From Rhizobium sp. Q54 (GTDB lineage Bacteria > Pseudomonadota > Alphaproteobacteria > CADEGL01), in NCBI GenBank assembly GCA_945860095.1, contig CAMAPP010000001.1, forward strand, positions 3,741 through 67,740: a DNA stretch of 64,000 bases. Reading direction: 5' to 3'. Shown here piece after piece: positions 1-64,000 of this stretch. The notes below the pieces were generated by a model that worked only from the letters and a program-made list of their open reading frames with translations, made no database searches and was not told where the DNA came from. The translations under genes and the position numbers were made by a program. How positions within the stretch are numbered: position 1 is the stretch's first letter; each line of letters starts with the position of its first letter.

Positions 1-2
1 AT

Positions 3-962
3 GCGAATCTTCACAATTGGGCATGGAACGAGTTTTACGAGAATCCGGAGTTCGAGTGGGCCTATCTCGACCGCGCGGGCAGCGGTGAAAATACGCTCGA
101 CCGGCCCTACCATAGCCACTTGGTAAATCGTTCGCGTTACCTGCACGATGCCTCGCTGCTTCGTCTGTGCCATCGCGGCGCCAGGGAAGTCGCCAAATTC
201 GCATGGTGGCGCCTGCGTGGCTACGAGAAGGGGCGGGGATACTTCCTCGGGGACAATCTTAAAATGATGGCGCGAATCTGGATGGATTCGCGACGTCTAG
301 GCCGGATCGCCACGACACGGCTCGATGATCTGCGGGGAACGCCCTTCGTGTACTACCCTCTCCACCAGGAGCCCGAGATGGCGCTCCAGGGTTTGTCACC
401 GGAGTATTTTTACCAGCTTTCGCTCATCGCCGCGGTGGCGCGCGACTTGCCTGCCGGCGTCCGACTTGCGGTCAAGGAAACCTTTGGCGCCATTGGGCGC
501 CGGCCGCGTGACTTCTATGGACAAATCGCCGAGTTCAAAAACGTCGTGCTTCTCGAGCCCATGGAACTCGGGCTCGAATGTGTGCGGCGGGCCGAGGCCG
601 TGGTGACGATCTGCGGCACGGCGGGGTTCGAGAGTGCGGTTTTGGGGCGGCCAGTCATCGCCTTCGGCGCCCACAACAATTATAATTTTCTACCCCAAGT
701 GCGCATCGTGCATGCCGAGCACGAGCTCGGTGGACATTTGCGCTGGGCGCTCGATCCGCGATTCGCGCGCGAGACGGCGAAAGCGGAGGGCGGACGCTTT
801 CTCCGCGCCGTTGTTGCGCGATCCTTCGACATGCGGTCCTATAATTTCATCGATGTCGCGGAGTTCGAACACGCTTCGGTGGACGATGCGACGAGCGCCT
901 TGTCGCGTTCACTCGATGTGGCCGCCCAGGACGCCCGTGGCGCGGCCTGGAGGGCCGCGTGA
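3..962 (+). CDS. KpsS/KpsC-like capsule polysaccharide biosynthesis protein (Capsule_synth family); 5' end lies outside the window
   Basis: The frame is open from nt 3 with no upstream stop. It carries the motifs GTPFVYYPLHQEPE, LAVKETFGAIGRRPRDFY and VVTICGTAGFESAVLGRPVIAFG, which are characteristic of KpsS/LipB-type beta-Kdo transferases. Its stop overlaps the next start (GTGA). Confidence 0.6.
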   Translation, partial: ANLHNWAWNEFYENPEFEWAYLDRAGSGENTLDRPYHSHLVNRSRYLHDASLLRLCHRGAREVAKFAWWRLRGYEKGRGYFLGDNLKMMARIWMDSRRLGRIATTRLDDLRGTPFVYYPLHQEPEMALQGLSPEYFYQLSLIAAVARDLPAGVRLAVKETFGAIGRRPRDFYGQIAEFKNVVLLEPMELGLECVRRAEAVVTICGTAGFESAVLGRPVIAFGAHNNYNFLPQVRIVHAEHELGGHLRWALDPRFARETAKAEGGRFLRAVVARSFDMRSYNFIDVAEFEHASVDDATSALSRSLDVAAQDARGAAWRAA

Positions 963-1786
963 CGCGCGGCCATAAGAGCGGATCCCGCGCGCATCACCTG
1001 CGCGTCGGTATTGCCGATGTGCGGCGCTCGCAGAATCTCGCCAAGACATCGATCCCGCTTGTGATGCGTCATGTCTTCGTTCCCATCGCCTGGCCGCTGA
1101 CCGCGGCGGCGGCCCGGTTCGGCCTTTCGCCCAATGGTGCCACCGTCGTGCGTGGTAATTTTTCCGCGCTTGGTCTCATCCTCGTTTCCTGCCCGTCGGA
1201 GACCGTGTTCGGCCTGGGTCTTGGCCTGGTGATTCTGGCCAAGATCGCGGACAGCGTGGATGGAAATCTCGCGCGACTTCAGGACCGCGCATCGTATTTC
1301 GGGAAATATCTCGACGGCCTCATCGACATGGTTGAGGATTTGGCGTTTCCCTTGGCGCTTGGCGCGCATTTGTGGCTGGCGGGCGCTGCGGGACCGGAGG
1401 TGCTTTTGCACGGCGCCATCGCCGTACTCTCGCTCGCTGTCGTTTTCATCGCGATCTACCGGCTGCCACTCTTCGAACTGAGCTTGAAGACTGAGCGCGG
1501 AGAGGGCGCGCTTGCCGAAGGCCGCGCGGCCCATCCCAGATTAAACGCCTTCTTCGCCTCGTCGCCGGGTCGCGCGGTCCTGTGGTGCGACGCCCACGGC
1601 GTAAACGCCGCCTACGACGCGCGCTTCATATTTCTTGCCCTTGCCTTGGTGTCGGATGCGCTCGGAAGCTATCTCGCCTTCTTGGCCGCGCTTTACGCCA
1701 CGGGCGCCGCGTTCTTCTGCGCCGCCCGAGTGGCGCGCGGCTACGCCCAACTTGACGTGCCCCGACGTAGCCGTTCGGCGACATGA
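959..1786 (+). CDS. CDP-alcohol phosphatidyltransferase family protein (membrane)
   Basis: Shows the D-G-x2-A-R ... G-x3-D-x3-D signature (DSVDGNLARL ... GKYLDGLIDMVED) and several hydrophobic segments. A GTG start overlaps the upstream stop. Confidence 0.55.
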   Translation: MTRGHKSGSRAHHLRVGIADVRRSQNLAKTSIPLVMRHVFVPIAWPLTAAAARFGLSPNGATVVRGNFSALGLILVSCPSETVFGLGLGLVILAKIADSVDGNLARLQDRASYFGKYLDGLIDMVEDLAFPLALGAHLWLAGAAGPEVLLHGAIAVLSLAVVFIAIYRLPLFELSLKTERGEGALAEGRAAHPRLNAFFASSPGRAVLWCDAHGVNAAYDARFIFLALALVSDALGSYLAFLAALYATGAAFFCAARVARGYAQLDVPRRSRSAT

Positions 1787-2583
1787 GCACCGCCGCGCCT
1801 CCGCCGCCCGTTCGGCTCATCCCGCGCCTCGACATCAAGGGTGACAACGTCGTGAAAGGTGTTCGGCTCGAGGGGCTTCGCGTGGTGGGCACGCCCGACG
1901 AGCTCGCCAAGCGCTATTATGCGCAAGGCGCAGACGAAATCCTTTTCGTCGATATCGTGGCCTCGCTCTACGGCCGGAACAGCATCCTGGACGTGGTCGA
2001 GCGTGCGGCGCGCGAGATCTTCGTTCCACTGACCGTCGGAGGTGGACTCCGCACGCTTGAGGATATTGCGGGTGCGCTTGGCGCCGGTGCGGACAAAGTC
2101 GCCATCAACACGGGCGGCATCAGGCGTCCCGCCTTCCTAGCCGAGGCCGCGAGACGGTTCGGCAGCCAATGCATCGTTCTGAACCTCGAAGCCAAACGTC
2201 GCGGCCCCGGGCAATGGGAAGCACTCACCGACAATGGGCGCGAGACGACCGGCCGCGACGCATTTTCTTGGGTCGAGGAAGCCTTGTCCCTGGGTGTCGG
2301 CGAGATTCTCGTCACGTCGGTCGATCAAGAAGGAACGCGAAAGGGCTTCGACATCGAGCTCGTCGCCGAGGTGCGCAAGCGCGCCAAAGTGCCGGTGATT
2401 GCCTGCGGCGGCGCGGGAACCGCAGCGCATATCGCCGAGTGCCTCGCGCGGTCCGATGCCGACGCGGCCGCCTGCGCCGCCATACTTCACTATGGCGTGA
2501 CGACACTGCCTGCGCTCAAGGCCGAGTTGGCTCGCGCCGGCATCGCGGTGCGCGAGGCGCCCCCGCTCGAGGCGGCAGCATGA
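1783..2583 (+). CDS. HisF-like imidazole glycerol phosphate synthase cyclase subunit paralogue (WbuZ-type, glycan locus)
   Basis: TIM-barrel HisF motifs are present (LDIKGDNVVKGV, VDIVASLYG, PLTVGGGL, VAINTGG, ACGGAG). It sits in a sugar-modification context rather than a histidine operon. Confidence 0.8.
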   Translation: MSTAAPPPPVRLIPRLDIKGDNVVKGVRLEGLRVVGTPDELAKRYYAQGADEILFVDIVASLYGRNSILDVVERAAREIFVPLTVGGGLRTLEDIAGALGAGADKVAINTGGIRRPAFLAEAARRFGSQCIVLNLEAKRRGPGQWEALTDNGRETTGRDAFSWVEEALSLGVGEILVTSVDQEGTRKGFDIELVAEVRKRAKVPVIACGGAGTAAHIAECLARSDADAAACAAILHYGVTTLPALKAELARAGIAVREAPPLEAAA

Positions 2584-3218
2584 CCGCCATCATCGTCGAT
2601 CATGGCCGCGCCAACCTGTTCAGCCTGCGCCACGCACTGCGCCACCTCGGGATCGCGCACGAAGCGTCGGCGGATCCGGGCAGCATAGCGGGCGCGGCAC
2701 GACTATTCCTGCCGGGCGTCGGCGCGTTCGGCGAGGTGATGAAGGCGCTTCGGGAGCGCGGCTTGGTGGCGCCCTTGCGCGACGCCATTTCGCGGCGGAT
2801 TCCTCTGCTGGGCATTTGCGTCGGGATGCAGATTTTGGCCGAGTACGGCGAGGAGTTCGGACGGCATGAAGGGCTGGGTGTGTTCGGCGGCGCGGTGCAC
2901 CGTTTGCCCGATCCTCCGTCTGGGTCGCGCGGCACACGGGTCCCGAATGTCGGTTGGCGTTCGCTCCGCGCGAGCAAGCCCACATCGCTCTTTGCCGATA
3001 TGGCGCCCGGCACCATGGCCTACTTCGTCCATTCCTATGCCCTCATAGCCGCGGAGGAATCGGACGTCGAAGCCACAATCGACTTCAATGGTCGTCCACT
3101 GACCGCCGCGATTCGTCGTGGCAGCGTCATGGGATACCAATTTCACCCCGAGAAAAGCGGCCCAGCCGGCCTGTCGCTCATCCAGCGATTCATGGCACTG
3201 GCGCCAGGCGCCAACTGA
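2580..3218 (+). CDS. HisH-like class I glutamine amidotransferase (WbuY-type)
   Basis: The catalytic GICVGMQIL motif and C-terminal HSY and FHPEKS motifs are present. The ATG overlaps the hisF-like stop. The ORF track entry 2169..3218 is over-extended upstream. Confidence 0.8.
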   Translation: MTAIIVDHGRANLFSLRHALRHLGIAHEASADPGSIAGAARLFLPGVGAFGEVMKALRERGLVAPLRDAISRRIPLLGICVGMQILAEYGEEFGRHEGLGVFGGAVHRLPDPPSGSRGTRVPNVGWRSLRASKPTSLFADMAPGTMAYFVHSYALIAAEESDVEATIDFNGRPLTAAIRRGSVMGYQFHPEKSGPAGLSLIQRFMALAPGAN

Positions 3219-3226
3219 GCATCGAC

Positions 3227-4483
3227 ATGCAGACGATAGAGAAAAACGACAAGACCTTCGCGGTCCATCCCGAGGAAGGCCATCTTGAAGTGAAATACGG
3301 CCTTCCAGCCGAGGTGCAATTTTGCGCGCGGTGCGTCATTTCAAATCAGCGCCCCTCCTCCGCCGTGGAGTTCGTGCACAAATCAGACTCGAAAAAGCAC
3401 ACCATAGAGTTCGACGCGGAAGGCGTCTGCGCGGCCTGTCGTTACTCCGAACGGAAGGCGAGAGAGATCGACTGGGCCGAGCGCGAACGCCAGCTCCGGG
3501 CGCTGTGCGAGCGTTACCAGTCGCGCAATGGGTCGTACGATTGCCTGGTCCCTGGTTCGGGCGGCAAGGATTCCGTGTACGCCTCCCACATCCTCAAGAC
3601 GAAATTCGGCATGCATCCCCTCACGGTGACCTGGGCGCCGCATCTCTACACCGATGTGGGCTGGCGTAATTTCACGAACTGGCTGCATGTCGGCGGCTTC
3701 GACAACTACCTCTTTACCCCGGATGGCCGCGTACACCGCAAGCTAACCGAGTTGGCCTACCGGAACCTTCTGCATCCGTTCCAGCCGTTCATCCTCGGCC
3801 AAAAAAACTATGCACCCAGGATGGCGGCGCGATTCGGGATTCCTCTCGTTTTTTACGGCGAATCCGAGGCCGAATATGGCAATCCCGTGGGCGAGACCAG
3901 CAAGGCCGCGCGCGATGAGAAATATTTCGCATCGCGCACGGTGTTCGCCGAAATGTATTTCGGCGGCCTGCCGGCAACCGAGCTTCCCGCGCACGGCATC
4001 GATCTTCGCGCGCTCGAGCCGTACATGCCCGCCGGCATCGACGAGCTTCGAGGAGCGGAGATCGCGGTTCACTATCTCGGCTATTACCTCAAATGGACGC
4101 CGCAGGAATGTTACTACTACGCGACCGAACACACGGCGTTCGAAGCCAATACCGAGCGCACCGAGGGCACGTATTCCAAGTACAACTCCATCGACGACAA
4201 GACCGACCCTTATCATTACTGGACGACGTACGTGAAATTCGGCATCGGGCGCGCGACCTACGACGCGGCACAGGAAATCCGGAACGGGCACATCACGCGT
4301 GAAGAGGGCGTTTCTCTCGTGCGACGCTACGATCATGAAGTGCCCCGAAAATACCTGAGCGAATTTCTTGCTTATCTGTCGATGGAAGAAGCGGAGTTTT
4401 TCACCATCGCGGACGCGTTCCGCTCGCCCCATCTCTGGAAGCGGGATGGCCAGGATTGGGTTCGACGTCATGTCGTTGCATAA
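3227..4483 (+). CDS. N-acetyl sugar amidotransferase (WbpG/WbuX/PseA/PtmG family, PP-loop ATP pyrophosphatase)
   Basis: Carries the SGGKDS PP-loop motif and lies immediately downstream of the HisF/HisH-like pair, as in known acetamidino-sugar loci. Confidence 0.8.
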   Translation: MQTIEKNDKTFAVHPEEGHLEVKYGLPAEVQFCARCVISNQRPSSAVEFVHKSDSKKHTIEFDAEGVCAACRYSERKAREIDWAERERQLRALCERYQSRNGSYDCLVPGSGGKDSVYASHILKTKFGMHPLTVTWAPHLYTDVGWRNFTNWLHVGGFDNYLFTPDGRVHRKLTELAYRNLLHPFQPFILGQKNYAPRMAARFGIPLVFYGESEAEYGNPVGETSKAARDEKYFASRTVFAEMYFGGLPATELPAHGIDLRALEPYMPAGIDELRGAEIAVHYLGYYLKWTPQECYYYATEHTAFEANTERTEGTYSKYNSIDDKTDPYHYWTTYVKFGIGRATYDAAQEIRNGHITREEGVSLVRRYDHEVPRKYLSEFLAYLSMEEAEFFTIADAFRSPHLWKRDGQDWVRRHVVA

Positions 4484-4508
4484 AACAGCGCAAGTCCGGC
4501 AATAAACA

Positions 4509-5237
4509 ATGCGATCCGTTGGCGTCATCGTGGCCCGAGGTGGATCCAAGCGGATCCCGCGCAAGGTTTTGCGCCCGCTCGGCGGCATTCCCCTACTTGC
4601 CTGGATGTCAAAGGCCGCGCTTGCAAGCCGGCTTGACGCCGTCGTGCTATCGACCGACGACGCCGAGATCGCCGCGCTCGGCCGCGAACTCGGGCTGTCG
4701 GTGCCGTTTCTGCGCCCCGCGGAATTGGCGCAGGATTTCGTCCGCAATGACGACGTCGTTCTGCACGCCATAGACATGCTCGGTTCTTCCGATTCGCCCG
4801 GCGCCGATATCGCGGTTCTTTTGCAACCGACCGCGCCTTTCACGCTGCCCGGCGATATCGATGCCTGCCTCGATGCGATGGAGGAAGCCGAGATTGCTTG
4901 CTGTTTTACCGCGCGCAAGGCGACCGAGAGACCGGAATGGATGTTCGTGCCGGGCGATAAGGGCACGGTAAAATTGCTGTTGGGTGGCGAGCTGGTCGGC
5001 GACCGGCAGCACAGCCAGAAATTGACGACGTACTATGTGCCTTCGGGCGCGGTGTGGGCGACGCGCGCCGATACGCTTCGCCGCACGCGGAGCTTCTACG
5101 CGCCGCCTTTGCGTATCGTCGAAGTCGAAGAGCACCGCACCGCCGACATCGATGTGGAGGACGATCTGATCGTTGCCGAGGCCCTGCTTCGAGCCCACGC
5201 GCTGGCGCCGGTCGGCGCGGAGCGCGGTCGCCGATGA
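4509..5237 (+). CDS. Acylneuraminate cytidylyltransferase family (CMP-nonulosonic acid synthetase), copy 1
   Basis: The N-terminus reads VGVIVARGGSKRIPRKVL... and the size is about 240 aa, typical of NeuA/LegF/PseF. Confidence 0.75.
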   Translation: MRSVGVIVARGGSKRIPRKVLRPLGGIPLLAWMSKAALASRLDAVVLSTDDAEIAALGRELGLSVPFLRPAELAQDFVRNDDVVLHAIDMLGSSDSPGADIAVLLQPTAPFTLPGDIDACLDAMEEAEIACCFTARKATERPEWMFVPGDKGTVKLLLGGELVGDRQHSQKLTTYYVPSGAVWATRADTLRRTRSFYAPPLRIVEVEEHRTADIDVEDDLIVAEALLRAHALAPVGAERGRR

Positions 5238-6271
5238 CGCGCGTCAAAAATATGACGCCGTTGGTTTGCGGACCGCGCGCGACCATGCGCGAAGCCATCG
5301 AGCGCATCAATGCCAGCCCGTATCTGTTTCAGGTCGTCGTCGATTCCGCCGGCTTCGTCCAGGGTACGGTAACCGATGGCGATATCCGGCGCGCCATGCT
5401 GCGCGGTGTTTCGCTCGACGATGCGGTCGAGGAAGGCATGCATCGCAATCCCATCGTCGGTTCCACGTCGAATACCGAGGACAATCTTCGGTTGCTGCGC
5501 AGGACAAAATTTCTGCCCGTCGTCGACGATGCGGGACGACTGGATCATGTTCTGGTGGAGCGCACTCCCGCCGGGGGCATCGGCGCGGCGCTCGTGATGG
5601 CCGGCGGCTTCGGCACGCGCCTGGGTGACGCCACGCGCGGCACGCCCAAGCCCCTGCTCGATATCGGCGGCCGGCCGATGATCGACCGTGTGCTCGCCGG
5701 ACTCGAGGACGCGGGCGTGTCGCGCATCACGGTCGCGGTGCATTACCTCGCCGAACAGATCGAGGCTTTCCTCGACGCGCGCGGCGGACGGCCGCGAGTC
5801 TCCGTGATCCGCGAGAGCGAGCCCCTGGGCACGGCGGGCGCGCTCGGGCTCATCGACCTTCCGCCCGATCGACCGGTCTTCGTCGTCAACGGCGATCTGG
5901 TGACCGGGGTGGATTATGCCGCCATGCACGAGTTTCACGTGCGCCACGGCTTCGACGGCTCGGTCGCCGCCGCGCGTCACGAATTGACCATCCCGTACGG
6001 CGTACTGCGCTACGACGAGGACGGCCTCATCTCCGGCATCGACGAGAAGCCGACGCTGCACCACTTCGTCGCGGCGGGCATCTATTATCTCTCGCCCGAG
6101 ATCGTCGCGCTGGTCGCGCGCGGACGCCCCATCGACATGCCGGAACTTTTGGAAAGCGCACGGAAAATCGGCTTGCGTATCGGCGTCTTTCCGGTTCACG
6201 AGCATTGGCGCGATGTCGGAAGGCCGGGCGATCTGTCGGCCGCGCGTTCGGAATTCGACGGCGCGAAATAG
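5234..6271 (+). CDS. CBS-domain sugar-phosphate nucleotidyltransferase (PtmE-like)
   Basis: An N-terminal CBS pair is followed by a nucleotidyltransferase motif (LVMAGGFGTRLG...KPLL). The ATG overlaps the upstream stop (ATGA). Confidence 0.7.
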   Translation: MTRVKNMTPLVCGPRATMREAIERINASPYLFQVVVDSAGFVQGTVTDGDIRRAMLRGVSLDDAVEEGMHRNPIVGSTSNTEDNLRLLRRTKFLPVVDDAGRLDHVLVERTPAGGIGAALVMAGGFGTRLGDATRGTPKPLLDIGGRPMIDRVLAGLEDAGVSRITVAVHYLAEQIEAFLDARGGRPRVSVIRESEPLGTAGALGLIDLPPDRPVFVVNGDLVTGVDYAAMHEFHVRHGFDGSVAAARHELTIPYGVLRYDEDGLISGIDEKPTLHHFVAAGIYYLSPEIVALVARGRPIDMPELLESARKIGLRIGVFPVHEHWRDVGRPGDLSAARSEFDGAK

Positions 6272-6274
6272 CCC

Positions 6275-8053
6275 ATGGGGCAATTGTTCCACATGTTGAC
6301 GGCGGCGGAACGGACGCGGGGTCTCGTCGTGCTCGTCGTCCTCATCGCCATGGCCGCGGTCGAGGTCGTCGGCGTGGCGGCGATCGCGGCCTTCATCGCC
6401 CTTCTGACCAACCCCGGCGCGGCTTCGGGCAATCGCTGGCTACTGGAAATCGGCCGGCAGCTCGGATCCCAGGACGGCGCGGATCTATTGCTGCCCGCCG
6501 GTCTCGCACTATTCGCCGTGATCGTTTTCCGCAATTTTTATTCGGCCTTCGCCTCCTGGTCGCGGCTGTCCTATCTCCATCACTTGCGCAAGAGGTTGGC
6601 CACGCGCCTGCTCGCGAGTTATCTAGCCCAGCCCTACGCCTTCTTTCTGCGCGCCAATAGCGCGACCCTGGTCAAGAACCTGACCTTCGAGGTCAACCAG
6701 CTGGTCACGGCCTATCTTTATTCCTGGCTGGTGATCGCGGCCGACGCGCTGACGACCTTGGCCATCCTGGGGCTTCTGCTGTACCGCGACCCCGTCATCA
6801 CCGCGATCGCGGTCGGGGTCCTCGGCACCGTCGCCTTGGCGGTTCTTCTGGGTTCGCGGAGCCTCGTGCGCGCGCTCGGCACCCGGCACCGCGCGCTGAA
6901 CGACCGCCTGCACCGCACGGCCACCGAAGCCGTCTCGGGCATAAAGGAACTCAAGGTCCTGGGCCGCGAGCGGCATTTTCTTGACCGCTTCGCCTCGATT
7001 TCCGACCGCTTCGCCGGCACGACGGTGTCCTTCCAATTGTTCAACGAATTGCCGCGCTACGGGCTCGAGATCGTCGTCTTCGGCGGCATGTTGCTGATGG
7101 CCTGGCTGGTGGTCGAGCGCGCGGGCTCGGTGCTGCCCGTCGCCGAAACGCTGGCGCTGTTCGTCGTGGCCTTCTACCGGCTTTTGCCCATCACCCACCG
7201 CATTTTGTCGAGCGCCTCGGGGCTGTCGTTCAATCACGCTATCCTGGCCGATCTTTCGGGAAGCCTTCGCGCGGGTCACGGCGCCGCAGAGGCATTGGCG
7301 CCGATGTCGCAAGCCCTGCCGTTCGCGCGCGATATCGAGTTTCGGGGCGTGCACTTTCGCTACGACGGCGCGGTCGCGGATGCGCTCGGCGGCGTCGATC
7401 TCTTGGTTCCGAAGAACGCGACGATCGCCTTCGTCGGCCCCACGGGCGTGGGCAAGACGACCATCGTCGATCTGATGCTGGGCCTGCACCGGCCGACGGG
7501 CGGCGCCATTCTCGTGGACGGGGTCGAGATAGCGCCCAATCGCGTGCGCGCCTGGCAAGCCAATGTGGGTTACGTGCCGCAAGCGATCTATCTCGCCGAC
7601 GACACCATCCGGCGCAACATCGCCCTCGGCGTGCCGGACGCGGACATCGACGAGGCGCGCATCGCCGCGGCCGCGCGCATGGCCCAGCTCGATCGCTTCG
7701 TCGAGACCTTGCCGGACAAGTACGACGCCATGGTCGGCGAGCGCGGCGTGCGGCTTTCGGGCGGACAGCGCCAACGCATCGGCATCGCCCGGGCGCTTTA
7801 CGGCCAGGCCAATGTCCTAATCTTGGACGAAGCCACCAGCGCGCTCGACGGCATCACCGAGGCCGTGATCGAGGAATCCATCGCCGGCCTGCGCGGCCAA
7901 GCAACCGTGGTGATCATCGCGCACCGTTTGTCCACGGTTCGGCATTGCGACCGGATCTACCTGCTCGAGGCCGGGCGCGTGGTGGCAGCGGGCGGGTACG
8001 ACGAATTGATGCGCGACAATCAGACCTTCCGCGCCATGGCGCGCGCCGTTTGA
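6275..8053 (+). CDS. ABC transporter, fused permease/ATPase (MsbA/PglK-type exporter)
   Basis: An N-terminal multi-TM domain is followed by Walker A (GPTGVGKTT), the signature LSGGQRQRIGIARAL and Walker B (ILILDEATSALD). Confidence 0.85.
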   Translation: MGQLFHMLTAAERTRGLVVLVVLIAMAAVEVVGVAAIAAFIALLTNPGAASGNRWLLEIGRQLGSQDGADLLLPAGLALFAVIVFRNFYSAFASWSRLSYLHHLRKRLATRLLASYLAQPYAFFLRANSATLVKNLTFEVNQLVTAYLYSWLVIAADALTTLAILGLLLYRDPVITAIAVGVLGTVALAVLLGSRSLVRALGTRHRALNDRLHRTATEAVSGIKELKVLGRERHFLDRFASISDRFAGTTVSFQLFNELPRYGLEIVVFGGMLLMAWLVVERAGSVLPVAETLALFVVAFYRLLPITHRILSSASGLSFNHAILADLSGSLRAGHGAAEALAPMSQALPFARDIEFRGVHFRYDGAVADALGGVDLLVPKNATIAFVGPTGVGKTTIVDLMLGLHRPTGGAILVDGVEIAPNRVRAWQANVGYVPQAIYLADDTIRRNIALGVPDADIDEARIAAAARMAQLDRFVETLPDKYDAMVGERGVRLSGGQRQRIGIARALYGQANVLILDEATSALDGITEAVIEESIAGLRGQATVVIIAHRLSTVRHCDRIYLLEAGRVVAAGGYDELMRDNQTFRAMARAV

Positions 8054-9864
8054 TGGCCGAGCTCGTCCTATACACGCGCGCCGACGCCGCCCGGGCCGCG
8101 GCCAGGAAACCGCCGGAGGTCTCGGCCGTGCTCGGCCTGACGCCGAATGCGCGCGCGGCGGCGGCGGGGCTTGGATTGCCCATGATCGATCCGATGACGC
8201 GCTACGGCGATGTGCGCCAGGCGCGCGACGTGGCGCGCGTCGTGCGCGTCCGGCGCCGGATGCTGAAGGCGCTCGGTCCCATAAGCGCCGTGGAGCGCGA
8301 ACTTCTCATCGACCAGTTCAACCGCGTCGCCTATTCGGCGCTGCGGCTTTGGCACACATTGGGCGAAACAGGCCCGTGGCTGGTACCCGCAGAGAGCGGC
8401 TCGTTCGCCCTAATTTCCGCGCGCGAGGCGGCGCATGGCTGCCTGCTGGCCCACATCCTCGACCCCAAGGTCGCCGCCGAGACCGAAGCGGCGGCGATCC
8501 GCACCCCGCCCTTGCCCGCGCTCTACCGCGCGCTTCGCCGCCTCGCGCTTTGGCGCCATCCATCGAGCGATGTCCGTCTGGCGCTCGGCATGGCCAAGGA
8601 GCAGTTCGGTCTGTTCGAGGCCTTCGCGCGCCAGGGCAAGGCCGCGCGCACCCTGTTCGTCGGCCTGCCGCAGCGCGGCGCGTGGGAGTACGTGAAGCTC
8701 GCGCGCGAGGCTTTGCGCAATCTCCGCGCGAAGGGCCTCGTGCAAGTGAGCTTGGCGCCGTCGCGCGCCGGCACGGATGGCGGTCTTGCGGCGCGTGCCG
8801 CGGACGCGGTGGCGGACCGGGCGATTTCACCGGCCTTCGCGCGTTACGTGCCGCTCGTCGCGGCGAAACTCGGATACTTGGCATCGGCGCGCCTGGATGC
8901 ACGACGCGTGTTCGCCCAGGCCCGGCCCCACGCCTTCACCGCGGCCGAGATTTCCACCTTCGGCAATTGGATCGTGGCCGAGGCGGCCGGCGAGGCCGGC
9001 GTGCCGCGCATGGTCATGAGCCGCAACGCCCACACCGCGCCCGACCGTCCGCTCGCACGCGATTCGGCCATCGGATACTTGCGCGCGCGCTATCCACGGG
9101 ACCTGGTGGACCAACCCCTGTTCTGGTCGCCGGCCGGCGCGCGGGCGGGGGAATGCGCCCGGCGCCCCGGCGAATGGCCACGCATTCGCCCGCTCGTCGC
9201 GCGGCGCCCGGCACAGGGCTCCCGGCCTCCGCGCGCGGCGCCGTCCGTGGAACGCGTCGTCCTGTTGGCCGACACCTATGCCGCCTGGTGGTTTCCGCAT
9301 TCCTGGATTTTCCTGACGGGCGACGAATTCGTGGCCGCGGCGCGGGAACTAGCCGCCGCGATCGCACCGCTGGCGCACACGCGCCTCGTCATTCGCGCCA
9401 AGAAAAAGCCCAAATGCGATTTGGCGGCATTGACCGCGCTCGTCGATCCCAAGGGCAATTGCGCGATCAATACGCGCGAAGTGCCGTTCGAGGAAGATTT
9501 GGCGCGGGCGGACCTGCTGGTCGCCTTTCATTCGACCACCATCGAGGAAACCCTGATCGCGCGAAAGCCGGTCCTGCTGTGGGGCGGAACGGCGCGCCAC
9601 GAATATCTTGCCGCGCGCGAGGTTCGGCCCACGGCGCAGGACCGCGGCGCCGTCTATGGCGTGCGCCGGCCAGGGGCGCTTGGCCCCATGATCGCGGCCG
9701 TGCTCGACGCCCACCACGGCCGCCCGCTGTCGGACGACGAAGCCGCCCCTTACGCCTGGCCGCGCGACACCATGAATGTCGGCGATCTGGCCGTGGAGAT
9801 CGTGAACCGGGCAAGCGCGGGCGTTCCCCCGCGAGAAAAGGAGGCCTCCCTTGCCGCACGGTGA
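8053..9864 (+). CDS. Hypothetical protein with a Capsule_synth-like (KpsS/KpsC-type) C-terminal domain; putative glycosyl/ulosonic-acid transferase
   Basis: WWFPHS and LLVAFHSTTIEETLIARKPVLLWGG resemble the YYPLHQEPE and VVTICGTAGFESAVLGRPVIAFG motifs of the KpsS-like gene at the window start. The start overlaps the ABC gene stop (TGATG). Confidence 0.45.
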   Translation: MAELVLYTRADAARAAARKPPEVSAVLGLTPNARAAAAGLGLPMIDPMTRYGDVRQARDVARVVRVRRRMLKALGPISAVERELLIDQFNRVAYSALRLWHTLGETGPWLVPAESGSFALISAREAAHGCLLAHILDPKVAAETEAAAIRTPPLPALYRALRRLALWRHPSSDVRLALGMAKEQFGLFEAFARQGKAARTLFVGLPQRGAWEYVKLAREALRNLRAKGLVQVSLAPSRAGTDGGLAARAADAVADRAISPAFARYVPLVAAKLGYLASARLDARRVFAQARPHAFTAAEISTFGNWIVAEAAGEAGVPRMVMSRNAHTAPDRPLARDSAIGYLRARYPRDLVDQPLFWSPAGARAGECARRPGEWPRIRPLVARRPAQGSRPPRAAPSVERVVLLADTYAAWWFPHSWIFLTGDEFVAAARELAAAIAPLAHTRLVIRAKKKPKCDLAALTALVDPKGNCAINTREVPFEEDLARADLLVAFHSTTIEETLIARKPVLLWGGTARHEYLAAREVRPTAQDRGAVYGVRRPGALGPMIAAVLDAHHGRPLSDDEAAPYAWPRDTMNVGDLAVEIVNRASAGVPPREKEASLAAR

Positions 9865-10858
9865 TAATTCCGCCCCACGCAAGCGCGTCGGCCTTCTCGG
9901 AATCGGCCAAGCGGGCCTGCAACATGCCCGCGCCGTAGCCGCATGCGGGCATTTGGTCGCAAGCGCCGCCGCGAGCGGAACCACCTCCCCGCGCCTCGAA
10001 GCCTTCCGCCGCGCGGCACCGGACGCAAAGATCGTCATCGGCATCGATGCCTTGCTGGCCGATGACAGCCTGGACGCGATCATCGCGGCATTGCCTTGGG
10101 ACGTGGGCCCGCGCCATCTCGACGATCTTTTGCGCCACCCCAAGCCCGTCTTGCTGGAAAAGCCGATCGCACTCGACGCCGCATCGATCGCACGTGCCCT
10201 TTGCGCGCCCGGCGCCAAGTCCAAGAACAAGATGGTCGGCTTCAACCGGCGGTTCTACGGCACGTCGGCGCGCATGCGGGCGCGCTTGGCCGAGGGCGGC
10301 CTCAAGGCCGTGCGTGTGACGATTTCCGAGGACTTAACCAGGCAGGAACGCGCGCATGGCGCGGCGGTTCTCGGCCATCTGATGGCGTTTTCCTCATCCC
10401 ACGCCCTCGACCTCGTCCGCCATCTGCTGGGCGAGCTCAAGATCGTCCGGCTTTACGGCCATGCCGAGCGCGACGTGCCGTTTCTATCCATCAACGGCTT
10501 GCTGGAGACGCGCGACGGCGTACCGGTGCTGTTGACCCTCAATGCCAGCGATCCGAGCCCGGCCGGCATTTCCTTCGTCTTCGCCGACCGCACGACCTGG
10601 AATCTGTCGCCCCTCGAAATGCTGGCGGTCTTCGACCGCTACGAGGTGGTCGAGCTGCGGCCCGGCTCGCAAATCCGGCGCTACATGCCGCATCTGCGGG
10701 ACATGCACGACGAAACGGCCGATTTCAAACCGGGCTTCGTCCAACAGATGGCGGCCTTTCTGGCGGGCGATTTCGGACCTGGCGCCACACCGGAGGATGC
10801 CTTGGCCGTGCAGACCATGATCGAAGCGATGGCGCGCGCGGCGCACCCCGGCGCATGA
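9851..10858 (+). CDS. Gfo/Idh/MocA family oxidoreductase
   Basis: The N-terminal Rossmann segment (VGLLGIGQAG...) and the EKP motif are present. Confidence 0.65.
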   Translation: MPHGDNSAPRKRVGLLGIGQAGLQHARAVAACGHLVASAAASGTTSPRLEAFRRAAPDAKIVIGIDALLADDSLDAIIAALPWDVGPRHLDDLLRHPKPVLLEKPIALDAASIARALCAPGAKSKNKMVGFNRRFYGTSARMRARLAEGGLKAVRVTISEDLTRQERAHGAAVLGHLMAFSSSHALDLVRHLLGELKIVRLYGHAERDVPFLSINGLLETRDGVPVLLTLNASDPSPAGISFVFADRTTWNLSPLEMLAVFDRYEVVELRPGSQIRRYMPHLRDMHDETADFKPGFVQQMAAFLAGDFGPGATPEDALAVQTMIEAMARAAHPGA

Positions 10859-10886
10859 TCCAGCCCCAGCGGAGAAGGAAACCCTC

Positions 10887-11864
10887 ATGACGGAACCGAC
10901 CGCCGTGCGCGGGCCCTCGGATTATCGCGATCCGCATCTCGAGCATCGCAAGGCGCAAGAGCGCGCGCATTTCGCCGCCGGCGATGCGAATACCGATCCC
11001 ATGTCCAGCTTGATCACCATCGAGCTGAACGTCACGGAATTGTGCAATCGCAAATGCGTGTTCTGTCCGCGGGTCGATCCGGCGATCTATCCAAATCAGA
11101 ATTTGAACATGGACCGCGCGATGGTCGACCGCGTGGCCGACGAAATGGTCCGCCTCGGCCTGCGCTCGCGCCTGTCCTTTTCGGGCTTCGGCGAGCCCCT
11201 GCTGCACAAGTCCTTCCCGGAGATCGTGCGCACCCTGCGCGCGCGCCTGCCCGAGAACACCATCGAGGTGAACACCAATGGCGACCGCCTGACAGCCGCG
11301 CGCATTCGCGAACTGTTCGCTGCGGGCCTCACCTATTTGTACATCAATCTTTACGATGGGCCCGAGCAAGCGGCGCATTTCGAGGCCATGGTGGCCGATG
11401 CCGGCGCGCCCGAGGGGCGCTGGAAATTGCGGCCGCACTGGGTTGGCGCCGAGAAGGATTTCGGCCTCACGCTCAACAACCGCTCCGGCATGGTGAATGC
11501 GCCCGAGGCGGGAATCGGCCCGCTGGCGACGGCGCTGTCGACGCGCTGCCACTACCCCTTCTACAAGATGCTCATCGATTGGAACGGCGACGTGATGTTC
11601 TGCTCCAACGACTGGGGCCGCGAGATCAAGATCGGCAATCTTGGCAGCCAAGGCCTCGACGAATTGTGGCTGGCGCAAAAGATGTTCGAGGTCCGCCGCC
11701 GCCTGATGACGGGCGATCGCGGTTTTTCGCCGTGCGCGAAATGCAGCGTGCACGGCACATTGTCGGGTGGGCCGAGCTTCCGCACCCTCGTGAGGCACTA
11801 TCTCGATCGGGGCGCGCTACCGGCCGCGGAACTGCCCGCGGATTTGGCCGATTTGAAGCGCTGA
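10887..11864 (+). CDS. Radical SAM protein with C-terminal SPASM/twitch-like Cys-rich domain
   Basis: Has the CNRKCVFC (CxxxCxxC) cluster, GFGEPLL and a C-terminal Cys cluster (CHYPFYKMLIDWNGDVMFCSNDW ... CAKCSVHG). The true start may instead be the internal Met (MSSLITIELNV...). Confidence 0.75.
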   Translation: MTEPTAVRGPSDYRDPHLEHRKAQERAHFAAGDANTDPMSSLITIELNVTELCNRKCVFCPRVDPAIYPNQNLNMDRAMVDRVADEMVRLGLRSRLSFSGFGEPLLHKSFPEIVRTLRARLPENTIEVNTNGDRLTAARIRELFAAGLTYLYINLYDGPEQAAHFEAMVADAGAPEGRWKLRPHWVGAEKDFGLTLNNRSGMVNAPEAGIGPLATALSTRCHYPFYKMLIDWNGDVMFCSNDWGREIKIGNLGSQGLDELWLAQKMFEVRRRLMTGDRGFSPCAKCSVHGTLSGGPSFRTLVRHYLDRGALPAAELPADLADLKR

Positions 11865-11914
11865 TCCCGCGCCGACGCGACGCAGCGAAGTCCGGCAAGG
11901 ATGCTCGATTCCTA

Positions 11915-12190
11915 ATGGCAATGACGGCGCCAACCTTACCCAGCACCGGCCCGATCGCCCCCCGCCTCGGCGGCGAGTTGCCGGCGGGCGCGGACGGCGC
12001 GCCCACTGCGCCGTGGGCGCTGCCGGCGGACGTGCTTGCCTTCAGCCATGACCGCGCGGCCCTGTCATGGCTTCATGCGGCGCGCGGTCCGTTCCGGAGC
12101 GCGCTGCATGAAGCCTATACCTGTCCGAGCGTGCCGGAGAATATTATCGAAATTAATACCCATGGTGATGTCGGATTAATCCATGACTGA
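11915..12190 (+). pseudogene. Truncated 5' remnant of a DegT-like aminotransferase gene (paralogue of 12998..14077)
   Basis: The product ...LAFSHDRAALSWLHAARGPFRSALHEAYTCPSVPE... aligns with ...LYFSHGRAALRWIVGARGPFAGALVCAYTWPTVPD... of the intact gene. The remnant has high GC and ends exactly at the start of the low-GC acetyltransferase gene. Confidence 0.45.
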
Positions 12191-12893
12191 CTATTTTGTT
12201 GTCGATAAAGACGTTGAAAATCTTCTGCCTCAAGATACGCTGGCCTTCGATGGGCGCGTGCGGATTGGCAGCCGCGCCAAAATATCGGTGGGCACTCGGA
12301 TCGAGCCTCCAGTCTTAGTCGCATCGGGCGCGCGCATTTTAGACGGAGTTTCGATCGGCAAGTATTCTTACGTCGGTCGCAATACCATCGTGACCCGCGC
12401 TGACATTGGGTGCTTCTGCAGCATCGCACATGATTGCCAAATTAATTATTTCCGCGGACACCCGATGGATTGGTTAAGTACTCATACATTTCAGTATGAT
12501 CGCGATAATTTTGCTTTTTGGAGCGGTTATTCCGGTTTTACAAAGCAGCATTTTGATGGCGATACCACTCAAGCAAAGGTTGTGATTGGCGCGGATGTTT
12601 GGCTCGGAGCTGGCGTGTATATATTCGGAGGCGTCACGATTGGTTCGGGTGCGATCATTGGTGCGCGCGCAATGGTTCAGCGCGACATACCTGCCTATGG
12701 CGTCGCGGTCGGGGCACCCGCCAAGGTCAAGAACTACAGGTTCGATCAAAAATTAATCGAAAAATTGCTCGCCATCGAATGGTGGACGCTTGATGAGTCA
12801 TTGCTGCGCGACTTGCCGTTTTACGACGTAAATCGCTGTCTGGAGTTGCTGGACGAGCGGACGTTAAATTCCAAGTCATCCCCTGGAATTTAG
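12183..12893 (+). CDS. Hexapeptide-repeat (left-handed beta-helix) acetyltransferase, Vat/CatB-like
   Basis: Imperfect hexapeptide repeats are present (IGADVWLGAGVYIFGGVTIGSGAIIGARAMV). The N-terminal 60 bp sampled is about 40% GC. Confidence 0.8.
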   Translation: MTDYFVVDKDVENLLPQDTLAFDGRVRIGSRAKISVGTRIEPPVLVASGARILDGVSIGKYSYVGRNTIVTRADIGCFCSIAHDCQINYFRGHPMDWLSTHTFQYDRDNFAFWSGYSGFTKQHFDGDTTQAKVVIGADVWLGAGVYIFGGVTIGSGAIIGARAMVQRDIPAYGVAVGAPAKVKNYRFDQKLIEKLLAIEWWTLDESLLRDLPFYDVNRCLELLDERTLNSKSSPGI

Positions 12894-12997
12894 TAGGAAG
12901 CACGTACCGGCGATGTTTAGAGACATGCCCCGCTCGGATCTCTGCGTGACGGAGGATATTTTCCGCCGCCCAATCCGTCTCCCGAACAGCGCGGCGC

Positions 12998-14077
12998 TTG
13001 ATGGCTGATTCTATGGATCGGACTGGCATCGAGGTCTCCTCCGCACCAGTTGGCGGGCATCGCCGCTTTGGCGGGACGATCCCTGTTGGCGCCGATGCCC
13101 TTCTCGCGACAGCCGCGCGGCTTGATCCGACATTACTCTATTTTTCGCATGGGCGTGCCGCGCTCCGTTGGATCGTCGGAGCGCGAGGACCATTCGCCGG
13201 TGCCTTGGTTTGCGCCTACACATGGCCGACAGTGCCCGATTTGCTCACTTCGCTTGGCCTCGAAGTGCGGACGTTTGACGTCGGTGATCCCGATCCGACA
13301 CGCCTCATTCCAGCCGGCAATACCCGTTGGCTGGTACTGGTGCCTGCGCTGTTCGGCGTCGAACCGTGGCTCGACTTGGGAGCATTGGCCCGCGCGCTGG
13401 GTTCTCGCGCCATGGTGGTGCTCGACGCCGCGCAGACGGCATTTGCGGCGATCGATCATGCCCCGCCTCCAGGCGGTGGCGTGTTTTCGTGCCTGCACAA
13501 ATGCACGGCGTTGGGTGATGGAGCCTTGTTAGCACTCGATCCGCCCCCGCGTTCAGATGAGCGACAGGCTCTCGAGCAAAGTCCGATGGCCATCGAATCG
13601 AGCAAAACAAGGCTTAAGGCGCGTATAGCCTTTGCGCGAGGTAACGAAGAGGGCGAGATTCAAGCGCTTGAACTGATAAGAGAAGCCGAGGCACTTTGGC
13701 CGTTAAACTTTTGCCGGATGACGGATGAATCCAAAAGCCTTTTGGCTTACCTTGATCGATCCGCGCACGGTACACGACGCCGCGCCAATGGTGCGCGGCT
13801 AACGAAGGCGCTTAACGGTCGCCTGCCATTTGCTTGGACGGGCGAGGGCGTGCCTTTCTGTCAGACAATACTCGTTGCCGCGCGTGCAACCCTGCTTCCA
13901 CGGTTACACGCGCGTCGAGTCTTTGCCTCCCCATTGTGGCCTGATGCCCACTGCGATGCCGGTCGTCACCCTCGGGCTGCGCGTTTTGCGCGCGAACTTA
14001 TAGCGCTGCCGTTAGACCAACGTTATGAGCCCGCCGACATGGACGCTCTTGCCGATCTCGTGCTCGATGCGTTGTGA
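12998..14077 (+). CDS. DegT/DnrJ/EryC1/StrS-family (sugar aminotransferase-like) protein, divergent
   Basis: The order of conserved blocks matches the DegT fold: FSHGRAAL, TWPTVPD, VVLDAAQT and GVFSCLHKCTALGDGA (candidate PLP lysine). Confidence 0.55.
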   Translation: MMADSMDRTGIEVSSAPVGGHRRFGGTIPVGADALLATAARLDPTLLYFSHGRAALRWIVGARGPFAGALVCAYTWPTVPDLLTSLGLEVRTFDVGDPDPTRLIPAGNTRWLVLVPALFGVEPWLDLGALARALGSRAMVVLDAAQTAFAAIDHAPPPGGGVFSCLHKCTALGDGALLALDPPPRSDERQALEQSPMAIESSKTRLKARIAFARGNEEGEIQALELIREAEALWPLNFCRMTDESKSLLAYLDRSAHGTRRRANGARLTKALNGRLPFAWTGEGVPFCQTILVAARATLLPRLHARRVFASPLWPDAHCDAGRHPRAARFARELIALPLDQRYEPADMDALADLVLDAL

Positions 14078-14088
14078 GTGGTGATGCG

Positions 14089-15030
14089 TCAATCTGGCGT
14101 GTGGCGGCGTCGCAGCATCAACTTAAGTCCTTGCTCAATTTCTATGGAAGCCTGGAAATCGAGCGCGCGCCGAGCATATTCGGTGTTGAGTGCAAAACGC
14201 AGCTGGGGTGGCCGATCCGTGGTGGTTTCACGCACAATGACGCGGCCGCGACCGGCAACGCAAACGCAGGCTTGCGCGATTTCCATTAAAGTTTGCGGTG
14301 CGCCGCTTGCCACATTGAAAGTCGCCCAGGCGCGTCGGTCGAGTGTCAATTTAACGGCGCGGGCTACGTCCGCGGCGTGCACAAGGTCGATGCAATCTTT
14401 GGCTGGTGGATCGATTAGAATTGTTTCGTCTTTAGCTGCTATTTCGAGCCATGTTGGTATGAGTTTTCCGGAAGCCATACCGGTTCCGTAGATCGATGAT
14501 GGCCGCAGTACGGCTAGATTCAAACCTTCCTGTCGCAGAGGCCACAAAGCGGCTTCCGCAAGTAGTTTGCTATGGCCGTATGCGCCGCCGGTTGCACCTT
14601 GCCAGGCCAGTTCGTCGTTCTCTGCTGGCCGACCACCCTCAGCAGCGGCATACACCGTTGCCCCGGATATAAAAATCATTGGTATGCCTCGAGCCAGCGC
14701 CCAGCCTCCGAGCGCCCAGGTGGCACGAATATTGGCATCGAACAGTGTTCGACAATCCATCGTCACGCCTGGCGCCCGGACCAAGGCCCCTGCATGGACC
14801 ACGGCTGTGGCGGCGGGGAACAACTCATCGAGCGCATCCGGCTCGCGCCATTCCTGGAGATCCCATATCTCCCAACTTGAGGCTTCACCTTGATCTGCCG
14901 GAACCTTGCGAGAAGCAGCCAGAACTTCCACGCGATCGCGTGCAAGCAAGGCCAGGATATGGCGCCCGAGAACGCCGGAGGCGCCGGTAAGGGCGATGCG
15001 GTGGGGCGGGCTGAGCGTGCCATGAGACAT
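14089..15030 (-). CDS. NAD-dependent epimerase/dehydratase family protein
   Basis: Has the N-terminal Rossmann motif IALTGASGVLG. It is the only reverse-strand gene in the glycan locus. Confidence 0.7.
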   Translation of the reverse strand: MSHGTLSPPHRIALTGASGVLGRHILALLARDRVEVLAASRKVPADQGEASSWEIWDLQEWREPDALDELFPAATAVVHAGALVRAPGVTMDCRTLFDANIRATWALGGWALARGIPMIFISGATVYAAAEGGRPAENDELAWQGATGGAYGHSKLLAEAALWPLRQEGLNLAVLRPSSIYGTGMASGKLIPTWLEIAAKDETILIDPPAKDCIDLVHAADVARAVKLTLDRRAWATFNVASGAPQTLMEIAQACVCVAGRGRVIVRETTTDRPPQLRFALNTEYARRALDFQASIEIEQGLKLMLRRRHTPD

Positions 15031-15080
15031 GGCATGATGGTGACGTGTGCGGCTGCTGTTATCAACGGATATTGGCTCTG
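15031..15080. promoter_or_regulatory. Short divergent intergenic region between the epimerase (-) and NeuC copy 1 (+); likely divergent promoters
   Basis: Inferred only from the divergent gene arrangement. Confidence 0.2.
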
Positions 15081-16244
15081 ATGCTTCGGGTATGCCTTGT
15101 CACTGGTTCGCGCGCCGAATATGGCCTGTTGCGCCCCGTTATTGCGGCCTTGAAGGCCGAGCAAGGTATGATCGTAAGTCTGGTCGTAACGGCGATGCAC
15201 TTGTCGCCCGAGTTTGGACTTAGCATTGGCGAGATCGAAGCGGACGGTCACCGCATCGATGCACGCGTCGAGATGCTGCTTTCCTCGGATTCCGGCGTTG
15301 GCGTCGCCAAGTCGATGGGGCTTGGCACGATCGGCCTTGCCGACGTTTTTGCCCGGATTGCACCGGACATCATCATTTTATTCGGCGACCGTTTTGAGAC
15401 GCTCGCAGCGGCACAGTCCGCGCTCGTCATGCGGATTCCGGTTGCGCACGTGTCCGGAGGCCATGTCACACATGGCGCATTCGACGATGCGATTCGACAT
15501 AGCATCACGAAAATGTCGCATATCCATTTCGCGACCACTGAAGAGGCGGGTTTGCGCATCCGGCAACTTGGTGAAGACACAGCCAACATTCATGTTGTCG
15601 GTGACCCGGGCATCGATGCAATTCGACTCACCAAGCGCCTGGCAAAGCCTGCCGTTGAGGAGCGGCTTGGCTTTCGTCTGCTTAGCCGAAATGTCCTCGT
15701 GACGTTCCATCCTGTCACGCTCGATCCGATTCCTTCAGTGCAGCAATTTGAAAATCTTCTAACTGCGCTGGATTCACTTGGGCCGAATATGGGCATCATT
15801 CTCACCAAGCCAAATGCCGATGTCGAAGGCCGCTCGCTCGGGGCCTTGGCGGAGGATTTTGCGGCCGGGCGCCCCAATGCCATCTGTCGCAGTTCACTCG
15901 GACACCTTCTTTATCTCAGCACCATGGCCGAGGTGGATGTCGTCATTGGGAATTCTTCAAGCGGTCTGCTGGAGGCTCCGTCGCTTGAAAAGCCGGCGGT
16001 CAATATCGGCATGCGGCAATCGGGCCGACCTAGGGCCGCTTCGGTAATCGACTGTCCAGCGGATGCGCGAGCCATCGGGGACGCAATACAGCGCGCCTTT
16101 AGGCTCGACTGCCGTGGCGTGGTAAATCCTTACGGTGACGGCCATGCGGCAGAGCGCATCCTAGCGGTATTGAAGATGACGCGCGATCCGCAGGCGCTGC
16201 TCTACAAACGCTTCCGCGACCTTCCTCCTACAAACTCCAGGTGA
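15081..16244 (+). CDS. UDP/GDP-N-acetylglucosamine 2-epimerase (hydrolysing), NeuC/LegG family, copy 1
   Basis: VTGSRAEYGLLRPV, HVSGGHVTHGAFDDAIRHSITKMSHIHF and GNSSSGLLEAPS are typical of NeuC. An alternative GTG start lies at 15045. Confidence 0.8.
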   Translation: MLRVCLVTGSRAEYGLLRPVIAALKAEQGMIVSLVVTAMHLSPEFGLSIGEIEADGHRIDARVEMLLSSDSGVGVAKSMGLGTIGLADVFARIAPDIIILFGDRFETLAAAQSALVMRIPVAHVSGGHVTHGAFDDAIRHSITKMSHIHFATTEEAGLRIRQLGEDTANIHVVGDPGIDAIRLTKRLAKPAVEERLGFRLLSRNVLVTFHPVTLDPIPSVQQFENLLTALDSLGPNMGIILTKPNADVEGRSLGALAEDFAAGRPNAICRSSLGHLLYLSTMAEVDVVIGNSSSGLLEAPSLEKPAVNIGMRQSGRPRAASVIDCPADARAIGDAIQRAFRLDCRGVVNPYGDGHAAERILAVLKMTRDPQALLYKRFRDLPPTNSR

Positions 16245-17080
16245 CGGTTGTGAGTAAAAACGCCGTCTACGCTCCATTGTTTGACCTGGCTGGCCGCCGC
16301 GCCATCATCACGGGTGCCTGTGGGACGCTCGGGCCTGCGTTCGCGGCGGCGCTTGCCGAAATGGGCGCCTCGGTCGTGGTTTCCGACATTGATGCGTCCA
16401 ATGCCGAGGCGCTGGCCGCCGAACTCGCACAGGCCCACGGTCGCCGCACGCTTGGGCTGTCCTGTGACGTTAGCAACGCGACCGCCGTCGATGAAATGAT
16501 CGAACGCGCAGTTCAAGCTTTCGGCGGCATCGACATCCTGGTCAACAATGCCCAAGCGGCCAACCCTAATCCCAGCCGCTATTTCGATCCGCTGGAACAT
16601 TATTCGTTCGAGGAGTGGCGGCGTCGGATGTCTGTCGACCTCGACGGCATGTTCCTGGTGGCTCAAGGCACTGCTCGGCGCATGGCGAAGCAAGATACCG
16701 GTGGCGCGATCGTGCAAATCGCTTCGATTTATGGCGCGCTCGGTCCCGACCAACGTATCTACGAGGGGGCGGGGTTTCGCGGCGCTCCGATCAATCTGCC
16801 GCCGGTCTATTCGGCCGCCAAGGGTGGAGTCATTGGGCTGACGCGTTGGCTTGCGACGTGGGGGGCCGACAAAGGCATCCGTGTTAATGCGCTGGTGCCT
16901 GGCGGCGTCGAAAGCGGTCAGAATGACGAGTTCGTGAAAAAATATAGCCAGCGTGTTCCGCTTGGCCGCATGGCGCGCCGCGAAGAGGTAGCGTCCTCGT
17001 TGTTGTGGCTTGTTTCGGATGCCGCAAGCTATGTTACAGGGCAGACGATCTTCGTCGATGGCGGATTGAGCGCGTGGTGA
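16241..17080 (+). CDS. SDR family oxidoreductase (PtmA-like)
   Basis: ITGACGTLG glycine-rich motif, NNAQ and the YSAAK catalytic motif are present. The GTG start overlaps the upstream stop. Confidence 0.8.
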   Translation: MTVVSKNAVYAPLFDLAGRRAIITGACGTLGPAFAAALAEMGASVVVSDIDASNAEALAAELAQAHGRRTLGLSCDVSNATAVDEMIERAVQAFGGIDILVNNAQAANPNPSRYFDPLEHYSFEEWRRRMSVDLDGMFLVAQGTARRMAKQDTGGAIVQIASIYGALGPDQRIYEGAGFRGAPINLPPVYSAAKGGVIGLTRWLATWGADKGIRVNALVPGGVESGQNDEFVKKYSQRVPLGRMARREEVASSLLWLVSDAASYVTGQTIFVDGGLSAW

Positions 17081-18558
17081 CTCTGGCAGAGGCTAACGGC
17101 GGTATTCCGCTCACGTTGTACGGCGTGAGTCCGGAGGAGCTCGCCGAGGACGTCTATTACCGTCGAGACTTCTTCGAATTACATCGTGGCTCCGGTTTCA
17201 TCGATTGCATCGAGGGGCCCTCGTTTCATGCCGGCGCGGTCGTGCGCGCCATCGAGGGGACCGATCTGGAAGACCTAGAAACACCATGGGGCTATGGCGG
17301 TCCGATCGCGACCAGCCATGAACAGATGCGACAAGGCATGTGGCTGTGGCGTCAGCGCCAGCGTGAGGCCGGCCGAGTGGCTGAATTCGTGCGCCTGCAC
17401 CCATTCCTCAATCCACTGGCCGTCCACGATTACTATGCTGACATCAAGTTTGATCGTGTAACGATTGCCGTCGATCTATCGCTGCCACGCGAACAACGCC
17501 GTCGCGTCTATTCCGAAGGCACCAAGAACCGACTTCGCCGCGCGGCACGAAGCATGACAGTTGTGAGACTCGGAATCGAACACGCCGAAGATTTTCGGCG
17601 CTGCTACGAAACCGGACTAGACCGCAATAACGCGCTCTCTGCCTATTATTTTGGCGATGACTATTATGAGAAAATTCTCGCGTCGCCTTGGGCGACGTGC
17701 CTTGGCGGGCAATTGGATGGCGAGATTGTATCGATTGCGTGTTTCCTCCATACGGGAATATTTTGCCACTACCATCTGTCCGGTTCGACGTCGGACGGAC
17801 GCGCTAAGTTTGCACACTATCTTCTACTTGATCATGCATTTGATTATTTTTCGGAAAAAGGCGCGCGCCTCATGCATCTCGGCGGCGGCCGGACGGAACG
17901 GCCAGACGATGCGCTGCTGGAGTTCAAGAAGAAGTTTTCCCGTTGGCGCCTAGCGTTCTACACGGCCGGTGCCATCTATGACCCCGAAGCCTATGCCCAG
18001 CTTTCGACTGGGGACACGCGGCGCTTCTTGAACTATCGGTTTAGCCTCACCCCTCGTGATGAGGTCGGCGATGTGGTCTTGCGCAAAGCAACGATTCAAG
18101 ACCTCACCTCCTATTTTCAATTGAAATGCGATGTCTCAAATATTTTTTGGTCTGGACATGTGTCACCGCCGGACTGGCGTCATTTAAGTGCCTGGTATAC
18201 CGCTTTATTCAACGAAAATATGAAGCGCGAAGTCTTTATCGCTGAGATGCATTCACGGGTCATCGGCTACGCGTATCTCGACGACAAGAATGATCATCTC
18301 GAGTCGACATTGGGGGTCGCGGCATCGGAGTCAAACCGCGCACGCGGCCGCCATCTACTTATGGAGATGGTCAAGATATTGCGAGAGCGAAACGAAACAC
18401 GTTCGGTGGAAGCGTGGATTTTTAAGGAGAACATCGCGTCCGTGAAGGCACACGAGGCAGCGGGTTTTGTTTTGGATTCGAGCCGACCGACAAGATCGTC
18501 CAATATGCCTTTCGTTAAAAACGGTAATATTCAAAGTTGCTGGGTGTGGAGGGTTTAG
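17074..18558 (+). CDS. FemAB-like (Acetyltransf_6/aminoacyl-transferase fold) domain fused to a C-terminal GNAT acetyltransferase domain
   Basis: The N-terminal roughly 340 aa resemble FemAB/peptidoglycan-bridge-type transferases. The C-terminal part is a classic GNAT (VIGYAYLD ... RARGRHLLMEMV ... AAGF). The start is taken as a GTG overlapping the SDR stop; track entry 17005 is probably over-extended. Confidence 0.55.
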   Translation: MVTLAEANGGIPLTLYGVSPEELAEDVYYRRDFFELHRGSGFIDCIEGPSFHAGAVVRAIEGTDLEDLETPWGYGGPIATSHEQMRQGMWLWRQRQREAGRVAEFVRLHPFLNPLAVHDYYADIKFDRVTIAVDLSLPREQRRRVYSEGTKNRLRRAARSMTVVRLGIEHAEDFRRCYETGLDRNNALSAYYFGDDYYEKILASPWATCLGGQLDGEIVSIACFLHTGIFCHYHLSGSTSDGRAKFAHYLLLDHAFDYFSEKGARLMHLGGGRTERPDDALLEFKKKFSRWRLAFYTAGAIYDPEAYAQLSTGDTRRFLNYRFSLTPRDEVGDVVLRKATIQDLTSYFQLKCDVSNIFWSGHVSPPDWRHLSAWYTALFNENMKREVFIAEMHSRVIGYAYLDDKNDHLESTLGVAASESNRARGRHLLMEMVKILRERNETRSVEAWIFKENIASVKAHEAAGFVLDSSRPTRSSNMPFVKNGNIQSCWVWRV

Positions 18559-18559
18559 C

Positions 18560-19732
18560 GTGGGATTGTCTCGCAAGAAAGTATGCGTAGTCACCGGCAC
18601 ACGCGCCGAGTTTGGTCTGCTTCGTCCGGTCATGGCGCTTCTCAAGAAGGATTCGGCTTTTGACCTTCAGGTCATCGCCTCGGCCATGCATCTGGTGCCG
18701 GAATTCGGATTGACGTACCGCGAAATCGAAGCGGCGGGATTTGATATCGATGCAAAGGTAGAGATGCTGATCGCCGGCGACACGCCTGCGGCCGCGGCAA
18801 AGTCGATGGGAATCGGCACCATGGGCTTCGCTGATGCATTTTCTCGACTTGAACCCGATATGATCATGCTATTGGGCGATCGATTCGAGGCGCTCGCCGC
18901 CGCTTCGACCGCGACGGTCATGGGCATTCCCATCATCCATTTGGTGGGGGGCGACGTTACCGAAGGCGCCTTCGACGATGCCATTCGGCACGCGATTACA
19001 AAGATGTCCCATCTGCACTTTGTGGCCTCGAAGGAATCAGGTGGCCGAGTCCGGCAAATGGGTGAGGAGCCGTTTCGTGTGCATGTCGTGGGCGATCCTG
19101 GACTCGATGGTCTGCGGCAGATGACATTGATTGGTCGGAAAGCCCTGGAACGAGATATCGGATTTCGGTTTCGTCACAAGAATCTCGTTGTCACCTTTCA
19201 CCCAGCGACGCTCGATCGTATTCCGTCGACCAAGCAGTTCGCCACCGTGTTGGATGCGCTCGACAGCCTTGGTCCGGATTTTGGCCTTATCTTCACTAAA
19301 CCGAACGCCGATCCGCAAGGGCGGGCGCTCATCGTCATGCTCGATGCGTTTGTTCGGGATCACCCGAATTCGGCTGCTTTCGTGTCTTTAGGGCAGCGCC
19401 GCTATCTAAGCGTCATGGCGCAATGTGACGCAGTCGTCGGCAATTCGTCGTCAGGGCTCTTAGAGGCGCCGTCGTTGGGCATACCCACGATCAACATAGG
19501 AAGCCGCCAGAATGGCCGTCTGAAGGCGAAGACGGTTTATGATTGTTCTGTGGACAAGGCGGGGATAGTTAGGGCGCTTCGCAAAGCCCTGAGCGGGCGT
19601 ATTGGAAAGGTGGATAATCCACATGGAGATGGCCATACGGCGCCTCGAATCATACGCATACTGAAAAAGGTACGCGATCCAAAGAGCCTATTGCGCAAAT
19701 CCTTCCATAACCTCAATCGATCCCTTGTCTGA
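18560..19732 (+). CDS. UDP/GDP-N-acetylglucosamine 2-epimerase (hydrolysing), NeuC/LegG family, copy 2
   Basis: Shares roughly 50-55% identity with copy 1 (VTGTRAEFGLLRPV, HLVGGDVTEGAFDDAIRHAITKMSHLHF, GNSSSGLLEAPS). GTG start. Confidence 0.8.
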   Translation: MGLSRKKVCVVTGTRAEFGLLRPVMALLKKDSAFDLQVIASAMHLVPEFGLTYREIEAAGFDIDAKVEMLIAGDTPAAAAKSMGIGTMGFADAFSRLEPDMIMLLGDRFEALAAASTATVMGIPIIHLVGGDVTEGAFDDAIRHAITKMSHLHFVASKESGGRVRQMGEEPFRVHVVGDPGLDGLRQMTLIGRKALERDIGFRFRHKNLVVTFHPATLDRIPSTKQFATVLDALDSLGPDFGLIFTKPNADPQGRALIVMLDAFVRDHPNSAAFVSLGQRRYLSVMAQCDAVVGNSSSGLLEAPSLGIPTINIGSRQNGRLKAKTVYDCSVDKAGIVRALRKALSGRIGKVDNPHGDGHTAPRIIRILKKVRDPKSLLRKSFHNLNRSLV

Positions 19733-20804
19733 CCGGGTTTACATCATCGCGGAGGCGGGGGTGAACCATAACGGTTCGCTCGATATGGCGCTTCGGTTGA
19801 TAGATTGCGCCGCTGAGGCTGCCGCGGATGCGGTGAAATTTCAGACGTTCAAGGCCGAAAAGGTGGTGACCGCCGCCGCACCTAGGGCGGCGTATCAAAT
19901 TGCGAATGTGGGCGAGGATGGCTCGCAGATCGAATTGATTCGGAATTTGCAACTTGATGAATCGGATTTTTATAAACTCGCCGCTCATGCAGCCGCGTGC
20001 AATATCGAATTCATGTCCACGCCCTTCGACCTCGAATCATTGCAATTTCTCGTGCACGAAATTGGCATCCGCCGGCTTAAAATTCCCTCTGGCGAAATCA
20101 CCAACATCTTCTTATTGCTAGGTGCGGCGCGATCGAAGCTTCCACTAATTGTCTCGACGGGCATGTGCACGCTCGACGACATCGAAGCGGCCTTGGACGT
20201 GCTTGCCTTTGGCCTCGTCCAGCCCAATGTCGCGCCTTCCGCAAATCGTATTTGGGGCGCTTCCACCAGCGCGGCCGGCCGTGCCGCCTTGATGGAAAAG
20301 GTGACGTTGCTCCACTGCACTACGGAGTATCCAAGTCCGGTGGAAGATACAAATTTGCGCGCAATGCAGACCATGCGCGATAAATTCAACCTTCCGGTTG
20401 GTTATTCTGACCACACCAGTGGCATCGCAATTCCTGTTGCCGCGGCAGCTCTGGGCGCAACTGTGATCGAAAAGCATTTCACTCTTGATCGCTCACTGCC
20501 GGGCCCGGACCACCCCGCCTCTCTGGAACCTACTGAATTGAAGTCGATGGTTCAATTCGTGCGCAAATCGGCTGCGGCATTAGGGCGGTCTGAAAAATTA
20601 CCAGCGCCTTCCGAACTTAAAAACATTCCGATTGCACGGCGCAGCCTAGTCGCCGCGCGCTCGATTCGGCACGGGGAAACGCTTGACCTGTCGATGCTCG
20701 ACGCAAAGCGCCCTGGTACGGGCCTGTCGCCAATGCGCATATTTGACATCGTCGGGACCAAGGCTAAGCGTGATTACGCTCCAGATGAGGCGATTGAATC
20801 GTGA
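19725..20804 (+). CDS. N-acetylneuraminate synthase family (NeuB/LegI/PseI-type nonulosonic acid synthase)
   Basis: The N-terminus YIIAEAGVNHNGS, the conserved core and a C-terminal SAF-like domain are present. Confidence 0.85.
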   Translation: MSDRVYIIAEAGVNHNGSLDMALRLIDCAAEAAADAVKFQTFKAEKVVTAAAPRAAYQIANVGEDGSQIELIRNLQLDESDFYKLAAHAAACNIEFMSTPFDLESLQFLVHEIGIRRLKIPSGEITNIFLLLGAARSKLPLIVSTGMCTLDDIEAALDVLAFGLVQPNVAPSANRIWGASTSAAGRAALMEKVTLLHCTTEYPSPVEDTNLRAMQTMRDKFNLPVGYSDHTSGIAIPVAAAALGATVIEKHFTLDRSLPGPDHPASLEPTELKSMVQFVRKSAAALGRSEKLPAPSELKNIPIARRSLVAARSIRHGETLDLSMLDAKRPGTGLSPMRIFDIVGTKAKRDYAPDEAIES

Positions 20805-21451
20805 GCAGGCCGGTCATTATCGTCGGCGGCGGAGGCCACGCCCACGTGATTATCGACGCGCTTACCCGCGGTGGCATCTCAGTGATCGGAATTTGCGATC
20901 CGGCCCTGTCGAAGGGTTCGTTAGGGCCGCTAGGCGTTTTGGTTCTTGGCAACGATAGTGCCCTGTCCGGCTATCCACCATCGGATGTCGATCTTGTGAA
21001 TGGCGTGGGATCGACCTCTTCAACGGATTCCCATAGACAGGTGTTCGAAGTCTTCAGCCGACGCGGCTACCGCTTTGTGTCGGTCGTGCATCCGAGTGCG
21101 ATCATTGCACGTGACGTAAGAGTAGAAGAGGGCGGTCAATTGATGGCGGGGGTTGTGGTCCAGGCCGGGACGGTCATTGGCCGCAATACGATTGTCAATA
21201 CTGGCTCCTGCATCGACCACAATTGTCGGCTCGGTGACCATGTACACGTAGCGCCGGGCGTGACGCTGTCCGGGGGCGTGACTGTTGGGTCGAACACGCA
21301 CATAGGAGTTGGTGCTTCGATTATTCAATCGGTCATCATCGGTGAACACTGTCTAATTGGAGCGGGCACCGTCGTGCTAACTAATGTCGATGATGGCTGT
21401 CGTATCGTAACGCCCCCGAGTCGAACGCTCATCGAGCGACCGGCAAAGTAA
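20801..21451 (+). CDS. NeuD/PglD-family sugar N/O-acyltransferase (hexapeptide)
   Basis: A Rossmann-like N-terminus (IIVGGGGHA) precedes left-handed beta-helix repeats. It overlaps the upstream stop. Confidence 0.8.
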   Translation: MSRPVIIVGGGGHAHVIIDALTRGGISVIGICDPALSKGSLGPLGVLVLGNDSALSGYPPSDVDLVNGVGSTSSTDSHRQVFEVFSRRGYRFVSVVHPSAIIARDVRVEEGGQLMAGVVVQAGTVIGRNTIVNTGSCIDHNCRLGDHVHVAPGVTLSGGVTVGSNTHIGVGASIIQSVIIGEHCLIGAGTVVLTNVDDGCRIVTPPSRTLIERPAK

Positions 21452-21473
21452 CATAGGCCTGAATTCTCCTCAT

Positions 21474-22400
21474 ATGGCCCGTACACTTGTTGTCGGATAC
21501 GGCTCGATCGGCGAACGCCATGGTCGTCTCCTTGCGGAGCTTGGACACGAAGTGGCGGTAGTCAGCCGCCGCGCCATTTCGCATTCATCGAAGTTTAGCG
21601 CAGTGGCCGACGCAATGCGGGCAATCAAACCTGAATACGTCGTAATTGCGAACGAGACTTCCGCGCATCGCTCGACCGTTGCTGCCCTCGTAGCCTGCAA
21701 TTTTTCCGGAATAATCCTTATCGAAAAGCCGCTCTTCGAGTGCACTAGCAGTAGGGATGCAACCGACCGAGCAAACACTTATGTGGGTTATGCTCTTCGT
21801 TTTCACCCATTGATGGTTCAGTTGCGAGAATGGGTACGGACGAGAAGAGTAGTCTCGGCGTCAATTCATGTAGGGCAGAATTTGTCGAGGTGGCGCCCCG
21901 GCCGGGATCTCCGTGATTCCTATTCAGCGCAACCAGCGCTTGGGGGCGGCGTGTTGCGTGACCTAAGTCACGAGTTGGACTATGCGATCTGGTTGTTCGG
22001 CGCATGGCGACGCGTTGCAGCGATCGGCGGAGCAAGCGGTGTACTTGGTATCGAAGCGGATGATCATTGGAGCATCGTGGCGGAGTTCGATCGCTGTCCA
22101 CAGGTAAGCATGACGCTTAGCTATCTCGACGAGCCACCGCGGCGTCAGATCGTGGTCAATACGGACTCTGGGACAGCGTCCGTCGACTTGCTGCGTGGAT
22201 CATTCCAGACCAGTGAGCAACCGGAGCCTGATCGCATTCGCGTTGACCGTGACGAACTCTATCGCCAGCAGCACAAAGTGATCCTATCCGGCTGTCCCGG
22301 GCAGGCATGCACGTATGGCGAAGGCCTTGCTGTCGTCTTATTCATCGAAGCGATCGAAAGTGCTGCCCGAACAGGATTCTGGATCGCTGGTTATCGATAA
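21474..22400 (+). CDS. Gfo/Idh/MocA family oxidoreductase (PtmF-like)
   Basis: The N-terminal Rossmann segment (LVVGYGSIGERH) and the EKP motif are present. Confidence 0.7.
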   Translation: MARTLVVGYGSIGERHGRLLAELGHEVAVVSRRAISHSSKFSAVADAMRAIKPEYVVIANETSAHRSTVAALVACNFSGIILIEKPLFECTSSRDATDRANTYVGYALRFHPLMVQLREWVRTRRVVSASIHVGQNLSRWRPGRDLRDSYSAQPALGGGVLRDLSHELDYAIWLFGAWRRVAAIGGASGVLGIEADDHWSIVAEFDRCPQVSMTLSYLDEPPRRQIVVNTDSGTASVDLLRGSFQTSEQPEPDRIRVDRDELYRQQHKVILSGCPGQACTYGEGLAVVLFIEAIESAARTGFWIAGYR

Positions 22401-23117
22401 ATGAAGCGAATTTGCACAATCTGCGCGCGGGGGGGGTCCAAAGGTCTTCCCGGCAAGAACCTTCGGAAGCTTCTTGGAAAATCCCTCATCGCGCATTCCG
22501 TTGAGCACGCGCGCGCGACCGGCTTATTTGATGCCATCGCCGTGAGTAGCGACGACGACGACATTTTGCTGGCTGCGCGACAAGCAGACGTCGATCACCT
22601 GGTCAAACGCCCGTCCCATCTTGCCAACGATGTAGCTGCCAAGATGCCGACAATTCAGCACTGCGTGCGCGCAGTAGAAGAGAAATTAAATCAACAGTTC
22701 GATGTTATGGTCGATTTAGATGCCACTGCTCCATTGCGGCTTCCGGAGGATATCACGGGTGCCGTGGCGATGTTGGAGGCTGGCGGCTGCGACAATGTCA
22801 TTACCGGCAGTGAGGCGCACCGATCGCCGTATTTTAATCTTGTGGAGATGGGCAGAGATGGCTTCGTGAACCTGTCGAAGCCGGGTGGAGGGCTCGTTCG
22901 CCGGCAGGATTCACCCAAATGCTACGACTGCAATGCATCAATATACGTCTGGCCGCGCGCGACCTTTTTCGTGGCAGCGTTCGCCATTATGCCACGCACG
23001 AAGCTCTATGAAATGCCTCGCGGACGTTCACTCGATATCGACAACGAACTAGATTTTGAGATTGTCGAATTCCTCATGCGTCGCGCCGAGTTTGTGGACA
23101 GAGGATTGCGGAAATGA
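22401..23117 (+). CDS. Acylneuraminate cytidylyltransferase family (CMP-nonulosonic acid synthetase), copy 2
   Basis: The N-terminus reads ICTICARGGSKGLPGKNL... with the canonical length. Confidence 0.8.
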   Translation: MKRICTICARGGSKGLPGKNLRKLLGKSLIAHSVEHARATGLFDAIAVSSDDDDILLAARQADVDHLVKRPSHLANDVAAKMPTIQHCVRAVEEKLNQQFDVMVDLDATAPLRLPEDITGAVAMLEAGGCDNVITGSEAHRSPYFNLVEMGRDGFVNLSKPGGGLVRRQDSPKCYDCNASIYVWPRATFFVAAFAIMPRTKLYEMPRGRSLDIDNELDFEIVEFLMRRAEFVDRGLRK

Positions 23118-24694
23118 CGAATGCGGTTGCAGCGCCAACCAGTCGGAAGGGCCTAGCGGCATTTGTCTATGATGACATCGGCAAAATTACGGACTGGCGT
23201 GAGCGGCTCCACTGGCCGATCGCCCATGTTGATATCGCAAATATCGGACATCTCGTTCCCGCCGCGGTGATCTCGGCCGCGGCGTCTTTCTCCGATCTAT
23301 TCGAACGTCAGGTGGCGACCGTTGCCGGCCCGTTATTGGGCGGTGGGTTCATGTCGCTCTTGGAAGCGGCCTGGGTTAGCCAAGAAGCAAAACGCCTAGG
23401 CCTGGAGATCGTTGGTGGCCCCCCTGAAATGGCGTTGCTTGCACACGGCCGCGAAGACTTCGCCGTCCAGGAATATCGCGGCTTTCGGGTGATGCCAGTG
23501 CCACATTCGCGGCTTCGTCGCATGGTCCGAATGGCCATGTGGACGCCGGTTCACCGCCTCCCCCGCGCGCTGCTGACTCCGGAAGCAGTGGCGGTGACAT
23601 ACAATTCGCTGCTGGTGCAGGCAACGAAAGGCCATGCCGTCGGCTTCCATCACGCGCCAAACATGGTTGCACAATCCCGCGGTGGTCGTTCGCGGAAAAT
23701 GAATATTGATGTGGTGTCGATTGCGGACAAGGTGCTTGATCGCTTACTGCCACTCGCACCGATTCTCAACGCAATTCACCGCGACCGCCTGAGGAGGGTC
23801 TTCAATGCTCGTATCAAAACCGCATTGACACGGGTCGTAGAGGACATCGCCGCTTTGCGAGAATATAAACTTCCAAATGAAATCTGGAGCGGGACCAATG
23901 GATTTTATGCGACCCGCGTCCTTGCCAGCGAGGTTCGCCGTCGCGGCGGACGGGTTGAGGCATTCGATCACGGTGGCGTCACGGGCCTTACACAATTGGT
24001 GGGGTCAACGGCGCTGATCGAACTGTGCACCTCAAGTCGCTTTCATCTCGCCACACCGGAGTGGGCCGAGTTATTGGCGAAAACCGACGCGATCTCCATT
24101 GCCGCGCCGCTCAACAGCGTCACTCTGGCAGGTGGCGGCGGAGAGCCAACATTTCGCCAAGCGTTTCGCGACGGCACTGAACGCAAAGGTACACGACCGC
24201 GTGTCATCGTTATCGGCCATCCACATAAAGGCTTACGGCAATTTCCAATTGCGGCAATCAGCGACGCCACATATTGGGATTTCCAGATTGAACTCGTTGG
24301 CCAACTCAAACGCATGGACGTGGATTTTTTCTGCAAGCCGCATCCAGAAGGTGAGTTCCGAGGGCGTCGCAATCCACTGGAGGAACTCGCGCCGACATCT
24401 TATTCTCGCTTCGAAGAACATCTCGACGACGCCGATGTGTTTCTGTTCGATGCGCCGACATCCACCACATTTCTGGAGAGCCTCTGCACGCGGCGCCGAG
24501 TCGTGTTAATCGACCGGTTGTATGGTTTTAATCCTGTTGTGGAGCCTCACATACGCGAGCGTTGTCGAATTGTTAAAGGGCATTTCGATGCTCGAAATCG
24601 GTTCCGGGTCGATTTTAGCGAGCTGGAGGAGGCAATCTGCGGTACCGGATCGGAACCCGATCCTTCATATTTTCGACGTCTCACTTCCGGCTAA
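23114..24694 (+). CDS. Hypothetical protein with Capsule_synth-like (KpsS/KpsC-type) C-terminal domain; candidate CMP-nonulosonic acid transferase
   Basis: FFCKPHPEGE and DADVFLFDAPTSTTFLESL resemble the HP and TAGFES motifs of KpsS/KpsC. It is translationally coupled (ATGA) to the CMP-NulO synthetase. Confidence 0.5.
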   Translation: MTNAVAAPTSRKGLAAFVYDDIGKITDWRERLHWPIAHVDIANIGHLVPAAVISAAASFSDLFERQVATVAGPLLGGGFMSLLEAAWVSQEAKRLGLEIVGGPPEMALLAHGREDFAVQEYRGFRVMPVPHSRLRRMVRMAMWTPVHRLPRALLTPEAVAVTYNSLLVQATKGHAVGFHHAPNMVAQSRGGRSRKMNIDVVSIADKVLDRLLPLAPILNAIHRDRLRRVFNARIKTALTRVVEDIAALREYKLPNEIWSGTNGFYATRVLASEVRRRGGRVEAFDHGGVTGLTQLVGSTALIELCTSSRFHLATPEWAELLAKTDAISIAAPLNSVTLAGGGGEPTFRQAFRDGTERKGTRPRVIVIGHPHKGLRQFPIAAISDATYWDFQIELVGQLKRMDVDFFCKPHPEGEFRGRRNPLEELAPTSYSRFEEHLDDADVFLFDAPTSTTFLESLCTRRRVVLIDRLYGFNPVVEPHIRERCRIVKGHFDARNRFRVDFSELEEAICGTGSEPDPSYFRRLTSG

Positions 24695-24716
24695 GATTGA
24701 TCTGAAACTTACGGTC

Positions 24717-24857
24717 ATGAGTAGGGGGGTGCCGAGTCGGGTGGACGAGCGCGGGCGGATCTGGCCGGATGCGGCCGCGCTCGAGGACGCCGTCTTGGCC
24801 GGCGCCGCCACGGCCGACCCCGGCTATTTCCGCCGTCTTTTGGCGGGCGATTCGTGA
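24717..24857 (+). pseudogene. 3' remnant of a resident homologue of the 526-aa Capsule_synth-like gene
   Basis: It encodes ...RIWPDAAALEDAVLAGAATADPGYFRRLLAGDS*, which parallels the C-terminus ...RFRVDFSELEEAICGTGSEPDPSYFRRLTSG* of 23114..24694. It is high-GC and keeps a GTGA overlap with the next gene. Confidence 0.4.
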
Positions 24858-25720
24858 CCACGCGTTATATTTTCACCGCGACCGCCGGCCGCAGCGGACA
24901 AAACTCGCTCGCCGATATCGCGCGCCGATATATTCCCGGTTGCCTCGTCCAGTTCGAGGAGCCGCAAATCCGGCCGCTCACGCCAAAACCCTTCGCCTAT
25001 TACGAGCGCCTGGTGCGGCGGCGCTTCGTCGAAACCCACGAATTGCTCGGCCGGGGGCGCGTGATCGAGGCATTCGTCGCCCGGGATGACGCGGCACTCG
25101 CGCGCTTTGCGCAAAGGCGCCTGGATTGGATCGGGCGCAAGATTGAAGGCGCCGGCGCGCACATCTATTTCGATGTCAGCAAATACTTCATTCGCGGCCT
25201 GCACCGGCCGATCGCGCGCGCGCGGCCGGGCATGACGCTGGTGCGCTTGGTGCGCGACCCGATCGTGAATATGCGCAGCTTTCTCAATCGCGATAAGAAT
25301 TTTTACCTGGATAACAATCGCCCCGACTCGGATGCGAACCAGTTGCGGCTCGACCCCGCGAATCTCGAGAAGGGCGAATTGTTCCTGTGGGCTTGGTGCG
25401 AATGCTATCTGCGCGCGGGCGCGCTCGCCGACGAGTTCGGCCTGAACCCGATCGTCGACATCGCAACTGCCGATCTCAACGATGGACCCGCCATGACCCG
25501 CGCCTTCGCCCGTCTCGGCTTCGACATTCCCGCCATCGATCCGGGCAAACCCCTGAACCGCAATGTCGCGAACGGCTACGGTGCAACACAAGTCTCGGCG
25601 AAGGACGTGGAATTGTTCGAGCGCTTTCGCGCCCGATTGCCCGCGGCCTCGCTCGAGCGCCTGAAAACCCTGCACGGCTACGACGCCCGCGAGGCATTGC
25701 GCCGTGCGATGCCGACATAG
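24854..25720 (+). CDS. Hypothetical protein with weak sulfotransferase-like motifs
   Basis: The N-terminal TATAGRSGQNS resembles a PAPS 5'-phosphosulfate loop, and LVRLVRDPIVNMRSF resembles the RDP...S 3'-phosphate motif. The GTG start overlaps the remnant stop. Confidence 0.4.
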   Translation: MTTRYIFTATAGRSGQNSLADIARRYIPGCLVQFEEPQIRPLTPKPFAYYERLVRRRFVETHELLGRGRVIEAFVARDDAALARFAQRRLDWIGRKIEGAGAHIYFDVSKYFIRGLHRPIARARPGMTLVRLVRDPIVNMRSFLNRDKNFYLDNNRPDSDANQLRLDPANLEKGELFLWAWCECYLRAGALADEFGLNPIVDIATADLNDGPAMTRAFARLGFDIPAIDPGKPLNRNVANGYGATQVSAKDVELFERFRARLPAASLERLKTLHGYDAREALRRAMPT

Positions 25721-25744
25721 ACCGGATAACATGATCCCAACCCG

Positions 25745-26728
25745 ATGAAATTGCCGATTCGTCTGAAGGCCCTGTTTCCCGGCTACCGGACCGGCTGGCG
25801 CGCGCGCTACGGCGCGATGCTCGCGGAATTGTCGGCGCTCGACCGCCGCGCAAGCTACGGCATGGATGGCGGCGCACCGTGGATCGAGCTCGCGGACGGG
25901 CCGCGCCTCCACGGCTTTGCGACCGAACCGGACAACGCCGACATTTTTTGGCTGCTGCGCGCGGCCATGCCGGCGCGCCTGCCAATGTCGCATTTCCGCC
26001 TGGCGAAGGACGTGATCACGCGCTTCGTCTATCCCCATATGCGTCCCGATTTGAAGCCCCAAGGCCATGCACCCGAGGCCTTGTTCGGCTTTCACGGCCA
26101 GCACAAGGACGCCATCGCCGATCTTGACGACGCGGCCGCGCGCGCGGTTCTGATGGCCGCGTTCGCACCGAAGCCGGGCGAATGCGTCGTCGATTGCGGC
26201 GCCTTTCTCGGCTTCGGCGATTTGCGCCTGGCGCCGGATATCGTCCCCGGACGCATCGTCGCGATCGAAGCCAATCGCGCTTGCCACGAATTTCTGGCGC
26301 GCAATATCGCCCACAACCGCGCGGCGAATGTGACGGCATTGCACCATGCGACCTGGGACCGGGAAATGGAGATCGAACTCGAATCGACCTTTGCCCAGGG
26401 AAACTCGCTGATCGAGGAAGTGCAGAAGGGCACGCGGAAGGAGAAGGTCAAGACCATCACGGTCGATCTCGCGGTCGAGCGCCAGGGCTTGGCGCGCGTC
26501 GATCTGTTGAGCCTGACCCTGAACGGTGCCGAGCCCGAAACCCTGGACGGCGCCGCGCGGACCTTGCGCGAATTTCGCCCGCGCATCCGTCTTGCCGGCT
26601 GGTACGTGCGCGAGGGCCGCAAGATCTGGGAACACGTGAAGCCGAGACTCGAGGCGCACAACTACCGAGTGTTCATCGGCCGGCGCGGCAATGTGATGGC
26701 CCTGCCCGCGGAGCGCTTTGACGCATGA
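25745..26728 (+). CDS. FkbM-family methyltransferase
   Basis: VVDCGAFLGFGDL ... IVAIEANRACHEFLARN are typical of Methyltransf_21/FkbM. Confidence 0.7.
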   Translation: MKLPIRLKALFPGYRTGWRARYGAMLAELSALDRRASYGMDGGAPWIELADGPRLHGFATEPDNADIFWLLRAAMPARLPMSHFRLAKDVITRFVYPHMRPDLKPQGHAPEALFGFHGQHKDAIADLDDAAARAVLMAAFAPKPGECVVDCGAFLGFGDLRLAPDIVPGRIVAIEANRACHEFLARNIAHNRAANVTALHHATWDREMEIELESTFAQGNSLIEEVQKGTRKEKVKTITVDLAVERQGLARVDLLSLTLNGAEPETLDGAARTLREFRPRIRLAGWYVREGRKIWEHVKPRLEAHNYRVFIGRRGNVMALPAERFDA

Positions 26729-28566
26729 TCGGCTTGTTCGGCATCTTTCGCGCCGATCCGCGCCTGCCCGCGAATCTTTCTCCGCTCGCGGCCACCTTGC
26801 CCGAGGGTTACGCGATCGGCTGTCACGACCGGCCGGGCGCGGCACTCGGCCGCGTGGCCCACCATCACGATTTTGCGGACGGTTACGCCGAAAGCGCCGA
26901 TGGCCGATTCGCCGCCACCGCGATCGGCGAGGTGTTCGATGCGGCGCAAGCCGGCATGACGGGATCGCTTGCGGCCTTCGCCGCGCGCCTGGTCGCGAAC
27001 AACCACCTGGAGCGCCTAGCGGAACTGAACGGCCTGTTCGCGATCGCGATTCACGACCGCGTCGCGCACCGCCTGATTCTCGCGACCGACCGGCACGCGA
27101 GCTTTCCCATCCATGTTTGGCGCGCAGGCAATGAACTGGTCTATGCCGGTCAAATCAAGACTTTGCTCGGCGACCCAAGGATTGCGCGCAAGGTTGACCC
27201 GCGCGCGCTCGCGCAATTGTTCACAACCCAACGCACCTTCGGGCGCACGACCCCTATCGCGGGCGTCGAAGCCTTGCCCGCCGCATGCCTGTTCGAGTTC
27301 GACGCGACGGGCGGGCGCGAGCGGCGCTATTGGGCGCTCGATTGGCGCCGCCCGGATTTCGACGAGCAAACCGGAGCGCGCCTTTTGGCCGAGGCCTTGC
27401 GCAAGGCCGTCGCGCGCCAGAGCGCCGCACCAAATACGGCTTTGCTGCTGTCGGGGGGCATCGACAGCCGGCTTGTCCTCGCCGCGGCGCCGCGAGGCGC
27501 GCTCGAATGTTGGACCACGGCCGGTTATGCCGGAAATCCGGAACTCGCCGTGGCGCGCGAAATCGCCGCCTTGTTCGGCGCCAAACACCACGCGCTGATC
27601 GTGGCACCCGAAGACACCTTGCCCGGGCTTGAGCGCACGGTCGTCGATTCGAATGGGCTATATCCCGCCTCGACGCCGATGTCGGCCTTCCTGCCCCAGG
27701 TCGGCGTCCATTGTCCTGCGATCCTGACCGGGCACGGACTCGATTACACCTTGCGCGGCTATTATCTGCCCGCGCGCTTCGCCGAGATCGCGGGATCGCG
27801 CACGCGCCTGCCCATTCTCCGGCCCATCCCGCGCCATCCGACCGGCGCGGACGTCCTGCGCTCGCTGCGCCAAGGCCCGCCACGCGCCACCATCGCGCGC
27901 ATCGTGGCGCCCGCTTGGCGGGCGGAATGGTGGCACAGCCAGGAGACGGCGCTCGATGGAACCCTGCGACCGTGGCTGCAATCCGCCGAGCCCTACAATG
28001 CCTGGGACGCCTTCATCCTGCATGCCGTATCCAAGCACTACGCCTTCACCGGCATGATGGCGACGCGCGCGGTCGGCAATCTACGCCTGCCCGCCTTCGA
28101 TGCCGAGGTATTCGACATTTATTTGCGCATGAAGCCCGCCTGGCGGTGCAGCGGCGCCATGGTCAAGCGCGCGCTCGGCGAGCTATCGCCCGAAGCCGCG
28201 CGGCTCGCACAGGCCAATACCGGATTTCGTGCCGGACTTGGGCCTTGGCGCGAGATTGGCGCGCTCATGGCGCGCGCGGGTTTGCGCCGCCTGGGCCTTG
28301 CCTCCCGGCCCGAACCGCCGACCGAATACCATTCGACGGGGTCGTGGCAGGACATTCCCAATCTGTACCGCTTGGAGCCGGGCCATCGGCGGCGCTTCGG
28401 CGAGATTCGCGCGCGCTTGGATGCGCTGACGCTCGGCGTTCTCGACGCCGATGGTTTGCGGTCGTGCATCGACGAACATCTCGACGGCCGCGCCAAGCAC
28501 ACCAAGCTTCTGCGCCAGCTGCTGACCCACGACGCCTTCGTGCGCGAATTCGGGGCAACCGCGTGA
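26725..28566 (+). CDS. Asparagine synthase (AsnB)-like amidotransferase lacking the N-terminal Cys nucleophile
   Basis: The N-terminus is MIGLFGIF instead of MCGI. The PP-loop LLSGGIDSR and the overall AsnB domain order are conserved. Confidence 0.7.
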   Translation: MIGLFGIFRADPRLPANLSPLAATLPEGYAIGCHDRPGAALGRVAHHHDFADGYAESADGRFAATAIGEVFDAAQAGMTGSLAAFAARLVANNHLERLAELNGLFAIAIHDRVAHRLILATDRHASFPIHVWRAGNELVYAGQIKTLLGDPRIARKVDPRALAQLFTTQRTFGRTTPIAGVEALPAACLFEFDATGGRERRYWALDWRRPDFDEQTGARLLAEALRKAVARQSAAPNTALLLSGGIDSRLVLAAAPRGALECWTTAGYAGNPELAVAREIAALFGAKHHALIVAPEDTLPGLERTVVDSNGLYPASTPMSAFLPQVGVHCPAILTGHGLDYTLRGYYLPARFAEIAGSRTRLPILRPIPRHPTGADVLRSLRQGPPRATIARIVAPAWRAEWWHSQETALDGTLRPWLQSAEPYNAWDAFILHAVSKHYAFTGMMATRAVGNLRLPAFDAEVFDIYLRMKPAWRCSGAMVKRALGELSPEAARLAQANTGFRAGLGPWREIGALMARAGLRRLGLASRPEPPTEYHSTGSWQDIPNLYRLEPGHRRRFGEIRARLDALTLGVLDADGLRSCIDEHLDGRAKHTKLLRQLLTHDAFVREFGATA

Positions 28567-29864
28567 GCGCTCTCGCCTTTCGCTTGTCCATCGCGCCCGC
28601 GCTCGAGAAATTCCGTCCCGAGATCGTCCATGCCTGCGATTTTCTCGCGCGCTGCCATGGGCTTATCCGGGACGAGACGGCCCCGCGCATCCTGCACTAC
28701 GGCCCCGCGCCACCAGAGGGGGCGGTGCATGTCCCGGCGGCGCTGTTTCCCTCGGGCGCGCGGCTCGACGGCGAGGGCATCCATCCCGTCGCGTCGGCGC
28801 TCGACGACATGTTGGCGGGAAAGCGCGAAACGGCGCTTTTCCCGAAGACAACAGGGCGCCTCGATTACGATGCGCTGGGATTGATTTTTCTGCTCCTGTC
28901 GCGCATCGAGGAACGCGGCCACCAAGCGCGCGACCGCTACGGCCGGTTCCCCTACGCCGCGTCCTTGGCGGTGCGCAAAACCGGCAAGGCGGCAAATCTG
29001 GCCGACGATGCGGCGCGCGATATCGCCGCCGCGCTGTACGGCACCGACACCCCGCCCATCGCCACGTGCCACCAAATTCTCGTGACCCACGATGTCGATC
29101 GGCTCAAGGGTTATCACCGCGCTCACGAACCCTTGCGCCACGCGCTCGGCGATCTTGCGAAGCGGGGCGCGCCGGGCAAGGCATGGCACCGCCTCGTGGA
29201 CGGGTATTTTTCGCGCGAGCCGTGGCGGTCGGCGCGCGCCCTGATGGCGGCGTCCGAGGCGCGCGGCCTTGCGAGTCGGTTTTATTTCATGGGTCCGAGC
29301 GCCCACCCCATGGACAGTCCCTATACCGCCAGAATGCCGAAGCTTCTGGGCGTGCTGGGGCGCGAGATCGCGGGGCGCGGCCATGTCGTCGGCTTCCACC
29401 CCGGTTTCGAAACCGCGAGCGATCCCGCGCTATGGCAAGCGCAGCGCGCGGGGCTTGAGAACGCACTCGGATTTCGGGTCACGGAAGGCCGCCAGCACGT
29501 TCTGCGTTATATCGCCGAGGACACGCCCGATATCTGGAACGACGCGGGCATGGCGCTCGACGCCACGCTTGCCTGGCCCGATGCGAGCGGGTTTCGCAGC
29601 GGCACCTGCCGACGCCATGCCGCCTATAGCTTGCGCCGGCGGCGCACCCTCGCGCTCGATCAGGTCTCGACCGCGATCATGGATTTCAGCTTCTTCGGCG
29701 GGAAGTATCGCGCCATGGCGATCGACGACGCGCTCGACGAAGCGAGAAAGGTCGCGAAGATCTGCAAGCATCACGGCGGCGCATTGGTCATCCTTCAACA
29801 TACCGGCCAGAACCGTCCGCCCCAGAGCGCGTTCTTCGAGCGCCTATTGGATTTGGCTTCATGA
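28563..29864 (+). CDS. Hypothetical protein, polysaccharide deacetylase-like domain
   Basis: ILVTHDVDRL and RFYFMG blocks are paralogous to those of the next gene. The GTG start overlaps the upstream stop. Track entry 27711 is over-extended. Confidence 0.45.
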   Translation: MSALAFRLSIAPALEKFRPEIVHACDFLARCHGLIRDETAPRILHYGPAPPEGAVHVPAALFPSGARLDGEGIHPVASALDDMLAGKRETALFPKTTGRLDYDALGLIFLLLSRIEERGHQARDRYGRFPYAASLAVRKTGKAANLADDAARDIAAALYGTDTPPIATCHQILVTHDVDRLKGYHRAHEPLRHALGDLAKRGAPGKAWHRLVDGYFSREPWRSARALMAASEARGLASRFYFMGPSAHPMDSPYTARMPKLLGVLGREIAGRGHVVGFHPGFETASDPALWQAQRAGLENALGFRVTEGRQHVLRYIAEDTPDIWNDAGMALDATLAWPDASGFRSGTCRRHAAYSLRRRRTLALDQVSTAIMDFSFFGGKYRAMAIDDALDEARKVAKICKHHGGALVILQHTGQNRPPQSAFFERLLDLAS

Positions 29865-30586
29865 GCGCGGATTTCTCTTTCTCTTCCTATCGCGCGCTTC
29901 TTCAGGCGTTCGCGGATCGGGACTACAAGGCAATGTCCTATGCCGACGCCGATCCGGCCCGGCGCCATCTCATCCTGCGCCACGACATCGACATCTCGCT
30001 CGGAGCCGCGCTGCCGATCGCGGAGATCGAGCGCGAAGCCGGCATGGCCGCCACGTATTTTGTCATGACGCGCAGCGAAATCTACAACCCCTTCGCGCCC
30101 GACGGCGCGCGCGCGCTGGCGCACATCGTGGATCTGGGCCACCGCATCGGCCTGCACTTCGACGCGGCGTTATACGGCCCGGGGCAACAACTCGACGACG
30201 CGGCGGCGCGGGAATGCGCGGTCCTCGGGAAAATCGTGGGCCAAGACGTGCACGTCATCAGCTTTCACCGCCCCGCCCCGGCCCTGATCGGGCGCGCGGG
30301 CACGATCGCCGGACGGCGCCACGCCTACGAGCCGCGCTTTTTTGCCGAAATGGGCTATTGCTCGGATTCGCGCGGCGGTTGGCATCGGGGCGCGCCGCTG
30401 AATCACCCGGCGGTGCGCGCCGGCACGGCGCTCCAATTGCTGACCCATCCGATCTGGTGGCTCGACCCGGCGGCGGAACCCGCCGCGCGCTTGGACCGCT
30501 TTCTCGACACGAAGTTCGCGGCGCTCGACCGGGAATTGGCGGAACATTGTGAGGTCCATGTGGCGGGACGGAGAGTGGTTCGATGA
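29861..30586 (+). CDS. Polysaccharide deacetylase-like protein
   Basis: Contains LILRHDIDISL ... ATYFVMTRSEIYNPF ... GLHFD. It overlaps the upstream stop (ATGA). Confidence 0.45.
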   Translation: MSADFSFSSYRALLQAFADRDYKAMSYADADPARRHLILRHDIDISLGAALPIAEIEREAGMAATYFVMTRSEIYNPFAPDGARALAHIVDLGHRIGLHFDAALYGPGQQLDDAAARECAVLGKIVGQDVHVISFHRPAPALIGRAGTIAGRRHAYEPRFFAEMGYCSDSRGGWHRGAPLNHPAVRAGTALQLLTHPIWWLDPAAEPAARLDRFLDTKFAALDRELAEHCEVHVAGRRVVR

Positions 30587-31572
30587 GTCGCGTGGGCGTT
30601 GTCGGCCTCGGCCATTGGGGGCCCAATCTTGCGCGAAACTTCCATCTTCTGGGCGCGCTCGGCGCGGTGTGCGACACCCGCGAGGAATCGCGAACGGCCG
30701 TTCTTAAAACTCTTCCGGGCGTGGCGGGGCACGCGGATTTTTCCGCCATGCTGGCCTCGCCGACCATCGACGCGGTCGCGATCGCGACGCCGGCGGCAAC
30801 CCACGGCGCGCTCGCGGCCCGCGCGCTGGAAGCGGGCAAGCACGTCTTCGTCGAGAAGCCCTTGTGTCTCGACTTGGCGCAGGCGCGCGCGCTCGGCGAG
30901 GACGCGGCGCGGCGCGGTCTGGTTCTTATGGTCGGACATCTGCTCCTTTATCACCCGGCCTTCAATGCGCTCGAGCGCCTGGTCGCCGACGGCAAGCTCG
31001 GGGAATTACGCTACGCCTATTCGAACCGGCTGAGCTTGGGCAAAATTCGGCGCGAGGAGAACGCCCTGTGGTCGTTCGCGCCGCATGACATCTCGATGAT
31101 CCTGGCGCTGGTGGGTCGGGTTCCCGTGCGCGCCATGACGAGCGGCGGCAGCTATCTGTTGCCGGGCATCGCCGACACCACACTTTCGCATCTCGATTTC
31201 GGCCAAGGCGTGCAAGGCCATGTCTTTGTGTCGTGGCTTCACCCGTACAAGGATCATCGTTTGGTGATCGTCGGCAGCAAGGGCATGGCCAGTTTCCACG
31301 ACAGCCAGACGGGGGCGGAAAAACTCATGTTCTATCCCCACGGCGTCGGCTGGAATGAAGATCTGCCCACGGTCGCAAAGGCCACGGCGGAGCCCGTGCC
31401 CTACGAGGCCGACGAGCCCTTGAAGCGCGAATGCCGCCATTTTCTCGATTGCGTCGCCGGACGCGCAAGGCCACGTTCGGATGCTGCGGAGAGCCTGCGC
31501 GTTCTTGCCGTGCTCGATTCCTGCCAACGCTCCCTGACGCTGGGCAGCCCCGTGGAGATCGCGGCGCCATGA
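30583..31572 (+). CDS. Gfo/Idh/MocA oxidoreductase, WbpB/GnnA-like sugar 3-dehydrogenase
   Basis: [15 protein letters not shown] and EKP are present. It is followed by acetyltransferase and aminotransferase genes, as in diacetamido-sugar modules. Confidence 0.75.
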
Positions 31573-32141
31573 GCGATTATTACATTCACCCGAGCGCGAT
31601 CGTGGACGACGGAGTCCACATCGGCGCCGGCACGAAAATCTGGCATTTCGCCCATATCCTGCGCGGCGTGCGGCTCGGCGAGCGCTGCGTCGTCGGCCAG
31701 AACGTGATGATCGGGCCGAACGTCGCGATCGGCCAAGGGGTCAAGATTCAGAACAATGTCTCGATCTACGAAGGCGTCGTGCTCGAGGATGACGTGTTCT
31801 GCGGCCCCTCCTGCGTGTTCACCAATGTTCTGACGCCGCGCGCCTTCATCGAGCGGAAATCGGAATTCGCGCCCACTCGCGTGCGCCGGGGTGCTTCCAT
31901 CGGCGCCAACGCCACCATCGTTTGCGGCGTGACCGTCGGGCGCTATGCCATGGTGGGCGCGGGCGCGGTCGTGACCCACGACGTCCGCGATCACGAACTC
32001 GTTCACGGCAATCCCGCGCGCCCGCGCGGCTGGGTGAGCCGTACGGGCGAGGTTCTTGGCGCTAACCTCGTGTGCCCGCGGACGGGCGAGCGTTATCGCC
32101 GCGAATCGGACGGCCTCGTCGCCGTCGAGGAGAAGACATGA
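31569..32141 (+). CDS. Hexapeptide N-acetyltransferase, WbpD-like
   Basis: Left-handed beta-helix repeats run through most of the 190 aa. The ATG overlaps the upstream stop. Confidence 0.8.
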
Positions 32142-33289
32142 GCCGCACCGTCCCCGTCACCGATTCCATCCCGTTCATGGATTTGAAGGCGCAGTACGCG
32201 CGCCTCAAACCCGAAATCGATGCCGCCATTGCGCGTGTTCTGGCCCACGGCCAGTTCATCCTGGGGCCCGAGGTCAAGGAATTGGAGAGCAAGCTCGCCG
32301 AACGCGCGGGCGCCGCGCATTGCATCGGCGTGGCAAACGGCACGGACGCACTGACCATCGCGCTCATGGCCGAGGGCGTGGGGTCGGGGGATGCGGTCTT
32401 TGTGCCGTCCTTCACGTTCACGGCGACGGCGGAGGCGGTGTTGATCCTCGGCGCGGCGCCGGTGTTTTGCGATGTCGATCCGAAGACGTGCAATCTCGAT
32501 CCGGTGGATCTAGCGCGCCGCATCGAGGCGGTGCGCGCCGCGGGCAGGTTGCGCCCGCGCGCGATCATCGCCGTCGATCTGTTCGGCTTTCCGGCGGATT
32601 ACGCCGCGCTGGAGGCGCTGGCCGGCAAGCACGCATTGTTCGTGCTGGCCGATGCCGCGCAGAGCTTCGGCGCGCGCAGCGGCAATAAGCGCGCGGGCGC
32701 GCTAGCCCCCGTCACGACGACGAGCTTCTTTCCAGCAAAGCCGCTCGGCTGCTACGGCGATGGCGGCGCCTTGCTGACCGACGACCCGGCGCGCGCGGCG
32801 TTGTATCGTTCGATGCGCGCCCACGGCACGGGCGGCGCCAAGTACGACATCGTGCGATTGGGCTTCAACAGCCGGCTGGATACCTTGCAGGCCGCGATCC
32901 TGCTCGCGAAGCTGCCCGCACTCGACGGCGAAATCGCCGCGCGCGCGCGCTTGGCCGATCGGTACGATCGCCTGCTCGCCGGCGCGGTCGAAACCCCGCC
33001 CCGTCAACCCGACACGGCGAGCGCCTGGGCGCAGTACACGATCCAAACCAAGCGGCGCGATCACGTAGCCGCGACGCTGAAGGCCCAGGGCATTCCGACC
33101 GCGATCTATTACCCCAAGCCCATGCATCTGCAACCTGCCTACGAGAGTTACGGCGAGGGGCCGGGATCGCTCGCCATATCCGAAGCGCTTGCATGCCGGG
33201 TGTTGAGCCTGCCCTTCCATGCCGATATGGACGAAGCGACGGCGCTGCGCGTCGCCGGCGCCGTCAGGGCCGCCGTGGCAGATGGCTGA
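32138..33289 (+). CDS. DegT/DnrJ/EryC1/StrS aminotransferase, WbpE-like
   Basis: Canonical [13 protein letters not shown] and PSFTF motifs are present. Confidence 0.85.
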
Positions 33290-34415
33290 ACTGCGGACGC
33301 TCGACGCGCTCAGCATCGCGAGCCGGGCTGATTCGTTCGTCGCCATCGCGGCCGACATCCCCGGCGAGTATTGGACCAAGGAACATTTCCTGGTCGAGCG
33401 GCCGGGGAAATGGCGCCTGTCCTTCGCGGCCTGGGACGGCGATACGCCCATTGCCTATGCGGTGCTATCGCAACCCGACGCCGGGCGCGTCCATCTTCAT
33501 CATTTCATGGTCGCGCGAGCGCATCGCGCCAGGGGGCTGGGGCGGCGCATGCTCGCGGAAATGCTGGCGCGCGCCCGCGCTTCGGGCGCCGCGCGCTTGA
33601 CTCTCAAGGTGCTATCGGGCAATGAGCGGGCCATCGCCTTTTACCGCGCGAACGGATTTAACCCCGTCGGCCGGGAAGGCGAATACGCGGTGCTGGAGCG
33701 CGCGCTCGGCGCAGCGGTCGCGCGCGCCGCCGTCGCCATCCACCAGCCGAATTACCTGCCTTGGCTCGGCTATTTTTGGAAGATGGCCCAGGCCGACATC
33801 TTCGTCTTTCTCGACAATGTCCAATTCACCAAGGGCGGATACACCAACCGGATGCAGATCGATGCCGGCGGCGTTGCGCGCTGGCTGAGCGTGCCAGTAA
33901 TGGTGCGCCTCGGCATGCGCATCGATCAGATCCGCCCCAGCAGGCCGGATTGGCGCGCCGCCCATCTCGACACGCTCGCGACCTATTACGCAAAGGCGCC
34001 GGCGTACCGCGAGGTGCGCGACTGGCTGGCCGAGGAATACGAACGCGCGCCCGCCACGGATTTGGCGGCGATCAATCGAAGCCTCGTCGAAGCGATCGCC
34101 GCGTCGCTTGGCCTCAAGACCCGCTTCGTCGCCTCGTCCGAAATTCCGACCGGCGACGCGGACGGCGATATGCGTCTTGTGCGCATCGTCGAACACTTGG
34201 CGCCCGGCGGGGTCTATCTGTCGGGCAAGGGCGGCGACAATTATCAGAACGCCGAGCGCTTCGTCGAAGCGGGGCTTGAGTTGCGCCACACCGACTATCC
34301 GATGCCGCGTTACGATCAGGGCAGGCATGATTTTCTCGGCGGGCTATCGGTGATCGATGCCGCTTTCCGTCTCGGCTGGGCGGGTGTGGCCGAATTGCTG
34401 CGCGTTTCCGCGTGA
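33282..34415 (+). CDS. GNAT acetyltransferase domain fused to a WbqC-family domain
   Basis: GNAT core (ARAHRARGLGRRMLAEM ... AFYRANGF) followed by AIHQPNYLPWLGYFWKMAQADIFVFLDNVQF (WbqC signature). Confidence 0.65.
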   Translation: MAELRTLDALSIASRADSFVAIAADIPGEYWTKEHFLVERPGKWRLSFAAWDGDTPIAYAVLSQPDAGRVHLHHFMVARAHRARGLGRRMLAEMLARARASGAARLTLKVLSGNERAIAFYRANGFNPVGREGEYAVLERALGAAVARAAVAIHQPNYLPWLGYFWKMAQADIFVFLDNVQFTKGGYTNRMQIDAGGVARWLSVPVMVRLGMRIDQIRPSRPDWRAAHLDTLATYYAKAPAYREVRDWLAEEYERAPATDLAAINRSLVEAIAASLGLKTRFVASSEIPTGDADGDMRLVRIVEHLAPGGVYLSGKGGDNYQNAERFVEAGLELRHTDYPMPRYDQGRHDFLGGLSVIDAAFRLGWAGVAELLRVSA

Positions 34416-35644
34416 GCACGGTGTTGCGCGTGCTGTGTCTCGATATCGAGGGCGGCTTCGGCGGCTCCTCGCGCAGCCTGTTCGAGTCGATCCGGCACAT
34501 GGACCGTTCGGCCGTATCGGTCGAGATTTGGTGCCGGCGCGACGGCCCGGTCGTGCCGCGTTACCGCGCCCTCGGTGTCGCCTGCCGTGTCGTGCCGGCC
34601 ATGGCGCATTACAGCGCCCTGCCGCGATTCTCGCGCAATCTCGTCGCGCTTGCCGGCTTCGTTCGGCGGTTTGCAGCATCGCGCGCATTTCGTCGCGAGC
34701 TCGCAGCCGAAACGAATGCGCGCTTCGACCGCGTGCATTTCAATCACGAGGCGCTGTTCCTTCTCGCGCGTTGGCTTCGCCCCCGGACGCGCGCGCCCTT
34801 CATCGCCCATGTGCGGACCAATCTCCTGCCCGGCCCCTTCGCCCGTTGGCAGGCGCGAACCCTGGCGCGCGCGACGGACGCCCTGGCGTTCATCACGCGC
34901 AACGAGGTGGCGACGTTCCGCGCCCATGGCGGCAGGCCGCGCCTGGCTCGCATCATTCACAATATCGCCACCGCGCCCGATGCCGGTGCGGCCGGGCAGG
35001 CCGGAAAATCGGACGCCGGAAAATCGGACGCCGGGAAATCGGACGATTGGGAAAATGACGCACGGCTGCGTATCGCGTGTCTTAGCAATTATTCCTACGC
35101 GCGCGGCCTCGACCGGTTGCTCGATATCGCCGAGGAATTGCGTGCCCAAGGCCAGGCCGATGCCCTGTTCGTCGTCGCAGGGCGCATGGCGCTGACGCGC
35201 TCGCTGCCGGGGCTCTTGGGCGAGATCGGACGGCGCGGCGGCACGTTGGCGGATGCGGCCGAGGCGCGGGGGTTAGGCGGTTATTTTCGCTTCCTCGGTC
35301 ACGTCGAGAATCCCGATCGCGTCCTGGCCCAGTGCGCCGCGTTGATCAAGCCCACGCGCGAAGCCAATCCCTGGGGCCGCGATGTAATCGAGGCCTTGGC
35401 GGCGGGCCGCGCCGTGCTTTCATGCGGCACCGATGCGACCTTCGTGGAAAGTGGCGTCACGGGTTATTTGCAGGATGAATTTGACGCAGCCGCCATGGCC
35501 CGCGAGGTCGCGCGTCTTGCCGGCGACCGCGAAGCCCTGCGGCGCATGGGCGAGACGGGCAGGGCGCGGGTGGCACGGTTGTGCGATGGCCCGTCCCGCG
35601 CGCGGGACTTGCTTGATCTTTGGCGCGAGGCGGTCCGGCCATGA
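34412..35644 (+). CDS. Glycosyltransferase family 4
   Basis: GT-B fold with a C-terminal E-x7-E-like region. It carries an internal AGKSD x3 repeat insertion. Confidence 0.75.
   Translation: MSTVLRVLCLDIEGGFGGSSRSLFESIRHMDRSAVSVEIWCRRDGPVVPRYRALGVACRVVPAMAHYSALPRFSRNLVALAGFVRRFAASRAFRRELAAETNARFDRVHFNHEALFLLARWLRPRTRAPFIAHVRTNLLPGPFARWQARTLARATDALAFITRNEVATFRAHGGRPRLARIIHNIATAPDAGAAGQAGKSDAGKSDAGKSDDWENDARLRIACLSNYSYARGLDRLLDIAEELRAQGQADALFVVAGRMALTRSLPGLLGEIGRRGGTLADAAEARGLGGYFRFLGHVENPDRVLAQCAALIKPTREANPWGRDVIEALAAGRAVLSCGTDATFVESGVTGYLQDEFDAAAMAREVARLAGDREALRRMGETGRARVARLCDGPSRARDLLDLWREAVRP
35000..35044 (+). repeat. 15-bp x3 in-frame tandem repeat (GCCGGAAAATCGGAC) inside the GT4 gene
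   Basis: Direct reading gives gccggaaaatcggac gccggaaaatcggac gccgggaaatcggac, encoding AGKSDAGKSDAGKSD. Confidence 0.8.
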
Positions 35645-37080
35645 CGCGCGCCATTCGGTTATTGGGCGATTTGCCGCCGCGTGCGGTTCTGGCCGTATTT
35701 CTTGGCGCCCTGGTGGTGCGCCTCGCCAATGCCTACGGCCTTGCCGGCAATGCGGCGAATTTCTTTCGCGAGGACGCCGTGCTGTATTGGTCGGCGGCGC
35801 AATTCGTGCTCGACCACGGCGGCTTCGATCCGCCGCCCGAGGGGGCCGGTGCATCCGGGCGCGAACGCGTGCCGCTGTACATCCTGTTCGTCGCGGGAAT
35901 GCGCGCGCTATTTGGCGATTCCCCTATCGCGGTCGTTCTCGCCCAATGCGCGATCGATGCCGGGAGCTGCGTCCTGATCATGCGTCTGGGCGCCTTTCTC
36001 GGCCCGCGTATCGGCGTTCTCTCGGGCGCGCTGGCCGCGATTTGGTCCAATCTCGTCGTCCATTCGGCGGCCTTGTTGTCGGATACATTGTTCGTGTTCG
36101 TCTTTTGCCTCGCCCTTCTCGGCGGCGCGCGCTATCTCGAAGACGCGCGGCCCGCGCGCGCCCTCGTGGCCGGACTGTTGTGCGGCGCGGCGATCATGGT
36201 GCGCACGGTCGCACAATTCCTGCCGCTCGCCATGGCCGCCGCCGCGCCTGTCGTGGCTCTCGTCGCACGGCGCGGGCTGCGAAGCGGCTTGGCCGCCTCC
36301 GTCCTCGCCCTCGTCGGCGCGGCGCTGACGATTTCACCCTGGGTATATGCGAATTTGCGCGATCACGGTGTCGTGGCCTTGACCACCCAAGAGGGCGTGC
36401 ACCTTGCGGCCTGGATTTTACCGCTGGTGCGCCAATCGGTGGATGGCACGCCCCACGCAGAGGGCGCCAAGCTCTACCGCGACCGCTATGTCGAGGAATT
36501 GCGCGCCGAGGGGCTTGATCCCGAGCGCATGGCGCCGTTCGAGCTTTCGCGCCGTTTAAGCGGCAAGGCCATGGCCGATTTGACCGCCATGCCCACCTCG
36601 GCCGTGGCTTTGGCCTGGGCAAAAGGCGCCGCGATCAATCTCGCGGCGCCCGGCATTGCACTCGATCCGCGCATCCGGCGCGCACGCGAAGGCAGTCTTT
36701 ACAACGACACGAAAGCCAGCCTGTTCGGCCGCCTCGGCGGCTATTTCGCCAGCACCTCGCCCGCATTGCGCCCCCTGATCGTTCTCGGCGCGGTCTTAAG
36801 CGCGCTGACCCTTGTGCTGCAAGTCGTGGGTTTCGCGCGCTTGGTTCGCCACCGGCCTTGGGCGGGCGCCGCGGTCTTCGGACTTATTCTCTATGTACTG
36901 CTCGTGACGGGACCCATCTATTCGCCCAAATATCGCCTGCCGCTGGAGCCCATCCTGATCGTCTTGACGGCCCTCGGCGCGAGCGGACTGCGCCGCCGCC
37001 CGCATGAGCTTGCCCTGCCCCCTCCAAGCACCTATGTAGGTCGCGCCGCAGCGCGACCGGAACAAGCCCCCCGCACATGA
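35641..37080 (+). CDS. Polytopic membrane glycosyltransferase, ArnT/PMT-like (GT39/GT83-type)
   Basis: At least ten predicted TM segments; the N-terminal region resembles undecaprenyl-phosphate-sugar-dependent transferases. Confidence 0.55.
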   Translation: MTRAIRLLGDLPPRAVLAVFLGALVVRLANAYGLAGNAANFFREDAVLYWSAAQFVLDHGGFDPPPEGAGASGRERVPLYILFVAGMRALFGDSPIAVVLAQCAIDAGSCVLIMRLGAFLGPRIGVLSGALAAIWSNLVVHSAALLSDTLFVFVFCLALLGGARYLEDARPARALVAGLLCGAAIMVRTVAQFLPLAMAAAAPVVALVARRGLRSGLAASVLALVGAALTISPWVYANLRDHGVVALTTQEGVHLAAWILPLVRQSVDGTPHAEGAKLYRDRYVEELRAEGLDPERMAPFELSRRLSGKAMADLTAMPTSAVALAWAKGAAINLAAPGIALDPRIRRAREGSLYNDTKASLFGRLGGYFASTSPALRPLIVLGAVLSALTLVLQVVGFARLVRHRPWAGAAVFGLILYVLLVTGPIYSPKYRLPLEPILIVLTALGASGLRRRPHELALPPPSTYVGRAAARPEQAPRT

Positions 37081-38033
37081 TCGGAATCGCAGAAATCGCC
37101 AGCTATATCCCGGCGGACCGGGAGTCGAATCTCGACAAGCTGGATAAATTCGGCATCAATCTCGCGTTCATCGACGACAAAATCGGCGTTCACGAAGTGT
37201 CGCGCCGCGCGCCGGGCGAGGGCACGACCGAGTTGTGCCTGGCGGCCTATGCCAAGTTGCGCGCCAAGCACGACTTCGATCCGGTGAGCGTGGATTGCAT
37301 CGCGGTGTGCACACAGAACCCGGATGGACACGGCCTGCCGCACGTCTCGGCGGTGCTGCACGGCAGGCTTGGTCTTGGGCGGCGTTGCGCCAGCTTCGAT
37401 ATCGGCCTCGGCTGTTCGGGCTTCGTTTACAGCCTATCGATCGTCAAGTCCTTCATGGAGGCGCACGGCTTTCGTCGCGGCCTGTTGTTCACGGCCGATC
37501 CTTATTCCAAGATCGTCGATCCCGACGACAAGAACACGGCGCTGCTGTTCGGCGACGGCGCGACGGCCAGCCTTCTAGAACACGCCGATGCCGCGCACCC
37601 CATCCTTGTGCCCGTGCGCTTCGAGGTCGACACCAATGGCGCGTTGTCGAACGCCTTGTGCATCGTCGACGGCAAGCTGCGAATGAACGGCCGCCGAGTG
37701 TTCGAGTATTCGGCGACGGCCGTGCCGGAATCGGTGCGGAGCTTGATGGCCGCGGCAAATCTGTCGGTCGGAGATATCGACGCCTTTCTGTTTCACCAGG
37801 GCAGCAAATACATCGTCGACGCGCTGATCAAGCGCCTGGATTTGCCGCCCGAGAAGGTGCCGAACAATTTGCGCGACCAGGGCAATACCGTGTCGTCGAC
37901 CATTCCGCTTCTGCTCGAGCCGATGGTGCACGATCCGCGCGTTCGGCGCGTCCTGGCCTGCGGCTTCGGCGTCGGCCTTTCGACCGCCACCTGTGTGCTC
38001 GAGCGCCTGCCCGCTTCGGGTCCTAGAACCTAG
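37077..38033 (+). CDS. 3-oxoacyl-ACP synthase III (FabH/KAS III)-like protein
   Basis: The Cys-containing block FDIGLGCSGFVYSL is present, and the length matches KAS III. Confidence 0.8.
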   Translation: MIGIAEIASYIPADRESNLDKLDKFGINLAFIDDKIGVHEVSRRAPGEGTTELCLAAYAKLRAKHDFDPVSVDCIAVCTQNPDGHGLPHVSAVLHGRLGLGRRCASFDIGLGCSGFVYSLSIVKSFMEAHGFRRGLLFTADPYSKIVDPDDKNTALLFGDGATASLLEHADAAHPILVPVRFEVDTNGALSNALCIVDGKLRMNGRRVFEYSATAVPESVRSLMAAANLSVGDIDAFLFHQGSKYIVDALIKRLDLPPEKVPNNLRDQGNTVSSTIPLLLEPMVHDPRVRRVLACGFGVGLSTATCVLERLPASGPRT

Positions 38034-38063
38034 CGGGCCGGTGCCGCGCGCCGCCACATCATC

Positions 38064-39140
38064 GTGCATCGCATCGTTTTCGTATTGCCGTCTTTCGCCG
38101 GCGGCGGCGCCGAACGGGTCATGCTGACCCTCGCGGGCGCCCTCGATGCCGCGCGTTTTGCGCCGTGCCTGATCGTTCTCGACGGGCGGGGACCGCTCGC
38201 CGCCCTCGTGCCGCGTGGCATGGCAGTGCGCGATCTCGGGCGCGCGCGCCTGCGGTCGGCGGTGGGGCCGCTTCTTGGCGCCGTGCGCGCGGAGAAACCC
38301 GATATCGTCGTCGCCACGCTCGGCTATCTCAATCTCGCGATCCTTGCCTTGCGTCCGGCCTTCCCAGGGCGGCCGCGAATATTCGTCCGCGAAGCCAATA
38401 TGCCGGAGCGGAGCGTGGCGGCGTTCGCCCTGCCGGCGCTGGGGCGCCTTGCCTACCGGATGCTCTATCCGCGCGCGGACGGCGTGCTGTGCAATGCGCG
38501 CGCGGTGGCCGATGCCTTGGAGCGCGGCTTCTTCGTGCCGCGCCGGCTCATCCACCTTCTCGACAATCCGATCGACGAGGATGGGCTGCGCGGCCACGCC
38601 GCGCCGGCCGTGCGCGTTCCCGGCCCCGGCGCGCGCTTCGTCGCCGCCGGAAGGCTGACGCATCAAAAGGGTTTCGACCGTCTGATCGATGTCATGGCCA
38701 CGATGCCCGAGGAATGCCATTTGACCATCTTGGGCGATGGTCCCGAACGCGGCGCGCTCGAAGCGCAAATCGCGCGCCTGAATCTGGCGTCGCGCGTGCG
38801 CCTCGCCGGGTTCGTATCGGAGCCTTGGGCGCATTTTGCGGGGGCCGACGCTTTTCTCTTGCCGTCGCGCTGGGAAGGGATGGCAAATGCGGCGCTGGAA
38901 GCCTTGGCCTGCGGCACGCGGGTGATCGCGGCTCCGGAGGCGGGCGGCATCGCGGAAATCTTCGTCGCCGATGGCATCGCATCGTCGGCCACGATCGTCG
39001 TGCCATGGGGCGCGGAGTTCGCGGCCGCCATGCGCGCGGTCGCGCCGGAGCCGTGCACGACGCCGCGCGCGAGTCTCTTGCCGGCGAGGTTTTCTCTCGG
39101 CCAGGTCGTTCGCCGATTCGAGTCCGTGTTGGATGGCTGA
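38064..39140 (+). CDS. Glycosyltransferase family 4
   Basis: GT-B architecture with an N-terminus FVLPSFAGGGAERV. Confidence 0.75.
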   Translation: MHRIVFVLPSFAGGGAERVMLTLAGALDAARFAPCLIVLDGRGPLAALVPRGMAVRDLGRARLRSAVGPLLGAVRAEKPDIVVATLGYLNLAILALRPAFPGRPRIFVREANMPERSVAAFALPALGRLAYRMLYPRADGVLCNARAVADALERGFFVPRRLIHLLDNPIDEDGLRGHAAPAVRVPGPGARFVAAGRLTHQKGFDRLIDVMATMPEECHLTILGDGPERGALEAQIARLNLASRVRLAGFVSEPWAHFAGADAFLLPSRWEGMANAALEALACGTRVIAAPEAGGIAEIFVADGIASSATIVVPWGAEFAAAMRAVAPEPCTTPRASLLPARFSLGQVVRRFESVLDG

Positions 39141-40233
39141 CGCGCTTCGCGTTCTGCATGTCATCACGGGGCTCGGCTCCGGCGGCGCCGAGGGGCAACT
39201 GAGCGCGCTTTTGATCCAGGCGCCAAGGGCGGACATGGCGGTGCGCGTGATCGGCCTGTTGGCGGGCGGCGAACACGCGGCACGGCTGGCGGCGGCGGGC
39301 ATCGCCGTCGGCGATCTCGGCATGAAGCGCGGCATGCCCGATCCCTTCGCGGTGCCGCGTCTTGCGCGCGCGATCCGCGACTACCGGCCGGATGTCGTGC
39401 AAAGCTGGATGTACCACGCCGATCTCCTGTCCCTGGCGGCGCTAGCGCTGATCGCACGCCGCGACCGGCCGCGTCTGGTTTGGGGCGTGCGCTGCTCGGA
39501 CATGGACGTCTCGCGTTACGGCCGCACGTTGCGCTGGACCATCGCCCTATGCGCGCGTCTTGCCGCGCGGCCGGACGCGGTCGTGGTGAATTCCCGTGCC
39601 GGACAAAAAGTGCATGAGGCTCTCGGCTACCGGCCGCGTCGCTTCGCGTTCATTCCAAACGGCATCGACACGGTGCGGTTCCAGCCCAATGAGCGCGCGC
39701 GGCTGGAGATACGGCGCATGCTCGGCTTCGGCGAGAACGATATCCTGGTCATGCACGTGGCGCGCCGCGATCCGATGAAGGATCACGAGAGCTTTCTCGC
39801 AAGCCTTGACGCCGTGCCGGGCGTCACCGGAATCGCGATCGGCCTTGGCACCGAATCCCTGCCGGACAAGCCCAATCTGCGTCGGCTTGGCGCCAGAGAC
39901 GATGTCGCGCGTTTGCTGGCGGCGGGCGATCTGTTCGTTTCGAGTTCCGCCTTCGGCGAAGGATTTTCCAACGCGGTCGCCGAGGCGATGGCGACGGGCC
40001 TTCCCGCCATCGCGACCGATGTGGGCGATGCGCGCGCGATACTCGGCGATACGGGCATCGTCGTGCCCGCGCGCGACCGCGAGGCGCTTACCCAGGCCAT
40101 CGGCCGCTTCGCCGCCTTGCCGCACGCCGAGCGCCGAGCGCTTGGCCTGGCGGCGCGCCGGCGCATCGCGGACGAATTCCCGCTTGCCCGCGCCGCCGAG
40201 CGCTTCGCCGCGCTTTACCGGGAGATCGTCTAG
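39133..40233 (+). CDS. Glycosyltransferase family 4
   Basis: N-terminus VLHVITGLGSGGAEGQL with a GT4 C-terminal domain. The start overlaps the upstream stop. Confidence 0.75.
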   Translation: MADALRVLHVITGLGSGGAEGQLSALLIQAPRADMAVRVIGLLAGGEHAARLAAAGIAVGDLGMKRGMPDPFAVPRLARAIRDYRPDVVQSWMYHADLLSLAALALIARRDRPRLVWGVRCSDMDVSRYGRTLRWTIALCARLAARPDAVVVNSRAGQKVHEALGYRPRRFAFIPNGIDTVRFQPNERARLEIRRMLGFGENDILVMHVARRDPMKDHESFLASLDAVPGVTGIAIGLGTESLPDKPNLRRLGARDDVARLLAAGDLFVSSSAFGEGFSNAVAEAMATGLPAIATDVGDARAILGDTGIVVPARDREALTQAIGRFAALPHAERRALGLAARRRIADEFPLARAAERFAALYREIV

Positions 40234-40235
40234 CG

Positions 40236-42131
40236 ATGTGCGGGATCGCGGGAATCGTCAATCTCGACGGGCTGGGCCCCGAGATCACGGCCGCGCGCAT
40301 GGACCGCGCACTCGACTGGATGCGTCTGCGCGGCCCCGATGGCCGCGCGCGCTGGTCGGACGCGCGTTGCGCGCTCGGCCATACGCGCCTCGCGGTCATC
40401 GACCTGTCCGCCGCCGCCGCCCAACCCATGGTCCGCGACGGCCTGGTCGCGACCTTCAACGGCGAGATCTACAATTTTCGCGAGGTACGGGCGGACTTGG
40501 AACGCCTTGGCCATCGCTTTACCACCCAATCGGACACCGAAGTCCTTTTGGTCGGATGGCGCGCTTGGGGCGTCGCGCTATTGCCCAGGCTGGTCGGCAT
40601 GTTCGCGCTCGCGCTATGGGACGCGCGCGAAGGTGCGCTGTTTCTTGCGCGCGACCGCTTCGGCAAGAAACCTTTGCTCTATGCTCAGGATGGCCGGAGC
40701 CTGACCTTCGGTTCGGATTTGCGCGCGTTGGAAGCGCTCGAGGGCACGCAGCGCGAGGTCGATCCGGGTGCGCTACGCCTGCTGTTCGCGCTCCGCTACA
40801 TTCCCGATCCATTCTCTATCGCGCACGGCGTGCACCGCTTGCCCGCCGGACACTGGGCGCGGTTCGACGCCCGAGGATTGTCGATCGCCCGCTGGTATGA
40901 CCCCATGGCCGCTCGCCCGCCGCGCTACGCCGACGAGGACGAGGCCGCGCGGGATCTGGCCCTACGCTTCGATGAGGCCATCGCCGCGCGCACGGTCGCG
41001 GACGTGCCGATCGGCGCCTTCCTTTCCGGCGGCATCGATTCGGCGATCGTCACCGCATCCTTGGCGCGCCAAACCGCCCGCGTGCGCACTTTTACCGTCG
41101 GCTTTCCCGGCGCCTCGGCATATTACGAGGAACGCCCGGCCGCACGCGCCGTGGCCCGGCACCTGGGCACCGATCACACCGAAATCGAGATCACCGCGCG
41201 CGAGGCGCAGGACGCGCTCGAAGGCGTATTCGACGGCCTCGACGAGCCGTTCGCCGACAGCTCGGCCTTACCGACCTATCTTTTGAGCCGCGCCACGCGC
41301 CGCCACGTGACCGTCGCATTGTCGGGCGACGGCGCGGACGAGGTCTTCGGCGGCTACCGGAAATATCAGGGCGAATTGCTGGCCGAAACCTATCGCCGCA
41401 TCCCGTCTTGGTTGCGCACGTTCGCCCTGGAGCCGCTCCTTGGAACCTTACCCGAAGCCAAGGACAGTGCGTTGCTCGAAACTTTCCGCCGCGCGCGCCG
41501 TTTCGCCGCCCACGCCGGCAAGGTGCCCGCGGACCGGCAGGCGGGCTGGTCGCGCCTTCTTGCCGAGGACGAACTCGACGCCGTGTTGGTCGAACGCGGC
41601 ACCGCGCCGACGATCGAGGCCCTGTTCTCCGGCGCGCGCGCGCACGCGCCATCGGACGACCCGATCAACACCATGCTGGCCGCCGAGATGGCGATCGGCC
41701 TTGTCGGCGACATGCTGGTCAAGGTCGACCGCATGAGCATGGCCAATAGCCTCGAGGTGCGTTGCCCCTTTCTCGACCAACGCGTGGTCGAATGCGCTTT
41801 TGCCATGCCGGGCGGATTCAAGCTGCGCCGAGGCCAGGGCAAGCGCGTGCTGCGTCGCGCCTTCGCGGACCGCTTGCCGGCCGAAGTATTCGATCTGCCG
41901 AAGAAGGGCTTCGAGATGCCCATCGCGGACTGGCTGCGCGGCGAATTGGCGCCGTTGGCGCGCGCGGCGATCGATCCCGCACATCTTAGGCGCCAAGGCT
42001 TGTTCGATCCCGACCTGCCCGCGCGCTGGTTTGCGGATCTCGCGGCCGGACGGCGCGATACGTCGTGGCAATTGTGGACCATGATCGCGTTCCAGCAATG
42101 GTACGCCCGACGCGGACAGCCGGCACCATGA
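40236..42131 (+). CDS. asnB: Asparagine synthase (glutamine-hydrolysing), WbpS-like amidotransferase
   Basis: N-terminal MCGIAG nucleophile and the PP-loop FLSGGIDSA are present; about 630 aa. Confidence 0.85.
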   Translation: MCGIAGIVNLDGLGPEITAARMDRALDWMRLRGPDGRARWSDARCALGHTRLAVIDLSAAAAQPMVRDGLVATFNGEIYNFREVRADLERLGHRFTTQSDTEVLLVGWRAWGVALLPRLVGMFALALWDAREGALFLARDRFGKKPLLYAQDGRSLTFGSDLRALEALEGTQREVDPGALRLLFALRYIPDPFSIAHGVHRLPAGHWARFDARGLSIARWYDPMAARPPRYADEDEAARDLALRFDEAIAARTVADVPIGAFLSGGIDSAIVTASLARQTARVRTFTVGFPGASAYYEERPAARAVARHLGTDHTEIEITAREAQDALEGVFDGLDEPFADSSALPTYLLSRATRRHVTVALSGDGADEVFGGYRKYQGELLAETYRRIPSWLRTFALEPLLGTLPEAKDSALLETFRRARRFAAHAGKVPADRQAGWSRLLAEDELDAVLVERGTAPTIEALFSGARAHAPSDDPINTMLAAEMAIGLVGDMLVKVDRMSMANSLEVRCPFLDQRVVECAFAMPGGFKLRRGQGKRVLRRAFADRLPAEVFDLPKKGFEMPIADWLRGELAPLARAAIDPAHLRRQGLFDPDLPARWFADLAAGRRDTSWQLWTMIAFQQWYARRGQPAP

Positions 42132-43258
42132 AGATCTGCCAGCTTTGCGCCGTCGATTTCACGCTCCATCATTTTCTGTTGCCGTTGATGGCCGGAATGA
42201 AGGCGGCGGGCCACGAAGTGATCGGGGTGTGTTCCGACGGCGCGCTTGTTCCCGCGGCGCGCGCGGCGGGCTTTCGCATCGAATGCGTACCCATTGCGCG
42301 CAGCCACGATGTGCGCCGCCACTTCGGAACCTATCGCCGACTGGTCGAATTGTTTCGCCGCGAGCGCTTCGACATCGTCCACGTTCACACGCCCGTCGCC
42401 GCGCTGATCGGGCGCCTGGCCGCCTGGCGCGCCCGCGTGCCGGTCGTGGTTTACACCGCGCACGGATTCTATTTTCACGAACGCATGCCGCCGCCGCGAC
42501 GCGCGATGCACATCGCGCTCGAATGGCTGGGCGGCCGGCTGACCGATGTCCTTTTCACCCAGGCCGAGGAGGACGCCGCCGCCGCGCGCCGGCTTGGCCT
42601 CTGCCGCTCGGGGCGCATCCAGGCCATCGGCAACGGGGTCGATCCGGCCCGCTTCATGCCGCGCGACGGCGCGTACCGCGCGCGGGTGCGCGCGGCCCTG
42701 GACACGCGCGAGGGCGATGCCGTCATCCTGATGGTCGGTCGTCTGGTCGCGGAAAAGGGTTATGTCGAATTGCTGCGCGCCATGCGCGGTGTCCCGGCGA
42801 TTCTTTGGGTCGTGGGGGAGCGCCTTGGAAGCGATCACGCGACGAGCATCGACGGCGCGCTGGCTGAACTCGAACGCACACCTGATCTTAAATCGCGTAT
42901 CCGGCTTCTCGGTTACCGCGCGGATGTCGCCGACCTGATGGCCGCGGCCGATATTTTCACCCTGCCGTCTCACCGCGAGGGCATGCCGCGTTCAATCATC
43001 GAAGCCATGATGTGCGGGCTGCCCGTCGTGGCCACCGATATTCGCGGCTCGCGCGAGGAGGTCGTGGAAGGCGAAACCGGTTTGATGGTGCCGGTCGGCG
43101 ATGAATCGGCCTTGACGCACGCCTTGGCGCGTCTTGTGCGCGAGCCGGATTTGCGCGCGCGCTTGGGGGCAAAGGGCCGCGCGCGAGCGCTCGGCCTCTA
43201 CGACGAAGCCAAGATCGTCGCCCGGCAAATCGACGCCCTTGGCCTCGCGCGGCGATGA
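42128..43258 (+). CDS. Glycosyltransferase family 4
   Basis: GT-B fold with a C-terminal EGMPRSIIEAMMCGLPVVATD block. Confidence 0.75.
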   Translation: MKICQLCAVDFTLHHFLLPLMAGMKAAGHEVIGVCSDGALVPAARAAGFRIECVPIARSHDVRRHFGTYRRLVELFRRERFDIVHVHTPVAALIGRLAAWRARVPVVVYTAHGFYFHERMPPPRRAMHIALEWLGGRLTDVLFTQAEEDAAAARRLGLCRSGRIQAIGNGVDPARFMPRDGAYRARVRAALDTREGDAVILMVGRLVAEKGYVELLRAMRGVPAILWVVGERLGSDHATSIDGALAELERTPDLKSRIRLLGYRADVADLMAAADIFTLPSHREGMPRSIIEAMMCGLPVVATDIRGSREEVVEGETGLMVPVGDESALTHALARLVREPDLRARLGAKGRARALGLYDEAKIVARQIDALGLARR

Positions 43259-43268
43259 TGATCGCCCC

Positions 43269-44144
43269 ATGAAGATTGCCGTCGCCGGCGCCACGGGCAA
43301 AACCGGGCGGCATCTGGTGGCGCGATTGTGCTCGGACGGCCATAGGGTCGTCGCCCTTGGCCGCGATCCCGCCCGTTTCGCCGCCGTGGATTCGCGCGCG
43401 GACCGGCGGCTGGCGGATTTCACCGACGCGCGCGCCCACGCGGCCGCGCTGGAGGGCGCCGAGGCCGTCGTCAATTGCGCGGAAGCCCGCTTCACCGAAG
43501 CCGTGCTGGCGGCCTTGCCGCCCGACTGCCGACGCCTCGTGCTCACGGGCACCATGCGGCGTTTCCTCGCCGAGCCCGACGAGCCCGGCCGCCATGCCGC
43601 CCACGCCGAGACGGCGCTCGACCGGCATCTTCGCGCGCACCCCGGGCGCACGGGAATCATCGTCCATTTCGGCATGATCTACGGCCCGCCGGACGACGCA
43701 AATGTCGAACGGCTTTTGGCGGTCGTTCGGCGCTGGCCTTCCTGGCTGCCGCTGATAGCGCCCCTGCCCGGCGGCGGCCGGGCCACCGTGCAGCCCATAT
43801 ACATGGACGACGCGGTGGAGACCTTGCAGCGCGCACTCGACCGGGACGATTCGGGCCCGCCGATTACCGCCGCCGGACCGCCCATCACCTATGCCGAGAT
43901 GGTCAGGCATTGCGCGCGCGCGCTCGGCCGGTGCTCGGTCGTCCTGGCGATGCCCGCCGCGCTGCCGGCGCTGGCGATCAGTCTGGGCATGCGCCTGCCC
44001 TTCGATCCCAAGGAATGGCGGCGCACGGCCGAAAGCAAGCGCCAAAGCCTCGATCCCCTCCACGCCCGGCTGGGCATTGCGCCGCGGAGTTTTGCCGAGG
44101 GCCTCGCGGCCAAGCTCGCGCGCCTTGATCGCGCCGACATCTAA
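43269..44144 (+). CDS. NAD(P)-binding NmrA/epimerase-like protein
   Basis: N-terminal Rossmann motif IAVAGATGKTGRHLV is present. Confidence 0.6.
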   Translation: MKIAVAGATGKTGRHLVARLCSDGHRVVALGRDPARFAAVDSRADRRLADFTDARAHAAALEGAEAVVNCAEARFTEAVLAALPPDCRRLVLTGTMRRFLAEPDEPGRHAAHAETALDRHLRAHPGRTGIIVHFGMIYGPPDDANVERLLAVVRRWPSWLPLIAPLPGGGRATVQPIYMDDAVETLQRALDRDDSGPPITAAGPPITYAEMVRHCARALGRCSVVLAMPAALPALAISLGMRLPFDPKEWRRTAESKRQSLDPLHARLGIAPRSFAEGLAAKLARLDRADI

Positions 44145-44292
44145 TCCCACCCAGCGCCCGATCCCGCCCATGCCCGATCTCGGCCAGTCCCGTCCCACCC
44201 ATGTCCGATCTCGGCCACGCGCCCATCGCCGCTGGCGCACCACTCTCGGGCCGCGATTGATTCCTCGCGCGCCTTCGAGGATACAGGCGGGT

Positions 44293-45555
44293 ATGGCGCC
44301 GTCGCCCCCCCACGATTCGCCGAGCGGACTCGACCCAAGCCGGGTGCTTTCGGGCGCGGCCTTGGTCGTCTTTCCCATCGCCATCTTGGCGCCGATGCAG
44401 CTCTCGAGCCTGCTCGCGCTGACCGCGATCCTATTGTTGTGTGCGTCATGGCGCGCCAAGAACTGGCCGGTGGCGCCTTGGGCCATGCTGGCGCCAGCCA
44501 TGGCCCTTGGCGCTTGGGCCGCGCTTTCCCTGCTATGGGCGATTGACCGGCAACTCGCAGCCGAGGAAACCTCGCGCTTCGCCCTCGCGCTTGCCGGCAT
44601 CGCGGTTCTTGCGGCCACCGCGAACGGACTCGACGGCGCCGCGCGCCAACGCGTATCGCGCCACTTCGTGCGCGGCGCGCTTGCAGGCGCCATGCTTCTC
44701 ACCTTCGAAATATTGACGCGCGGCCTTGTGCTCAAGACCTTGCGCGGATTCATCCATCCCGACGCGCCGTTTCTATTCTCGACGGCCTTCAATCGCGCCA
44801 CCGCCGCGATCGCGATTCTGGTTTGGCCGTTGGCGCTCGTGCTGTTGCGCCGCCGCGCGTGGAGGCGGACGGCATTATTGCCCTTCCTGTGGGGACTTTG
44901 GGCGATCGCGGGCCTCGACAAGCATGCCTCGGCCATCGCCATGCTGACGGGCATCGCCGTGTTCGCTTTTTCGTGGTTCTCCGGCCGTGCGGCCGCGGCA
45001 ATGTTTTCCATCGCCGCTATTCTGACGATCGCCCTTGCCCCCATCGTGCCGCGTTTTGTTCTCGAGCCAAAAAGCGTGGCCAGCATCTTTCCCGATATTT
45101 CCTTCAGCGAATATCACCGGCTGATCATTTGGCGTTTCACGGCCGAGCGCATCGCCGATCGGCCGCTGCTCGGTTGGGGAATGAACAGCTCGCGCGCGAT
45201 TCCGGGCGGCAAGGATTTGGAGGAAACCGCGATTCCCGAGCGCGCGCCGCGCGGCGCCCGCGACAATCCGGGCGAGCGCCTGCCGCTCCATCCGCACAGC
45301 GCGCCCTTGCAGCTCTGGCTCGAACTTGGACTGCCGGGAGCGGCGCTGGGCGCGGCGTTTGCCGCGGGCCTGGCCTGTCGTTTGCGCCGGACCGCCATCG
45401 ACCGCGAGGGCCGCGCGGCGGCGCTCGGTGCCATGGCATCCGCCGGCGTCGTCTTCGCCATGAGTTTCAGCCTCTGGCAAAGCTGGTGGTTGGCGACCTT
45501 GGGGCTGGGTGCGGCGTTCCTGATCGCGGCCCCGCGCGGCGAGAGCGAGCGATGA
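44293..45555 (+). CDS. O-antigen ligase family (Wzy_C) membrane protein
   Basis: Multi-TM protein with a periplasmic-loop motif (HPHSAPLQLWLELGLPG). Confidence 0.65.
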   Translation: MAPSPPHDSPSGLDPSRVLSGAALVVFPIAILAPMQLSSLLALTAILLLCASWRAKNWPVAPWAMLAPAMALGAWAALSLLWAIDRQLAAEETSRFALALAGIAVLAATANGLDGAARQRVSRHFVRGALAGAMLLTFEILTRGLVLKTLRGFIHPDAPFLFSTAFNRATAAIAILVWPLALVLLRRRAWRRTALLPFLWGLWAIAGLDKHASAIAMLTGIAVFAFSWFSGRAAAAMFSIAAILTIALAPIVPRFVLEPKSVASIFPDISFSEYHRLIIWRFTAERIADRPLLGWGMNSSRAIPGGKDLEETAIPERAPRGARDNPGERLPLHPHSAPLQLWLELGLPGAALGAAFAAGLACRLRRTAIDREGRAAALGAMASAGVVFAMSFSLWQSWWLATLGLGAAFLIAAPRGESER

Positions 45556-46541
45556 CGGCGATTTGGCCGATCGCCGCCTTGATGGCCGTGGCGGCCGCTT
45601 GCGCGACGTGGTTCGCGACGCGCCAGGTGCTGGGCTATCTCGAGCGCCGAGGAATTTTCGATCGCCCGAACGAGCGCAGCAGCCACAACGCCCCCGTGCC
45701 GCGAGGCGGAGGGTTGGCGGTCATCGGCGTTCTCGTTCCCGCCTTCGTCCTTGCCGGCGTGTTGCTGGGCGCGCCGGAGACATGGTACGTCGTGGCGGCG
45801 CTCGCGGGATTGGCCGGCATATCCTGGATCGACGATATCAAAGGGCTGCCGGCGGGCACGCGCTTGATCGCGCAGGCCGCCGCCGTGGCGCTGGGACTTC
45901 TGGCCCTGCCGGGTCCCATCGCCCAGGGCTTGCTGGCGCCGTGGCTCGACACCGCGCTCGCGGCGCTAGCCTGGTTGTGGTTCGTCAATCTGTTCAATTT
46001 CATGGACGGGATCGACGGCATTGCCGGCGCCGAGGCGACGGCACTTACCATCGGGATCGTCCTCGTCGCCGCCCTGCCCCGTGGCCCGGACGATCTTGTC
46101 CTATATGCCGCCGCGGTGGGCGGCACGGCGCTCGGCTTCCTGCCGTGGAACTGGCATCGCGCGAAGATTTTTCTCGGCGACGTGGGCAGCGTGCCGCTCG
46201 GCTTTGCCCTCGGATGGCTGCTCCTGAGCCTTGCCGCGTCGGGCGCATGGATCGCGGCCTTGGTTTTGCCGCTTTACTACCTCGCCGATTCGACGCTCAC
46301 GCTTGCGCGCCGTGCGGCGCGCGGCGAGCCCGTCTGGCGTGCCCATCGCGAGCATTTCTACCAGCGCGCGGTGCGCGGCGGCCTGTCGCACGACCGGGTA
46401 GTGCACGCGATCGGCGCGGGCAATCTCGCGCTCGTGGGGCTCGCGGTCGCCGGCGAGGCAAGCCTTGGCTGGAGCGTTCTGCCGATGGCCGTGGGGGTGG
46501 TGGCGGTCGTGCTGTGGCGCCTGAGCTTGGGGCGGCCCTAG
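45552..46541 (+). CDS. Undecaprenyl-phosphate N-acetylhexosamine-1-phosphate transferase (WecA/WbpL, MraY family)
   Basis: NLFNFMDGIDGIAG and DVGS motifs and multiple TM segments are present. Confidence 0.8.
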   Translation: MTAIWPIAALMAVAAACATWFATRQVLGYLERRGIFDRPNERSSHNAPVPRGGGLAVIGVLVPAFVLAGVLLGAPETWYVVAALAGLAGISWIDDIKGLPAGTRLIAQAAAVALGLLALPGPIAQGLLAPWLDTALAALAWLWFVNLFNFMDGIDGIAGAEATALTIGIVLVAALPRGPDDLVLYAAAVGGTALGFLPWNWHRAKIFLGDVGSVPLGFALGWLLLSLAASGAWIAALVLPLYYLADSTLTLARRAARGEPVWRAHREHFYQRAVRGGLSHDRVVHAIGAGNLALVGLAVAGEASLGWSVLPMAVGVVAVVLWRLSLGRP

Positions 46542-46569
46542 ACGCTCTTGCCCGACTGGGGCCTGTGCT

Positions 46570-48534
46570 ATGGTCGTGTCGGCGGTTCGTCTCGAACGGC
46601 CGCCACGACGGAGAGACGGGTTGGCCTTCATTCGCCTAAGCCGCGCGCGCATCGCCTTCCTCCACGACCTGATCATGACCGGGGTGGCATTCGTTGCCTC
46701 GCTGTATCTGCGCATGGGCGATTCGTTCTTCGACCTGCCGCGCGAATCGATCGCGATTTGGACGACGATTTTCGTCTCGGTGGCGGCCGCCGTGTTCGCA
46801 TCCATGCGGCTCTATCGCGGGGTTTGGCGCTACGCCTCGCTCGACGACACGATCGCCATCGCCAAGGCCGTCGGCCTTGCGAGCCTCGTCTATTTGCCCT
46901 TGGTCTTCTTCCTCACGCGGCTCGACCAATTGCCGCGCTCGCACATCGTCATCAACGCCTTCGTGCTGATGGCCTTGCTGAGCGGTCCGCGCATCCTGTA
47001 TCGGGTCTTGAAGGATCGGAGCGTTGAGGCGGTCTTGGCGCTAGACGGTTACCGGCGCGTACCCGTCCTTCTGGTGGGTGCCAGCGACGCGGCCGAGCTT
47101 TTCATCCAGGCGACGCGCCAGCGTCCGGCGGCCGGATACCGCGTGGTCGGCATCCTCGACGAGAAGGGCACGCGGGTCGACCGCGCGATTCGCGGCGTTC
47201 GCGTGCTCGGCACCCTCGATCAGGCGCGCGAGGTCATCGACCGGCTGTCGCGCGACGGCATGGCGCCGCGCCGACTGATCCTGGCGGGCGACGGCATCGA
47301 CGGCGCACAAGTGCGCCAATTGCTCGAACTGGCCGAAGCCAGCGGTATGTCGCTCGCGCGTCTGCCGAATCTCACGGACTTCAAGAGCGAGCTCGGCGAC
47401 GAGATCGCCATGCGCCCGATCGCGATCGAGGATTTGCTCGGCCGGCCGCAGACCGTGCTCGACCGCGTGGGCATGCGGGCCCTGATCGCGGGAAGGCGGA
47501 TCATGGTGACCGGCGCGGGCGGGACCATCGGCTCGGAGCTTGCCCGGCAGATCGCCGATTTCGCGCCCTCGCATCTGACTCTGCTCGATTACGGCGAGTT
47601 CAATCTTTACACGATCGATCTCGAAATCGGCGAGCGGCAGCCAAATCTGCCGCGCTCGGTTGTGTTGTGCGACGTGCGCGACAAGGACAGGCTCGCGCGC
47701 GCCGTCGCCGCCCAGACGCCGCAACTCATCTTCCATGCGGCGGCGTTGAAGCACGTACCGATGGTCGAGGCCCACCCCGTCGAGGGCGTCCTGACCAATG
47801 TCATGGGCACGCGCAATTTAGCCGATGCCTGCCGGGCAACGGGCGTCGAGGCCATGGTGCTGATCTCGACCGACAAGGCGGTCAACCCGACGAACGTCAT
47901 GGGCGCGACCAAGCGGGTCGCGGAAGCTTATTGCCAGGCCTTGGATCTCTCGGCGCAGGGCCGGGGCGCGCGTTTCGTGACCGTGAGATTCGGTAACGTC
48001 CTGGGCTCCACCGGCTCGGTCGTACCCCTGTTTCAGCGCCAAATCGCCTCGCGCGGGCCCGTCACCGTCACCCATCCCGACGTCACGCGCTACTTCATGA
48101 CCACCCGCGAGGCCGTCGAGCTCGTCCTGCAGGCAACCGTCCTTGGCACGCGCAGCGGCGCCGAAAGCGGCAAAATCTTCGTCCTCGACATGGGCGAGCC
48201 CGTGCGCATCGCCGATCTTGCCAAGCAAATGATCCGCCTGTCGGGTCTGCAGCCGGGGACCGACATCGAAATCCGCTATACCGGCCTGAGACCCGGTGAA
48301 AAACTGCACGAGGAACTTTTTCATGCGGCCGAGCACGCCGTGCCGACCGAACTCGGCGGTATATTTCTGGCGGCACCCCGAGCCGCCGATGTCGCGATTC
48401 TCGCCCGCGCGCTCGACGAGCTCGGCGAGGCGGCTTCCGCCGGCCACGCCGAGCGCGCGGTCGCGGTTCTGGCCCGCCTGGTGCCCGAGGCGCGGCTCGA
48501 CGGCGCGGCCGCCCGACCGGCCGCCGCGCGCTGA
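46570..48534 (+). CDS. Membrane-bound UDP-sugar 4,6-dehydratase, CapD/WbpM/PglF family
   Basis: N-terminal TM helices are followed by two Rossmann-like regions (VTGAGGTIGSEL). Confidence 0.85.
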   Translation: MVVSAVRLERPPRRRDGLAFIRLSRARIAFLHDLIMTGVAFVASLYLRMGDSFFDLPRESIAIWTTIFVSVAAAVFASMRLYRGVWRYASLDDTIAIAKAVGLASLVYLPLVFFLTRLDQLPRSHIVINAFVLMALLSGPRILYRVLKDRSVEAVLALDGYRRVPVLLVGASDAAELFIQATRQRPAAGYRVVGILDEKGTRVDRAIRGVRVLGTLDQAREVIDRLSRDGMAPRRLILAGDGIDGAQVRQLLELAEASGMSLARLPNLTDFKSELGDEIAMRPIAIEDLLGRPQTVLDRVGMRALIAGRRIMVTGAGGTIGSELARQIADFAPSHLTLLDYGEFNLYTIDLEIGERQPNLPRSVVLCDVRDKDRLARAVAAQTPQLIFHAAALKHVPMVEAHPVEGVLTNVMGTRNLADACRATGVEAMVLISTDKAVNPTNVMGATKRVAEAYCQALDLSAQGRGARFVTVRFGNVLGSTGSVVPLFQRQIASRGPVTVTHPDVTRYFMTTREAVELVLQATVLGTRSGAESGKIFVLDMGEPVRIADLAKQMIRLSGLQPGTDIEIRYTGLRPGEKLHEELFHAAEHAVPTELGGIFLAAPRAADVAILARALDELGEAASAGHAERAVAVLARLVPEARLDGAAARPAAAR

Positions 48535-48561
48535 ATTGGCGCACTGTCCCGCGAGTTTTCC

Positions 48562-50148
48562 ATGACCGATGACCGATTGGTTTCTGTTCGCCGCGCCTTG
48601 CTGTCGGTTTCGGACAAGGCTGGGCTCGTCGAACTCGGCCGTTTCCTTGCCGGGCGCGAAATCGAGATTCTCTCGACCGGCGGCACCGCCCGCGCCCTGG
48701 TCGCGGAGGGAATTGCGGTCACCGAGGTGTCGGCGCACACGGGGTTTCCCGAGATTCTCGACGGCCGGGTGAAAACGCTGCACCCCGCGATTCACGGCGG
48801 CATACTCGCGCGCCGCGAGCTGGCCGAACATCGCGCCGCGATGGCGGAGCACAAGATCGCGGCCATCGATCTGGTGATCGTAAACCTGTATCCCTTCGAG
48901 GCGACCCTCGCCTCGGGCGCCGGCTTCGACGACTGCATCGAGAACATCGATATCGGCGGCCCGGCCTTGATTCGCGCCGCGGCCAAGAACCACGTCCATG
49001 TGGCGGTCGCGACCGATCCGGCCGATTACGAGGCGATCATGGCCGAAATGGCCGCGACCGGCGGCGCGACGACCATGGCCTTGCGCCGCAACCTCGCGGC
49101 CCGCGCCTATTCGCGCACGGCCGCCTACGACGCGGCGATCGGCGATTGGTTCGCGCGTTGCGAGGGCGAGGAATTTCCCCAACGCCTGGTGATCGCGGGC
49201 AAGCGCGCGCAGATGATGCGTTACGGCGAAAATCCGCACCAAGCGGCCGCCTTCTATCTCGGCGGCGATTGGCGCCCGGGCGTGGGCTCGGCCCGCCAGC
49301 TTCACGGCAAGGAGCTGAGTTACAACAATCTCGTCGATGCCGACGCGGCAATCGAGCTGGTCGCGGAGTTCGAACGCCCGGCGGTCGCCATCGTCAAGCA
49401 CGCCAACCCGTGCGGCGTGGCGACGGCCGACGCGTTGACCGAAGCGTATGGCTTGGCCCTTGCCTGCGATCCGGTCAGCGCCTTCGGCGGCATCGTCGCG
49501 GTCAATCGTCCACTCGACGCCGAGACGGCGAGGGTCATCGCCAAATTGTTCGCCGAGGTGGTCATCGCTCCTGGATATATGGCGGACGCGCTTTCGGCCC
49601 TCGCCGGCAAAAAAAATCTTCGGTTGCTCGATATCGGGCACATGCCGTCGCCCGGGGATTCCGCGCGCACATTCCGTTCGTTGGCCGGCGGATTTCTGGT
49701 GCAGACGCGCGACAATCGCCGCGTCGGCCGGGCGGATCTGACGTGCGTGACCAAACGGGCGCCGAGCGCGGCGGAAATCGACGACTTGCTGTTCGCCTTC
49801 GCCGTGTGCAAGCACGTGAAGTCGAATGCCATCGTCTACGCCCGCGACGGCGCGACGGTCGGGATCGGCGCCGGACAAATGAGCCGGATCGATTCGACCC
49901 GCACGGCCGCGCTTAAGGCCGAGGATGCCGCCCGGCTATCGGGTGGGGGCGAGCCGCGCACCCGGCGTTCCGTGGTCGCCTCGGACGCGTTCTTCCCGTT
50001 CCCCGACGGCTTGATCGCCGCCGCACAAGCGGGTGTCACGGCCGTCATTCAGCCCGGCGGCTCGGTCCGCGATGCCGAGGTGATCGCCGCCGCCGACGAC
50101 CGGGGCTTGGCCATGGTGTTCACGGGCGTGCGGCATTTTCGCCACTAA
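48562..50148 (+). CDS. purH: Bifunctional AICAR transformylase / IMP cyclohydrolase
   Basis: [22 protein letters not shown] and [15 protein letters not shown] are present. Confidence 0.9.
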
Positions 50149-51460
50149 GTTTGGCGCCACTAAGTTTGGTGCCGCCGCTACCCTCGCCGCCCGGCAAGCG
50201 CACCGACAACAACAGCACAAGGCCCACGACGAGAAAGACGAGAGTCGTCGCCATGCCCGCGCGCTGGCTGCCGGTTTCGACCGTGACCCAGGCGAGGATC
50301 AGGGGGCCGAGAAACGCGGTCGCCTTGCCGGTGAAGGCGTAGAGTCCGAAATATTCGCCGGCTTGGTCGCGCGGCACCAGGCGCGCCATGAGGGATCGGC
50401 TGGCGGCCTGGGCGGGGCCAAAAAACGTTCCGAGCCCAAGGCCAAGCGTCCAGAACATGGTTTTCGATTCGACGACCAGAAGCCCCGCGCCGATGGCCGT
50501 GAGCGCCACGAGCGCCATGATGATCGTCGGCTTCGGCCCGACCCAGTCGTCGATCCACGCAAAGCCCGCAGCACCCAGACCGGCCGTGACGTTGAGCGCG
50601 ATGCCGAACAGGATGATTTCGTCGAAGGCCATTCCGAAGGTGCCGGCCGCATAAATGCCGCCGAAGGCAAAGATGGTGTTGAGGCCGTCGGTATAAATCA
50701 TCCGGGCCAGCAGGAAACGACCGATGCGTGCCTCGCGCGGCAAGCGCTTCAACGTGCGCCAGAGATCGGCCAAGCCCTCGCAAACGGCGCGCCGGAGGCC
50801 GATACCCGTCGGGCCACGATCGGGTGTCCACAAAAGAATCGGCAGGGAAAACACCGCGAGCCACAACGCCACCAGAAGGGTTGTAGCGCGCACGGGCTCC
50901 TGCGCGGCCGGATCGAGCCCGAAGGGCGGCGGCGACGCCTGGATGAAACCCCAAAGCGAAATCGCAAGGCAGCACAAGCCGCCCGCATAGCCAAGACCCC
51001 AAGCCCAACCCGAGAGCCGGCCAAGCCTTCCGGGCGGAGCCAAATCGACGAGCATCGCGTTGTAAAACACCTGGCCGAGCTCGAAGGCGAGCGTGCCGAG
51101 CGCAAACCAGACGAGTGCCCATGCGGTATCCGAGGGCGTGGGCTCGGTGAACCAGAGCATCGCCGCGGACGCGGCGCAGAGCCAGGTGAAGACCGCAAGC
51201 CACGGCTTGCGCGCACCCGCCCGGTCGGCGACCGCGCCCAGGACCGGCGAAAGCACCGCGACCGCCGCCCCCGCGCCACCAACCGCCAAACCCCATTGCG
51301 CGGTTCCGGTTTCGACGTCCGCGGCGACCGCGCGCGCAAAGAACGCCGCGAACACGAAGGTCTCGATGACGGTCGGGAACGCGGAATTCGCCCAATCGTA
51401 AAGGCACCAAGACACGAGGCCACGGCGGGACGCACCCGCCACGGGCACCGTCCGCGTCAT
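50120..51460 (-). CDS. MFS transporter
   Basis: About 12 hydrophobic segments. Its start ATG overlaps the stop of the upstream gdh gene (ATGA on the minus strand). Confidence 0.7.
50140..50169. repeat. Perfect 15-bp x2 tandem duplication (CGCCACTAAGTTTGG) at the purH/MFS convergent overlap
   Basis: Read directly from the sequence. It duplicates the purH stop codon and a [10 protein letters not shown] unit at the C-terminus of the minus-strand MFS protein. Confidence 0.8.
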
Positions 51461-54400
51461 CAGACGATCAAGGTCCGAAGCTGGCGATTTGCGACGGCCA
51501 ACATGGCGATATCCACGCCGGCGCTTGCCTTGAGATCGGCCAGCAAGGCGTCCGTCCGGCCGATCGCCGCCGTGCGCGCACCGACCCAGGCATCGAGCGC
51601 GCCTTCGGCGCCAGCGCCGTTTCGGTCATCGAGCACGCGCGCGGTCAAATCCGATTGATGGCCGAACAGATCGTCGACGACGGCCTCGACCGCGGTGCGC
51701 TGCCACGGCGTATCGGTTTTGATCGCCGCCGCCGAAGCGTGCAACCAGTCGAGCCCCAAGCGTGCGCCCAGGGTAAAATATACCTGGGCGACGCGCTCGA
51801 TCGGGACATTTCGCGACCGCGCGATCCGCACGATATCGCACGCCGAACCCAGATCCTCGAAGCCAGCGATCCGGCGCGCGAGTTCCTCGGGCGCGCCCTT
51901 GCGCTCGAGAGCCGCCGCATGGCCACGAAAACGCGCCTCGCGATCGGCCGATAGCAAGCCGTTGAGCCCGGCGGCGAGCGCCGCGATGCCCGGGCGGAAT
52001 TGGGCCGCGGTGCCGGCGACGTCGAGCGGATTCCCACCATTGCGCAGAAACCAGAACACGGCACGCTCCACCAACCGGCCCGCCTCCAGCATCATCGCGG
52101 TCTGCAACTCGGCCGGCGCCTTGCCATCCAGCGCCTCGATCGCCCGCCACACGCCACGCAAATCGAAGGCATCGCGCGAGATCGCATAAGCGCGCGCCAC
52201 GTCGGCGGCGCCGTACCCGGTTTTCTCGCGCATGTCGTGCACGAAGGACGCGCCGACCCGATTGACCATCGAGTTGGTCACAACTTTGGCGATGATCTCC
52301 CGCCGCAGGCGATGGCGCAGGAGCGCGTCCTTGTGTCCAGACTTGAGCGCCTTGGGGAAGTAGCGCCCTAGGTCCTCGACCAGGAGCGGATCGTCCGGCA
52401 GGTCCGAGGCGAGCAATTCGTCGTAGAGCGCGATTTTTCCGTAGGCGAGCAGGACCGCGAGTTCGGGACGCGTAAGGCCGATTCCGGCCGTCCGGCGTTC
52501 GGCGATGGTTTCGTCGTCGGGCAAATATTCGATCGCGCGGTCGAGTCGGCCCGCGCGCTCCATCGCGCGCATCATGCGCGTCTGCTGCTCCAGGAGCTCC
52601 GGCGCGCGCGCGGACATGACGGAGAGTGCCTGGGTTTGCTGATAATTGTTCTTCAGCACCAACTCGGCCACCTCATCGGACATGGCCTCGAGAAGCTTGT
52701 CGCGCTGCTTCAGGGTCATTTCGCCGCTCTCGACGACATCGCCAAGTAGAATCTTGATATTGACCTCATGGTCCGAGCAATCGACGCCGCCCGAGTTGTC
52801 GATGGCGTCGGTGTTGATCCGACCGCCCTTGAGCGCGTACTCGATGCGTCCACGCTGGGTGAGGCCGAGATTGGCGCCCTCGCCCACGATACGCGCGCCG
52901 ATCTCGTGGCCATCGATGCGGATGGCGTCGTTCGCCCGGTCGCCCGCATCGGCATGGGATTCGTCGGCCGCCTTGACGAAAGCGCCGATGCCGCCGAACC
53001 ACAGCAAATCGACTTCAAGCATCAGGAGCGCGCGCATGATCTCGGTCGGCGTTGCGCTGTCGCGGTCGAGCTTCAGCAGGGCGCGCGCTTCGGCCGAAAG
53101 CTTTATCGATTTGAGATCGCGCGCGAACACCCCGCCGCCCTTGGAGATGAGCGAGGCGTCGTAATCGGCCCAGGTCGAACGCGGCAGGGCAAATAGGCGC
53201 TGGCGTTCGGCGAAGCTTTTCGCTGGGTCGGGATCGGGGTCGAGGAAAATGTGCAGGTGATTGAAGGCTCCGACCATTTTCGTTTGGTCGCTGCGCAACA
53301 TGGCGTTACCGAAAACATCGCCCGACATGTCGCCGACGCCGACGCAGCTGAAGGGGTGCGCCGCGATGTGGCGTCCAAGTTCGCGAAAATGCCGGTCGAC
53401 CGAAACCCAACCGCCACGTGCGGTGATGCCCATCTTCTTGTGGTCGTAGCCCGCCGAGCCGCCCGAGGCGAAGGCATCGCCGAGCCAGAAGGCGTAGTCG
53501 CGCGAGACGGCGTTCGCGATGTCGGAGAAGGTCGCCGTGCCCTTGTCGGCCGCGACCACCAGATAGGGGTCGTCACCGTCGAGGCGCACGACCGATGGGG
53601 GCGGCACCACCACCGCGCCCTTCAAATTGTCGGTGATGTCGAGCAGGCCGCGAATGAGGGTTTGATAGCAGGTGACGACCTCGGCCTGCATCGCCTCGCG
53701 CCCGCCGGTCTTGGGTGGCCGCTTGACGACGAAGCCGCCCTTCGAGCCGACCGGGACGATAACGGCGTTCTTGACCATTTGCGCCTTCATCAGGCCGAGA
53801 ACCTCCGTGCGGAAATCCTCGCGCCGGTCGGACCAGCGGATACCGCCACGCGCGACCTTGCCGCCGCGGAGATGGATGCCCTCCATGCGCGGCGAATAGA
53901 CGAAGATTTCGACCATGGGCCGCGGCAGGGGCAGGTCCGCGACCTTCCGGCTGTCGAGCTTGAACGACAGATAGGATTTGGACGCGCCGTGTTCGTCGGT
54001 CTGGAAGAAATTCGTGCGCAAGGTCGCGTACACGAGATTGAGCATGCGACGCAGGATGCGGTCTTCGTCGAGATTGGTGACGGCGTCCAGCGCGCGCTCG
54101 ACTTCGGCGCAAATCGCCGCCATGCGCATCGCGCCGTCCGTGGCGGCAGGATCGAAGCGGGCGTGGAATGCGGCGACCATCAAGCGCGCGATGGCGCCGT
54201 GGCGGGCGAGCGTATCTTCGACATAGGCGAGGCTGAACGGCGCGCGGGCCTGGCGGAGATAGCGCGTATAGGCCCGCAAGACCACGACATCGCGCCACGA
54301 GAACCCAGCGGTCACGACCAGGCGGTTGAGCGGGTCGCTGCCCATTTCGCCAGCCCAAATGCGCCCGAAGGCACCCTGGAATTTGGGCCCGATGGCGCCG

Positions 54401-56274
54401 AGGTCGAGTTCGAGCGCGCCGGCGTGCATTTCGAAATCGTGGATATAGACCGGGTTCTTGCCGCCATCCGTTGCGACCGCGAAGGGAATTTCGGCCACGA
54501 CGCGAAGGCCCATGTGTTCGAGCATGGGCAAGATGTCGGACAGGGGAACCGGCGTGCCGCCGTGGAACAACTTGAAATGCAGCACGCCGTCCGCCGCGTC
54601 AAGGCGGCGGTAGAGGCTCATGGCGATGGGCGCGCCGGTGCGCACCTCTTCCACGCGCTCGATATCGCCGCAAGTGTCACGCGCGCCGAATATCTCGCGG
54701 TAGCCGGCGGGAAAGGCATCGCGGTAGCGGCCGAACAGATCGTGCCCGCGCGCTTCGCCCAGTTTTTCGATGAGCGCGTCTTGCAGATCGTCCGCCCAGC
54801 TGCGGCTGGCGTCCGAGAGGGCGTGTTCGATGGCGGCGAGGTCGACTTCGCGCGCCTCGACCGCAGGCGCGCGGACGATGAAATGCACGCGCGCCATGGG
54901 CGCGTCCGAGATATGGGTGTTGAAATCGACGGTTTCGCCTTTGAACGCAGAAAGCAAGATCGCCTCGTGCCGAAGGCGAAGATCGGTGGTGTAGCGTTCG
55001 CGCGGCACGTACACGAGGCAAGAGAAAAACCGGGCGTAGCTGTCCTGGCGAACGAACAGGCGGACGCGCTGGCGTTCCTCGAGATGGAGGATGCCGCGCG
55101 CGGTCGCGTATAAAAGCTCGACATCGACTTGGAACAGCTCGTCGCGCGGATAGGTTTCGAGGATGTTGAGGAGAGCCTTGGAATTGTGGCTTTGGGGCTT
55201 GAACCCAGAGCGCGCGACGACTTGTTCGATTTTTTGGCGCAGCAGGGGAATATCGCGCGGATTGCGGTTGTAGGCGGTCGAGGTAAAAAGGCCGACGAAG
55301 CGCCGCTCGCCGATCACCGCGCCGTCCGCCGCAAATCGACGCACGCCGATGTAATCCATATATACCGAACGATGAACGCGCGAACGGCTATTGGCCTTGG
55401 TGATGATGAGCAAGTGCTTGTCGCGCGCGACCTTGGCTATATTCTCGGGCAACGGGGCGGCATGACGCGCGGTCGATTCGGCCGAAACCTCGCGCAATAC
55501 GCCCTTGCCCGAATCCTGCACGACCCGGAGATAGTTCTGACCGTCCTTGGTTTCGAGCGCGTAATCGCGCACGCCGAGGAAGGTGAAATTTTCGTCGCGC
55601 ATCCATTCGAGGAAAGCCTTGCCTTCCGAGAGTTCGGCGGCCGCGAGTTTCGGCGGGGCCTTCTCGATATCGGCAATGAGCGCCTCGAGCGCGCCGCGCA
55701 TGGGCCGCCAATCCTCGACCGCAAGGCGCACTTCGGCCAAGACCTGGGTCAGGGACGTGGCGATGGCTTCGAGCGCGGCGGGCGCGGAGCGTTGGCTGAT
55801 TTCGATGTGCAACACCGATTCGTCGGCGCCGTCCTTGGCGCCGGCCGCCAGGACATCGGTCAACTTGCCGTCCTTGTCGCGCGCGATTCTAACGACCGGG
55901 TGGATGAGAAGATGGACGATGAGGTTTTGCCGATTGAGCGCGGAGACGATCGAATCGACGATGAACGGCATGTCGTCGTTGACGATCTCGATGACCGTAT
56001 GGGTCGAGAGCCAGCCGTGCTCTTCCTGGCACGGGTTGTAAGCGCGGATCTTGGGCGCGCCGGGCGTGCGCTTGGCCGCAAAGCGCCAGAGCGCGAGGGC
56101 TGCGCCAAAGAGCGTTGCGGCGTCGCCCTCGAGCAGGAGCTCCGGCGCGACGCCTTCGTAATAGCGACGCACGAAGCGCTCGATGGCCTCGCCGCGGCCC
56201 TTCGCCGTCGCGTGCACGCGGCGCACGATCTCGTCGATCAACTGCGCCTTGAGCTGCTCGGCTTGCCCGGGCAT
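51460..56274 (-). CDS. NAD-specific glutamate dehydrogenase, large (about 1600 aa) type
   Basis: A 1604-aa ORF with the architecture and conserved catalytic core (GGIRW, NAVIVPVGSKGGFV) of large bacterial NAD-GDH. Confidence 0.9.
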   Translation of the reverse strand: MPGQAEQLKAQLIDEIVRRVHATAKGRGEAIERFVRRYYEGVAPELLLEGDAATLFGAALALWRFAAKRTPGAPKIRAYNPCQEEHGWLSTHTVIEIVNDDMPFIVDSIVSALNRQNLIVHLLIHPVVRIARDKDGKLTDVLAAGAKDGADESVLHIEISQRSAPAALEAIATSLTQVLAEVRLAVEDWRPMRGALEALIADIEKAPPKLAAAELSEGKAFLEWMRDENFTFLGVRDYALETKDGQNYLRVVQDSGKGVLREVSAESTARHAAPLPENIAKVARDKHLLIITKANSRSRVHRSVYMDYIGVRRFAADGAVIGERRFVGLFTSTAYNRNPRDIPLLRQKIEQVVARSGFKPQSHNSKALLNILETYPRDELFQVDVELLYATARGILHLEERQRVRLFVRQDSYARFFSCLVYVPRERYTTDLRLRHEAILLSAFKGETVDFNTHISDAPMARVHFIVRAPAVEAREVDLAAIEHALSDASRSWADDLQDALIEKLGEARGHDLFGRYRDAFPAGYREIFGARDTCGDIERVEEVRTGAPIAMSLYRRLDAADGVLHFKLFHGGTPVPLSDILPMLEHMGLRVVAEIPFAVATDGGKNPVYIHDFEMHAGALELDLGAIGPKFQGAFGRIWAGEMGSDPLNRLVVTAGFSWRDVVVLRAYTRYLRQARAPFSLAYVEDTLARHGAIARLMVAAFHARFDPAATDGAMRMAAICAEVERALDAVTNLDEDRILRRMLNLVYATLRTNFFQTDEHGASKSYLSFKLDSRKVADLPLPRPMVEIFVYSPRMEGIHLRGGKVARGGIRWSDRREDFRTEVLGLMKAQMVKNAVIVPVGSKGGFVVKRPPKTGGREAMQAEVVTCYQTLIRGLLDITDNLKGAVVVPPPSVVRLDGDDPYLVVAADKGTATFSDIANAVSRDYAFWLGDAFASGGSAGYDHKKMGITARGGWVSVDRHFRELGRHIAAHPFSCVGVGDMSGDVFGNAMLRSDQTKMVGAFNHLHIFLDPDPDPAKSFAERQRLFALPRSTWADYDASLISKGGGVFARDLKSIKLSAEARALLKLDRDSATPTEIMRALLMLEVDLLWFGGIGAFVKAADESHADAGDRANDAIRIDGHEIGARIVGEGANLGLTQRGRIEYALKGGRINTDAIDNSGGVDCSDHEVNIKILLGDVVESGEMTLKQRDKLLEAMSDEVAELVLKNNYQQTQALSVMSARAPELLEQQTRMMRAMERAGRLDRAIEYLPDDETIAERRTAGIGLTRPELAVLLAYGKIALYDELLASDLPDDPLLVEDLGRYFPKALKSGHKDALLRHRLRREIIAKVVTNSMVNRVGASFVHDMREKTGYGAADVARAYAISRDAFDLRGVWRAIEALDGKAPAELQTAMMLEAGRLVERAVFWFLRNGGNPLDVAGTAAQFRPGIAALAAGLNGLLSADREARFRGHAAALERKGAPEELARRIAGFEDLGSACDIVRIARSRNVPIERVAQVYFTLGARLGLDWLHASAAAIKTDTPWQRTAVEAVVDDLFGHQSDLTARVLDDRNGAGAEGALDAWVGARTAAIGRTDALLADLKASAGVDIAMLAVANRQLRTLIV

Positions 56275-56470
56275 GTCTTGCTCCTGAATTTTCTGTCGTC
56301 GCGAATAAGTAAGCGATGTTACGGCGCACCAATTAGCGCAAGGCTAACTCGCAGCGCCCTCCTCCACCACGCCGCCCACCGACACGCCGTCATGACGCGA
56401 CATCGCCAACCGGTACGTTTCGCGATGGTCGTGGCATGGCGCCCTAGCTATTGTGGTTTGAAATCATTGT

Positions 56471-56758
56471 ATGCCAATATCTAGGGGTCGGGGATGTCGG
56501 GGAGACGACATGAGCGATCGTGAAGAGCAGGCTCGCGTCACGGCGTTGTGGATTCTGCATAGCGCCGCGTGCGCGAAATTACTGCGTTCCAAGGGGCGCA
56601 ATTGGCAGGCCGACGCCTTCGAGGCGGCGCTGTCGGAGTTGACGGAGATCGTCGCCGGCGAGCTGGGCCGCAAGCGTTTGGAAGCGGCGATGGATTGGGC
56701 CGCCGGACAAGCCTCGCGCAGCGGCGCGGAATACGACCCCATTCCCTCGCGCCATTGA
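56471..56758 (+). CDS. Small hypothetical protein
   Basis: ORF of 95 aa, or 82 aa from the alternative ATG at 56510. No recognisable motif. Confidence 0.3.
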   Translation: MPISRGRGCRGDDMSDREEQARVTALWILHSAACAKLLRSKGRNWQADAFEAALSELTEIVAGELGRKRLEAAMDWAAGQASRSGAEYDPIPSRH

Positions 56759-57019
56759 TCCCCTTCGGCGCGCCGCTCAATCCGCGGCGAAGCGCAAAGG
56801 CGAGAGATCGCACCGGTGCTCGGTGACGGCGAAATGGCGATCGAGCGGCGGAGAAGCGCGCTGGCCGCAGTCCTCGCGCGGACATAGCCGGCAATTGATC
56901 CCGATGAGCGTGCGATTGACGGAATTGTCGAGATCGAGGTCATCGGCATAGACGATACGCGCGGTGGAATGACCGCGAAGGCGCAACAACAGCGAGAGTG
57001 AAAGGTGGATTGACGTCAA

Positions 57020-57229
57020 ATGAATCCAACCGAATCGCGCTATTGGATCATCGGCGGCGAATACGAATCCGCCGCCTTCGAGCGCCTGGTGCCGGGCACA
57101 AGGACATTAGTCGGGCCGTTCGAGCGCAAGGAATTGGCCGAAGCCGCATGGCGCGATAGGACACAGGCCACGCGCCCCAGTTGCCAGACCCGCCACACCA
57201 TCGCCGAGGAACGCGCCAATCACATCTGA
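57020..57229 (+). CDS. Small hypothetical protein, possibly DUF4170-like
   Basis: A 69-aa ORF (YWIIGGEYE ... AEAAWRDRTQATR) vaguely resembling the alphaproteobacterial DUF4170 pattern. Confidence 0.4.
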   Translation: MNPTESRYWIIGGEYESAAFERLVPGTRTLVGPFERKELAEAAWRDRTQATRPSCQTRHTIAEERANHI

Positions 57230-57262
57230 CGCGCGGCGGCGGAGCAACGGGTTTCCGGAAAC

Positions 57263-57337
57263 TGGAGCGGGAGAAGGGATTCGAACCCTCGACCCTCACG
57301 TTGGCAACGTGATGCTCTACCCCTGAGCTACTCCCGC
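57263..57337 (-). tRNA. tRNA-Gly(GCC): tRNA-Gly (anticodon GCC), with encoded CCA
   Basis: The reverse complement reads GCGGGAGTAGCTCAGGGGTAGAGCATCACGTTGCCAACGTGAGGGTCGAGGGTTCGAATCCCTTCTCCCGCTCCA, which folds into a cloverleaf with anticodon loop TTGCCAA. Confidence 0.85.
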
Positions 57338-57370
57338 TTTCGGGCGGGATATTACGTCCTCGGAGCGTCA

Positions 57371-57483
57371 TTGCAAGTCATAGCGCAAGTCATGGCGGCA
57401 AGTCGTGGGCGCAAGTCAGGGCCGCAAGTCATAGCCACAAGTCATGGCCGCAAGTCGTGGGGGCAAGCCTTGCGGGCAAGTTC
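57371..57483. repeat. About 9 copies of a degenerate 13-bp direct repeat (consensus GC-CAAGTC-RTGG) between tRNA-Gly and the proX-like gene
   Basis: CAAGTC cores occur at 57374, 57386, 57399, 57412, 57425, 57438 and 57451, with degenerate CAAGCC/CAAGTT at 57464 and 57477. Spacing is 12-13 bp. Confidence 0.7.
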
Positions 57484-57564
57484 GGGACGCCGCTCCGGCC
57501 GAGGGTGTCAACGCGCCCCACACCCGCCTTCCAGACCAAGCCCGATCCGTTTTATCGTGCCGCC

Positions 57565-58095
57565 ATGGCATACACACCCGATCGATTGCTCGCGCGCTTG
57601 GGCGAGCTCGGCATCCCCTACACCAATCACCGGCACCCGCCACTGTTCACCGTGGCCGACAGCAAGGCCCTGCGCGGCACGCTTCCGGGCGGGCATTGCA
57701 AAAGCCTGTTCCTCAAGGGCAAGCGCGGCGAGCTCTACCTCGTGGTTGCGCTCGAGGATCGGGCGATCGACCTGAAGCGCCTGCGCAAGACGCTCGGAAC
57801 CGGCAGCCTGTCCTTCGGCGGCCCGGAGCTGTTATTCGAAATCCTGGGCGTGCGCCCAGGTGCCGTGACCCCGTTCGGCCTCGTCAACGACACCGAACGC
57901 AAGGTCGCGGTCGTCCTTGATTCGGCGATGCTCGCGCGCGACCCGCTCAACTATCACCCCCTGACCAACGACATGACGACGGCGGTGCCGTCCCAGGGAT
58001 TGCTCGCCTTTATCGCCGCATGCGGCCATGTGCCGCGCGTTCTCGATTTCGATGCGCCGGACGACGCCGCGTCCGAGCCCAAACCGGCCGGATAA
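57565..58095 (+). CDS. YbaK/ProX-like aminoacyl-tRNA deacylase domain protein
   Basis: LPGGHCKSLFLKGK ... GAVTPFGL are typical of prolyl-tRNA editing domain proteins. Track entry 57457 is over-extended across the repeat array. Confidence 0.7.
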   Translation: MAYTPDRLLARLGELGIPYTNHRHPPLFTVADSKALRGTLPGGHCKSLFLKGKRGELYLVVALEDRAIDLKRLRKTLGTGSLSFGGPELLFEILGVRPGAVTPFGLVNDTERKVAVVLDSAMLARDPLNYHPLTNDMTTAVPSQGLLAFIAACGHVPRVLDFDAPDDAASEPKPAG

Positions 58096-58176
58096 GCCCG
58101 GCTGAATGAGCCCGGCTGGGTAAGCCCGGCCAGATAAACCCCGCCGGATAAGCCCGGCTGGATGAGCCATGACCAC
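58081..58176. repeat. About 6 copies of a 14-bp direct repeat (TRAGCCCGGCYRGR) starting at the proX-like stop codon
   Basis: Units are taagcccggctgaa, tgagcccggctggg, taagcccggccaga, taaaccccgccgga, taagcccggctgga and tgagccatgacca. Each unit begins with TAA or TGA. Confidence 0.7.
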
Positions 58177-58270
58177 GCCGGGCGCGCCGGGGCCGTGAGC
58201 GCCGGGGTTGCAAGCGGAGATGCGCGCGGCCAAATATGGGTGAACGGACAACCCTCGGAAAGCGAGCCCC

Positions 58271-59185
58271 ATGGAAGCCCTTATCGGCGCCGCCGCGGCG
58301 CCCCAAGACTTGATCAAAGACAGCGACAATCAGCGATTCATGGCCGATGTCATCGAAGTGTCGAAGACGACGCCCGTGCTCGTCGATTTCTGGGCGCCGT
58401 GGTGCGGGCCATGCAAGCAGCTGACGCCCACGCTCGAAAAGGTCGTCAAGGCGGCCGCGGGCAAGGTCAAGCTAGTCAAGATCAATATCGACGAAAACCA
58501 GGAACTGGCGCAGCAGTTGCGCATCCAGTCGATTCCGGTCGTCTATGGCTTCAAGGACGGCCGGCCGGTCGACGGCTTCGTCGGCCTGCAAACCGAAACC
58601 CAAATCCGCCAGTTCGTCGAGCGCCTGATGGGCGGCGGCGAACATGTCGGCCCCGATCCCATCGACGCGGCGCTGGCCGAGGCCAAGGCCGCGCTCGAAG
58701 CCAAGGACGCAGGCACCGCCACGGCCATCTACGGCCAGATCCTGGCCCACGATCCCAAGAACGTAAAAGCGATCGCGGGTCTTGCGCGCGCGCGCGTGCT
58801 CGCGGGCGACCCCGCCCAGGCGCGGCAATATCTCGACGCCGTGCCGAAGGAAAACGCCGGCGACGCCGATGTCGCGGCGGCGCGCTCGACCATCGAGTTG
58901 GCCGAGAAGGCGCAACAGTCGTCGGGCAAACTCGGCGAGTATGAAGCCCGCCTGGCACAAGACCCGAACGACCATCAGGCGCGGTTCGATTGGGCGCTGG
59001 CGCAATACGCGGCCGAGAACACCGAAGGGTCGATCGACGCATTGCTCGAAATTATCCGCCGCAAGCGCGATTGGAACGAAGACGCCGCGCGCAAGCAATT
59101 GGTGCAGATTTTCGACGCGCTCGGCTTCGGCCACCCGCTCGTGTCCGCCGGCCGGCGCAAATTATCCGCGATTCTGTTCAAGTGA
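58271..59185 (+). CDS. Thioredoxin-domain plus TPR co-chaperone (YbbN/CnoX-like)
   Basis: WAPWCGPCK thioredoxin motif followed by a TPR-like C-terminal half. Confidence 0.8.
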   Translation: MEALIGAAAAPQDLIKDSDNQRFMADVIEVSKTTPVLVDFWAPWCGPCKQLTPTLEKVVKAAAGKVKLVKINIDENQELAQQLRIQSIPVVYGFKDGRPVDGFVGLQTETQIRQFVERLMGGGEHVGPDPIDAALAEAKAALEAKDAGTATAIYGQILAHDPKNVKAIAGLARARVLAGDPAQARQYLDAVPKENAGDADVAAARSTIELAEKAQQSSGKLGEYEARLAQDPNDHQARFDWALAQYAAENTEGSIDALLEIIRRKRDWNEDAARKQLVQIFDALGFGHPLVSAGRRKLSAILFK

Positions 59186-59205
59186 GGCGCGAGAGCGCCG
59201 ATACC

Positions 59206-59865
59206 ATGGGCGAGAACGCGCGCGACGGCGAAGTTCTACCGGAAATATTGCCGATCTTTCCCCTGAGCGGCGTTCTGCTGCTGCCGGGCGCGGAGCTTCC
59301 TCTGCACATTTTCGAGCCGCGCTACCGCGCGATGACGCGCGACGCGCTGGCGGGGCCGGGCTTGATCGGCTTGATCCAACCGCGCGCGGACGCCGCGCCC
59401 GACCACCCGCAACCCGAAATCTATCCCACCGGCTGCATGGGACGGATAACAGAATGCCGCCAGACCGGAGACGGGCGCTATCACATGACACTCATCGGCA
59501 TCTGCCGCTTCCGCATCCACGACGAATTGCCCCTGCTCGATGGCTATCGCCGGGTGACGCCGAATTACGCCCCCTTCATGGGCGATCTGGCGCTGGGTCG
59601 CGACGCGCGCGTCGACCGCGACCGGCTTTCGGGCGCACTGGCGGCCTATTGCGCCAAGCGCAATTTCACGGCCAATTGGGACGCGATCAAGCAGATCTCC
59701 GACGAGCGGCTGATCTCGAGCCTTGCCATGCTGTGCCCGTTCGCGGCGAGCGAGAAACAGGCGCTGCTTGAAGCCGCCGATTTGACGGAGCGCGGCCGAG
59801 TCGTGATCGCGCTGCTGGAAATGGCCTTGCTCGAGGGTGGCGAAAGCCGTCCCGTCAAGCACTGA
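59206..59865 (+). CDS. LON substrate-binding (Lon N-terminal) domain protein
   Basis: [26 protein letters not shown] is typical of the Lon N-domain. Track entry 58990 is over-extended. Confidence 0.7.
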
Positions 59866-59936
59866 CGGAACGATCGTTTCGGGCGCTCGCCGGCCAAACC
59901 GGCGGGCGGGCGAACGGAAAAAAAGGAGCCATTCTC

Positions 59937-60134
59937 ATGGCAAACGGCACGACCGGCGTCGATCCGAAATTGCTCGAAATCCTGGTCTGTCCGCTGACCA
60001 AAGGTCCGCTGCGCTACGATGCGGCGGCGCAGGAATTGGTCAGCGAACAGGCGGGCCTCGCCTATCCGATTCGGGACGGCATTCCGATCATGCTGGTGGA
60101 CGAAGCGCGCAAGTTGGACGACCGGGCGCGTTGA
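59937..60134 (+). CDS. Trm112 family protein
   Basis: A 65-aa protein with [14 protein letters not shown] ... IRDGIPIML. Confidence 0.75.
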
Positions 60135-60165
60135 ACGAAAACACCGCGCGCGCGAGACGGCGGAA

Positions 60166-60540
60166 ATGGACGAAGAATACGGTACGCGGCATTGGCCGGT
60201 GGAGATTCGCGTGAAATCGGCCGAGCGCGCGCTCGAGATCGTTTTCGACGACGACAAATCCTTTCGGCTGCCGGCGGAATTGCTGCGCGTGGAAAGCCCG
60301 TCGGCCGAGGTGCGCGGCCACGGCGCAGGCCAGAAGACCATTATCGGCGGCAAGCGCCTGGTCGGGATCAAGCGGCTCGAGCCGGTCGGCAATTACGCGG
60401 TGCGCATCCATTTCGACGACGGACATGACACTGGCATTTTCTCCTGGTCTTATTTGCGCGAACTCGGCGAAACCCAGGATGTGGTATGGCGCGCCTATCT
60501 CTCGGCGCTCGCCGAACGCAGGCTCGCGCGCGAGCCCTAG
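60166..60540 (+). CDS. DUF971 (gamma-butyrobetaine hydroxylase-like N-terminal domain) protein
   Basis: Carries the typical ...F.LPAELLRVESPSAEV... block. Confidence 0.6.
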   Translation: MDEEYGTRHWPVEIRVKSAERALEIVFDDDKSFRLPAELLRVESPSAEVRGHGAGQKTIIGGKRLVGIKRLEPVGNYAVRIHFDDGHDTGIFSWSYLRELGETQDVVWRAYLSALAERRLAREP

Positions 60541-60550
60541 ATTTTCCGAA

Positions 60551-61822
60551 TCACAACGCCTCGCCGCGCGCAAGACGCGGCAAATCCCCGACCACGCCCA
60601 TGGCGTCGCGCATGAAAAACCGCTTCAGTGGCGGCAAACGATCGACCATCGCCAGGCCCAGCGTGCGCGCCAGGCGCAGCGGAGGAAACCCGGCCGAGAA
60701 CAGGCGGTTTAGCGCATCGGTCGCGGCGACGAGCGCCATCGAATCGAAGCTCCGCCAGCGTTCGTAACGCGCCAGCGCCTGCGCGTCGCCCGGATCGAGG
60801 CCGAGCCGGATCGCATCCACCACGACCTCGGCGAGGACGGCGACGTCGCGCAGGCCGAGATTGAATCCCTGGCCGGCGATCGGATGGATCGCGTGCGCGG
60901 CATCGCCAAGCAGCGCCAAGCGATCCGCCACGTACCGCTCGGCATGGGCAAGAGCCAACGGGTAGCGCCAGCGGCCGCCGACGAGAATCATGGAACCGAG
61001 CCATGGTCCAAAACGCCGTTCGATTTCCGCCGTAAAGGCTCGGTCGTCGAGCGCGAAAGCCGCCGCCGCCACGTCGTCGTGCTCGGACCACACGATGGAC
61101 GAGCGTTGGCCGCGCATCGGCAAGACGGCTAGTGGACCCGCCGGCAGAAAGCGTTCGTGCGCGACGCCGCGATGGGGCGTTTCGTGCGCGACCGTGCACA
61201 CCAGGCTGGTTTGCCCGTAGCGCCATTGGGTGACCGCGATGCCCGCGGCGCGCCGCGTGGGAGAGCTTCGCCCGTCGGCGGCAACCGCAAGAGCGGCGGA
61301 AATCGTACGGCCGTCCTCAAGCGTCGCGCGGGCGAAATTTCTCGATCGATCGAGCGCCGTCACGCGAGCGGGCGCGAGCACGCGCACCGAGGGCAAGCCC
61401 GCGAGATGGGCGTGCAGCGCGCGCCGGATCGCCGTGTTTTCTACGATGTAGCCGAGCGGATCGTTGCCGATGTCGCGGTGGTCGTAGTGCAGGAACAAAC
61501 GCGAACCGCCGTCCGACACTCGGATATCGAGAATCGGTTCGGCCTCGCCGGCCAAACGCTGCCATAGCCCGATACCCTTGAGCACCCGCATCGAACCATG
61601 CGCGATGGCCGATGTGCGGCCGTCATAGGGCGCCGCGGTCTTGACTTCCTCGGCTTGGGTATCGACCACGACGACGCCAAGGCCGACGCCCCCAAGGGCC
61701 GCGGCGAGGGTAAGTCCGGCCATGCCGCCGCCAACGATCACCACATCGGATTTCAAAGGCGCTGGGGCTTTCCATTGTTTGGCCGCATCCGGTCGATCTT
61801 GTTCGGGCCGGTACAGCGTCAT
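60551..61822 (-). CDS. UbiH/UbiF/VisC/Coq6-family FAD-dependent hydroxylase
   Basis: VVIVGGGMAGL FAD motif and the C-terminal GDAAH motif are present. Confidence 0.8.
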   Translation of the reverse strand: MTLYRPEQDRPDAAKQWKAPAPLKSDVVIVGGGMAGLTLAAALGGVGLGVVVVDTQAEEVKTAAPYDGRTSAIAHGSMRVLKGIGLWQRLAGEAEPILDIRVSDGGSRLFLHYDHRDIGNDPLGYIVENTAIRRALHAHLAGLPSVRVLAPARVTALDRSRNFARATLEDGRTISAALAVAADGRSSPTRRAAGIAVTQWRYGQTSLVCTVAHETPHRGVAHERFLPAGPLAVLPMRGQRSSIVWSEHDDVAAAAFALDDRAFTAEIERRFGPWLGSMILVGGRWRYPLALAHAERYVADRLALLGDAAHAIHPIAGQGFNLGLRDVAVLAEVVVDAIRLGLDPGDAQALARYERWRSFDSMALVAATDALNRLFSAGFPPLRLARTLGLAMVDRLPPLKRFFMRDAMGVVGDLPRLARGEAL

Positions 61823-62030
61823 GTGTTCCGCTCCGTTTCAAGGCCAGGGCCTCGGGCCAGGCCGCCGCAAGCATAGGGCGCCGGCGGAACTCCGCCATCC
61901 CCCGTCAAGGCTTGCGGCAATTCCATTGTCATTCAAGATGTTATGATCTATTATTCAGATGGGAGGTGGCCGACCCGAACGCGTTGCGTGCGGGCGTGGA
62001 CGTTTGGCTTGGTCCACGAAAGGGCACCTG
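61823..62030. promoter_or_regulatory. Divergent intergenic region between the ubiH-like gene (-) and ftsK (+)
   Basis: Inferred only from gene arrangement; an AT-richer stretch lies around 61921-61960. Confidence 0.2.
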
Positions 62031-64000
62031 ATGGTGAACGTGGCACGTACCGCCGGCCGGCGCCCGGCAGCCTTGCAAGGCTTCAATGAATTCCTGCGCC
62101 GGAGGATGACGGAGCTGCGCGGTCTCGCTTGGATCGCGGCGGCGCTGGCGCTCGCCTTGTCCTTGGCGAGCTATCATCGGACTGATCCATCGTTCAATCG
62201 CGCCACCGGCGAAACCGTCCATAACCTTTTGGGCCGACCAGGCGCTCATTTCGCCGACTTGGCGCTGCAAAGCTTCGGATTGGCGAGCCTGCTCGTGGTC
62301 GGCGCCTTCGCTCTCTGGGGTCTGAGGGTCGCACTTCACCGCGAGCCCGCGATACTGTGGCTGCGGCTTACTTTGCTGCCGATCGGCATCGCGCTGTCGG
62401 CCGGAGCATTCGCCGTTCTGCCCAGGCCGGAGATCTGGCCGATAACGGGCGGCTTTGGCGGCGCGGTCGGCCGCTTGGCGCTCGACTATCTGGTTCGTTT
62501 GGCGACCATGGCCGACCTATCCTGGGGTTCGGTGCCGGTCGCGCTCGCGCTCGCGGCGCTTGCCGGGCTCGCCCTCGCGCAACCGTTCTCCATCCGCCGC
62601 GAACATGTGCGCGCGGCGGGCCTGGGATTGCTCGCCGCCGCCAGGGCGCTCGCGCGCTTGCCTGGCGTGTTGTTTCGCGGCCGCGCGCGCGCGGCCAACA
62701 GCGCGTCCGATTTGTCGCTCGCCATCAGGCGGGCCGACCGACGCCTGGAAGCCCGCACCCCGCTCGCCGAACCCGAGATGACGGCCAATGACGAGGACGA
62801 CGAGGCCGCGTCCGTGCCGATGGATCGCGCTGGACCCGTGGTCGAACGGCGCGCCGCCGCACCCAAGAAGCGCCCGCCCAAACAGATCTCGCTCGACCTG
62901 TCGCCGGCCGAGCGCGAATTGCCAGGCGCCGAATTGCTGCAAGCCCAGCCCGAAGCGCATAAAAGCACGGCGGTCGATCGCGAAGCGCTCGCCCAGAACG
63001 CCAAATTGCTCGAAAGCGTGCTGCGGGATTTCGGCATCAACGGCGAGGTGACCAAGGTTTGTCCTGGCCCCGTGGTGACACTGTATGAGCTCGAACCCGC
63101 GCCCGGCACAAAAACCTCGCGCGTGATCAGTCTATCGGACGACATCGCGCGCTCGATGAGCGCCGTGTCCGCGCGCGTGGCCGTGGTGCCGGGACGCAAC
63201 GTCATCGGCATCGAATTGCCAAACGCGCACCGCGAACGGGTCTATCTGTCCGAGCTCGTCTCCGCCGAGGGCTTCGAGAAGAGCGGCGATCTTTCGCTCG
63301 CGCTTGGCAAGGATATCGGCGGCAATCCGATACTCGCCGATCTGTCGCGCATGCCCCATCTTCTGATTGCCGGCACGACCGGGTCGGGTAAGTCGGTGGC
63401 TATCAATACGATGATCCTGTCGCTTCTGTACCGCCTCACGCCCGAGAAGTGTCGGTTGATCCTGATTGATCCCAAGATGCTGGAGCTGTCGGTGTACGAC
63501 GGCATTCCGCATCTCTTGACGCCGGTGGTGACGGACCCGCGCAAGGCGGTGGTTGCGCTCAAATGGGCCGTGCGCGAGATGGAGGAGCGTTACCGCGCGA
63601 TGTCGCAATTGGGCGTGCGCAATATCGCCAGCTACAACACGCGCCTGGCCGAGGCCCGGCGCAAGGGCGAAGTGCTGATGCGCAAGGTGCAGACCGGTTT
63701 CGACAGCGAGACCGGCAAACCCGTGTTCGAGGATCAGCCGCTCGATCTGCGTCCCCTGCCGTTCGTGGTCATTGTGGTCGACGAAATGGCCGATTTGATG
63801 CTCGTTGCGGGCAAGGATATCGAGGTCGTGGTGCAGCGCTTGGCGCAGATGGCGCGCGCGGGGGGCATCCACTTGTTGATGGCGACCCAGCGCCCCTCGG
63901 TCGATGTCATCACCGGAACGATCAAGGCGAACTTCCCCACGCGCATTAGCTTTCAGGTGACGTCCAAGATCGACAGCCGCACGATCCTCGGCGAACAAGG
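62031..64000 (+). CDS. ftsK: DNA translocase FtsK; 3' end lies outside the window
   Basis: N-terminal TM helices, a Pro/Ala-rich linker and the motor domain (IAGTTGSGKSVAINT, VVIVDEMADLM, LLMATQRPSVDVITG). No stop occurs before the window end. Confidence 0.85.
   Translation, partial: MVNVARTAGRRPAALQGFNEFLRRRMTELRGLAWIAAALALALSLASYHRTDPSFNRATGETVHNLLGRPGAHFADLALQSFGLASLLVVGAFALWGLRVALHREPAILWLRLTLLPIGIALSAGAFAVLPRPEIWPITGGFGGAVGRLALDYLVRLATMADLSWGSVPVALALAALAGLALAQPFSIRREHVRAAGLGLLAAARALARLPGVLFRGRARAANSASDLSLAIRRADRRLEARTPLAEPEMTANDEDDEAASVPMDRAGPVVERRAAAPKKRPPKQISLDLSPAERELPGAELLQAQPEAHKSTAVDREALAQNAKLLESVLRDFGINGEVTKVCPGPVVTLYELEPAPGTKTSRVISLSDDIARSMSAVSARVAVVPGRNVIGIELPNAHRERVYLSELVSAEGFEKSGDLSLALGKDIGGNPILADLSRMPHLLIAGTTGSGKSVAINTMILSLLYRLTPEKCRLILIDPKMLELSVYDGIPHLLTPVVTDPRKAVVALKWAVREMEERYRAMSQLGVRNIASYNTRLAEARRKGEVLMRKVQTGFDSETGKPVFEDQPLDLRPLPFVVIVVDEMADLMLVAGKDIEVVVQRLAQMARAGGIHLLMATQRPSVDVITGTIKANFPTRISFQVTSKIDSRTILGEQ

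What the first reader, a model, noticed from the sequence alone, without database searches (positions are those of the whole stretch)
24854..26728. Possible sulfotransferase plus FkbM methyltransferase pair immediately downstream of the island
The 288-aa protein has TATAGRSGQNS near its N-terminus and LVRLVRDPIVNMRSF centrally, resembling the 5'-PSB and 3'-PB PAPS-binding motifs of sulfotransferases. The next gene is a clear FkbM-type methyltransferase. Together they would give O-sulfated and/or O-methylated sugars. Sulfated bacterial surface glycans are uncommon and are noteworthy in alphaproteobacteria.
Basis: inference. Interest (0 to 1): 0.5.

Follow-up and report, generated by a model that had tools for sequence, protein, structure and literature searches.

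The report
Unannotated sulfotransferase plus FkbM methyltransferase pair
The 288-aa protein is very probably a real sulfate-transferring enzyme from a rare branch of the sulfotransferase family that standard annotation misses; with the methyltransferase next to it, it heads a conserved gene module that decorates a surface sugar polymer in uncultured aquatic Alphaproteobacteria.

Summary
Both ORFs exist exactly as described: 24854-25720 (288 aa) and 25745-26728 (327 aa). The second is a clear FkbM methyltransferase (TIGR01444, E=1.4e-20).

The 288-aa protein has no direct Pfam, NCBIfam or PDB sequence hit, and PGAP calls its 97% orthologue "hypothetical". Four independent lines still place it in the PAPS-dependent sulfotransferase superfamily:
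- 11 of 44 close homologues and 23 of 43 distant ones hit Sulfotransfer_3, and 17 of the distant ones hit Sulfotransfer_1. hhalign between the two sets gives E=1.7e-40.
- In 14 of 42 related loci, ATP sulfurylase and/or APS kinase lie beside the gene, usually directly upstream.

The pair opens a colinear module (Cys-less AsnB-like, DUF7033, 241-aa protein, GFO/IDH/MocA, hexapeptide acetyltransferase, DegT, GNAT-WbqC, GT4). The module abuts a swapped-in low-GC nonulosonic-acid island.

The acceptor sugar is unknown, and no PAPS-synthesis gene lies in the window. Sulfated LPS, capsule and Nod factors are already known in rhizobia. Verdict: a new, divergent member of a known kind, of moderate interest.

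The parts
24854..25720 (+). Gene for a 288-aa cytoplasmic sulfotransferase-superfamily protein. It belongs to a divergent clade that annotation does not recognise.
24875..24907 (+). 5'-phosphosulfate-binding (PSB) loop, TATAGRSGQNS. R13 is the candidate catalytic Arg.
   Evidence: G12, R13 and G15 are invariant. The segment aligns with the GRSGT consensus of distant relatives that hit Sulfotransfer_1/3. It is the loop between strand 4-10 and helix 16-26 in the model.
24953..24964 (+). FEEP segment directly after strand 2. E35 is a candidate catalytic base.
   Evidence: E35 and P37 are invariant. E35 lies 22 residues after R13; in human TPST2 the spacing Arg78 to Glu99 is 21 (PMC10951654). The assignment rests on position only, with no structural superposition.
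25172..25186 (+). DVSKY segment after strand 3. D107 and K110 are active-site candidates.
   Evidence: D107, S109 and K110 are invariant in A1. K110 aligns with the His of the 'NH' consensus in distant relatives. TPST2 uses Lys158 in catalysis (PMC10951654).
25238..25282 (+). 3'-phosphate-binding (PB) strand-turn-helix, LVRLVRDPIVNMRSF, with R134 and S142.
   Evidence: R134, D135 and P136 are invariant and S142 is at least 90% conserved. R134 and S142 are identical in 42 of 42 loci. The equivalent R and S are invariant in distant relatives. In the model this is strand 128-133 followed by helix 136-145.
25388..25414 (+). WAWCECYLR helix. E183 and R187 are conserved in both close and distant relatives; their role is unassigned.
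   Evidence: Invariant in A1. The equivalent E and R are invariant in A2.
25745..26728 (+). Gene for a 327-aa FkbM-family SAM-dependent methyltransferase. The catalytic domain spans about residues 143-308. The N-terminal 140 residues are specific to this family.
   Evidence: TIGR01444 at 74.2 bits (cutoff 37.7) and PF05050 at 30.5 bits (cutoff 22.7). It starts 24 nt after the ST stop and overlaps the next gene by ATGA. It lies directly downstream of the ST in 29 of 39 assessable loci.
26725..28566 (+). AsnB-like adenylating amidotransferase homologue that lacks the N-terminal Cys nucleophile (it starts MIGLFG). Third gene of the module.
   Evidence: PF00733 at 1.1e-18. The N-terminus is MIGLFG-type in 30 of 30 relatives. 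The true AsnB at 40236-42131 starts MCGIAG.
28563..29864 (+). DUF7033-containing protein (433 aa from a GTG at 28563). Fourth gene of the module.
   Evidence: PF23019 at 3.4e-9. Colinear in relatives. No PDB sequence hit.
29861..30586 (+). 241-aa protein of unknown function. Fifth gene of the module.
   Evidence: No Pfam, NCBIfam or PDB hit. Conserved position in relatives.
30583..31572 (+). GFO/IDH/MocA sugar oxidoreductase.
   Evidence: PF01408 at 1.4e-23.
31569..32141 (+). Hexapeptide-repeat (LbH) acetyltransferase.
   Evidence: PF00132 at 3.5e-28.
32072..33289 (+). DegT/DnrJ/EryC1 sugar aminotransferase. The listed ORF start overlaps the previous gene; the true start is probably near 32138.
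   Evidence: PF01041 at 5.2e-102, with the match starting at residue 46.
33282..34415 (+). GNAT-WbqC fusion protein.
   Evidence: PF08889 at 2.1e-54 and PF00583 at 3.3e-18.
24728..24857 (+). 3' remnant of an older, high-GC allele of the 526-aa gene. It marks the island junction, and its TGA stop overlaps the ST GTG start (GTGA).
   Evidence: 93.5% nt identity to L003 begins at 24728. The remnant peptide ...ADPGYFRRLLAGDS* mirrors the C-terminus of the 526-aa protein...PDPSYFRRLTSG*.
23114..24694 (+). 526-aa GT-B-fold protein, a probable glycosyltransferase. It is the last gene of the low-GC nonulosonic-acid island.

Best explanation
Gene 24854-25720 encodes a soluble, cytoplasmic, PAPS-dependent sulfotransferase from a rare, previously unannotated clade of the sulfotransferase superfamily.

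Proposed PAPS binding: the GRSG loop (R13) holds the 5'-phosphosulfate, and the RDPxxxxxS strand-turn-helix (R134, S142) holds the 3'-phosphate.

Proposed catalysis: a conserved acidic residue deprotonates an acceptor hydroxyl, or less probably an amine, which then attacks the sulfur in-line. E35 is the most probable base; D107 and E183 are alternatives. K110 and R13 would stabilise the leaving PAP, as in the Arg/Glu/Lys arrangement of tyrosylprotein sulfotransferases.

The acceptor is inferred to be a sugar, either a nucleotide-sugar or a lipid-linked glycan intermediate, of the surface polysaccharide built by the surrounding cluster. The next gene (25745-26728) encodes an FkbM-family SAM-dependent methyltransferase that is inferred to methylate the same glycan. 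The two genes head a conserved colinear module together with a Cys-less AsnB-like enzyme, DUF7033, a 241-aa protein, and a GFO/IDH/MocA - hexapeptide acetyltransferase - DegT diamino-sugar set.

Shown: the fold, the conserved motifs, family membership by transitive homology, the synteny, and the linkage to PAPS genes in relatives.
Inferred: PAPS use by this particular protein, the catalytic residue roles, a sugar as the acceptor, and O-sulfation rather than N-sulfation.

For: Profiles: 11 of 44 close homologues hit PF13469. Two of them, 56-57% identical to the window protein, score above the gathering cutoff, with matches spanning both motifs. Of 43 distant relatives, 23 hit Sulfotransfer_3, 17 hit Sulfotransfer_1 (best 5e-8) and 3 hit Sulfotransfer_4. 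hhalign of A1 against A2 gives 100% probability, E 1.7e-40, with GRSG, RDP...S and WxE..R aligned.

Conservation: R13, E35, D107, R134, S142, E183 and R187 are identical in every aligned sequence of 42 loci.

Context: 14 of 42 related loci carry Sat-type ATP sulfurylase and/or APS kinase on the same strand within 4.2 kb. Pfam verified the orders APS kinase - Sat - PK - ST, and PK::Sat fusion - ST. The literature calls PAPS genes together with an ST in a polysaccharide cluster a hallmark of sulfated polysaccharide synthesis (PMC11641403).

ST/MT pairing: FkbM is directly downstream in 29 of 39 assessable loci. A distant relative, P0269, is an ST-methyltransferase fusion. Short gaps or overlaps between the genes suggest one operon.
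Against: The window protein itself scores against no sulfotransferase HMM at E<=1, and no PDB sequence matches.

TM-scores to solved sulfotransferases are only 0.42-0.52, and P-loop kinases follow closely in the rankings.

No ATP sulfurylase, APS kinase or CysD/N-type gene was found in the 64-kb window, so the PAPS supply in this organism is unverified.

Five PK::Sat fusion loci show no APS kinase within 10 kb.

The PSB loop reads GRSGQ rather than the canonical GRSGT.

The catalytic base could not be fixed, because no structural superposition was possible.

No member of the family has been characterised, and all 40 genomic hits come from MAGs, so no glycan chemistry exists for any host.
Confidence: 0.7

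Rival explanations
1. The sulfotransferase uses sulfate as a transient leaving group, as the CurM/Ols sulfotransferase domains do, rather than leaving a stable sulfate on the glycan. The sulfated hydroxyl would then be displaced or eliminated by another module enzyme, for example the Cys-less AsnB-like protein, DUF7033 or the 241-aa protein.
Against: TPST, NST and 3-OST enzymes, which form stable sulfate esters or sulfamates, score as well or better. No thioesterase or decarboxylase partner or PKS context is present. The setting is a polysaccharide cluster, where stable sulfation is the documented outcome (PMC11641403, PMC6192434).
Confidence: 0.1
2. The ST and FkbM proteins together make a non-reducing-end cap that terminates chain growth of an ABC-transporter-dependent polysaccharide. 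This would be analogous to the kinase-methyltransferase WbdD of E. coli O9a (comparison from my own knowledge). It would not be a modification of every repeat unit.
For: The ST-MT adjacency is tightly conserved. An ST-MT single-chain fusion exists in a distant relative, which recalls the two-domain terminator architecture. Both proteins are soluble and cytoplasmic.
Against: No Wzm/Wzt ABC transporter and no coiled-coil molecular ruler was identified in the window. The resemblance to WbdD is recalled, not tested. This is a sub-case of the best explanation, since it also needs PAPS-dependent sugar sulfation.
Confidence: 0.1
3. The protein is a protein (tyrosine) sulfotransferase like TPST or bacterial RaxST. 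It would act on a secreted or surface protein, such as a glycoprotein or flagellin, rather than on a sugar.
Against: Sequence identity to TPSTs is only 13-14%. The gene is strictly syntenic with sugar-modifying enzymes in about 30 loci. No RaxX-like peptide gene or type I secretion genes were seen next to it.
Confidence: 0.05
4. The protein is not a sulfotransferase but a P-loop-type kinase or other nucleotide-dependent transferase that shares the same alpha/beta core.
Against: The loop is GRSGQ, with no Walker-A GK[ST]. The sulfotransferase-specific 3'-PB element (R134...S142) is invariant. Sulfotransferases align over 192-214 residues, kinases over about 150-165. Relatives hit three sulfotransferase Pfam families and no kinase family. 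Dedicated PAPS-synthesis genes lie beside the gene in 14 of 42 loci.
Confidence: 0.04

Closest known systems
Pfam PF13469 (Sulfotransfer_3), the bacterial PAPS-dependent sulfotransferase family that includes NodH
   Same: Both have an Arg-containing PSB loop (RxG/GRSG), an RDP...S 3'-PB element and the alpha/beta core. 11 of 44 close and 23 of 43 distant homologues hit this HMM. The review PMC11625862 notes that NodH is found by PF13469 because of an RxG motif in its PSB.
   Different: The window protein does not hit the HMM at E<=1. It has a helical insertion of about 50 residues (residues 47-100) between strand 2 and strand 3, and Gln in place of Thr after GRSG. The clade is rare: 307 of 1.84 billion cluster representatives.
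Tyrosylprotein sulfotransferases TPST1/TPST2 (PDB 5wri, 3ap3)
   Different: Identity is 13-14%. The genomic context is a polysaccharide cluster, not protein modification. TPSTs are Golgi membrane-anchored, whereas this protein has no leader or anchor. The residue equivalence rests on spacing and secondary structure, not on superposition.
NoeE (sulfotransferase) plus NoeI (2-O-methyltransferase) of Sinorhizobium fredii NGR234 Nod factors; LPS and capsule sulfation in S. meliloti and M. loti
   Same: These are alphaproteobacterial glycoconjugates that are both sulfated and O-methylated, with dedicated PAPS supply from nodPQ (PMC4881576, PMC6192434). They work in the same way as proposed here.
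   Different: No sequence relationship was demonstrable. The ST gave no tblastn hit in 72,556 plasmids at E<=0.1, and the FkbM protein hit only distant FkbM genes in Bacillus and Azospirillum. The substrate there is a lipo-chitooligosaccharide or LPS; here it is unknown. Where present, PAPS genes here are Sat-type plus a pyruvate-kinase paralogue, not NodPQ.
Sulfated capsular polysaccharide clusters of marine Gammaproteobacteria (Vibrio sp. KMM 8419, Cobetia marina KMM 1449)
   Same: A sulfotransferase gene and a second copy of the PAPS-synthesis genes are embedded in a polysaccharide biosynthesis cluster (PMC11641403, PMC11766843).
   Different: Those clusters use cysDNC and recognisable sulfotransferases, and the glycan structures are solved. 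Here the ST is unrecognised by HMMs, the hosts are uncultured Alphaproteobacteria, and the module is tied to nonulosonic-acid genes.

Membership tests
PAPS-dependent sulfotransferase superfamily (as defined in PMC11625862) | Central parallel beta-sheet flanked by helices, carrying a strand-loop-helix and a strand-turn-helix | tested here: met
   [not shown]
PAPS-dependent sulfotransferase superfamily (as defined in PMC11625862) | Conserved Lys or Arg in the 5'-PSB loop | tested here: met
   R13 in GRSG is invariant in 44 aligned sequences, in 40 of 40 loci covering that position, and in distant relatives.
PAPS-dependent sulfotransferase superfamily (as defined in PMC11625862) | 3'-PB element with a conserved Arg and a Ser on the following helix | tested here: met
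   R134 and S142, eight residues apart, are identical in 42 of 42 loci. The equivalent R and S are invariant in distant relatives.
PAPS-dependent sulfotransferase superfamily (as defined in PMC11625862) | Catalytic base (His or Glu) positioned next to the acceptor | tested here: inconclusive
   E35, D107 and E183 are invariant acidic candidates. K110 replaces the His seen in distant relatives. Coordinates could not be superposed on a PAP complex, so the base is not assigned.
PAPS-dependent sulfotransferase superfamily (as defined in PMC11625862) | Sulfuryl transfer from PAPS to an acceptor | not testable with these tools
   Only indirect support: ATP sulfurylase and/or APS kinase lie beside the gene in 14 of 42 related loci.
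Pfam PF13469 Sulfotransfer_3 | Score at or above the curated gathering cutoff (27 bits) | tested here: not met
   The window protein has no hit at E<=1. Homologues P0026 (27.7 bits) and P0031 (28.1 bits) pass. Membership is therefore transitive only, and the clade lies at or beyond the edge of the model.
FkbM methyltransferase family (TIGR01444 / PF05050), for 25745-26728 | Score above the curated cutoffs | tested here: met
   TIGR01444 at 74.2 bits against a 37.7 cutoff, and PF05050 at 30.5 bits against 22.7. PGAP names the 97% orthologue's neighbour 'FkbM family methyltransferase'.
FkbM methyltransferase family (TIGR01444 / PF05050), for 25745-26728 | Glycine-rich SAM-binding motif at the start of the Rossmann-like domain | tested here: met
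   The sequence VVDCGAFLGFG at residues 148-158 lies at the start of the TIGR01444 match (residues 148-283). Its reading as a DxGxxxG-type SAM loop is from general knowledge.
FkbM methyltransferase family (TIGR01444 / PF05050), for 25745-26728 | SAM-dependent methyl transfer to a defined acceptor | not testable with these tools
   No characterised close relative was found. The best annotated hits are 26-27% identical over the catalytic domain only.
P-loop nucleotide/nucleoside kinases (considered and rejected) | Walker-A GxxxxGK[ST] phosphate-binding loop | tested here: not met
   The loop is AGRSGQNS, with no Lys-Ser/Thr. Kinases rank below sulfotransferases and align over shorter stretches.

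The most novel reading that the evidence does not exclude
The conserved ST / FkbM / Cys-less AsnB-like triad may decorate the nonulosonic acid itself, or a 2,3-diamino-uronic acid linked to it. That would give a sulfated and methylated sialic-acid-like sugar, which to my knowledge has not been described in bacteria.

In some lineages the module is fed by a dedicated PAPS unit in which a pyruvate-kinase paralogue is fused or coupled to Sat-type ATP sulfurylase, in effect a natural ATP-regenerating PAPS cascade.

Supporting hints:
- NeuB lies within 10 kb in 21 of 42 loci and directly upstream of the ST in 6.
- The ST start overlaps the stop of a GT-B gene that follows the CMP-NulO synthetase.
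- Environmental EPS contains both NulOs and sulfate, while known sulfotransferases are not found there (PMC10483923).
Probability: 0.15. Interest if true: 0.7.

Novelty: new member of a known kind. Interest (0 to 1): 0.4.

Why it matters
Bacterial polysaccharide sulfotransferases are poorly catalogued. Reviews state that the Pfam seeds are biased towards animal glycosaminoglycan enzymes and miss bacterial ones (PMC11625862). Surveys of environmental EPS find sulfate and nonulosonic acids chemically but cannot find the sulfotransferases by BLAST (PMC10483923).

This locus defines a compact, recognisable clade (consensus FT.TAGRSGQ ... FEEP ... DVSKY ... RDP..NMRS ... WAWCE.YLR ... N.N) that current HMMs and PGAP leave as 'hypothetical'. 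The clade is tied to PAPS-synthesis genes and to nonulosonic-acid glycan clusters in aquatic Alphaproteobacteria.

It would make a useful new seed for annotation, and a candidate enzyme for regiospecific glycan sulfation. It does not change what is understood about how sulfation works.

Tried and rejected
Searches that found nothing:
- Direct Pfam and NCBIfam scans of the 288-aa protein.
- phmmer and hmmsearch against PDB sequences, using the protein, the family profile and a Pfam-positive member. Only chance hits (telomerase RT, HSP90, uL15) came back.
- tblastn of the ST against 72,556 plasmids.
- tblastn of the FkbM protein against the same plasmids. It found only remote FkbM genes, so no NoeI or NoeE homology can be claimed.
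- tblastn and Pfam searches for ATP sulfurylase, APS kinase or CysD/N-type genes in the window.
- PDB sequence searches for the DUF7033 protein, the 241-aa protein and the FkbM protein.

- Foldseek against afdb50 was not available.
- An exact look-up of the 526-aa protein to recover the source contig failed. Cluster membership gave only '109,012-bp NCBI contig'.

Other points:
- My crude greedy gene caller preferred the 673-aa antisense ORF in this high-GC stretch. I rejected that ORF as a shadow frame on codon-position GC and homology.
- The kinase, tyrosine-sulfotransferase and leaving-group readings were considered and down-weighted. See the rival explanations.
Full report
**Observation**

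They are 24854-25720 (+, GTG start, 288 aa) and 25745-26728 (+, 327 aa). The quoted peptides are residues 8-18 (nt 24875-24907) and 129-143 (nt 25238-25282).

Codon-position GC shows that the + frames are the coding frames. For the ST, GC1/2/3 is 0.65/0.46/0.78, and for FkbM it is 0.68/0.47/0.81. The overlapping 673-aa antisense ORF (24824-26845) has the shadow-frame pattern 0.78/0.49/0.66. Independent assemblies call the same 288-aa and 327-aa products.

Only 24 nt separate the ST and FkbM genes. FkbM overlaps the next gene by ATGA. This layout fits a single operon.

**Second gene**

The second gene is unambiguous. It scores 74.2 bits on TIGR01444 (fkbM_fam), E=1.4e-20, against a cutoff of 37.7. 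It scores 30.5 bits on PF05050, against a cutoff of 22.7. The catalytic domain covers roughly residues 143-308. The first 140 residues match nothing annotated.

**First gene: direct searches fail**

There is no Pfam or NCBIfam hit at E<=1. There is no meaningful PDB sequence hit with the protein, with a 44-sequence profile, or with a Pfam-positive homologue. NCBI's pipeline calls the 97%-identical orthologue 'hypothetical protein'.

**First gene: four indirect lines agree**

*Family and conservation.* The protein has 230 homologues at E<=1e-3. In a 44-sequence alignment the invariant columns include G12, R13 and G15, and also R134, D135 and P136. S142 is at least 90% conserved. Across 42 genomic loci, R13, E35, D107, R134, S142, E183 and R187 are identical wherever they are aligned.

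*Profile bridging.* 11 of the 44 members hit PF13469 (Sulfotransfer_3) on their own. Two of them, 56-57% identical to the window protein, pass the gathering cutoff, with matches running from about residue 4 to at least residue 147.

An exhaustive hmmsearch of 1.84 billion cluster representatives found only 307 hits at E<=1e-3, so the clade is rare. I aligned 43 of the weaker full-length hits. Their consensus is FTATTGRSGT...HEPxP...YxExNHxF...RDPxxVAxS...WYWxExExR. Of these 43:
- 23 hit Sulfotransfer_3
- 17 hit Sulfotransfer_1 (best E=5e-8)
- 3 hit Sulfotransfer_4

hhalign of the two alignments gives 100% probability and E=1.7e-40, with the motifs in register.

The topology is the canonical one. 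Strand 4-10, loop and helix 16-26 form the PSB element. Strand 128-133, turn and helix 136-145 form the PB element.

*Gene context.* In 14 of 42 related loci, sulfate-activation genes lie on the same strand within 4.2 kb, usually directly upstream. Pfam confirms two arrangements:
- APS kinase, Sat-type ATP sulfurylase, pyruvate kinase, then the ST (L035, L040)
- a PK::Sat fusion followed by the ST (L002)

A JGI contig adds an APS kinase, a second Sulfotransfer_3 gene and a sulfatase. A genome typically carries only one or two such genes, so this adjacency is far beyond chance. The literature treats PAPS genes together with an ST in a polysaccharide cluster as a hallmark of sulfated polysaccharide synthesis (PMC11641403).

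**Active site**

The review PMC11625862 defines sulfotransferases by three features: the PSB Lys/Arg, the PB-helix Ser, and the beta-sheet core, with a His or Glu as the catalytic base. The first three features are met here.

The base is not settled. E35 lies directly after strand 2, 22 residues from R13. In human TPST2 the corresponding spacing, Arg78 to Glu99, is 21. TPST2 also uses Lys158 (PMC10951654), and K110 sits after strand 3 here. In the distant relatives, the residue aligned with K110 is His, as in His-base sulfotransferases.

I infer that this clade uses a TPST/NST-like Arg/Glu/Lys arrangement. However, D107 and E183 are also invariant, and I could not superpose coordinates to decide between them.

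**Context in the window**

Positions 12-24.7 kb form a low-GC island (GC3 about 0.6) that encodes nonulosonic-acid synthesis. It contains:
- two UDP-GlcNAc 2-epimerase-family genes
- NeuB
- PglD-like and hexapeptide acetyltransferases
- an SDR and a GNAT protein
- a GFO/IDH/MocA oxidoreductase
- a PseF-like cytidylyltransferase
- a final 526-aa protein

The 526-aa protein has no Pfam hit, but its model (pLDDT 90.5) has a GT-B glycosyltransferase fold.

The ST and FkbM genes are not part of the island. They have native GC3 values (0.78 and 0.81), and 93.5% nucleotide identity to the nearest relative L003 begins abruptly at 24728.

Between 24728 and 24857 lies a 3' remnant of an older allele of the 526-aa gene. 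Its peptide ...ADPGYFRRLLAGDS* mirrors the ...PDPSYFRRLTSG* end of the current gene. Its TGA stop overlaps the ST GTG start. The ST was therefore once translationally coupled to that glycosyltransferase-like gene.

Downstream, the genes follow in the same order and spacing as in relatives that are 45-63% identical:
- AsnB-like
- DUF7033 protein
- 241-aa protein
- GFO/IDH/MocA
- hexapeptide acetyltransferase
- DegT
- GNAT-WbqC
- GT4
- PMT_2

The AsnB-like protein starts MIGLFG in 30 of 30 relatives, so it lacks the glutaminase cysteine. The window's true AsnB starts MCGIAG.

**Pairing of ST and MT**

FkbM is directly downstream of the ST in 29 of 39 assessable loci. The loci are not all independent, since some are near-duplicates. 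A distant relative, P0269, fuses a sulfotransferase domain to a class-I methyltransferase domain. That fusion supports joint action of the two activities.

**Distribution**

All 40 reference-genome hits come from MAGs. Most are Alphaproteobacteria: Rhodospirillales, Ferrovibrio, Marivibrio, Pacificispira, Devosia-labelled and Rhizobiaceae-labelled bins. One Nitrospirales bin carries two copies, and there is one Planctomycetota bin. No host of the ST has been cultured, so no glycan chemistry is available for any of them.

**Comparison with known systems**

The proposed function resembles known alphaproteobacterial sulfation:
- NodH
- NoeE together with NoeI in NGR234
- PAPS-dependent sulfated LPS and capsule in S. 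meliloti and M. loti (PMC4881576, PMC6192434, PMC11625862)

It also resembles sulfated capsule clusters of marine Vibrio and Cobetia (PMC11641403, PMC11766843).

No sequence homology to the plasmid-borne rhizobial genes could be shown.

What is new is the clade itself. Standard annotation does not detect it. It is fixed at the head of a module linked to nonulosonic-acid genes. In some lineages it is coupled to a PK-Sat PAPS unit.

**Limits**

- The acceptor is unknown, as is whether sulfation is on O or N, and whether the sulfate persists on the product.
- No PAPS-synthesis gene lies in the 64-kb window, and the rest of the genome could not be examined.
- Five PK::Sat fusion loci show no APS kinase within 10 kb.

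**Verdict**

This is a new, divergent member of a known enzyme kind, of moderate interest (0.4).

Noticed in passing
window 24728-24857 (junction), with 23114-24694: This is the recombination junction of the low-GC nonulosonic-acid island. 93.5% nt identity to relative L003 starts at 24728. The stretch up to 24857 is a 3' remnant of an older allele of the 526-aa gene, and its TGA stop overlaps the ST GTG start (GTGA). The island swap therefore broke an ancestral translational coupling.
   Followed up: yes
L002:7815-9980; L035:5987-9143; L040:6997-9999; also L015, L016, L017, L033, L024, L028, L032, L034: A pyruvate-kinase paralogue accompanies the Sat-type ATP sulfurylase next to the ST in 11 of the 12 loci that carry Sat. 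It is either fused to it (PK barrel + PUA_2 + ATP-sulfurylase, 721 aa) or encoded as a separate gene between Sat and the ST. This looks like a natural ATP-regenerating PAPS unit, similar to engineered cascades (PMC9885120). The five fusion loci show no APS kinase within 10 kb.
   Followed up: partly
window 26725-28566: The AsnB-like protein of the module begins MIGLFG in the window and in all 30 relatives examined, instead of the MCGI of true asparagine synthases (the window's own AsnB at 40236-42131 begins MCGIAG). It lacks the glutaminase nucleophile and probably ligates ammonia or another amine. Its substrate is unknown.
   Followed up: partly
[not shown]
   Followed up: partly
window 24824-26845 (- strand): A 673-aa antisense ORF spans both genes. 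It is a high-GC shadow frame (GC1 0.78 > GC3 0.66), not a gene, but it misleads simple longest-ORF gene calling.
   Followed up: yes
P0269 (434 aa; distant relative, metagenomic): A single-chain fusion of a sulfotransferase domain (Sulfotransfer_1, residues 3-198) with a class-I SAM methyltransferase domain (residues 278-385). This is Rosetta-stone-type support for a functional link between ST and MT.
   Followed up: partly
window 28563-29864 and 29861-30586: Two conserved module proteins of unknown function, a DUF7033 protein and a 241-aa protein. Both contain H-D-x-D-like segments (VTHDVDRL and LRHDIDIS) that recall the deacetylase/hydrolase barrel families. Neither has a PDB sequence hit.
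   Followed up: no
L012 and L019 (the same Nitrospirales MAG), L029 (Planctomycetota MAG): The ST module also occurs outside Alphaproteobacteria, twice in one Nitrospirales bin. This could reflect horizontal transfer or a binning error.
   Followed up: no
JGI contig of P0069 (no DNA held): One relative's cluster also carries a second, canonical Sulfotransfer_3 gene, an APS kinase, a PK::Sat fusion, two AsnB-like genes and a sulfatase-family gene. This suggests multiply sulfated glycans in some hosts.
   Followed up: no
window 1783-2583 and 5054-6271: A HisF-like (His_biosynth) gene and a CBS + nucleotidyltransferase gene lie upstream of the island. Both are typical accessory genes of legionaminic-acid-type and acetamidino-sugar pathways. 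The surface-glycan locus therefore spans at least about 1-37 kb of the window.
   Followed up: no

What the first reader, a model, noticed from the sequence alone, without database searches (positions are those of the whole stretch)
37077..38033. FabH-like KAS III enzyme in the glycosyltransferase block
A complete KAS III homologue sits between the ArnT-like glycosyltransferase and a GT4, coupled to both (ATGA overlap at 37077). No ACP gene is visible. FabH-fold enzymes also serve as acyltransferases, so it may make or transfer a short acyl group (for example 3-hydroxybutanoyl, a known N-acyl group of Leg and Pse derivatives) onto an amino sugar.
Basis: inference. Interest (0 to 1): 0.5.

Follow-up and report, generated by a model that had tools for sequence, protein, structure and literature searches.

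The report
Stand-alone glycan-locus KAS III enzyme
The gene is a real FabH-type condensing enzyme from a little-studied subfamily that normally sits with its own carrier protein and acyltransferase in sugar-modification cassettes, so it most likely supplies a short acyl group for an amino sugar of this surface polysaccharide; here it has lost those partner genes.

Summary
ORF 37077..38033 (+) encodes a complete 318-aa KAS III. Its start overlaps the stop of the upstream GT-C gene (ATGA). A GT4 gene starts 30 nt downstream. The 64-kb window has no ACP gene.

It is not a housekeeping FabH. It scores below both NCBIfam FabH cut-offs and lies in a ~44-kb translationally coupled glycan operon.

I compared 81 loci. 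In 52 the subfamily gene is followed by a dedicated ACP. In 48 it is preceded by an unannotated ~195-aa protein (predicted double hot-dog fold). About 34-49 loci have an LpxD/LpxA-like acyltransferase, and 44 have a sugar aminotransferase. These cassettes sit in pseudaminic-acid or dTDP-aminosugar loci.

The window gene and its syntenic orthologues lack all these partners. They keep Cys-His-Asn, show no group-specific substitutions, and are under purifying selection (dN/dS 0.03-0.34).

Best reading: a condensing enzyme that makes a short 3-oxoacyl thioester for sugar N-acylation, using a carrier encoded elsewhere. The acyl group, the carrier and the acceptor sugar are not determined. It is a new member of a known kind.

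The parts
37077..38033 (+). KAS III (FabH-fold) gene, 318 aa. Catalytic residues Cys113, His240, Asn270. CoA-site equivalents Phe31, Lys35, Lys152.
   Evidence: AF2 model has pLDDT 90.2, and Foldseek gives TM 0.87 to 3gwa and to E. coli FabH. dN/dS is 0.03-0.34 against orthologues.
37077..37080 (+). ATGA start/stop overlap between the GT-C gene and the KAS III gene (translational coupling).
35641..37080 (+). PMT_2 / ArnT-like GT-C glycosyltransferase, immediately upstream.
   Evidence: Pfam PF13231, 2.1e-10. Gene call from the identical public contig (offset +31775). Also upstream of the orthologue in L002/L003, but absent in L004/L005.
38064..39140 (+). GT4 glycosyltransferase immediately downstream. 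This is the gene most consistently kept next to the stand-alone KAS III.
   Evidence: Pfam. Best NCBIfam hit is PglJ-like, far below cut-off. A GT4 follows the orthologue in L001-L005 and L011-L012.
39133..40233 (+). Second GT4 glycosyltransferase.
40236..42131 (+). AsnB-like glutamine amidotransferase (candidate for uronamide or amidine formation).
   Evidence: Pfam Asn_synthase, 2.7e-101.
30583..31572 (+). GFO/IDH/MocA sugar 3-dehydrogenase (WbpB/WlbA-type step).
   Evidence: Best NCBIfam hit is UDP-GlcNAc 3-dehydrogenase, below cut-off.
31569..32141 (+). WlbB/WbpD-type LbH N-acetyltransferase. One candidate user of an acyl donor.
   Evidence: PDB 3mqg, 6.9e-67. Start taken from the ATGA overlap.
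32138..33289 (+). WbpE-type nucleotide-sugar 3-aminotransferase (DegT family).
   Evidence: PDB WbpE, 1e-101. Pfam.
33282..34415 (+). GNAT-WbqC fusion protein. Candidate N-acyl/aminoacyl modification enzyme. WbqC is present in every syntenic locus of the stand-alone subclade.
   Evidence: Pfam WbqC 2.4e-54 and Acetyltransf_1 3.7e-18..
15045..23117 (+). Nonulosonic-acid (Leg/Pse-type) block: NeuC-like, FabG/PtmA-like SDR, double GNAT, NeuC-like, NeuB, NeuD/PglD-like LbH, GFO, CMP-transferase. An alternative acceptor pathway for the acyl group.

Best explanation
The gene encodes a working KAS III condensing enzyme of a glycan-locus subfamily. Shown: the fold, the Cys-His-Asn triad, purifying selection, operon membership, and family-wide linkage to amino-sugar genes. 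Inferred: the enzyme loads an acyl-CoA primer onto Cys113. It then decarboxylatively condenses the primer with a malonyl thioester to give a short 3-oxoacyl thioester, which a ketoreductase may reduce to a 3-hydroxyacyl form. One of the locus's acyltransferases then puts this acyl group on the amino group of a nucleotide sugar. The candidates are the WlbB-like LbH, the NeuD/PglD-like LbH and the GNATs. The acceptor would be the 2,3-diamino sugar or the Leg/Pse-type nonulosonate precursor. The lineage has lost the dedicated ACP, the double hot-dog partner and the LpxD-like transferase. The carrier is therefore most likely an ACP encoded elsewhere, such as the housekeeping AcpP carrying malonyl-ACP. 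The alphaproteobacterial stand-alone KAS III BioZ works with ACP in this way.
For: The protein has the KAS III domains and triad, invariant across 18 relatives. The AF2 model matches solved FabH structures at TM 0.87. Both NCBIfam FabH models score below cut-off: 197.7 versus 249 and 160.3 versus 292.1. The gene sits in a run of genes with 4-8-nt overlaps that make 2,3-diamino sugar, nonulosonate and GT functions. Among 81 loci, an ACP is present in 52 (immediately downstream of the KAS III gene in most), the ~195-aa partner lies upstream in 48, an LpxD/LpxA-like LbH is present in 34-49, and DegT in 44. Pse genes appear in about 12 loci and RmlA/B in about 7. Annotated examples are the Francisella orientalis O-antigen locus and a Pontibrevibacter plasmid with FdtA-DegT. 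The window clade branches next to an ACP-linked clade in a neighbour-joining tree, with no position conserved differently between the two groups. dN/dS is 0.03-0.34. Published precedent for the idea: the F. psychrophilum wfpC/E (KAS), wfpD (ACP), wfpF (KR) and wfpG (acyltransferase) genes, predicted to make and transfer 3,5-dihydroxyhexanoyl onto Qui2NAc4N (PMC6519341). BioZ appears among the PDB hits as '3-oxopimeloyl-[ACP] synthase'.
Against: The window has no ACP, no ketoreductase clearly assigned to this step, no double hot-dog partner and no LpxD-like transferase. The same is true of the syntenic relatives. If the enzyme used acetyl-CoA with housekeeping malonyl-ACP it would simply duplicate FabH, so either the primer or the carrier must differ, and neither is known. 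The WlbB-like LbH is a close homologue of an acetyl-CoA-dependent enzyme. The E. coli ACP-docking Arg249 is Tyr here, although that is also true of the ACP-linked relatives. There is no biochemical evidence for any member of the subfamily.
Confidence: 0.4

Rival explanations
1. CoA-only route. The enzyme condenses acetyl-CoA with malonyl-CoA to acetoacetyl-CoA, as the KAS III-family enzyme NphT7 does. An SDR reduces the product to 3-hydroxybutanoyl-CoA, and a GNAT transfers it to the amino sugar. No ACP is needed.
For: The window and its syntenic relatives have no ACP. The residues equivalent to the E. coli FabH CoA site are conserved: Phe31, Lys35, Lys152. The locus has GNATs at 17005..18558 and 33282..34415, and a FabG-like SDR at 16241..17080 directly upstream of one of them. 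From my own knowledge, GNAT sugar N-acyltransferases that use 3-hydroxybutanoyl-CoA are known (FdhC). The 3-hydroxybutanoyltransferase work is cited in PMC3726653.
Against: No residue distinguishes the stand-alone group from the ACP-linked group. The SDR sits in a standard Leg/Ptm-type block and gives only generic SDR hits. Bacteria usually obtain 3-hydroxybutanoyl-CoA from central metabolism, and the Acinetobacter modules for these sugars include no FabH.
Confidence: 0.2
2. Direct acyltransferase. The enzyme forms the acyl-Cys113 intermediate from an acyl-CoA and passes the acyl group straight to a sugar amine or hydroxyl, as KAS III-like acyltransferases of natural-product pathways do. It would take the place of a PseH/WbpD-type enzyme.
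For: The gene stands alone inside the GT block. In the related locus L008/L029 it lies between PseF and PseG-PseI, and no N-acetyltransferase family is recorded within about 10 kb. In L028 and L030 it lies between PseB and PseC without partner genes.
Against: His240 and Asn270, needed for decarboxylative condensation, are invariant. From my own knowledge, the known KAS III-like acyltransferases (CerJ, DpsC) have altered triads. The stand-alone group has no specific substitutions. Most relatives carry a separate LbH N-acyltransferase. PseH could be encoded elsewhere in those genomes.
Confidence: 0.13
3. It is a fatty-acid or lipid A initiation enzyme (a housekeeping or second FabH) that merely lies inside the glycan locus.
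For: Best matches in NCBIfam and PDB are FabH proteins. Some 43-50% identical relatives (SAR324, some Lentisphaerae) lie next to ABC transporter, tsaD, ribD, ribosomal or heptosyltransferase genes rather than sugar-modification genes.
Against: The protein scores below both curated FabH cut-offs. It is only 24-26% identical to E. coli FabH (Foldseek alignments) but 46-59% identical to cassette members. It is translationally coupled inside a glycan operon, and the synteny holds in four other loci. No plsX, fabD, fabG or acpP lies nearby.
Confidence: 0.07
4. It is an inactive remnant of a decayed cassette.
For: The ACP, the double hot-dog partner and the LbH have all been lost in this clade.
Against: The ORF is intact. 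All 60+ family-invariant residues are kept. dN/dS is 0.03-0.34 over dS up to 1.7. The stand-alone state is conserved in at least five loci.
Confidence: 0.04

Closest known systems
FabH / KAS III (E. coli FabH; nearest solved structure is B. pseudomallei KAS III, 3gwa/3gwe)
   Same: Same two Pfam domains, same fold (TM 0.87), same Cys-His-Asn triad, and CoA-site equivalents are present.
   Different: It scores below the NCBIfam FabH cut-offs and is 24-34% identical to solved FabH proteins (Foldseek alignments). Arg249 is replaced by Tyr and Phe87 by Leu. The genomic context is a glycan operon, not plsX-fab.
Predicted FAS-like R-group module of the Flavobacterium psychrophilum O-polysaccharide locus (wfpC/wfpE KAS, wfpD ACP, wfpF KR, wfpG PglD-like acyltransferase; PMC6519341)
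   Same: A ketoacyl synthase inside an O-antigen locus, proposed to build an N-acyl group for an amino sugar.
   Different: That module has its own ACP, KR and acyltransferase next to the synthases, and its product (3,5-dihydroxyhexanoyl) is known from NMR. The window gene has none of these partners and its product is unknown. I did not test sequence relatedness to wfpC/wfpE.
Canonical glycan KAS III cassette found here (LpxD/LpxA-like LbH, ~195-aa double hot-dog protein, KAS III, ACP, usually with DegT), e.g. the Francisella orientalis O-antigen locus
   Same: Same KAS III subfamily: 46% identity to the F. orientalis protein and 55-59% to the nearest cassette members. No diagnostic residue differences were found.
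   Different: The window copy lacks the ACP, the hot-dog partner and the LpxD-like LbH. In the literature I could search, the cassette itself is only annotated as 'hypothetical' plus 'ketoacyl-ACP synthase III'.
BioZ (alphaproteobacterial 3-oxopimeloyl-ACP synthase)
   Same: A stand-alone specialised KAS III (Foldseek TM 0.87), named in the PDB as an ACP-dependent synthase.
   Different: Only 22% identity (Foldseek alignment), a biotin-synthesis context and a glutaryl-CoA primer. It is an analogy, not membership.
KAS III-like acyltransferases of natural-product pathways (CerJ, DpsC, ChlB6; named from my own knowledge)
   Same: FabH fold, acting without chain extension.
   Different: From my recollection, those enzymes have altered catalytic residues. 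The window protein keeps Cys-His-Asn. I made no sequence comparison with them.

Membership tests
KAS III (FabH-fold initiation condensing enzymes) | ACP_syn_III (PF08545) plus ACP_syn_III_C (PF08541) domains | tested here: met
   72.0 and 75.3 bits, both above the gathering cut-offs.
KAS III (FabH-fold initiation condensing enzymes) | Cys-His-Asn catalytic triad | tested here: met
   C113, H240 and N270 are invariant in 18 relatives.
KAS III (FabH-fold initiation condensing enzymes) | Thiolase-type fold matching solved FabH structures | tested here: met
   AF2 pLDDT 90.2. Foldseek top 30 are all KAS III, TM 0.85-0.88.
KAS III (FabH-fold initiation condensing enzymes) | Decarboxylative condensation of acyl-CoA with malonyl-ACP | not testable with these tools
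   Needs an enzyme assay.
Housekeeping FabH (NCBIfam TIGR00747 / NF006829) | Score at or above the curated family cut-off | tested here: not met
   160.3 versus 292.1, and 197.7 versus 249.
Housekeeping FabH (NCBIfam TIGR00747 / NF006829) | Location in a plsX/fab gene cluster | tested here: not met
   All neighbours are glycan-synthesis genes. No fab, plsX or acpP gene is in the 64 kb.
Housekeeping FabH (NCBIfam TIGR00747 / NF006829) | It is the only fabH in the genome | not testable with these tools
   Only this window and short public contigs of the MAG were reachable.
Glycan-locus KAS III cassette (LbH, hot-dog, KAS III, ACP) | Sequence groups with cassette KAS III proteins | tested here: met
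   46-59% identity. The window clade branches next to the ACP-linked clade L013-L020.
Glycan-locus KAS III cassette (LbH, hot-dog, KAS III, ACP) | Dedicated ACP gene adjacent | tested here: not met
   Present in 52 of 81 loci, absent from the window and its syntenic relatives.
Glycan-locus KAS III cassette (LbH, hot-dog, KAS III, ACP) | ~195-aa double hot-dog partner adjacent | tested here: not met
   Present in 48 of 81 loci. The HMM finds nothing in the window.
Glycan-locus KAS III cassette (LbH, hot-dog, KAS III, ACP) | LpxD/LpxA-like ~310-aa LbH acyltransferase adjacent | tested here: not met
   The window's LbH proteins are of WlbB type (3mqg, 7e-67), NeuD/PglD type and Vat/phn type, and lie 5-25 kb away.
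Glycan-locus KAS III cassette (LbH, hot-dog, KAS III, ACP) | Lies in a glycan locus with a DegT sugar aminotransferase | tested here: met
   A WbpE-type DegT lies 3.8 kb upstream in the same operon.
KAS III-like acyltransferases (CerJ/DpsC type) | Altered catalytic residues, with loss of the condensation His/Asn pair (as I recall the literature) | tested here: not met
   His240 and Asn270 are invariant. The criterion itself rests on my own knowledge and was not checked in a paper here.

The most novel reading that the evidence does not exclude
The stand-alone KAS III may act without any ACP as the amide-forming N-acyltransferase itself. It would pass an acyl group from its Cys113 thioester directly to the amino group of a nucleotide sugar. 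That would explain why it alone occupies the PseH-like position between PseF and PseG in L008/L029, and sits between PseB and PseC in L028 and L030. This would be a new reaction type for a FabH with a full Cys-His-Asn triad.
Probability: 0.12. Interest if true: 0.7.

Novelty: new member of a known kind. Interest (0 to 1): 0.4.

Why it matters
N-acyl groups on amino sugars and nonulosonic acids are major determinants of serotype and of phage and antibody recognition. How the non-acetyl groups are made is known for only a few cases. This gene belongs to a widespread KAS III subfamily, found across many phyla and in the fish pathogen Francisella orientalis. The subfamily appears dedicated to building such acyl groups, yet none of the papers I could search reports a biochemical study of any member. 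Knowing its product would let acyl decorations be predicted from sequence. For this window the practical point is modest: the glycan probably carries a non-acetyl short acyl substituent. How a KAS III does this without its usual carrier and partner genes remains an open but narrow question.

Tried and rejected
1. ACP hunt. I searched the six-frame translation of the window with the cassette-ACP HMM, including --max and E up to 50, and with a motif regex. Nothing was found. The same search on L001-L005 and L008 also found nothing.

2. Partner genes. HMMs for the ~195-aa partner and for the LbH237 type found nothing in the window. The LbH312 HMM hit only the WlbB-, PglD- and Vat-type LbH genes.

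3. Residues distinguishing the groups. I looked for positions that differ between 21 stand-alone and 48 ACP-linked proteins. None met the criteria (at least 80% and 70% conserved, and different), so there is no sign of neofunctionalisation.

4. Literature. Ten searches covered FabH or KAS III together with O-antigen, 3-hydroxybutanoyl, nonulosonate, flagellin glycosylation, WbqC and Francisella. They returned only the predicted F. psychrophilum module and general remarks on FAS-like genes in flagellin glycosylation islands. The sfm genes of Shewanella include no KAS III, so my recollection was wrong. The Francisella 'victoria' LPS paper is not held.

5. Plasmid collection. I hoped for a Sinorhizobium rkp-3 link to 3-hydroxybutyryl-Pse. 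No such hit appeared, only Pontibrevibacter (49%) and P. veronii (43.5%).

6. The SDR at 16241..17080 as a dedicated 3-oxoacyl reductase. It gave only generic SDR/FabG-level hits and sits in a Leg/Ptm-type block, so it was not assigned.

7. The ORF 29269..30552 (427 aa) was rejected as a shadow ORF. The real genes there are 28563..29864 and 29861..30586, by synteny with L002 and by their 4-nt overlaps.
Full report
**The observation**

The ORF at 37077..38033 (+) is real. It has 318 codons, an ATG start and a TAG stop. GC3 is 0.80 in a window of 64% GC. Its start overlaps the stop of the upstream gene as ATGA.

The upstream gene (35641..37080) is a PMT_2/ArnT-like GT-C glycosyltransferase. The downstream gene is a GT4. 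The GT4 most probably starts at GTG 38064, 30 nt after the KAS III stop, because that start keeps the typical GT4 N-terminus. So the gene is overlapped on one side and closely followed on the other.

An identical protein and a 99%-identical locus occur in two alphaproteobacterial MAG assemblies.

**What the protein is**

- Pfam finds both KAS III domains.
- The best solved relatives are all KAS III enzymes. The top one is the B. pseudomallei structural-genomics protein 3gwa, at 1.9e-45.
- An AlphaFold model built on an 18-sequence alignment has pLDDT 90.2. It superposes on 3gwa, E. coli, S. aureus and B. subtilis FabH, and on BioZ, at TM about 0.87.
- Cys113, His240 and Asn270 are invariant in the family. 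They align with E. coli Cys112, His244 and Asn274.
- The equivalents of the E. coli CoA-site residues Trp32, Arg36 and Arg151 are Phe31, Lys35 and Lys152, and they are conserved.

**It is not a housekeeping FabH**

- It falls well below both curated NCBIfam cut-offs: 197.7 versus 249, and 160.3 versus 292.1.
- Foldseek alignments give 24-34% identity to solved FabH proteins.
- It sits inside a long, translationally coupled glycan operon rather than next to plsX or fab genes.

**The surroundings**

The glycan locus runs from about 4.5 kb to 48.5 kb. It contains:

- a CBS-nucleotidyltransferase, an ABC exporter and a radical-SAM/SPASM protein;
- a Leg/Pse-type nonulosonate block: two NeuC-like genes, an SDR, a double GNAT, NeuB, a NeuD/PglD-like LbH, a GFO oxidoreductase and a CMP-transferase;
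- an FkbM methyltransferase and two AsnB-like amidotransferases;
- a 2,3-diamino-sugar trio: a GFO dehydrogenase, a WlbB-type acetyltransferase (3mqg, 7e-67) and a WbpE-type aminotransferase (1e-101);
- a GNAT-WbqC fusion, several GT4 genes, the GT-C gene, a Wzy_C protein and a WbpM-like dehydratase.

purH follows the locus. Most junctions between 28.5 and 40.2 kb are 4-8-nt overlaps. The window holds no ACP.

**The family and its usual company**

The protein database holds thousands of relatives. The top 120 are 53-100% identical and about 310 aa long. A scan of species-representative genomes returned 80 loci at 43-99% identity. They come from Proteobacteria, Verrucomicrobiota, Lentisphaerota, Bacteroidota, Cyanobacteria, Nitrospirota, Campylobacterota and other groups.

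I clustered all ORFs of these loci and then searched them with HMMs built from the clusters. Among 81 loci including the window:

| Partner gene | Position | Loci |
|---|---|---|
| ACP, about 80 aa | anywhere in the locus by HMM; immediately downstream in most | 52 |
| Unannotated ~195-aa protein | immediately upstream | 48 |
| LbH acyltransferase, about 310 aa | nearby | 34 by clustering, 49 by HMM |
| DegT sugar aminotransferase | nearby | 44 |

The best curated matches of the ~310-aa LbH are LpxD and LpxA, which are acyl-ACP-dependent. The cassettes lie in pseudaminic-acid loci (PseB, PseC, PseG, NeuB; about 12 loci) or in dTDP-sugar loci (RmlA, RmlB; about 7 loci).

Two annotated examples show the arrangement:

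- The Francisella orientalis O-antigen locus reads RmlACDB, LbH, ~195-aa protein, KAS III (46% identical to the window protein), ACP.
- A Pontibrevibacter plasmid reads ACP, LbH, ~195-aa protein, KAS III, FdtA/QdtA, DegT.

The family picture is therefore a small type-II-FAS-like module that builds an acyl group on a private ACP and hands it to an amino sugar. The same idea was proposed, from annotation plus an NMR structure, for the 3,5-dihydroxyhexanoyl group of the F. psychrophilum O-polysaccharide (PMC6519341). FAS-like genes have also been noted, without assigned function, in enterobacterial and Aeromonas flagellin glycosylation islands.

**What is different in the window**

The window gene and its syntenic relatives have none of the cassette partners. 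These relatives are:

- L011 (99% identical) and L012 (70%);
- L002/L003 (74%);
- L004/L005 and an 803-kb contig (62%);
- the non-syntenic L008/L029 (57%).

In the syntenic loci the constant neighbours are the two downstream GT4 genes, a WbqC-domain protein 1.5-3.9 kb upstream, and the 2,3-diamino-sugar genes (where the contig reaches that far). The GT-C gene is present in only some of these loci.

In a neighbour-joining tree this clade branches beside the ACP-linked clade L013-L020, so the stand-alone state looks derived (midpoint-rooted, no support values). Comparing 21 stand-alone with 48 ACP-linked proteins, no position is conserved differently between the groups. The E. coli ACP-docking Arg249 is Tyr in both groups, while Lys252 and Arg253 (E. 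coli Lys256 and Lys257) are kept. dN/dS against orthologues is 0.03, 0.13, 0.22 and 0.34. The enzyme is therefore maintained as the same kind of catalyst.

Other stand-alone clades exist. Some sit next to PseB and PseC (L028, L030). Others (SAR324, L032) sit in contexts with no link to sugar modification and may be housekeeping enzymes in those lineages.

**Most likely mechanism**

Shown: the fold, the triad, purifying selection, operon membership and the family-wide linkage to amino-sugar modification.

Inferred: the enzyme acylates Cys113 from an acyl-CoA and condenses it with a malonyl thioester to give a short 3-oxoacyl thioester. This may be reduced. One of the locus's acyltransferases then attaches it to an amino sugar.

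With no private ACP, the carrier is most simply an ACP encoded elsewhere. BioZ, another stand-alone alphaproteobacterial KAS III, is listed in the PDB as a 3-oxopimeloyl-ACP synthase.

One weakness is that acetyl-CoA plus housekeeping malonyl-ACP would merely duplicate FabH. The primer or the carrier must therefore differ, and neither can be read from the sequence.

The closest rival is a CoA-only route giving acetoacetyl- and then 3-hydroxybutanoyl-CoA for a GNAT. Direct acyl transfer by the KAS III itself is a further rival. The stand-alone position supports it, including the PseH-like slot in L008/L029. The untouched His-Asn pair and the lack of any group-specific change argue against it.

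The factual description is right. 'Makes a short acyl group for an amino sugar' is now backed by comparative genomics. 'Transfers' is less likely. '3-Hydroxybutanoyl on Leg/Pse' remains one candidate among several. The Pse-linked cassettes make it reasonable. However, the Acinetobacter modules for 3-hydroxybutanoyl Leg, Pse and QuiNAc4N contain no FabH or ACP. I recall that the F. 'victoria' O-chain contains 3-aminobutyric acid and alanine (Kay et al. 2006), but I could not check this because the paper is not held.

**Verdict**

This is a genuine accessory KAS III of an uncharacterised, glycan-dedicated subfamily, present here in a reduced stand-alone form. It is a new member of a known kind, since FAS-like acyl-group modules in glycan loci have already been proposed. 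Interest is moderate.

The more interesting by-products lie outside the window: the widespread four-gene cassette and its double hot-dog partner.

Noticed in passing
[not shown]
   Followed up: partly
window 33282-34415 (+); L091:13804-16284 (-) and L091:17899-20562 (+): The window encodes a GNAT-WbqC fusion directly after the WbpE-type aminotransferase. F. orientalis has two DegT-WbqC-PglD-like LbH triads. The second is followed by a 74-aa ACP-like ORF ('...PAWDSLTHMDL...') and an SDR. WbqC (PF08889, function unknown) may therefore belong to amino-sugar N-acyl or aminoacyl modification. It occurs in every syntenic locus of the stand-alone KAS III subclade.
   Followed up: partly
window 26725-28566 (+) and 40236-42131 (+): One glycan locus holds two AsnB-like glutamine amidotransferases, one canonical (Asn_synthase 2.7e-101) and one divergent (1.1e-18). 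They are candidates for uronamide or acetamidino formation.
   Followed up: no
window 10887-11864 (+): A radical-SAM/SPASM protein lies inside the glycan locus, next to a GFO oxidoreductase (9806-10858) and a Vat/phn-type LbH (12183-12893). This is unusual for polysaccharide clusters.
   Followed up: no
window 15045-19732 (+): Two NeuC-type hydrolysing 2-epimerase paralogues (421 and 446 bits to TIGR03568) flank a FabG/PtmA-like SDR and a 517-aa protein with two GNAT-like regions. This suggests either two nonulosonate branches or an unusual N-acyl step.
   Followed up: no
window 28563-29864, 29861-30586, 23114-24694, 24854-25720, 12998-14077 (all +): Five ORFs in the operon have no family assignment. 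The first is homologous to proteins with a weak DUF7033 hit. The 241-aa ORF is conserved directly upstream of the GFO dehydrogenase in L002 and in the contig carrying P0014.
   Followed up: no
window 46525-56343; L003; the 803-kb contig: The glycan locus ends at a WbpM-like gene and is followed by purH, an MFS/Atg22-like transporter and a large NAD-glutamate dehydrogenase. The same flank appears in two related alphaproteobacterial contigs whose glycan gene content differs. This suggests a conserved chromosomal site for a variable glycan locus.
   Followed up: partly
L040, L042, L044, L046, L048, L062, L084 (SAR324 and relatives); L032: KAS III proteins 43-50% identical to the window protein lie next to nucleoside hydrolase and ABC transporter genes, tsaD and ribD, or next to ribosomal protein genes and a heptosyltransferase. 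In some lineages this subfamily may serve as the housekeeping FabH.
   Followed up: partly
window 37575-39335 (-) and 29269-30552 (+): Long ORFs (586 aa and 427 aa) overlap well-supported genes on the other strand or in another frame. In this GC-rich sequence they are most likely shadow ORFs. The second was rejected by synteny; the first was not tested further.
   Followed up: partly

What the first reader, a model, noticed from the sequence alone, without database searches (positions are those of the whole stretch)
57371..57483. Nine-copy degenerate 13-bp direct repeat array in the tRNA-Gly/proX divergent region
CAAGTC cores recur every 12-13 bp (...GCAAGTCATAGC GCAAGTCATGGCG GCAAGTCGTGGGC GCAAGTCAGGGCC GCAAGTCATAGCC...). 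The array lies directly upstream of the tRNA-Gly gene (minus strand) and 80 bp upstream of the proX-like start. The period is not a multiple of 3 and the array is non-coding. It could be an iterated transcription-factor or nucleoid-protein binding array, a tRNA-adjacent integration hot-spot remnant, or a genus-specific minisatellite.
Basis: seen in the sequence. Interest (0 to 1): 0.55.

Follow-up and report, generated by a model that had tools for sequence, protein, structure and literature searches.

The report
Strain-variable 13-bp minisatellite at tRNA-Gly promoter
The 13-bp repeat array is real, but it is most likely an ordinary young minisatellite that differs in copy number between strains; it grew out of the -35 box of the tRNA-Gly promoter in one uncultured alphaproteobacterial lineage and is not a conserved regulatory device.

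Summary
Window 57373-57488 holds seven well-kept 13-bp units (the first is 12 bp; consensus GCAAGTCATGGCC) and two degenerate units. This is far beyond chance, and the array recurs in at least 13 independent metagenome assemblies.

It lies between two divergent core promoters that I inferred by comparison with about 55 related loci. The tRNA-Gly promoter is TTGCAA-N16-TAATAT on the minus strand, and unit 1 overlaps its -35 hexamer. The proX promoter has its -10 (TATCGT) 6 nt before the ATG, so the mRNA is probably leaderless.

Near-identical strains carry 9 or 8 units, a difference of exactly one unit that is linked to one flanking haplotype. A sister species (about 88-91% DNA identity) keeps the promoter and only about 2.3 units of 12 bp, followed by non-repetitive G-rich DNA. 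More distant relatives keep the tRNA-Gly/proX pair in a gap of about 80-190 bp with no array.

The core motif is not enriched elsewhere in the window. There is no integrase and no duplicated tRNA end. A second array just downstream of proX (14 bp x 6) expanded in the same lineage.

Best reading: a lineage-specific minisatellite (a VNTR, variable-number tandem repeat) made by replication slippage, neutral or mildly modulatory. An iterated protein-binding array is not excluded, because the 7-bp core is better kept than the rest of the unit. An integration remnant is rejected. Interest is low to moderate.

The parts
57263..57337 (-). tRNA-Gly (anticodon GCC)
   Evidence: ARAGORN. Rfam RF00005, 70.9 bits. 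Identical in sequence to the tRNA-Gly of loci L141/L142.
57349..57354 (-). Inferred -10 hexamer of the tRNA-Gly promoter (TAATAT on the minus strand), 11 nt before the mature 5' end
   Evidence: Comparison of related loci: TATGAT, TATTAT or TAATAT lies 16 nt downstream of TTGCAA upstream of tRNA-Gly in most of about 55 related loci. This 44-bp stretch is 100% identical in sister species L225. Inferred; no transcription start site data.
57371..57376 (-). Inferred -35 hexamer of the tRNA-Gly promoter (TTGCAA, which is its own reverse complement); its last four + strand bases are the first four bases of repeat unit 1
   Evidence: the best hexamer pair in the window is TTGCAA-N16-TAATAT. The same TTGCAA with a 16-nt spacer is seen in L141, L149, L159, L163, L174, L185, L189, L191 and many others. 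Inferred.
57373..57462 (+). Homogeneous part of the minisatellite: 7 units (12 bp, then 6 x 13 bp), consensus GCAAGTCATGGCC. Units 1-3 resemble units 5-7, suggesting duplication of a 4-unit (52-bp) block.
   Evidence: One unit (57425-57437 in the alignment) is missing in the 8-unit allele of L120, L122 and L124.
57463..57488 (+). Two degenerate units (GCAAGCCTTGCGG, GCAAGTTCGGGAC). They align to non-repeat flank in the sister species. Unit 8 contains the palindrome GCAAGCCTTGC (57463-57473).
   Evidence: L225 has GGGGAAGCCTTGCGGGCGCGTTCGGGAC at this place. The palindrome GCAAG-N1-2-CTTGC marks back-to-back -35 boxes in 16 related loci. Whether unit 8 is a relic of that arrangement is speculation.
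57529..57558 (+). Inferred proX promoter: weak -35 TTCCAG (57529-57534), 18-nt spacer, -10 TATCGT (57553-57558), then 6 nt to the ATG. The mRNA is probably leaderless.
   Evidence: relatives show CTTGCG-N17-(C/T)ATCGT-N6-9-ATG. The window and L225 share TTTTATCGTGCC(G/C)CC directly before the ATG. Inferred.
57565..58095 (+). proX-like gene (aminoacyl-tRNA editing domain; sources annotate homologues as Ala-tRNA(Pro) deacylase)
   Evidence: Pfam PF04073, E 4.8e-28. 4502 homologues at E<=1e-30. The start Met is invariant in alignment A1.
58084..58168 (+). Second, unrelated minisatellite: 14 bp x 6 (CCGGCYGGATRAGC). It begins in the last codons of proX and lies upstream of the thioredoxin-TPR gene.
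   Evidence: TRF score 100-114. All strains have 6 units. Sister species L225 has about 1.8 units. It is listed because it shows that the same lineage expanded two neighbouring proto-repeats.

Best explanation
The array is a young, lineage-specific minisatellite (a VNTR, variable-number tandem repeat). It arose by replication slippage or unequal recombination from a short proto-repeat (about two 12-bp copies, GCAAGTCATGGC) that lies directly against the -35 hexamer of the tRNA-Gly(GCC) promoter.

Each unit therefore carries a copy of the upstream half of that -35 box: TTGC on the tRNA strand, read as GCAA on the + strand. The array fills the space between two divergent core promoters (tRNA-Gly on the minus strand, proX on the plus strand) without interrupting either. 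The TTGCAA-N16-TAATAT geometry stays intact in every allele.

A change in copy number alters only the length and helical phase of the DNA upstream of both promoters: 13 bp is about 1.24 helical turns. The most likely functional status is neutral, or at most a mild modulator of promoter strength.

Shown: the repeat, its copy-number polymorphism, its absence or decay in relatives, and its position. Inferred: the promoter elements (from comparison of related loci only), the slippage mechanism, and neutrality.
For: - The array is real and reproducible.
- There are 9-unit and 8-unit alleles, differing by exactly 13 bp, among near-identical strains. The 8-unit allele (L120, L122, L124) is linked to one flanking SNP haplotype, so it is one indel event across about 1.5-2% sequence divergence.
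- Sister species L225 (88-91% DNA identity over the locus) has the first 44 bp upstream of the tRNA 100% identical, then only GCAAGTCATGGC GCAAGCCATGGC GCAAAC (TRF 12 bp x 2.3), then non-repetitive G-rich DNA.
- Relatives with 55-75% ProX identity keep the divergent tRNA-Gly/proX pair in about 55 of 80 metagenome loci and in L140-L142. Their gaps are mostly 80-190 bp and none has a homologous array.
- The promoter inference TTGCAA-N16-TA(A/T)(T/G)AT is recurrent across those loci, and the window's unit 1 overlaps the -35.
- GCAAGTC is not enriched outside the array: 8 copies against about 7.9 expected. There is no other 13-bp-spaced pair in the 64 kb.
- A second neighbouring array (14 bp x 6) also grew from about 2 units in the same lineage. 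This points to a mutational tendency of the lineage rather than a locus-specific function.
- SNP density in the array (3 in 111 bp) is similar to that of its surroundings.
Against: - The 7-bp core is better kept than positions 8-13: 1 of 49 against 9 of 41 mismatched cells in the seven good units, Fisher p=0.005. All three strain SNPs in the array fall outside cores. This is the pattern expected of a binding motif.
- After allowing for block duplication the signal rests on only about 7 independent events (6 of 7 outside the core, binomial p=0.04), so it is weak.
- Neutrality is an inference. No expression, transcription start site or binding data exist.
- The whole genome of the source organism was not available, so a genome-wide search for the motif could not be done.
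Confidence: 0.7

Rival explanations
1. Iterated cis-regulatory array. The GCAAGTC/GACTTGC cores are binding sites for a DNA-binding protein, or -35-like decoy sites for RNA polymerase sigma region 4. Arrayed upstream of both divergent promoters, they tune or couple expression of tRNA-Gly and the tRNA-editing gene proX, and copy number acts as a rheostat.
For: - The core is better conserved than the rest of the unit.
- Strain SNPs avoid the cores.
- The core contains CTTGC, the conserved part of the -35 element used by both promoters in relatives. There it is also half of a conserved palindrome, GCAAG-N1-2-CTTGC.
- The array sits at about -33 to -145 of the tRNA promoter, where upstream activators of stable-RNA promoters act (established knowledge for E. 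coli rRNA and tRNA promoters).
Against: - The array is not conserved: the sister species has about 2 units and decayed cores, and more distant relatives have none.
- The motif is not enriched elsewhere in the window.
- No regulator gene is associated with it.
- A 13-bp period puts successive sites about 86 degrees apart around the helix, unlike the 10-11 bp or 21-22 bp spacing of known arrays bound cooperatively.
- Inner units are out of register for forming promoters. Among 119 other CAAGTC 13-bp arrays, the last unit is followed by a -10-like hexamer no more often than in controls (3/119 against 1.7%).
- The palindrome in relatives is explained by two back-to-back -35 boxes.
Confidence: 0.17
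2. Phase-variable contingency locus. Frequent gain or loss of units switches tRNA-Gly or proX expression on and off within a population.
For: A whole-unit copy-number difference exists between strains. Tandem repeats upstream of core promoters are associated with phase-variable expression in Mannheimia haemolytica lkt (PMC2697988).
Against: - The tract is not between the -35 and the -10, nor in a coding region or 5' UTR. The promoter geometry is identical in both alleles.
- Only two alleles were seen in at least 13 assemblies, and the shorter one is linked to one haplotype, so the indel rate is low relative to point divergence.
- Housekeeping genes (a tRNA and a tRNA-editing enzyme) are unusual targets for phase variation.
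Confidence: 0.08
3. Remnant of a tRNA-linked integration site (the att scar of a genomic island or prophage).
For: Only the proximity to a tRNA gene.
Against: - The array is on the 5' promoter side, whereas integrases target the 3' part of tRNA genes (established knowledge).
- There is no second copy of the tRNA 3' end in 64 kb, even with 3 mismatches allowed.
- There is no integrase or other mobile-element gene nearby.
- The flanking genes are syntenic in L225 and, on the proX side, in distant relatives.
- The units are head-to-tail 13-mers, not an att duplication.
Confidence: 0.02

Closest known systems
Intergenic bacterial VNTRs or minisatellites (for example the MIRU-VNTR loci of Mycobacterium tuberculosis; own knowledge)
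   Same: Head-to-tail units of 10-100 bp in intergenic DNA. Alleles differ by whole units between strains. Variant units occur within the array. Restricted to a lineage. Usually no demonstrated function.
   Different: This one starts inside a promoter's -35 hexamer, so each unit repeats half of that box. The unit is very short (13 bp). The organism is an uncultured alphaproteobacterium for which only two alleles are known.
[quoted passage not shown]
   Same: The repeats lie upstream of a conserved core promoter in an intergenic region. They are confined to one species, and unit sequence and number track the phylogeny.
   Different: For the Mannheimia repeats the authors propose phase-variable expression of a virulence gene. 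Here the flanking genes are housekeeping (tRNA-Gly, proX), and there is no evidence of an effect on expression or of rapid switching.
The TAAA repeat tract upstream of the nadA promoter in Neisseria meningitidis (own knowledge, not checked here)
   Same: A repeat tract upstream of the -35 box, where copy number changes the spacing and phasing of upstream DNA relative to the core promoter.
   Different: A 4-bp microsatellite with high-frequency slippage and known binding proteins (NadR, IHF). Here the unit is 13 bp, the indel rate is low and no binding protein is known.
Iterons and iterated operator arrays (plasmid origin iterons; the omega-protein heptad arrays of pSM19035; ParR-bound parC repeats; own knowledge)
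   Same: Multiple direct repeats with a conserved core and less conserved spacer positions, placed at promoters.
   Different: Those arrays have a cognate binding-protein gene nearby, are conserved among relatives, and have periods matched to the helical repeat or to contiguous binding. None of this holds here.

Membership tests
Bacterial VNTR / minisatellite | Head-to-tail tandem copies of a 10-100 bp unit, beyond chance | tested here: met
   TRF period 13, score 113. 7 in-register copies. 6 spaced core pairs against 0.17 expected.
Bacterial VNTR / minisatellite | Alleles differing by whole units between closely related strains | tested here: met
   227-bp (9 units) against 214-bp (8 units) intergenic region in independent assemblies with an identical ProX protein.
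Bacterial VNTR / minisatellite | Lineage-restricted; different copy number or absent at the orthologous site in related species | tested here: met
   L225 has about 2.3 units. L140-L142 and about 55 metagenome loci have none.
Phase-variable promoter repeat (contingency locus) | Repeat tract placed so that unit changes alter core promoter geometry (between the -35 and the -10) or the reading frame | tested here: not met
   The array lies upstream of, and overlaps only the upstream edge of, the inferred -35. The TTGCAA-N16-TAATAT geometry is unchanged in both alleles. The promoter itself is inferred.
Phase-variable promoter repeat (contingency locus) | High-frequency length heterogeneity within populations | tested here: inconclusive
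   Only two alleles in at least 13 assemblies, and the shorter is linked to one haplotype. Consensus assemblies cannot show minority length variants.
Iterated protein-binding array (iteron-like) | Conserved core within each unit | tested here: inconclusive
   Core 1/49 against rest 9/41 mismatches, p=0.005. After allowing for block duplication, about 6 of 7 events lie outside the core, p=0.04.
Iterated protein-binding array (iteron-like) | Array conserved at the orthologous position in relatives | tested here: not met
Iterated protein-binding array (iteron-like) | Cognate DNA-binding protein gene nearby, or the motif reused elsewhere in the genome | tested here: not met
   The neighbours are glutamate dehydrogenase (GDH), an 82-aa ORF, a truncated ScfR fragment, DUF4170, ProX, Trx-TPR, a LON-domain protein and Trm112. 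The motif is not enriched in the 64 kb. The whole genome was not available.
Iterated protein-binding array (iteron-like) | Demonstrated protein binding | not testable with these tools
   Needs gel-shift (EMSA), footprinting or ChIP.
tRNA-linked integration site remnant | Direct repeat of the tRNA 3' end and an integrase gene; located at the 3' side of the tRNA | tested here: not met
   There is a single copy of the tRNA 3' 25-mer even with 3 mismatches allowed. There is no integrase. The array is on the 5' side.
UP element of stable-RNA promoters | A+T-rich sequence at about -40 to -60 | tested here: not met
   The unit consensus GCAAGTCATGGCC is 8/13 G+C. It has no A or T tracts.

The most novel reading that the evidence does not exclude
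The array is a functional, evolvable cis-element made by iterating the -35 half-site (CTTGC) that the tRNA-Gly and proX promoters share in this clade. It would bind RNA polymerase sigma region 4 or a lineage-specific factor at up to nine sites. Unit number would then set the relative output of a glycine tRNA and of a tRNA-editing enzyme. That would be a copy-number rheostat on translation-fidelity genes, built from a promoter's own -35 box.
Probability: 0.1. Interest if true: 0.55.

Novelty: new member of a known kind. Interest (0 to 1): 0.25.

Why it matters
If the ordinary reading holds, the array is mainly useful as a strain-typing marker for this uncultured alphaproteobacterial population. 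It is also a clean example of how a minisatellite is born. A two-copy proto-repeat lies next to a -35 box in the sister species, and this lineage has seven to nine copies in the same place. A second array 600 bp away went through the same process.

The comparison also gave a side result of some general use. The tRNA-Gly(GCC)/proX divergent pair is widespread in Alphaproteobacteria. In many lineages its two -35 boxes lie back to back as a palindrome, and proX appears to be leaderless.

If the array does modulate the promoters, it would be a rare case of copy-number tuning at housekeeping translation genes.

Tried and rejected
- **Search of species-representative genomes** for three CAAGTC cores at 13-bp spacing. 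The other seven unit positions differ, and none lies next to tRNA-Gly. These are unrelated 13-bp minisatellites, and the source genome was not among them. L060 has similar-looking units, but it lies between a response-regulator gene and a cNMP-binding gene, an unrelated context.
- **General '-35 iteration' idea.** Among those 119 arrays the last GACTTG unit is followed by a TAnnnT hexamer at 16-18 nt in 3 cases (2.5%), against 1.7% for control TTG sites. Rejected.
- **Structured RNA or DNA.** Rfam finds only the tRNA. Folding either strand as single-stranded DNA gives z-scores of -0.6. Rejected.
- **Generic sigma-70 scan.** It found no promoter in 57100-58400 because the local hexamers score 8 of 12. 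The promoters were recovered only by comparison with relatives.
- **Integration remnant.** Rejected (neighbours).
- **Coding potential.** The ORFs across the array (57371..57775, and 57457..58095 with a GTG start) are not supported. The conserved start of ProX is ATG 57565.
- **The 96%-identical relative (P0001).** Its contig has no DNA on file. Only gene spacings and 18 residues translated from upstream of the proX ATG could be used.
- **Literature searches** for 13-bp repeats at bacterial promoters gave nothing specific, apart from the Mannheimia lkt analogue.
- **The two GCAAGTC copies at 444-469.** They are 19 bp apart, inside a region overlapped by long ORFs, and look like chance.

Full report

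Yes. Reading 57000-57900 shows nine consecutive units on the + strand:
- GCAAGTCATAGC
- GCAAGTCATGGCG
- GCAAGTCGTGGGC
- GCAAGTCAGGGCC
- GCAAGTCATAGCC
- ACAAGTCATGGCC
- GCAAGTCGTGGGG
- GCAAGCCTTGCGG
- GCAAGTTCGGGAC

They span 57373-57488. Tandem Repeats Finder (TRF) reports a 13-bp period, 6.8 copies and score 113 at 57373-57460, with a weaker continuation to 57480. The repeat finder gives seven in-register copies at 13-bp spacing. CAAGTC-N7-CAAGTC with at most 1 mismatch occurs six times in the 64 kb, all here, against 0.17 expected; 0 of 100 shuffles reach that number.

tRNA-Gly(GCC) is at 57263-57337 on the minus strand. The proX-like gene (Pfam tRNA_edit, E 4.8e-28) starts at ATG 57565. Its Met aligns with the invariant first residue of 23 homologues.

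The array is not an assembly artefact. It appears in 14 loci from different samples, assemblers and MAGs that encode the identical ProX or DUF4170 protein.

**2. What surrounds it?**

The window comes from an uncultured alphaproteobacterium known only from metagenomes. The gene order is:
- NAD-glutamate dehydrogenase (GDH, minus strand)
- an 82-aa ORF
- a truncated ScfR fragment
- DUF4170
- tRNA-Gly (minus strand)
- the array
- proX, thioredoxin-TPR, a LON-domain protein, Trm112, a GBBH-like protein
- an FAD monooxygenase (minus strand)

There is no integrase, transposase or other mobile-element gene.

**3. Promoters, by comparison with relatives**

A generic sigma-70 scan found nothing, so I collected related loci:
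- L140-L144 through ProX homologues
- 80 metagenome loci found with a ProX alignment
- a sister species, L225

The divergent tRNA-Gly(GCC)/proX pair is present in about 55 of the 80 metagenome loci and in L140-L142.

Upstream of the tRNA, most loci have (C)TTGCAA, a 16-nt spacer of unrelated sequence, then TATGAT, TATTAT or TAATAT. The window has the same arrangement on the minus strand: TTGCAA (57371-57376), 16 nt, TAATAT (57349-57354), and 11 nt to the mature 5' end. L141/L142, whose tRNA is identical to the window's, have TTGCAA-N16-TAATAT with a completely different spacer.

So unit 1 of the array (57373 onwards) overlaps the -35 hexamer. On the tRNA strand every unit ends in GACTTGC, which is a copy of the upstream half of the -35 box.

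For proX, relatives show CTTGCG-N17-(C/T)ATCGT followed by 6-9 nt and the ATG. This suggests a leaderless mRNA. The window has TATCGT at 57553-57558, 6 nt before the ATG, and only a weak -35 (TTCCAG, 57529-57534).

In 16 related loci the two -35 boxes lie back to back and form the palindrome GCAAG-N1-2-CTTGC. All promoter assignments are inferences from comparative sequence. There are no transcription start site data.

**4. Variation between strains**

Among loci that encode the identical ProX protein, the tRNA-to-ATG distance is 227 bp (9 units; the window and nine other loci that span the gap) or 214 bp (8 units; L120, L122, L124). The difference is exactly one unit.

A multiple alignment of 7.5 kb shows that the 8-unit allele belongs to one haplotype, defined for example by A at 57233 and C at 57397. 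That haplotype differs from the other by roughly 1.5-2% over most of the region.

So one unit was gained or lost during that divergence. The array is a polymorphic but fairly stable VNTR, not a hypermutable tract. The three SNPs inside the array (57397, 57433, 57461) give a density similar to that of the surroundings, and all lie outside the 7-bp cores.

**5. Relatives**

Sister species L225 (GCA_046153685.1) is 88-91% identical in DNA across the locus. The first 44 bp upstream of the tRNA (-10, spacer, -35 and the start of unit 1) are 100% identical. Then it reads GCAAGTCATGGC GCAAGCCATGGC GCAAAC, which TRF scores as 12 bp x 2.3.

That is followed by non-repetitive G-rich sequence, AGGGGGTACGCCACGGGGGCGAGGCACGGGGAAGCCTTGCGGGCGCGTTCGGGAC, and then a proX-proximal part about 93% identical to the window's. 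The L225 intergenic region is 196 bp.

Three conclusions follow:
- The common ancestor had at least a two-copy proto-repeat against the -35 box.
- The window lineage has seven good copies where L225 has decayed or unrelated sequence with only a faint 13-bp echo (CACGGGG twice).
- The window's 'units' 8 and 9 correspond to flanking sequence in L225.

More distant relatives (55-75% ProX identity) have gaps of mostly 80-190 bp and no homologous array. A few have unrelated repeats in the same gap: L189 (16 bp x 5), L171 (11 bp x 3) and L207 (GC-rich).

**6. Is the motif used elsewhere?**

GCAAGTC occurs 8 times outside the array in the window, against about 7.9 expected. No other 13-bp-spaced pair exists.

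Their other unit positions differ, and none lies next to tRNA-Gly. They are unrelated 13-bp minisatellites, which shows only that such arrays are common. The source genome was not among them, so a true genome-wide test remains to be done.

**7. Is there any sign of function?**

Within the seven good units the 7-bp core has 1 mismatch in 49 cells and positions 8-13 have 9 in 41 (Fisher p=0.005). With all nine units the figures are 3/63 against 16/53.

However, units 1-3 resemble units 5-7, so part of this pattern was copied by duplication of a 52-bp block. Counting about seven independent events, six fall outside the core (binomial p=0.04). This is weak evidence for constraint on the core. It could also reflect homogenisation.

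Several points count against a binding array:
- The multi-copy array is not conserved even in the sister species.
- No regulator gene is associated with it.
- The motif is not reused in the window.
- The 13-bp period is about 1.24 helical turns, so neighbouring sites lie about 86 degrees apart around the helix.
- Inner units cannot form promoters. A -10-like TATGAC in units 1 and 5 would need its -35 box 22-23 nt upstream, and ACTTGC or GACTTG lies there instead.

The general idea that such arrays iterate -35 boxes fails as well. Only 3 of 119 arrays have a -10-like hexamer at the right distance after the last unit, against 1.7% for controls.

Neither strand folds better than shuffled sequence (z about -0.6), and Rfam has no match.

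**8. A second array in the same lineage**

A 14-bp x 6 array (CCGGCYGGATRAGC, 58084-58168) begins in the last codons of proX and lies upstream of the thioredoxin-TPR gene. All strains have six units. L225 has about 1.8 units.

A 96%-identical relative has a proX-trx gap 28 bp longer, which would fit two more units. Its DNA is not on file, so this is an inference.

Two neighbouring proto-repeats expanding in the same lineage points to a mutational tendency rather than to a function specific to one locus.

**9. Conclusion**

The best explanation is a lineage-specific minisatellite (VNTR). It was generated by slippage or unequal recombination from a proto-repeat adjoining the tRNA-Gly -35 box, and it lies between two divergent core promoters without disrupting them. 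It is probably neutral or mildly modulatory (confidence about 0.7).

The rivals are:
- an iterated binding or decoy array that tunes the two promoters (about 0.17)
- a phase-variable contingency locus (about 0.08)
- an integration remnant (about 0.02, rejected on position, and on gene content)

The closest known things are intergenic bacterial VNTRs and the species-restricted tandem repeats upstream of the Mannheimia haemolytica lkt core promoter (PMC2697988). The finding is a new member of a known kind, and interest is low to moderate.

Noticed in passing
window 58084-58168: A second minisatellite, 14 bp x 6 (CCGGCYGGATRAGC). It starts in the last codons of proX and ends 39 bp before a TTGCAA (58207-58212) that could be the -35 box of the thioredoxin-TPR gene. 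All strains have 6 units, sister species L225 has about 1.8, and a 96% relative has a gap 28 bp longer.
   Followed up: partly
window 56777-57019 (minus strand); L225 1529-4433: The window keeps only an 80-aa C-terminal fragment of an ScfR-type regulator (PF09856). Sister species L225 has the full 481-aa regulator plus an isocitrate lyase gene between the 82-aa ORF and DUF4170. blastn shows that the window lacks about 2.7 kb (L225 1715-4417), so this lineage apparently lost isocitrate lyase at this locus.
   Followed up: partly
L146-L224 and L140-L142 (tRNA-Gly/proX intergenic regions); window 57338-57564: The divergent tRNA-Gly(GCC)/proX pair is widespread in Alphaproteobacteria (about 55 of 80 loci). 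In 16 loci the two -35 boxes lie back to back as the palindrome GCAAG-N1-2-CTTGC in an intergenic region of only 81-122 bp. proX has a conserved (C/T)ATCGT hexamer 6-9 nt before its ATG, which suggests a leaderless mRNA.
   Followed up: partly
window 61758; L225 9114-9149: [quoted passage not shown] L225 has an 18-bp x 2 tandem repeat in the corresponding intergenic region, so this may be another small VNTR.
   Followed up: no
window 55190-56560: SNP density between strain haplotypes is about 10% in the 5' part of the NAD-glutamate dehydrogenase gene and its upstream region, against about 1.5-2% in the next 5 kb. This looks like a recombination tract or a divergent allele.
   Followed up: no
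L189 1658-1736: A distant relative has an unrelated 16-bp x 5 array (TCCAACGGCCAGGAAA) in the same tRNA-Gly/proX intergenic region (gap 363 bp). Tandem arrays have therefore arisen there independently at least twice.
   Followed up: no
window 35000-35045, 44144-44217, 50140-50173: Other short tandem arrays in the window: 15 bp x 3.1 (GCCGGAAAATCGGAC, overlapped by long ORFs, possibly coding), 31 bp x 1.9, and 15 bp x 2.3 just after a gene end. The lineage seems rich in small tandem repeats.
   Followed up: no
L001-L119: At least 119 unrelated 13-bp tandem arrays with a CAAGTC core exist across many bacterial phyla and some archaea, with many in Bradyrhizobium, Rhodopseudomonas and uncultured Alphaproteobacteria.
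   Followed up: partly
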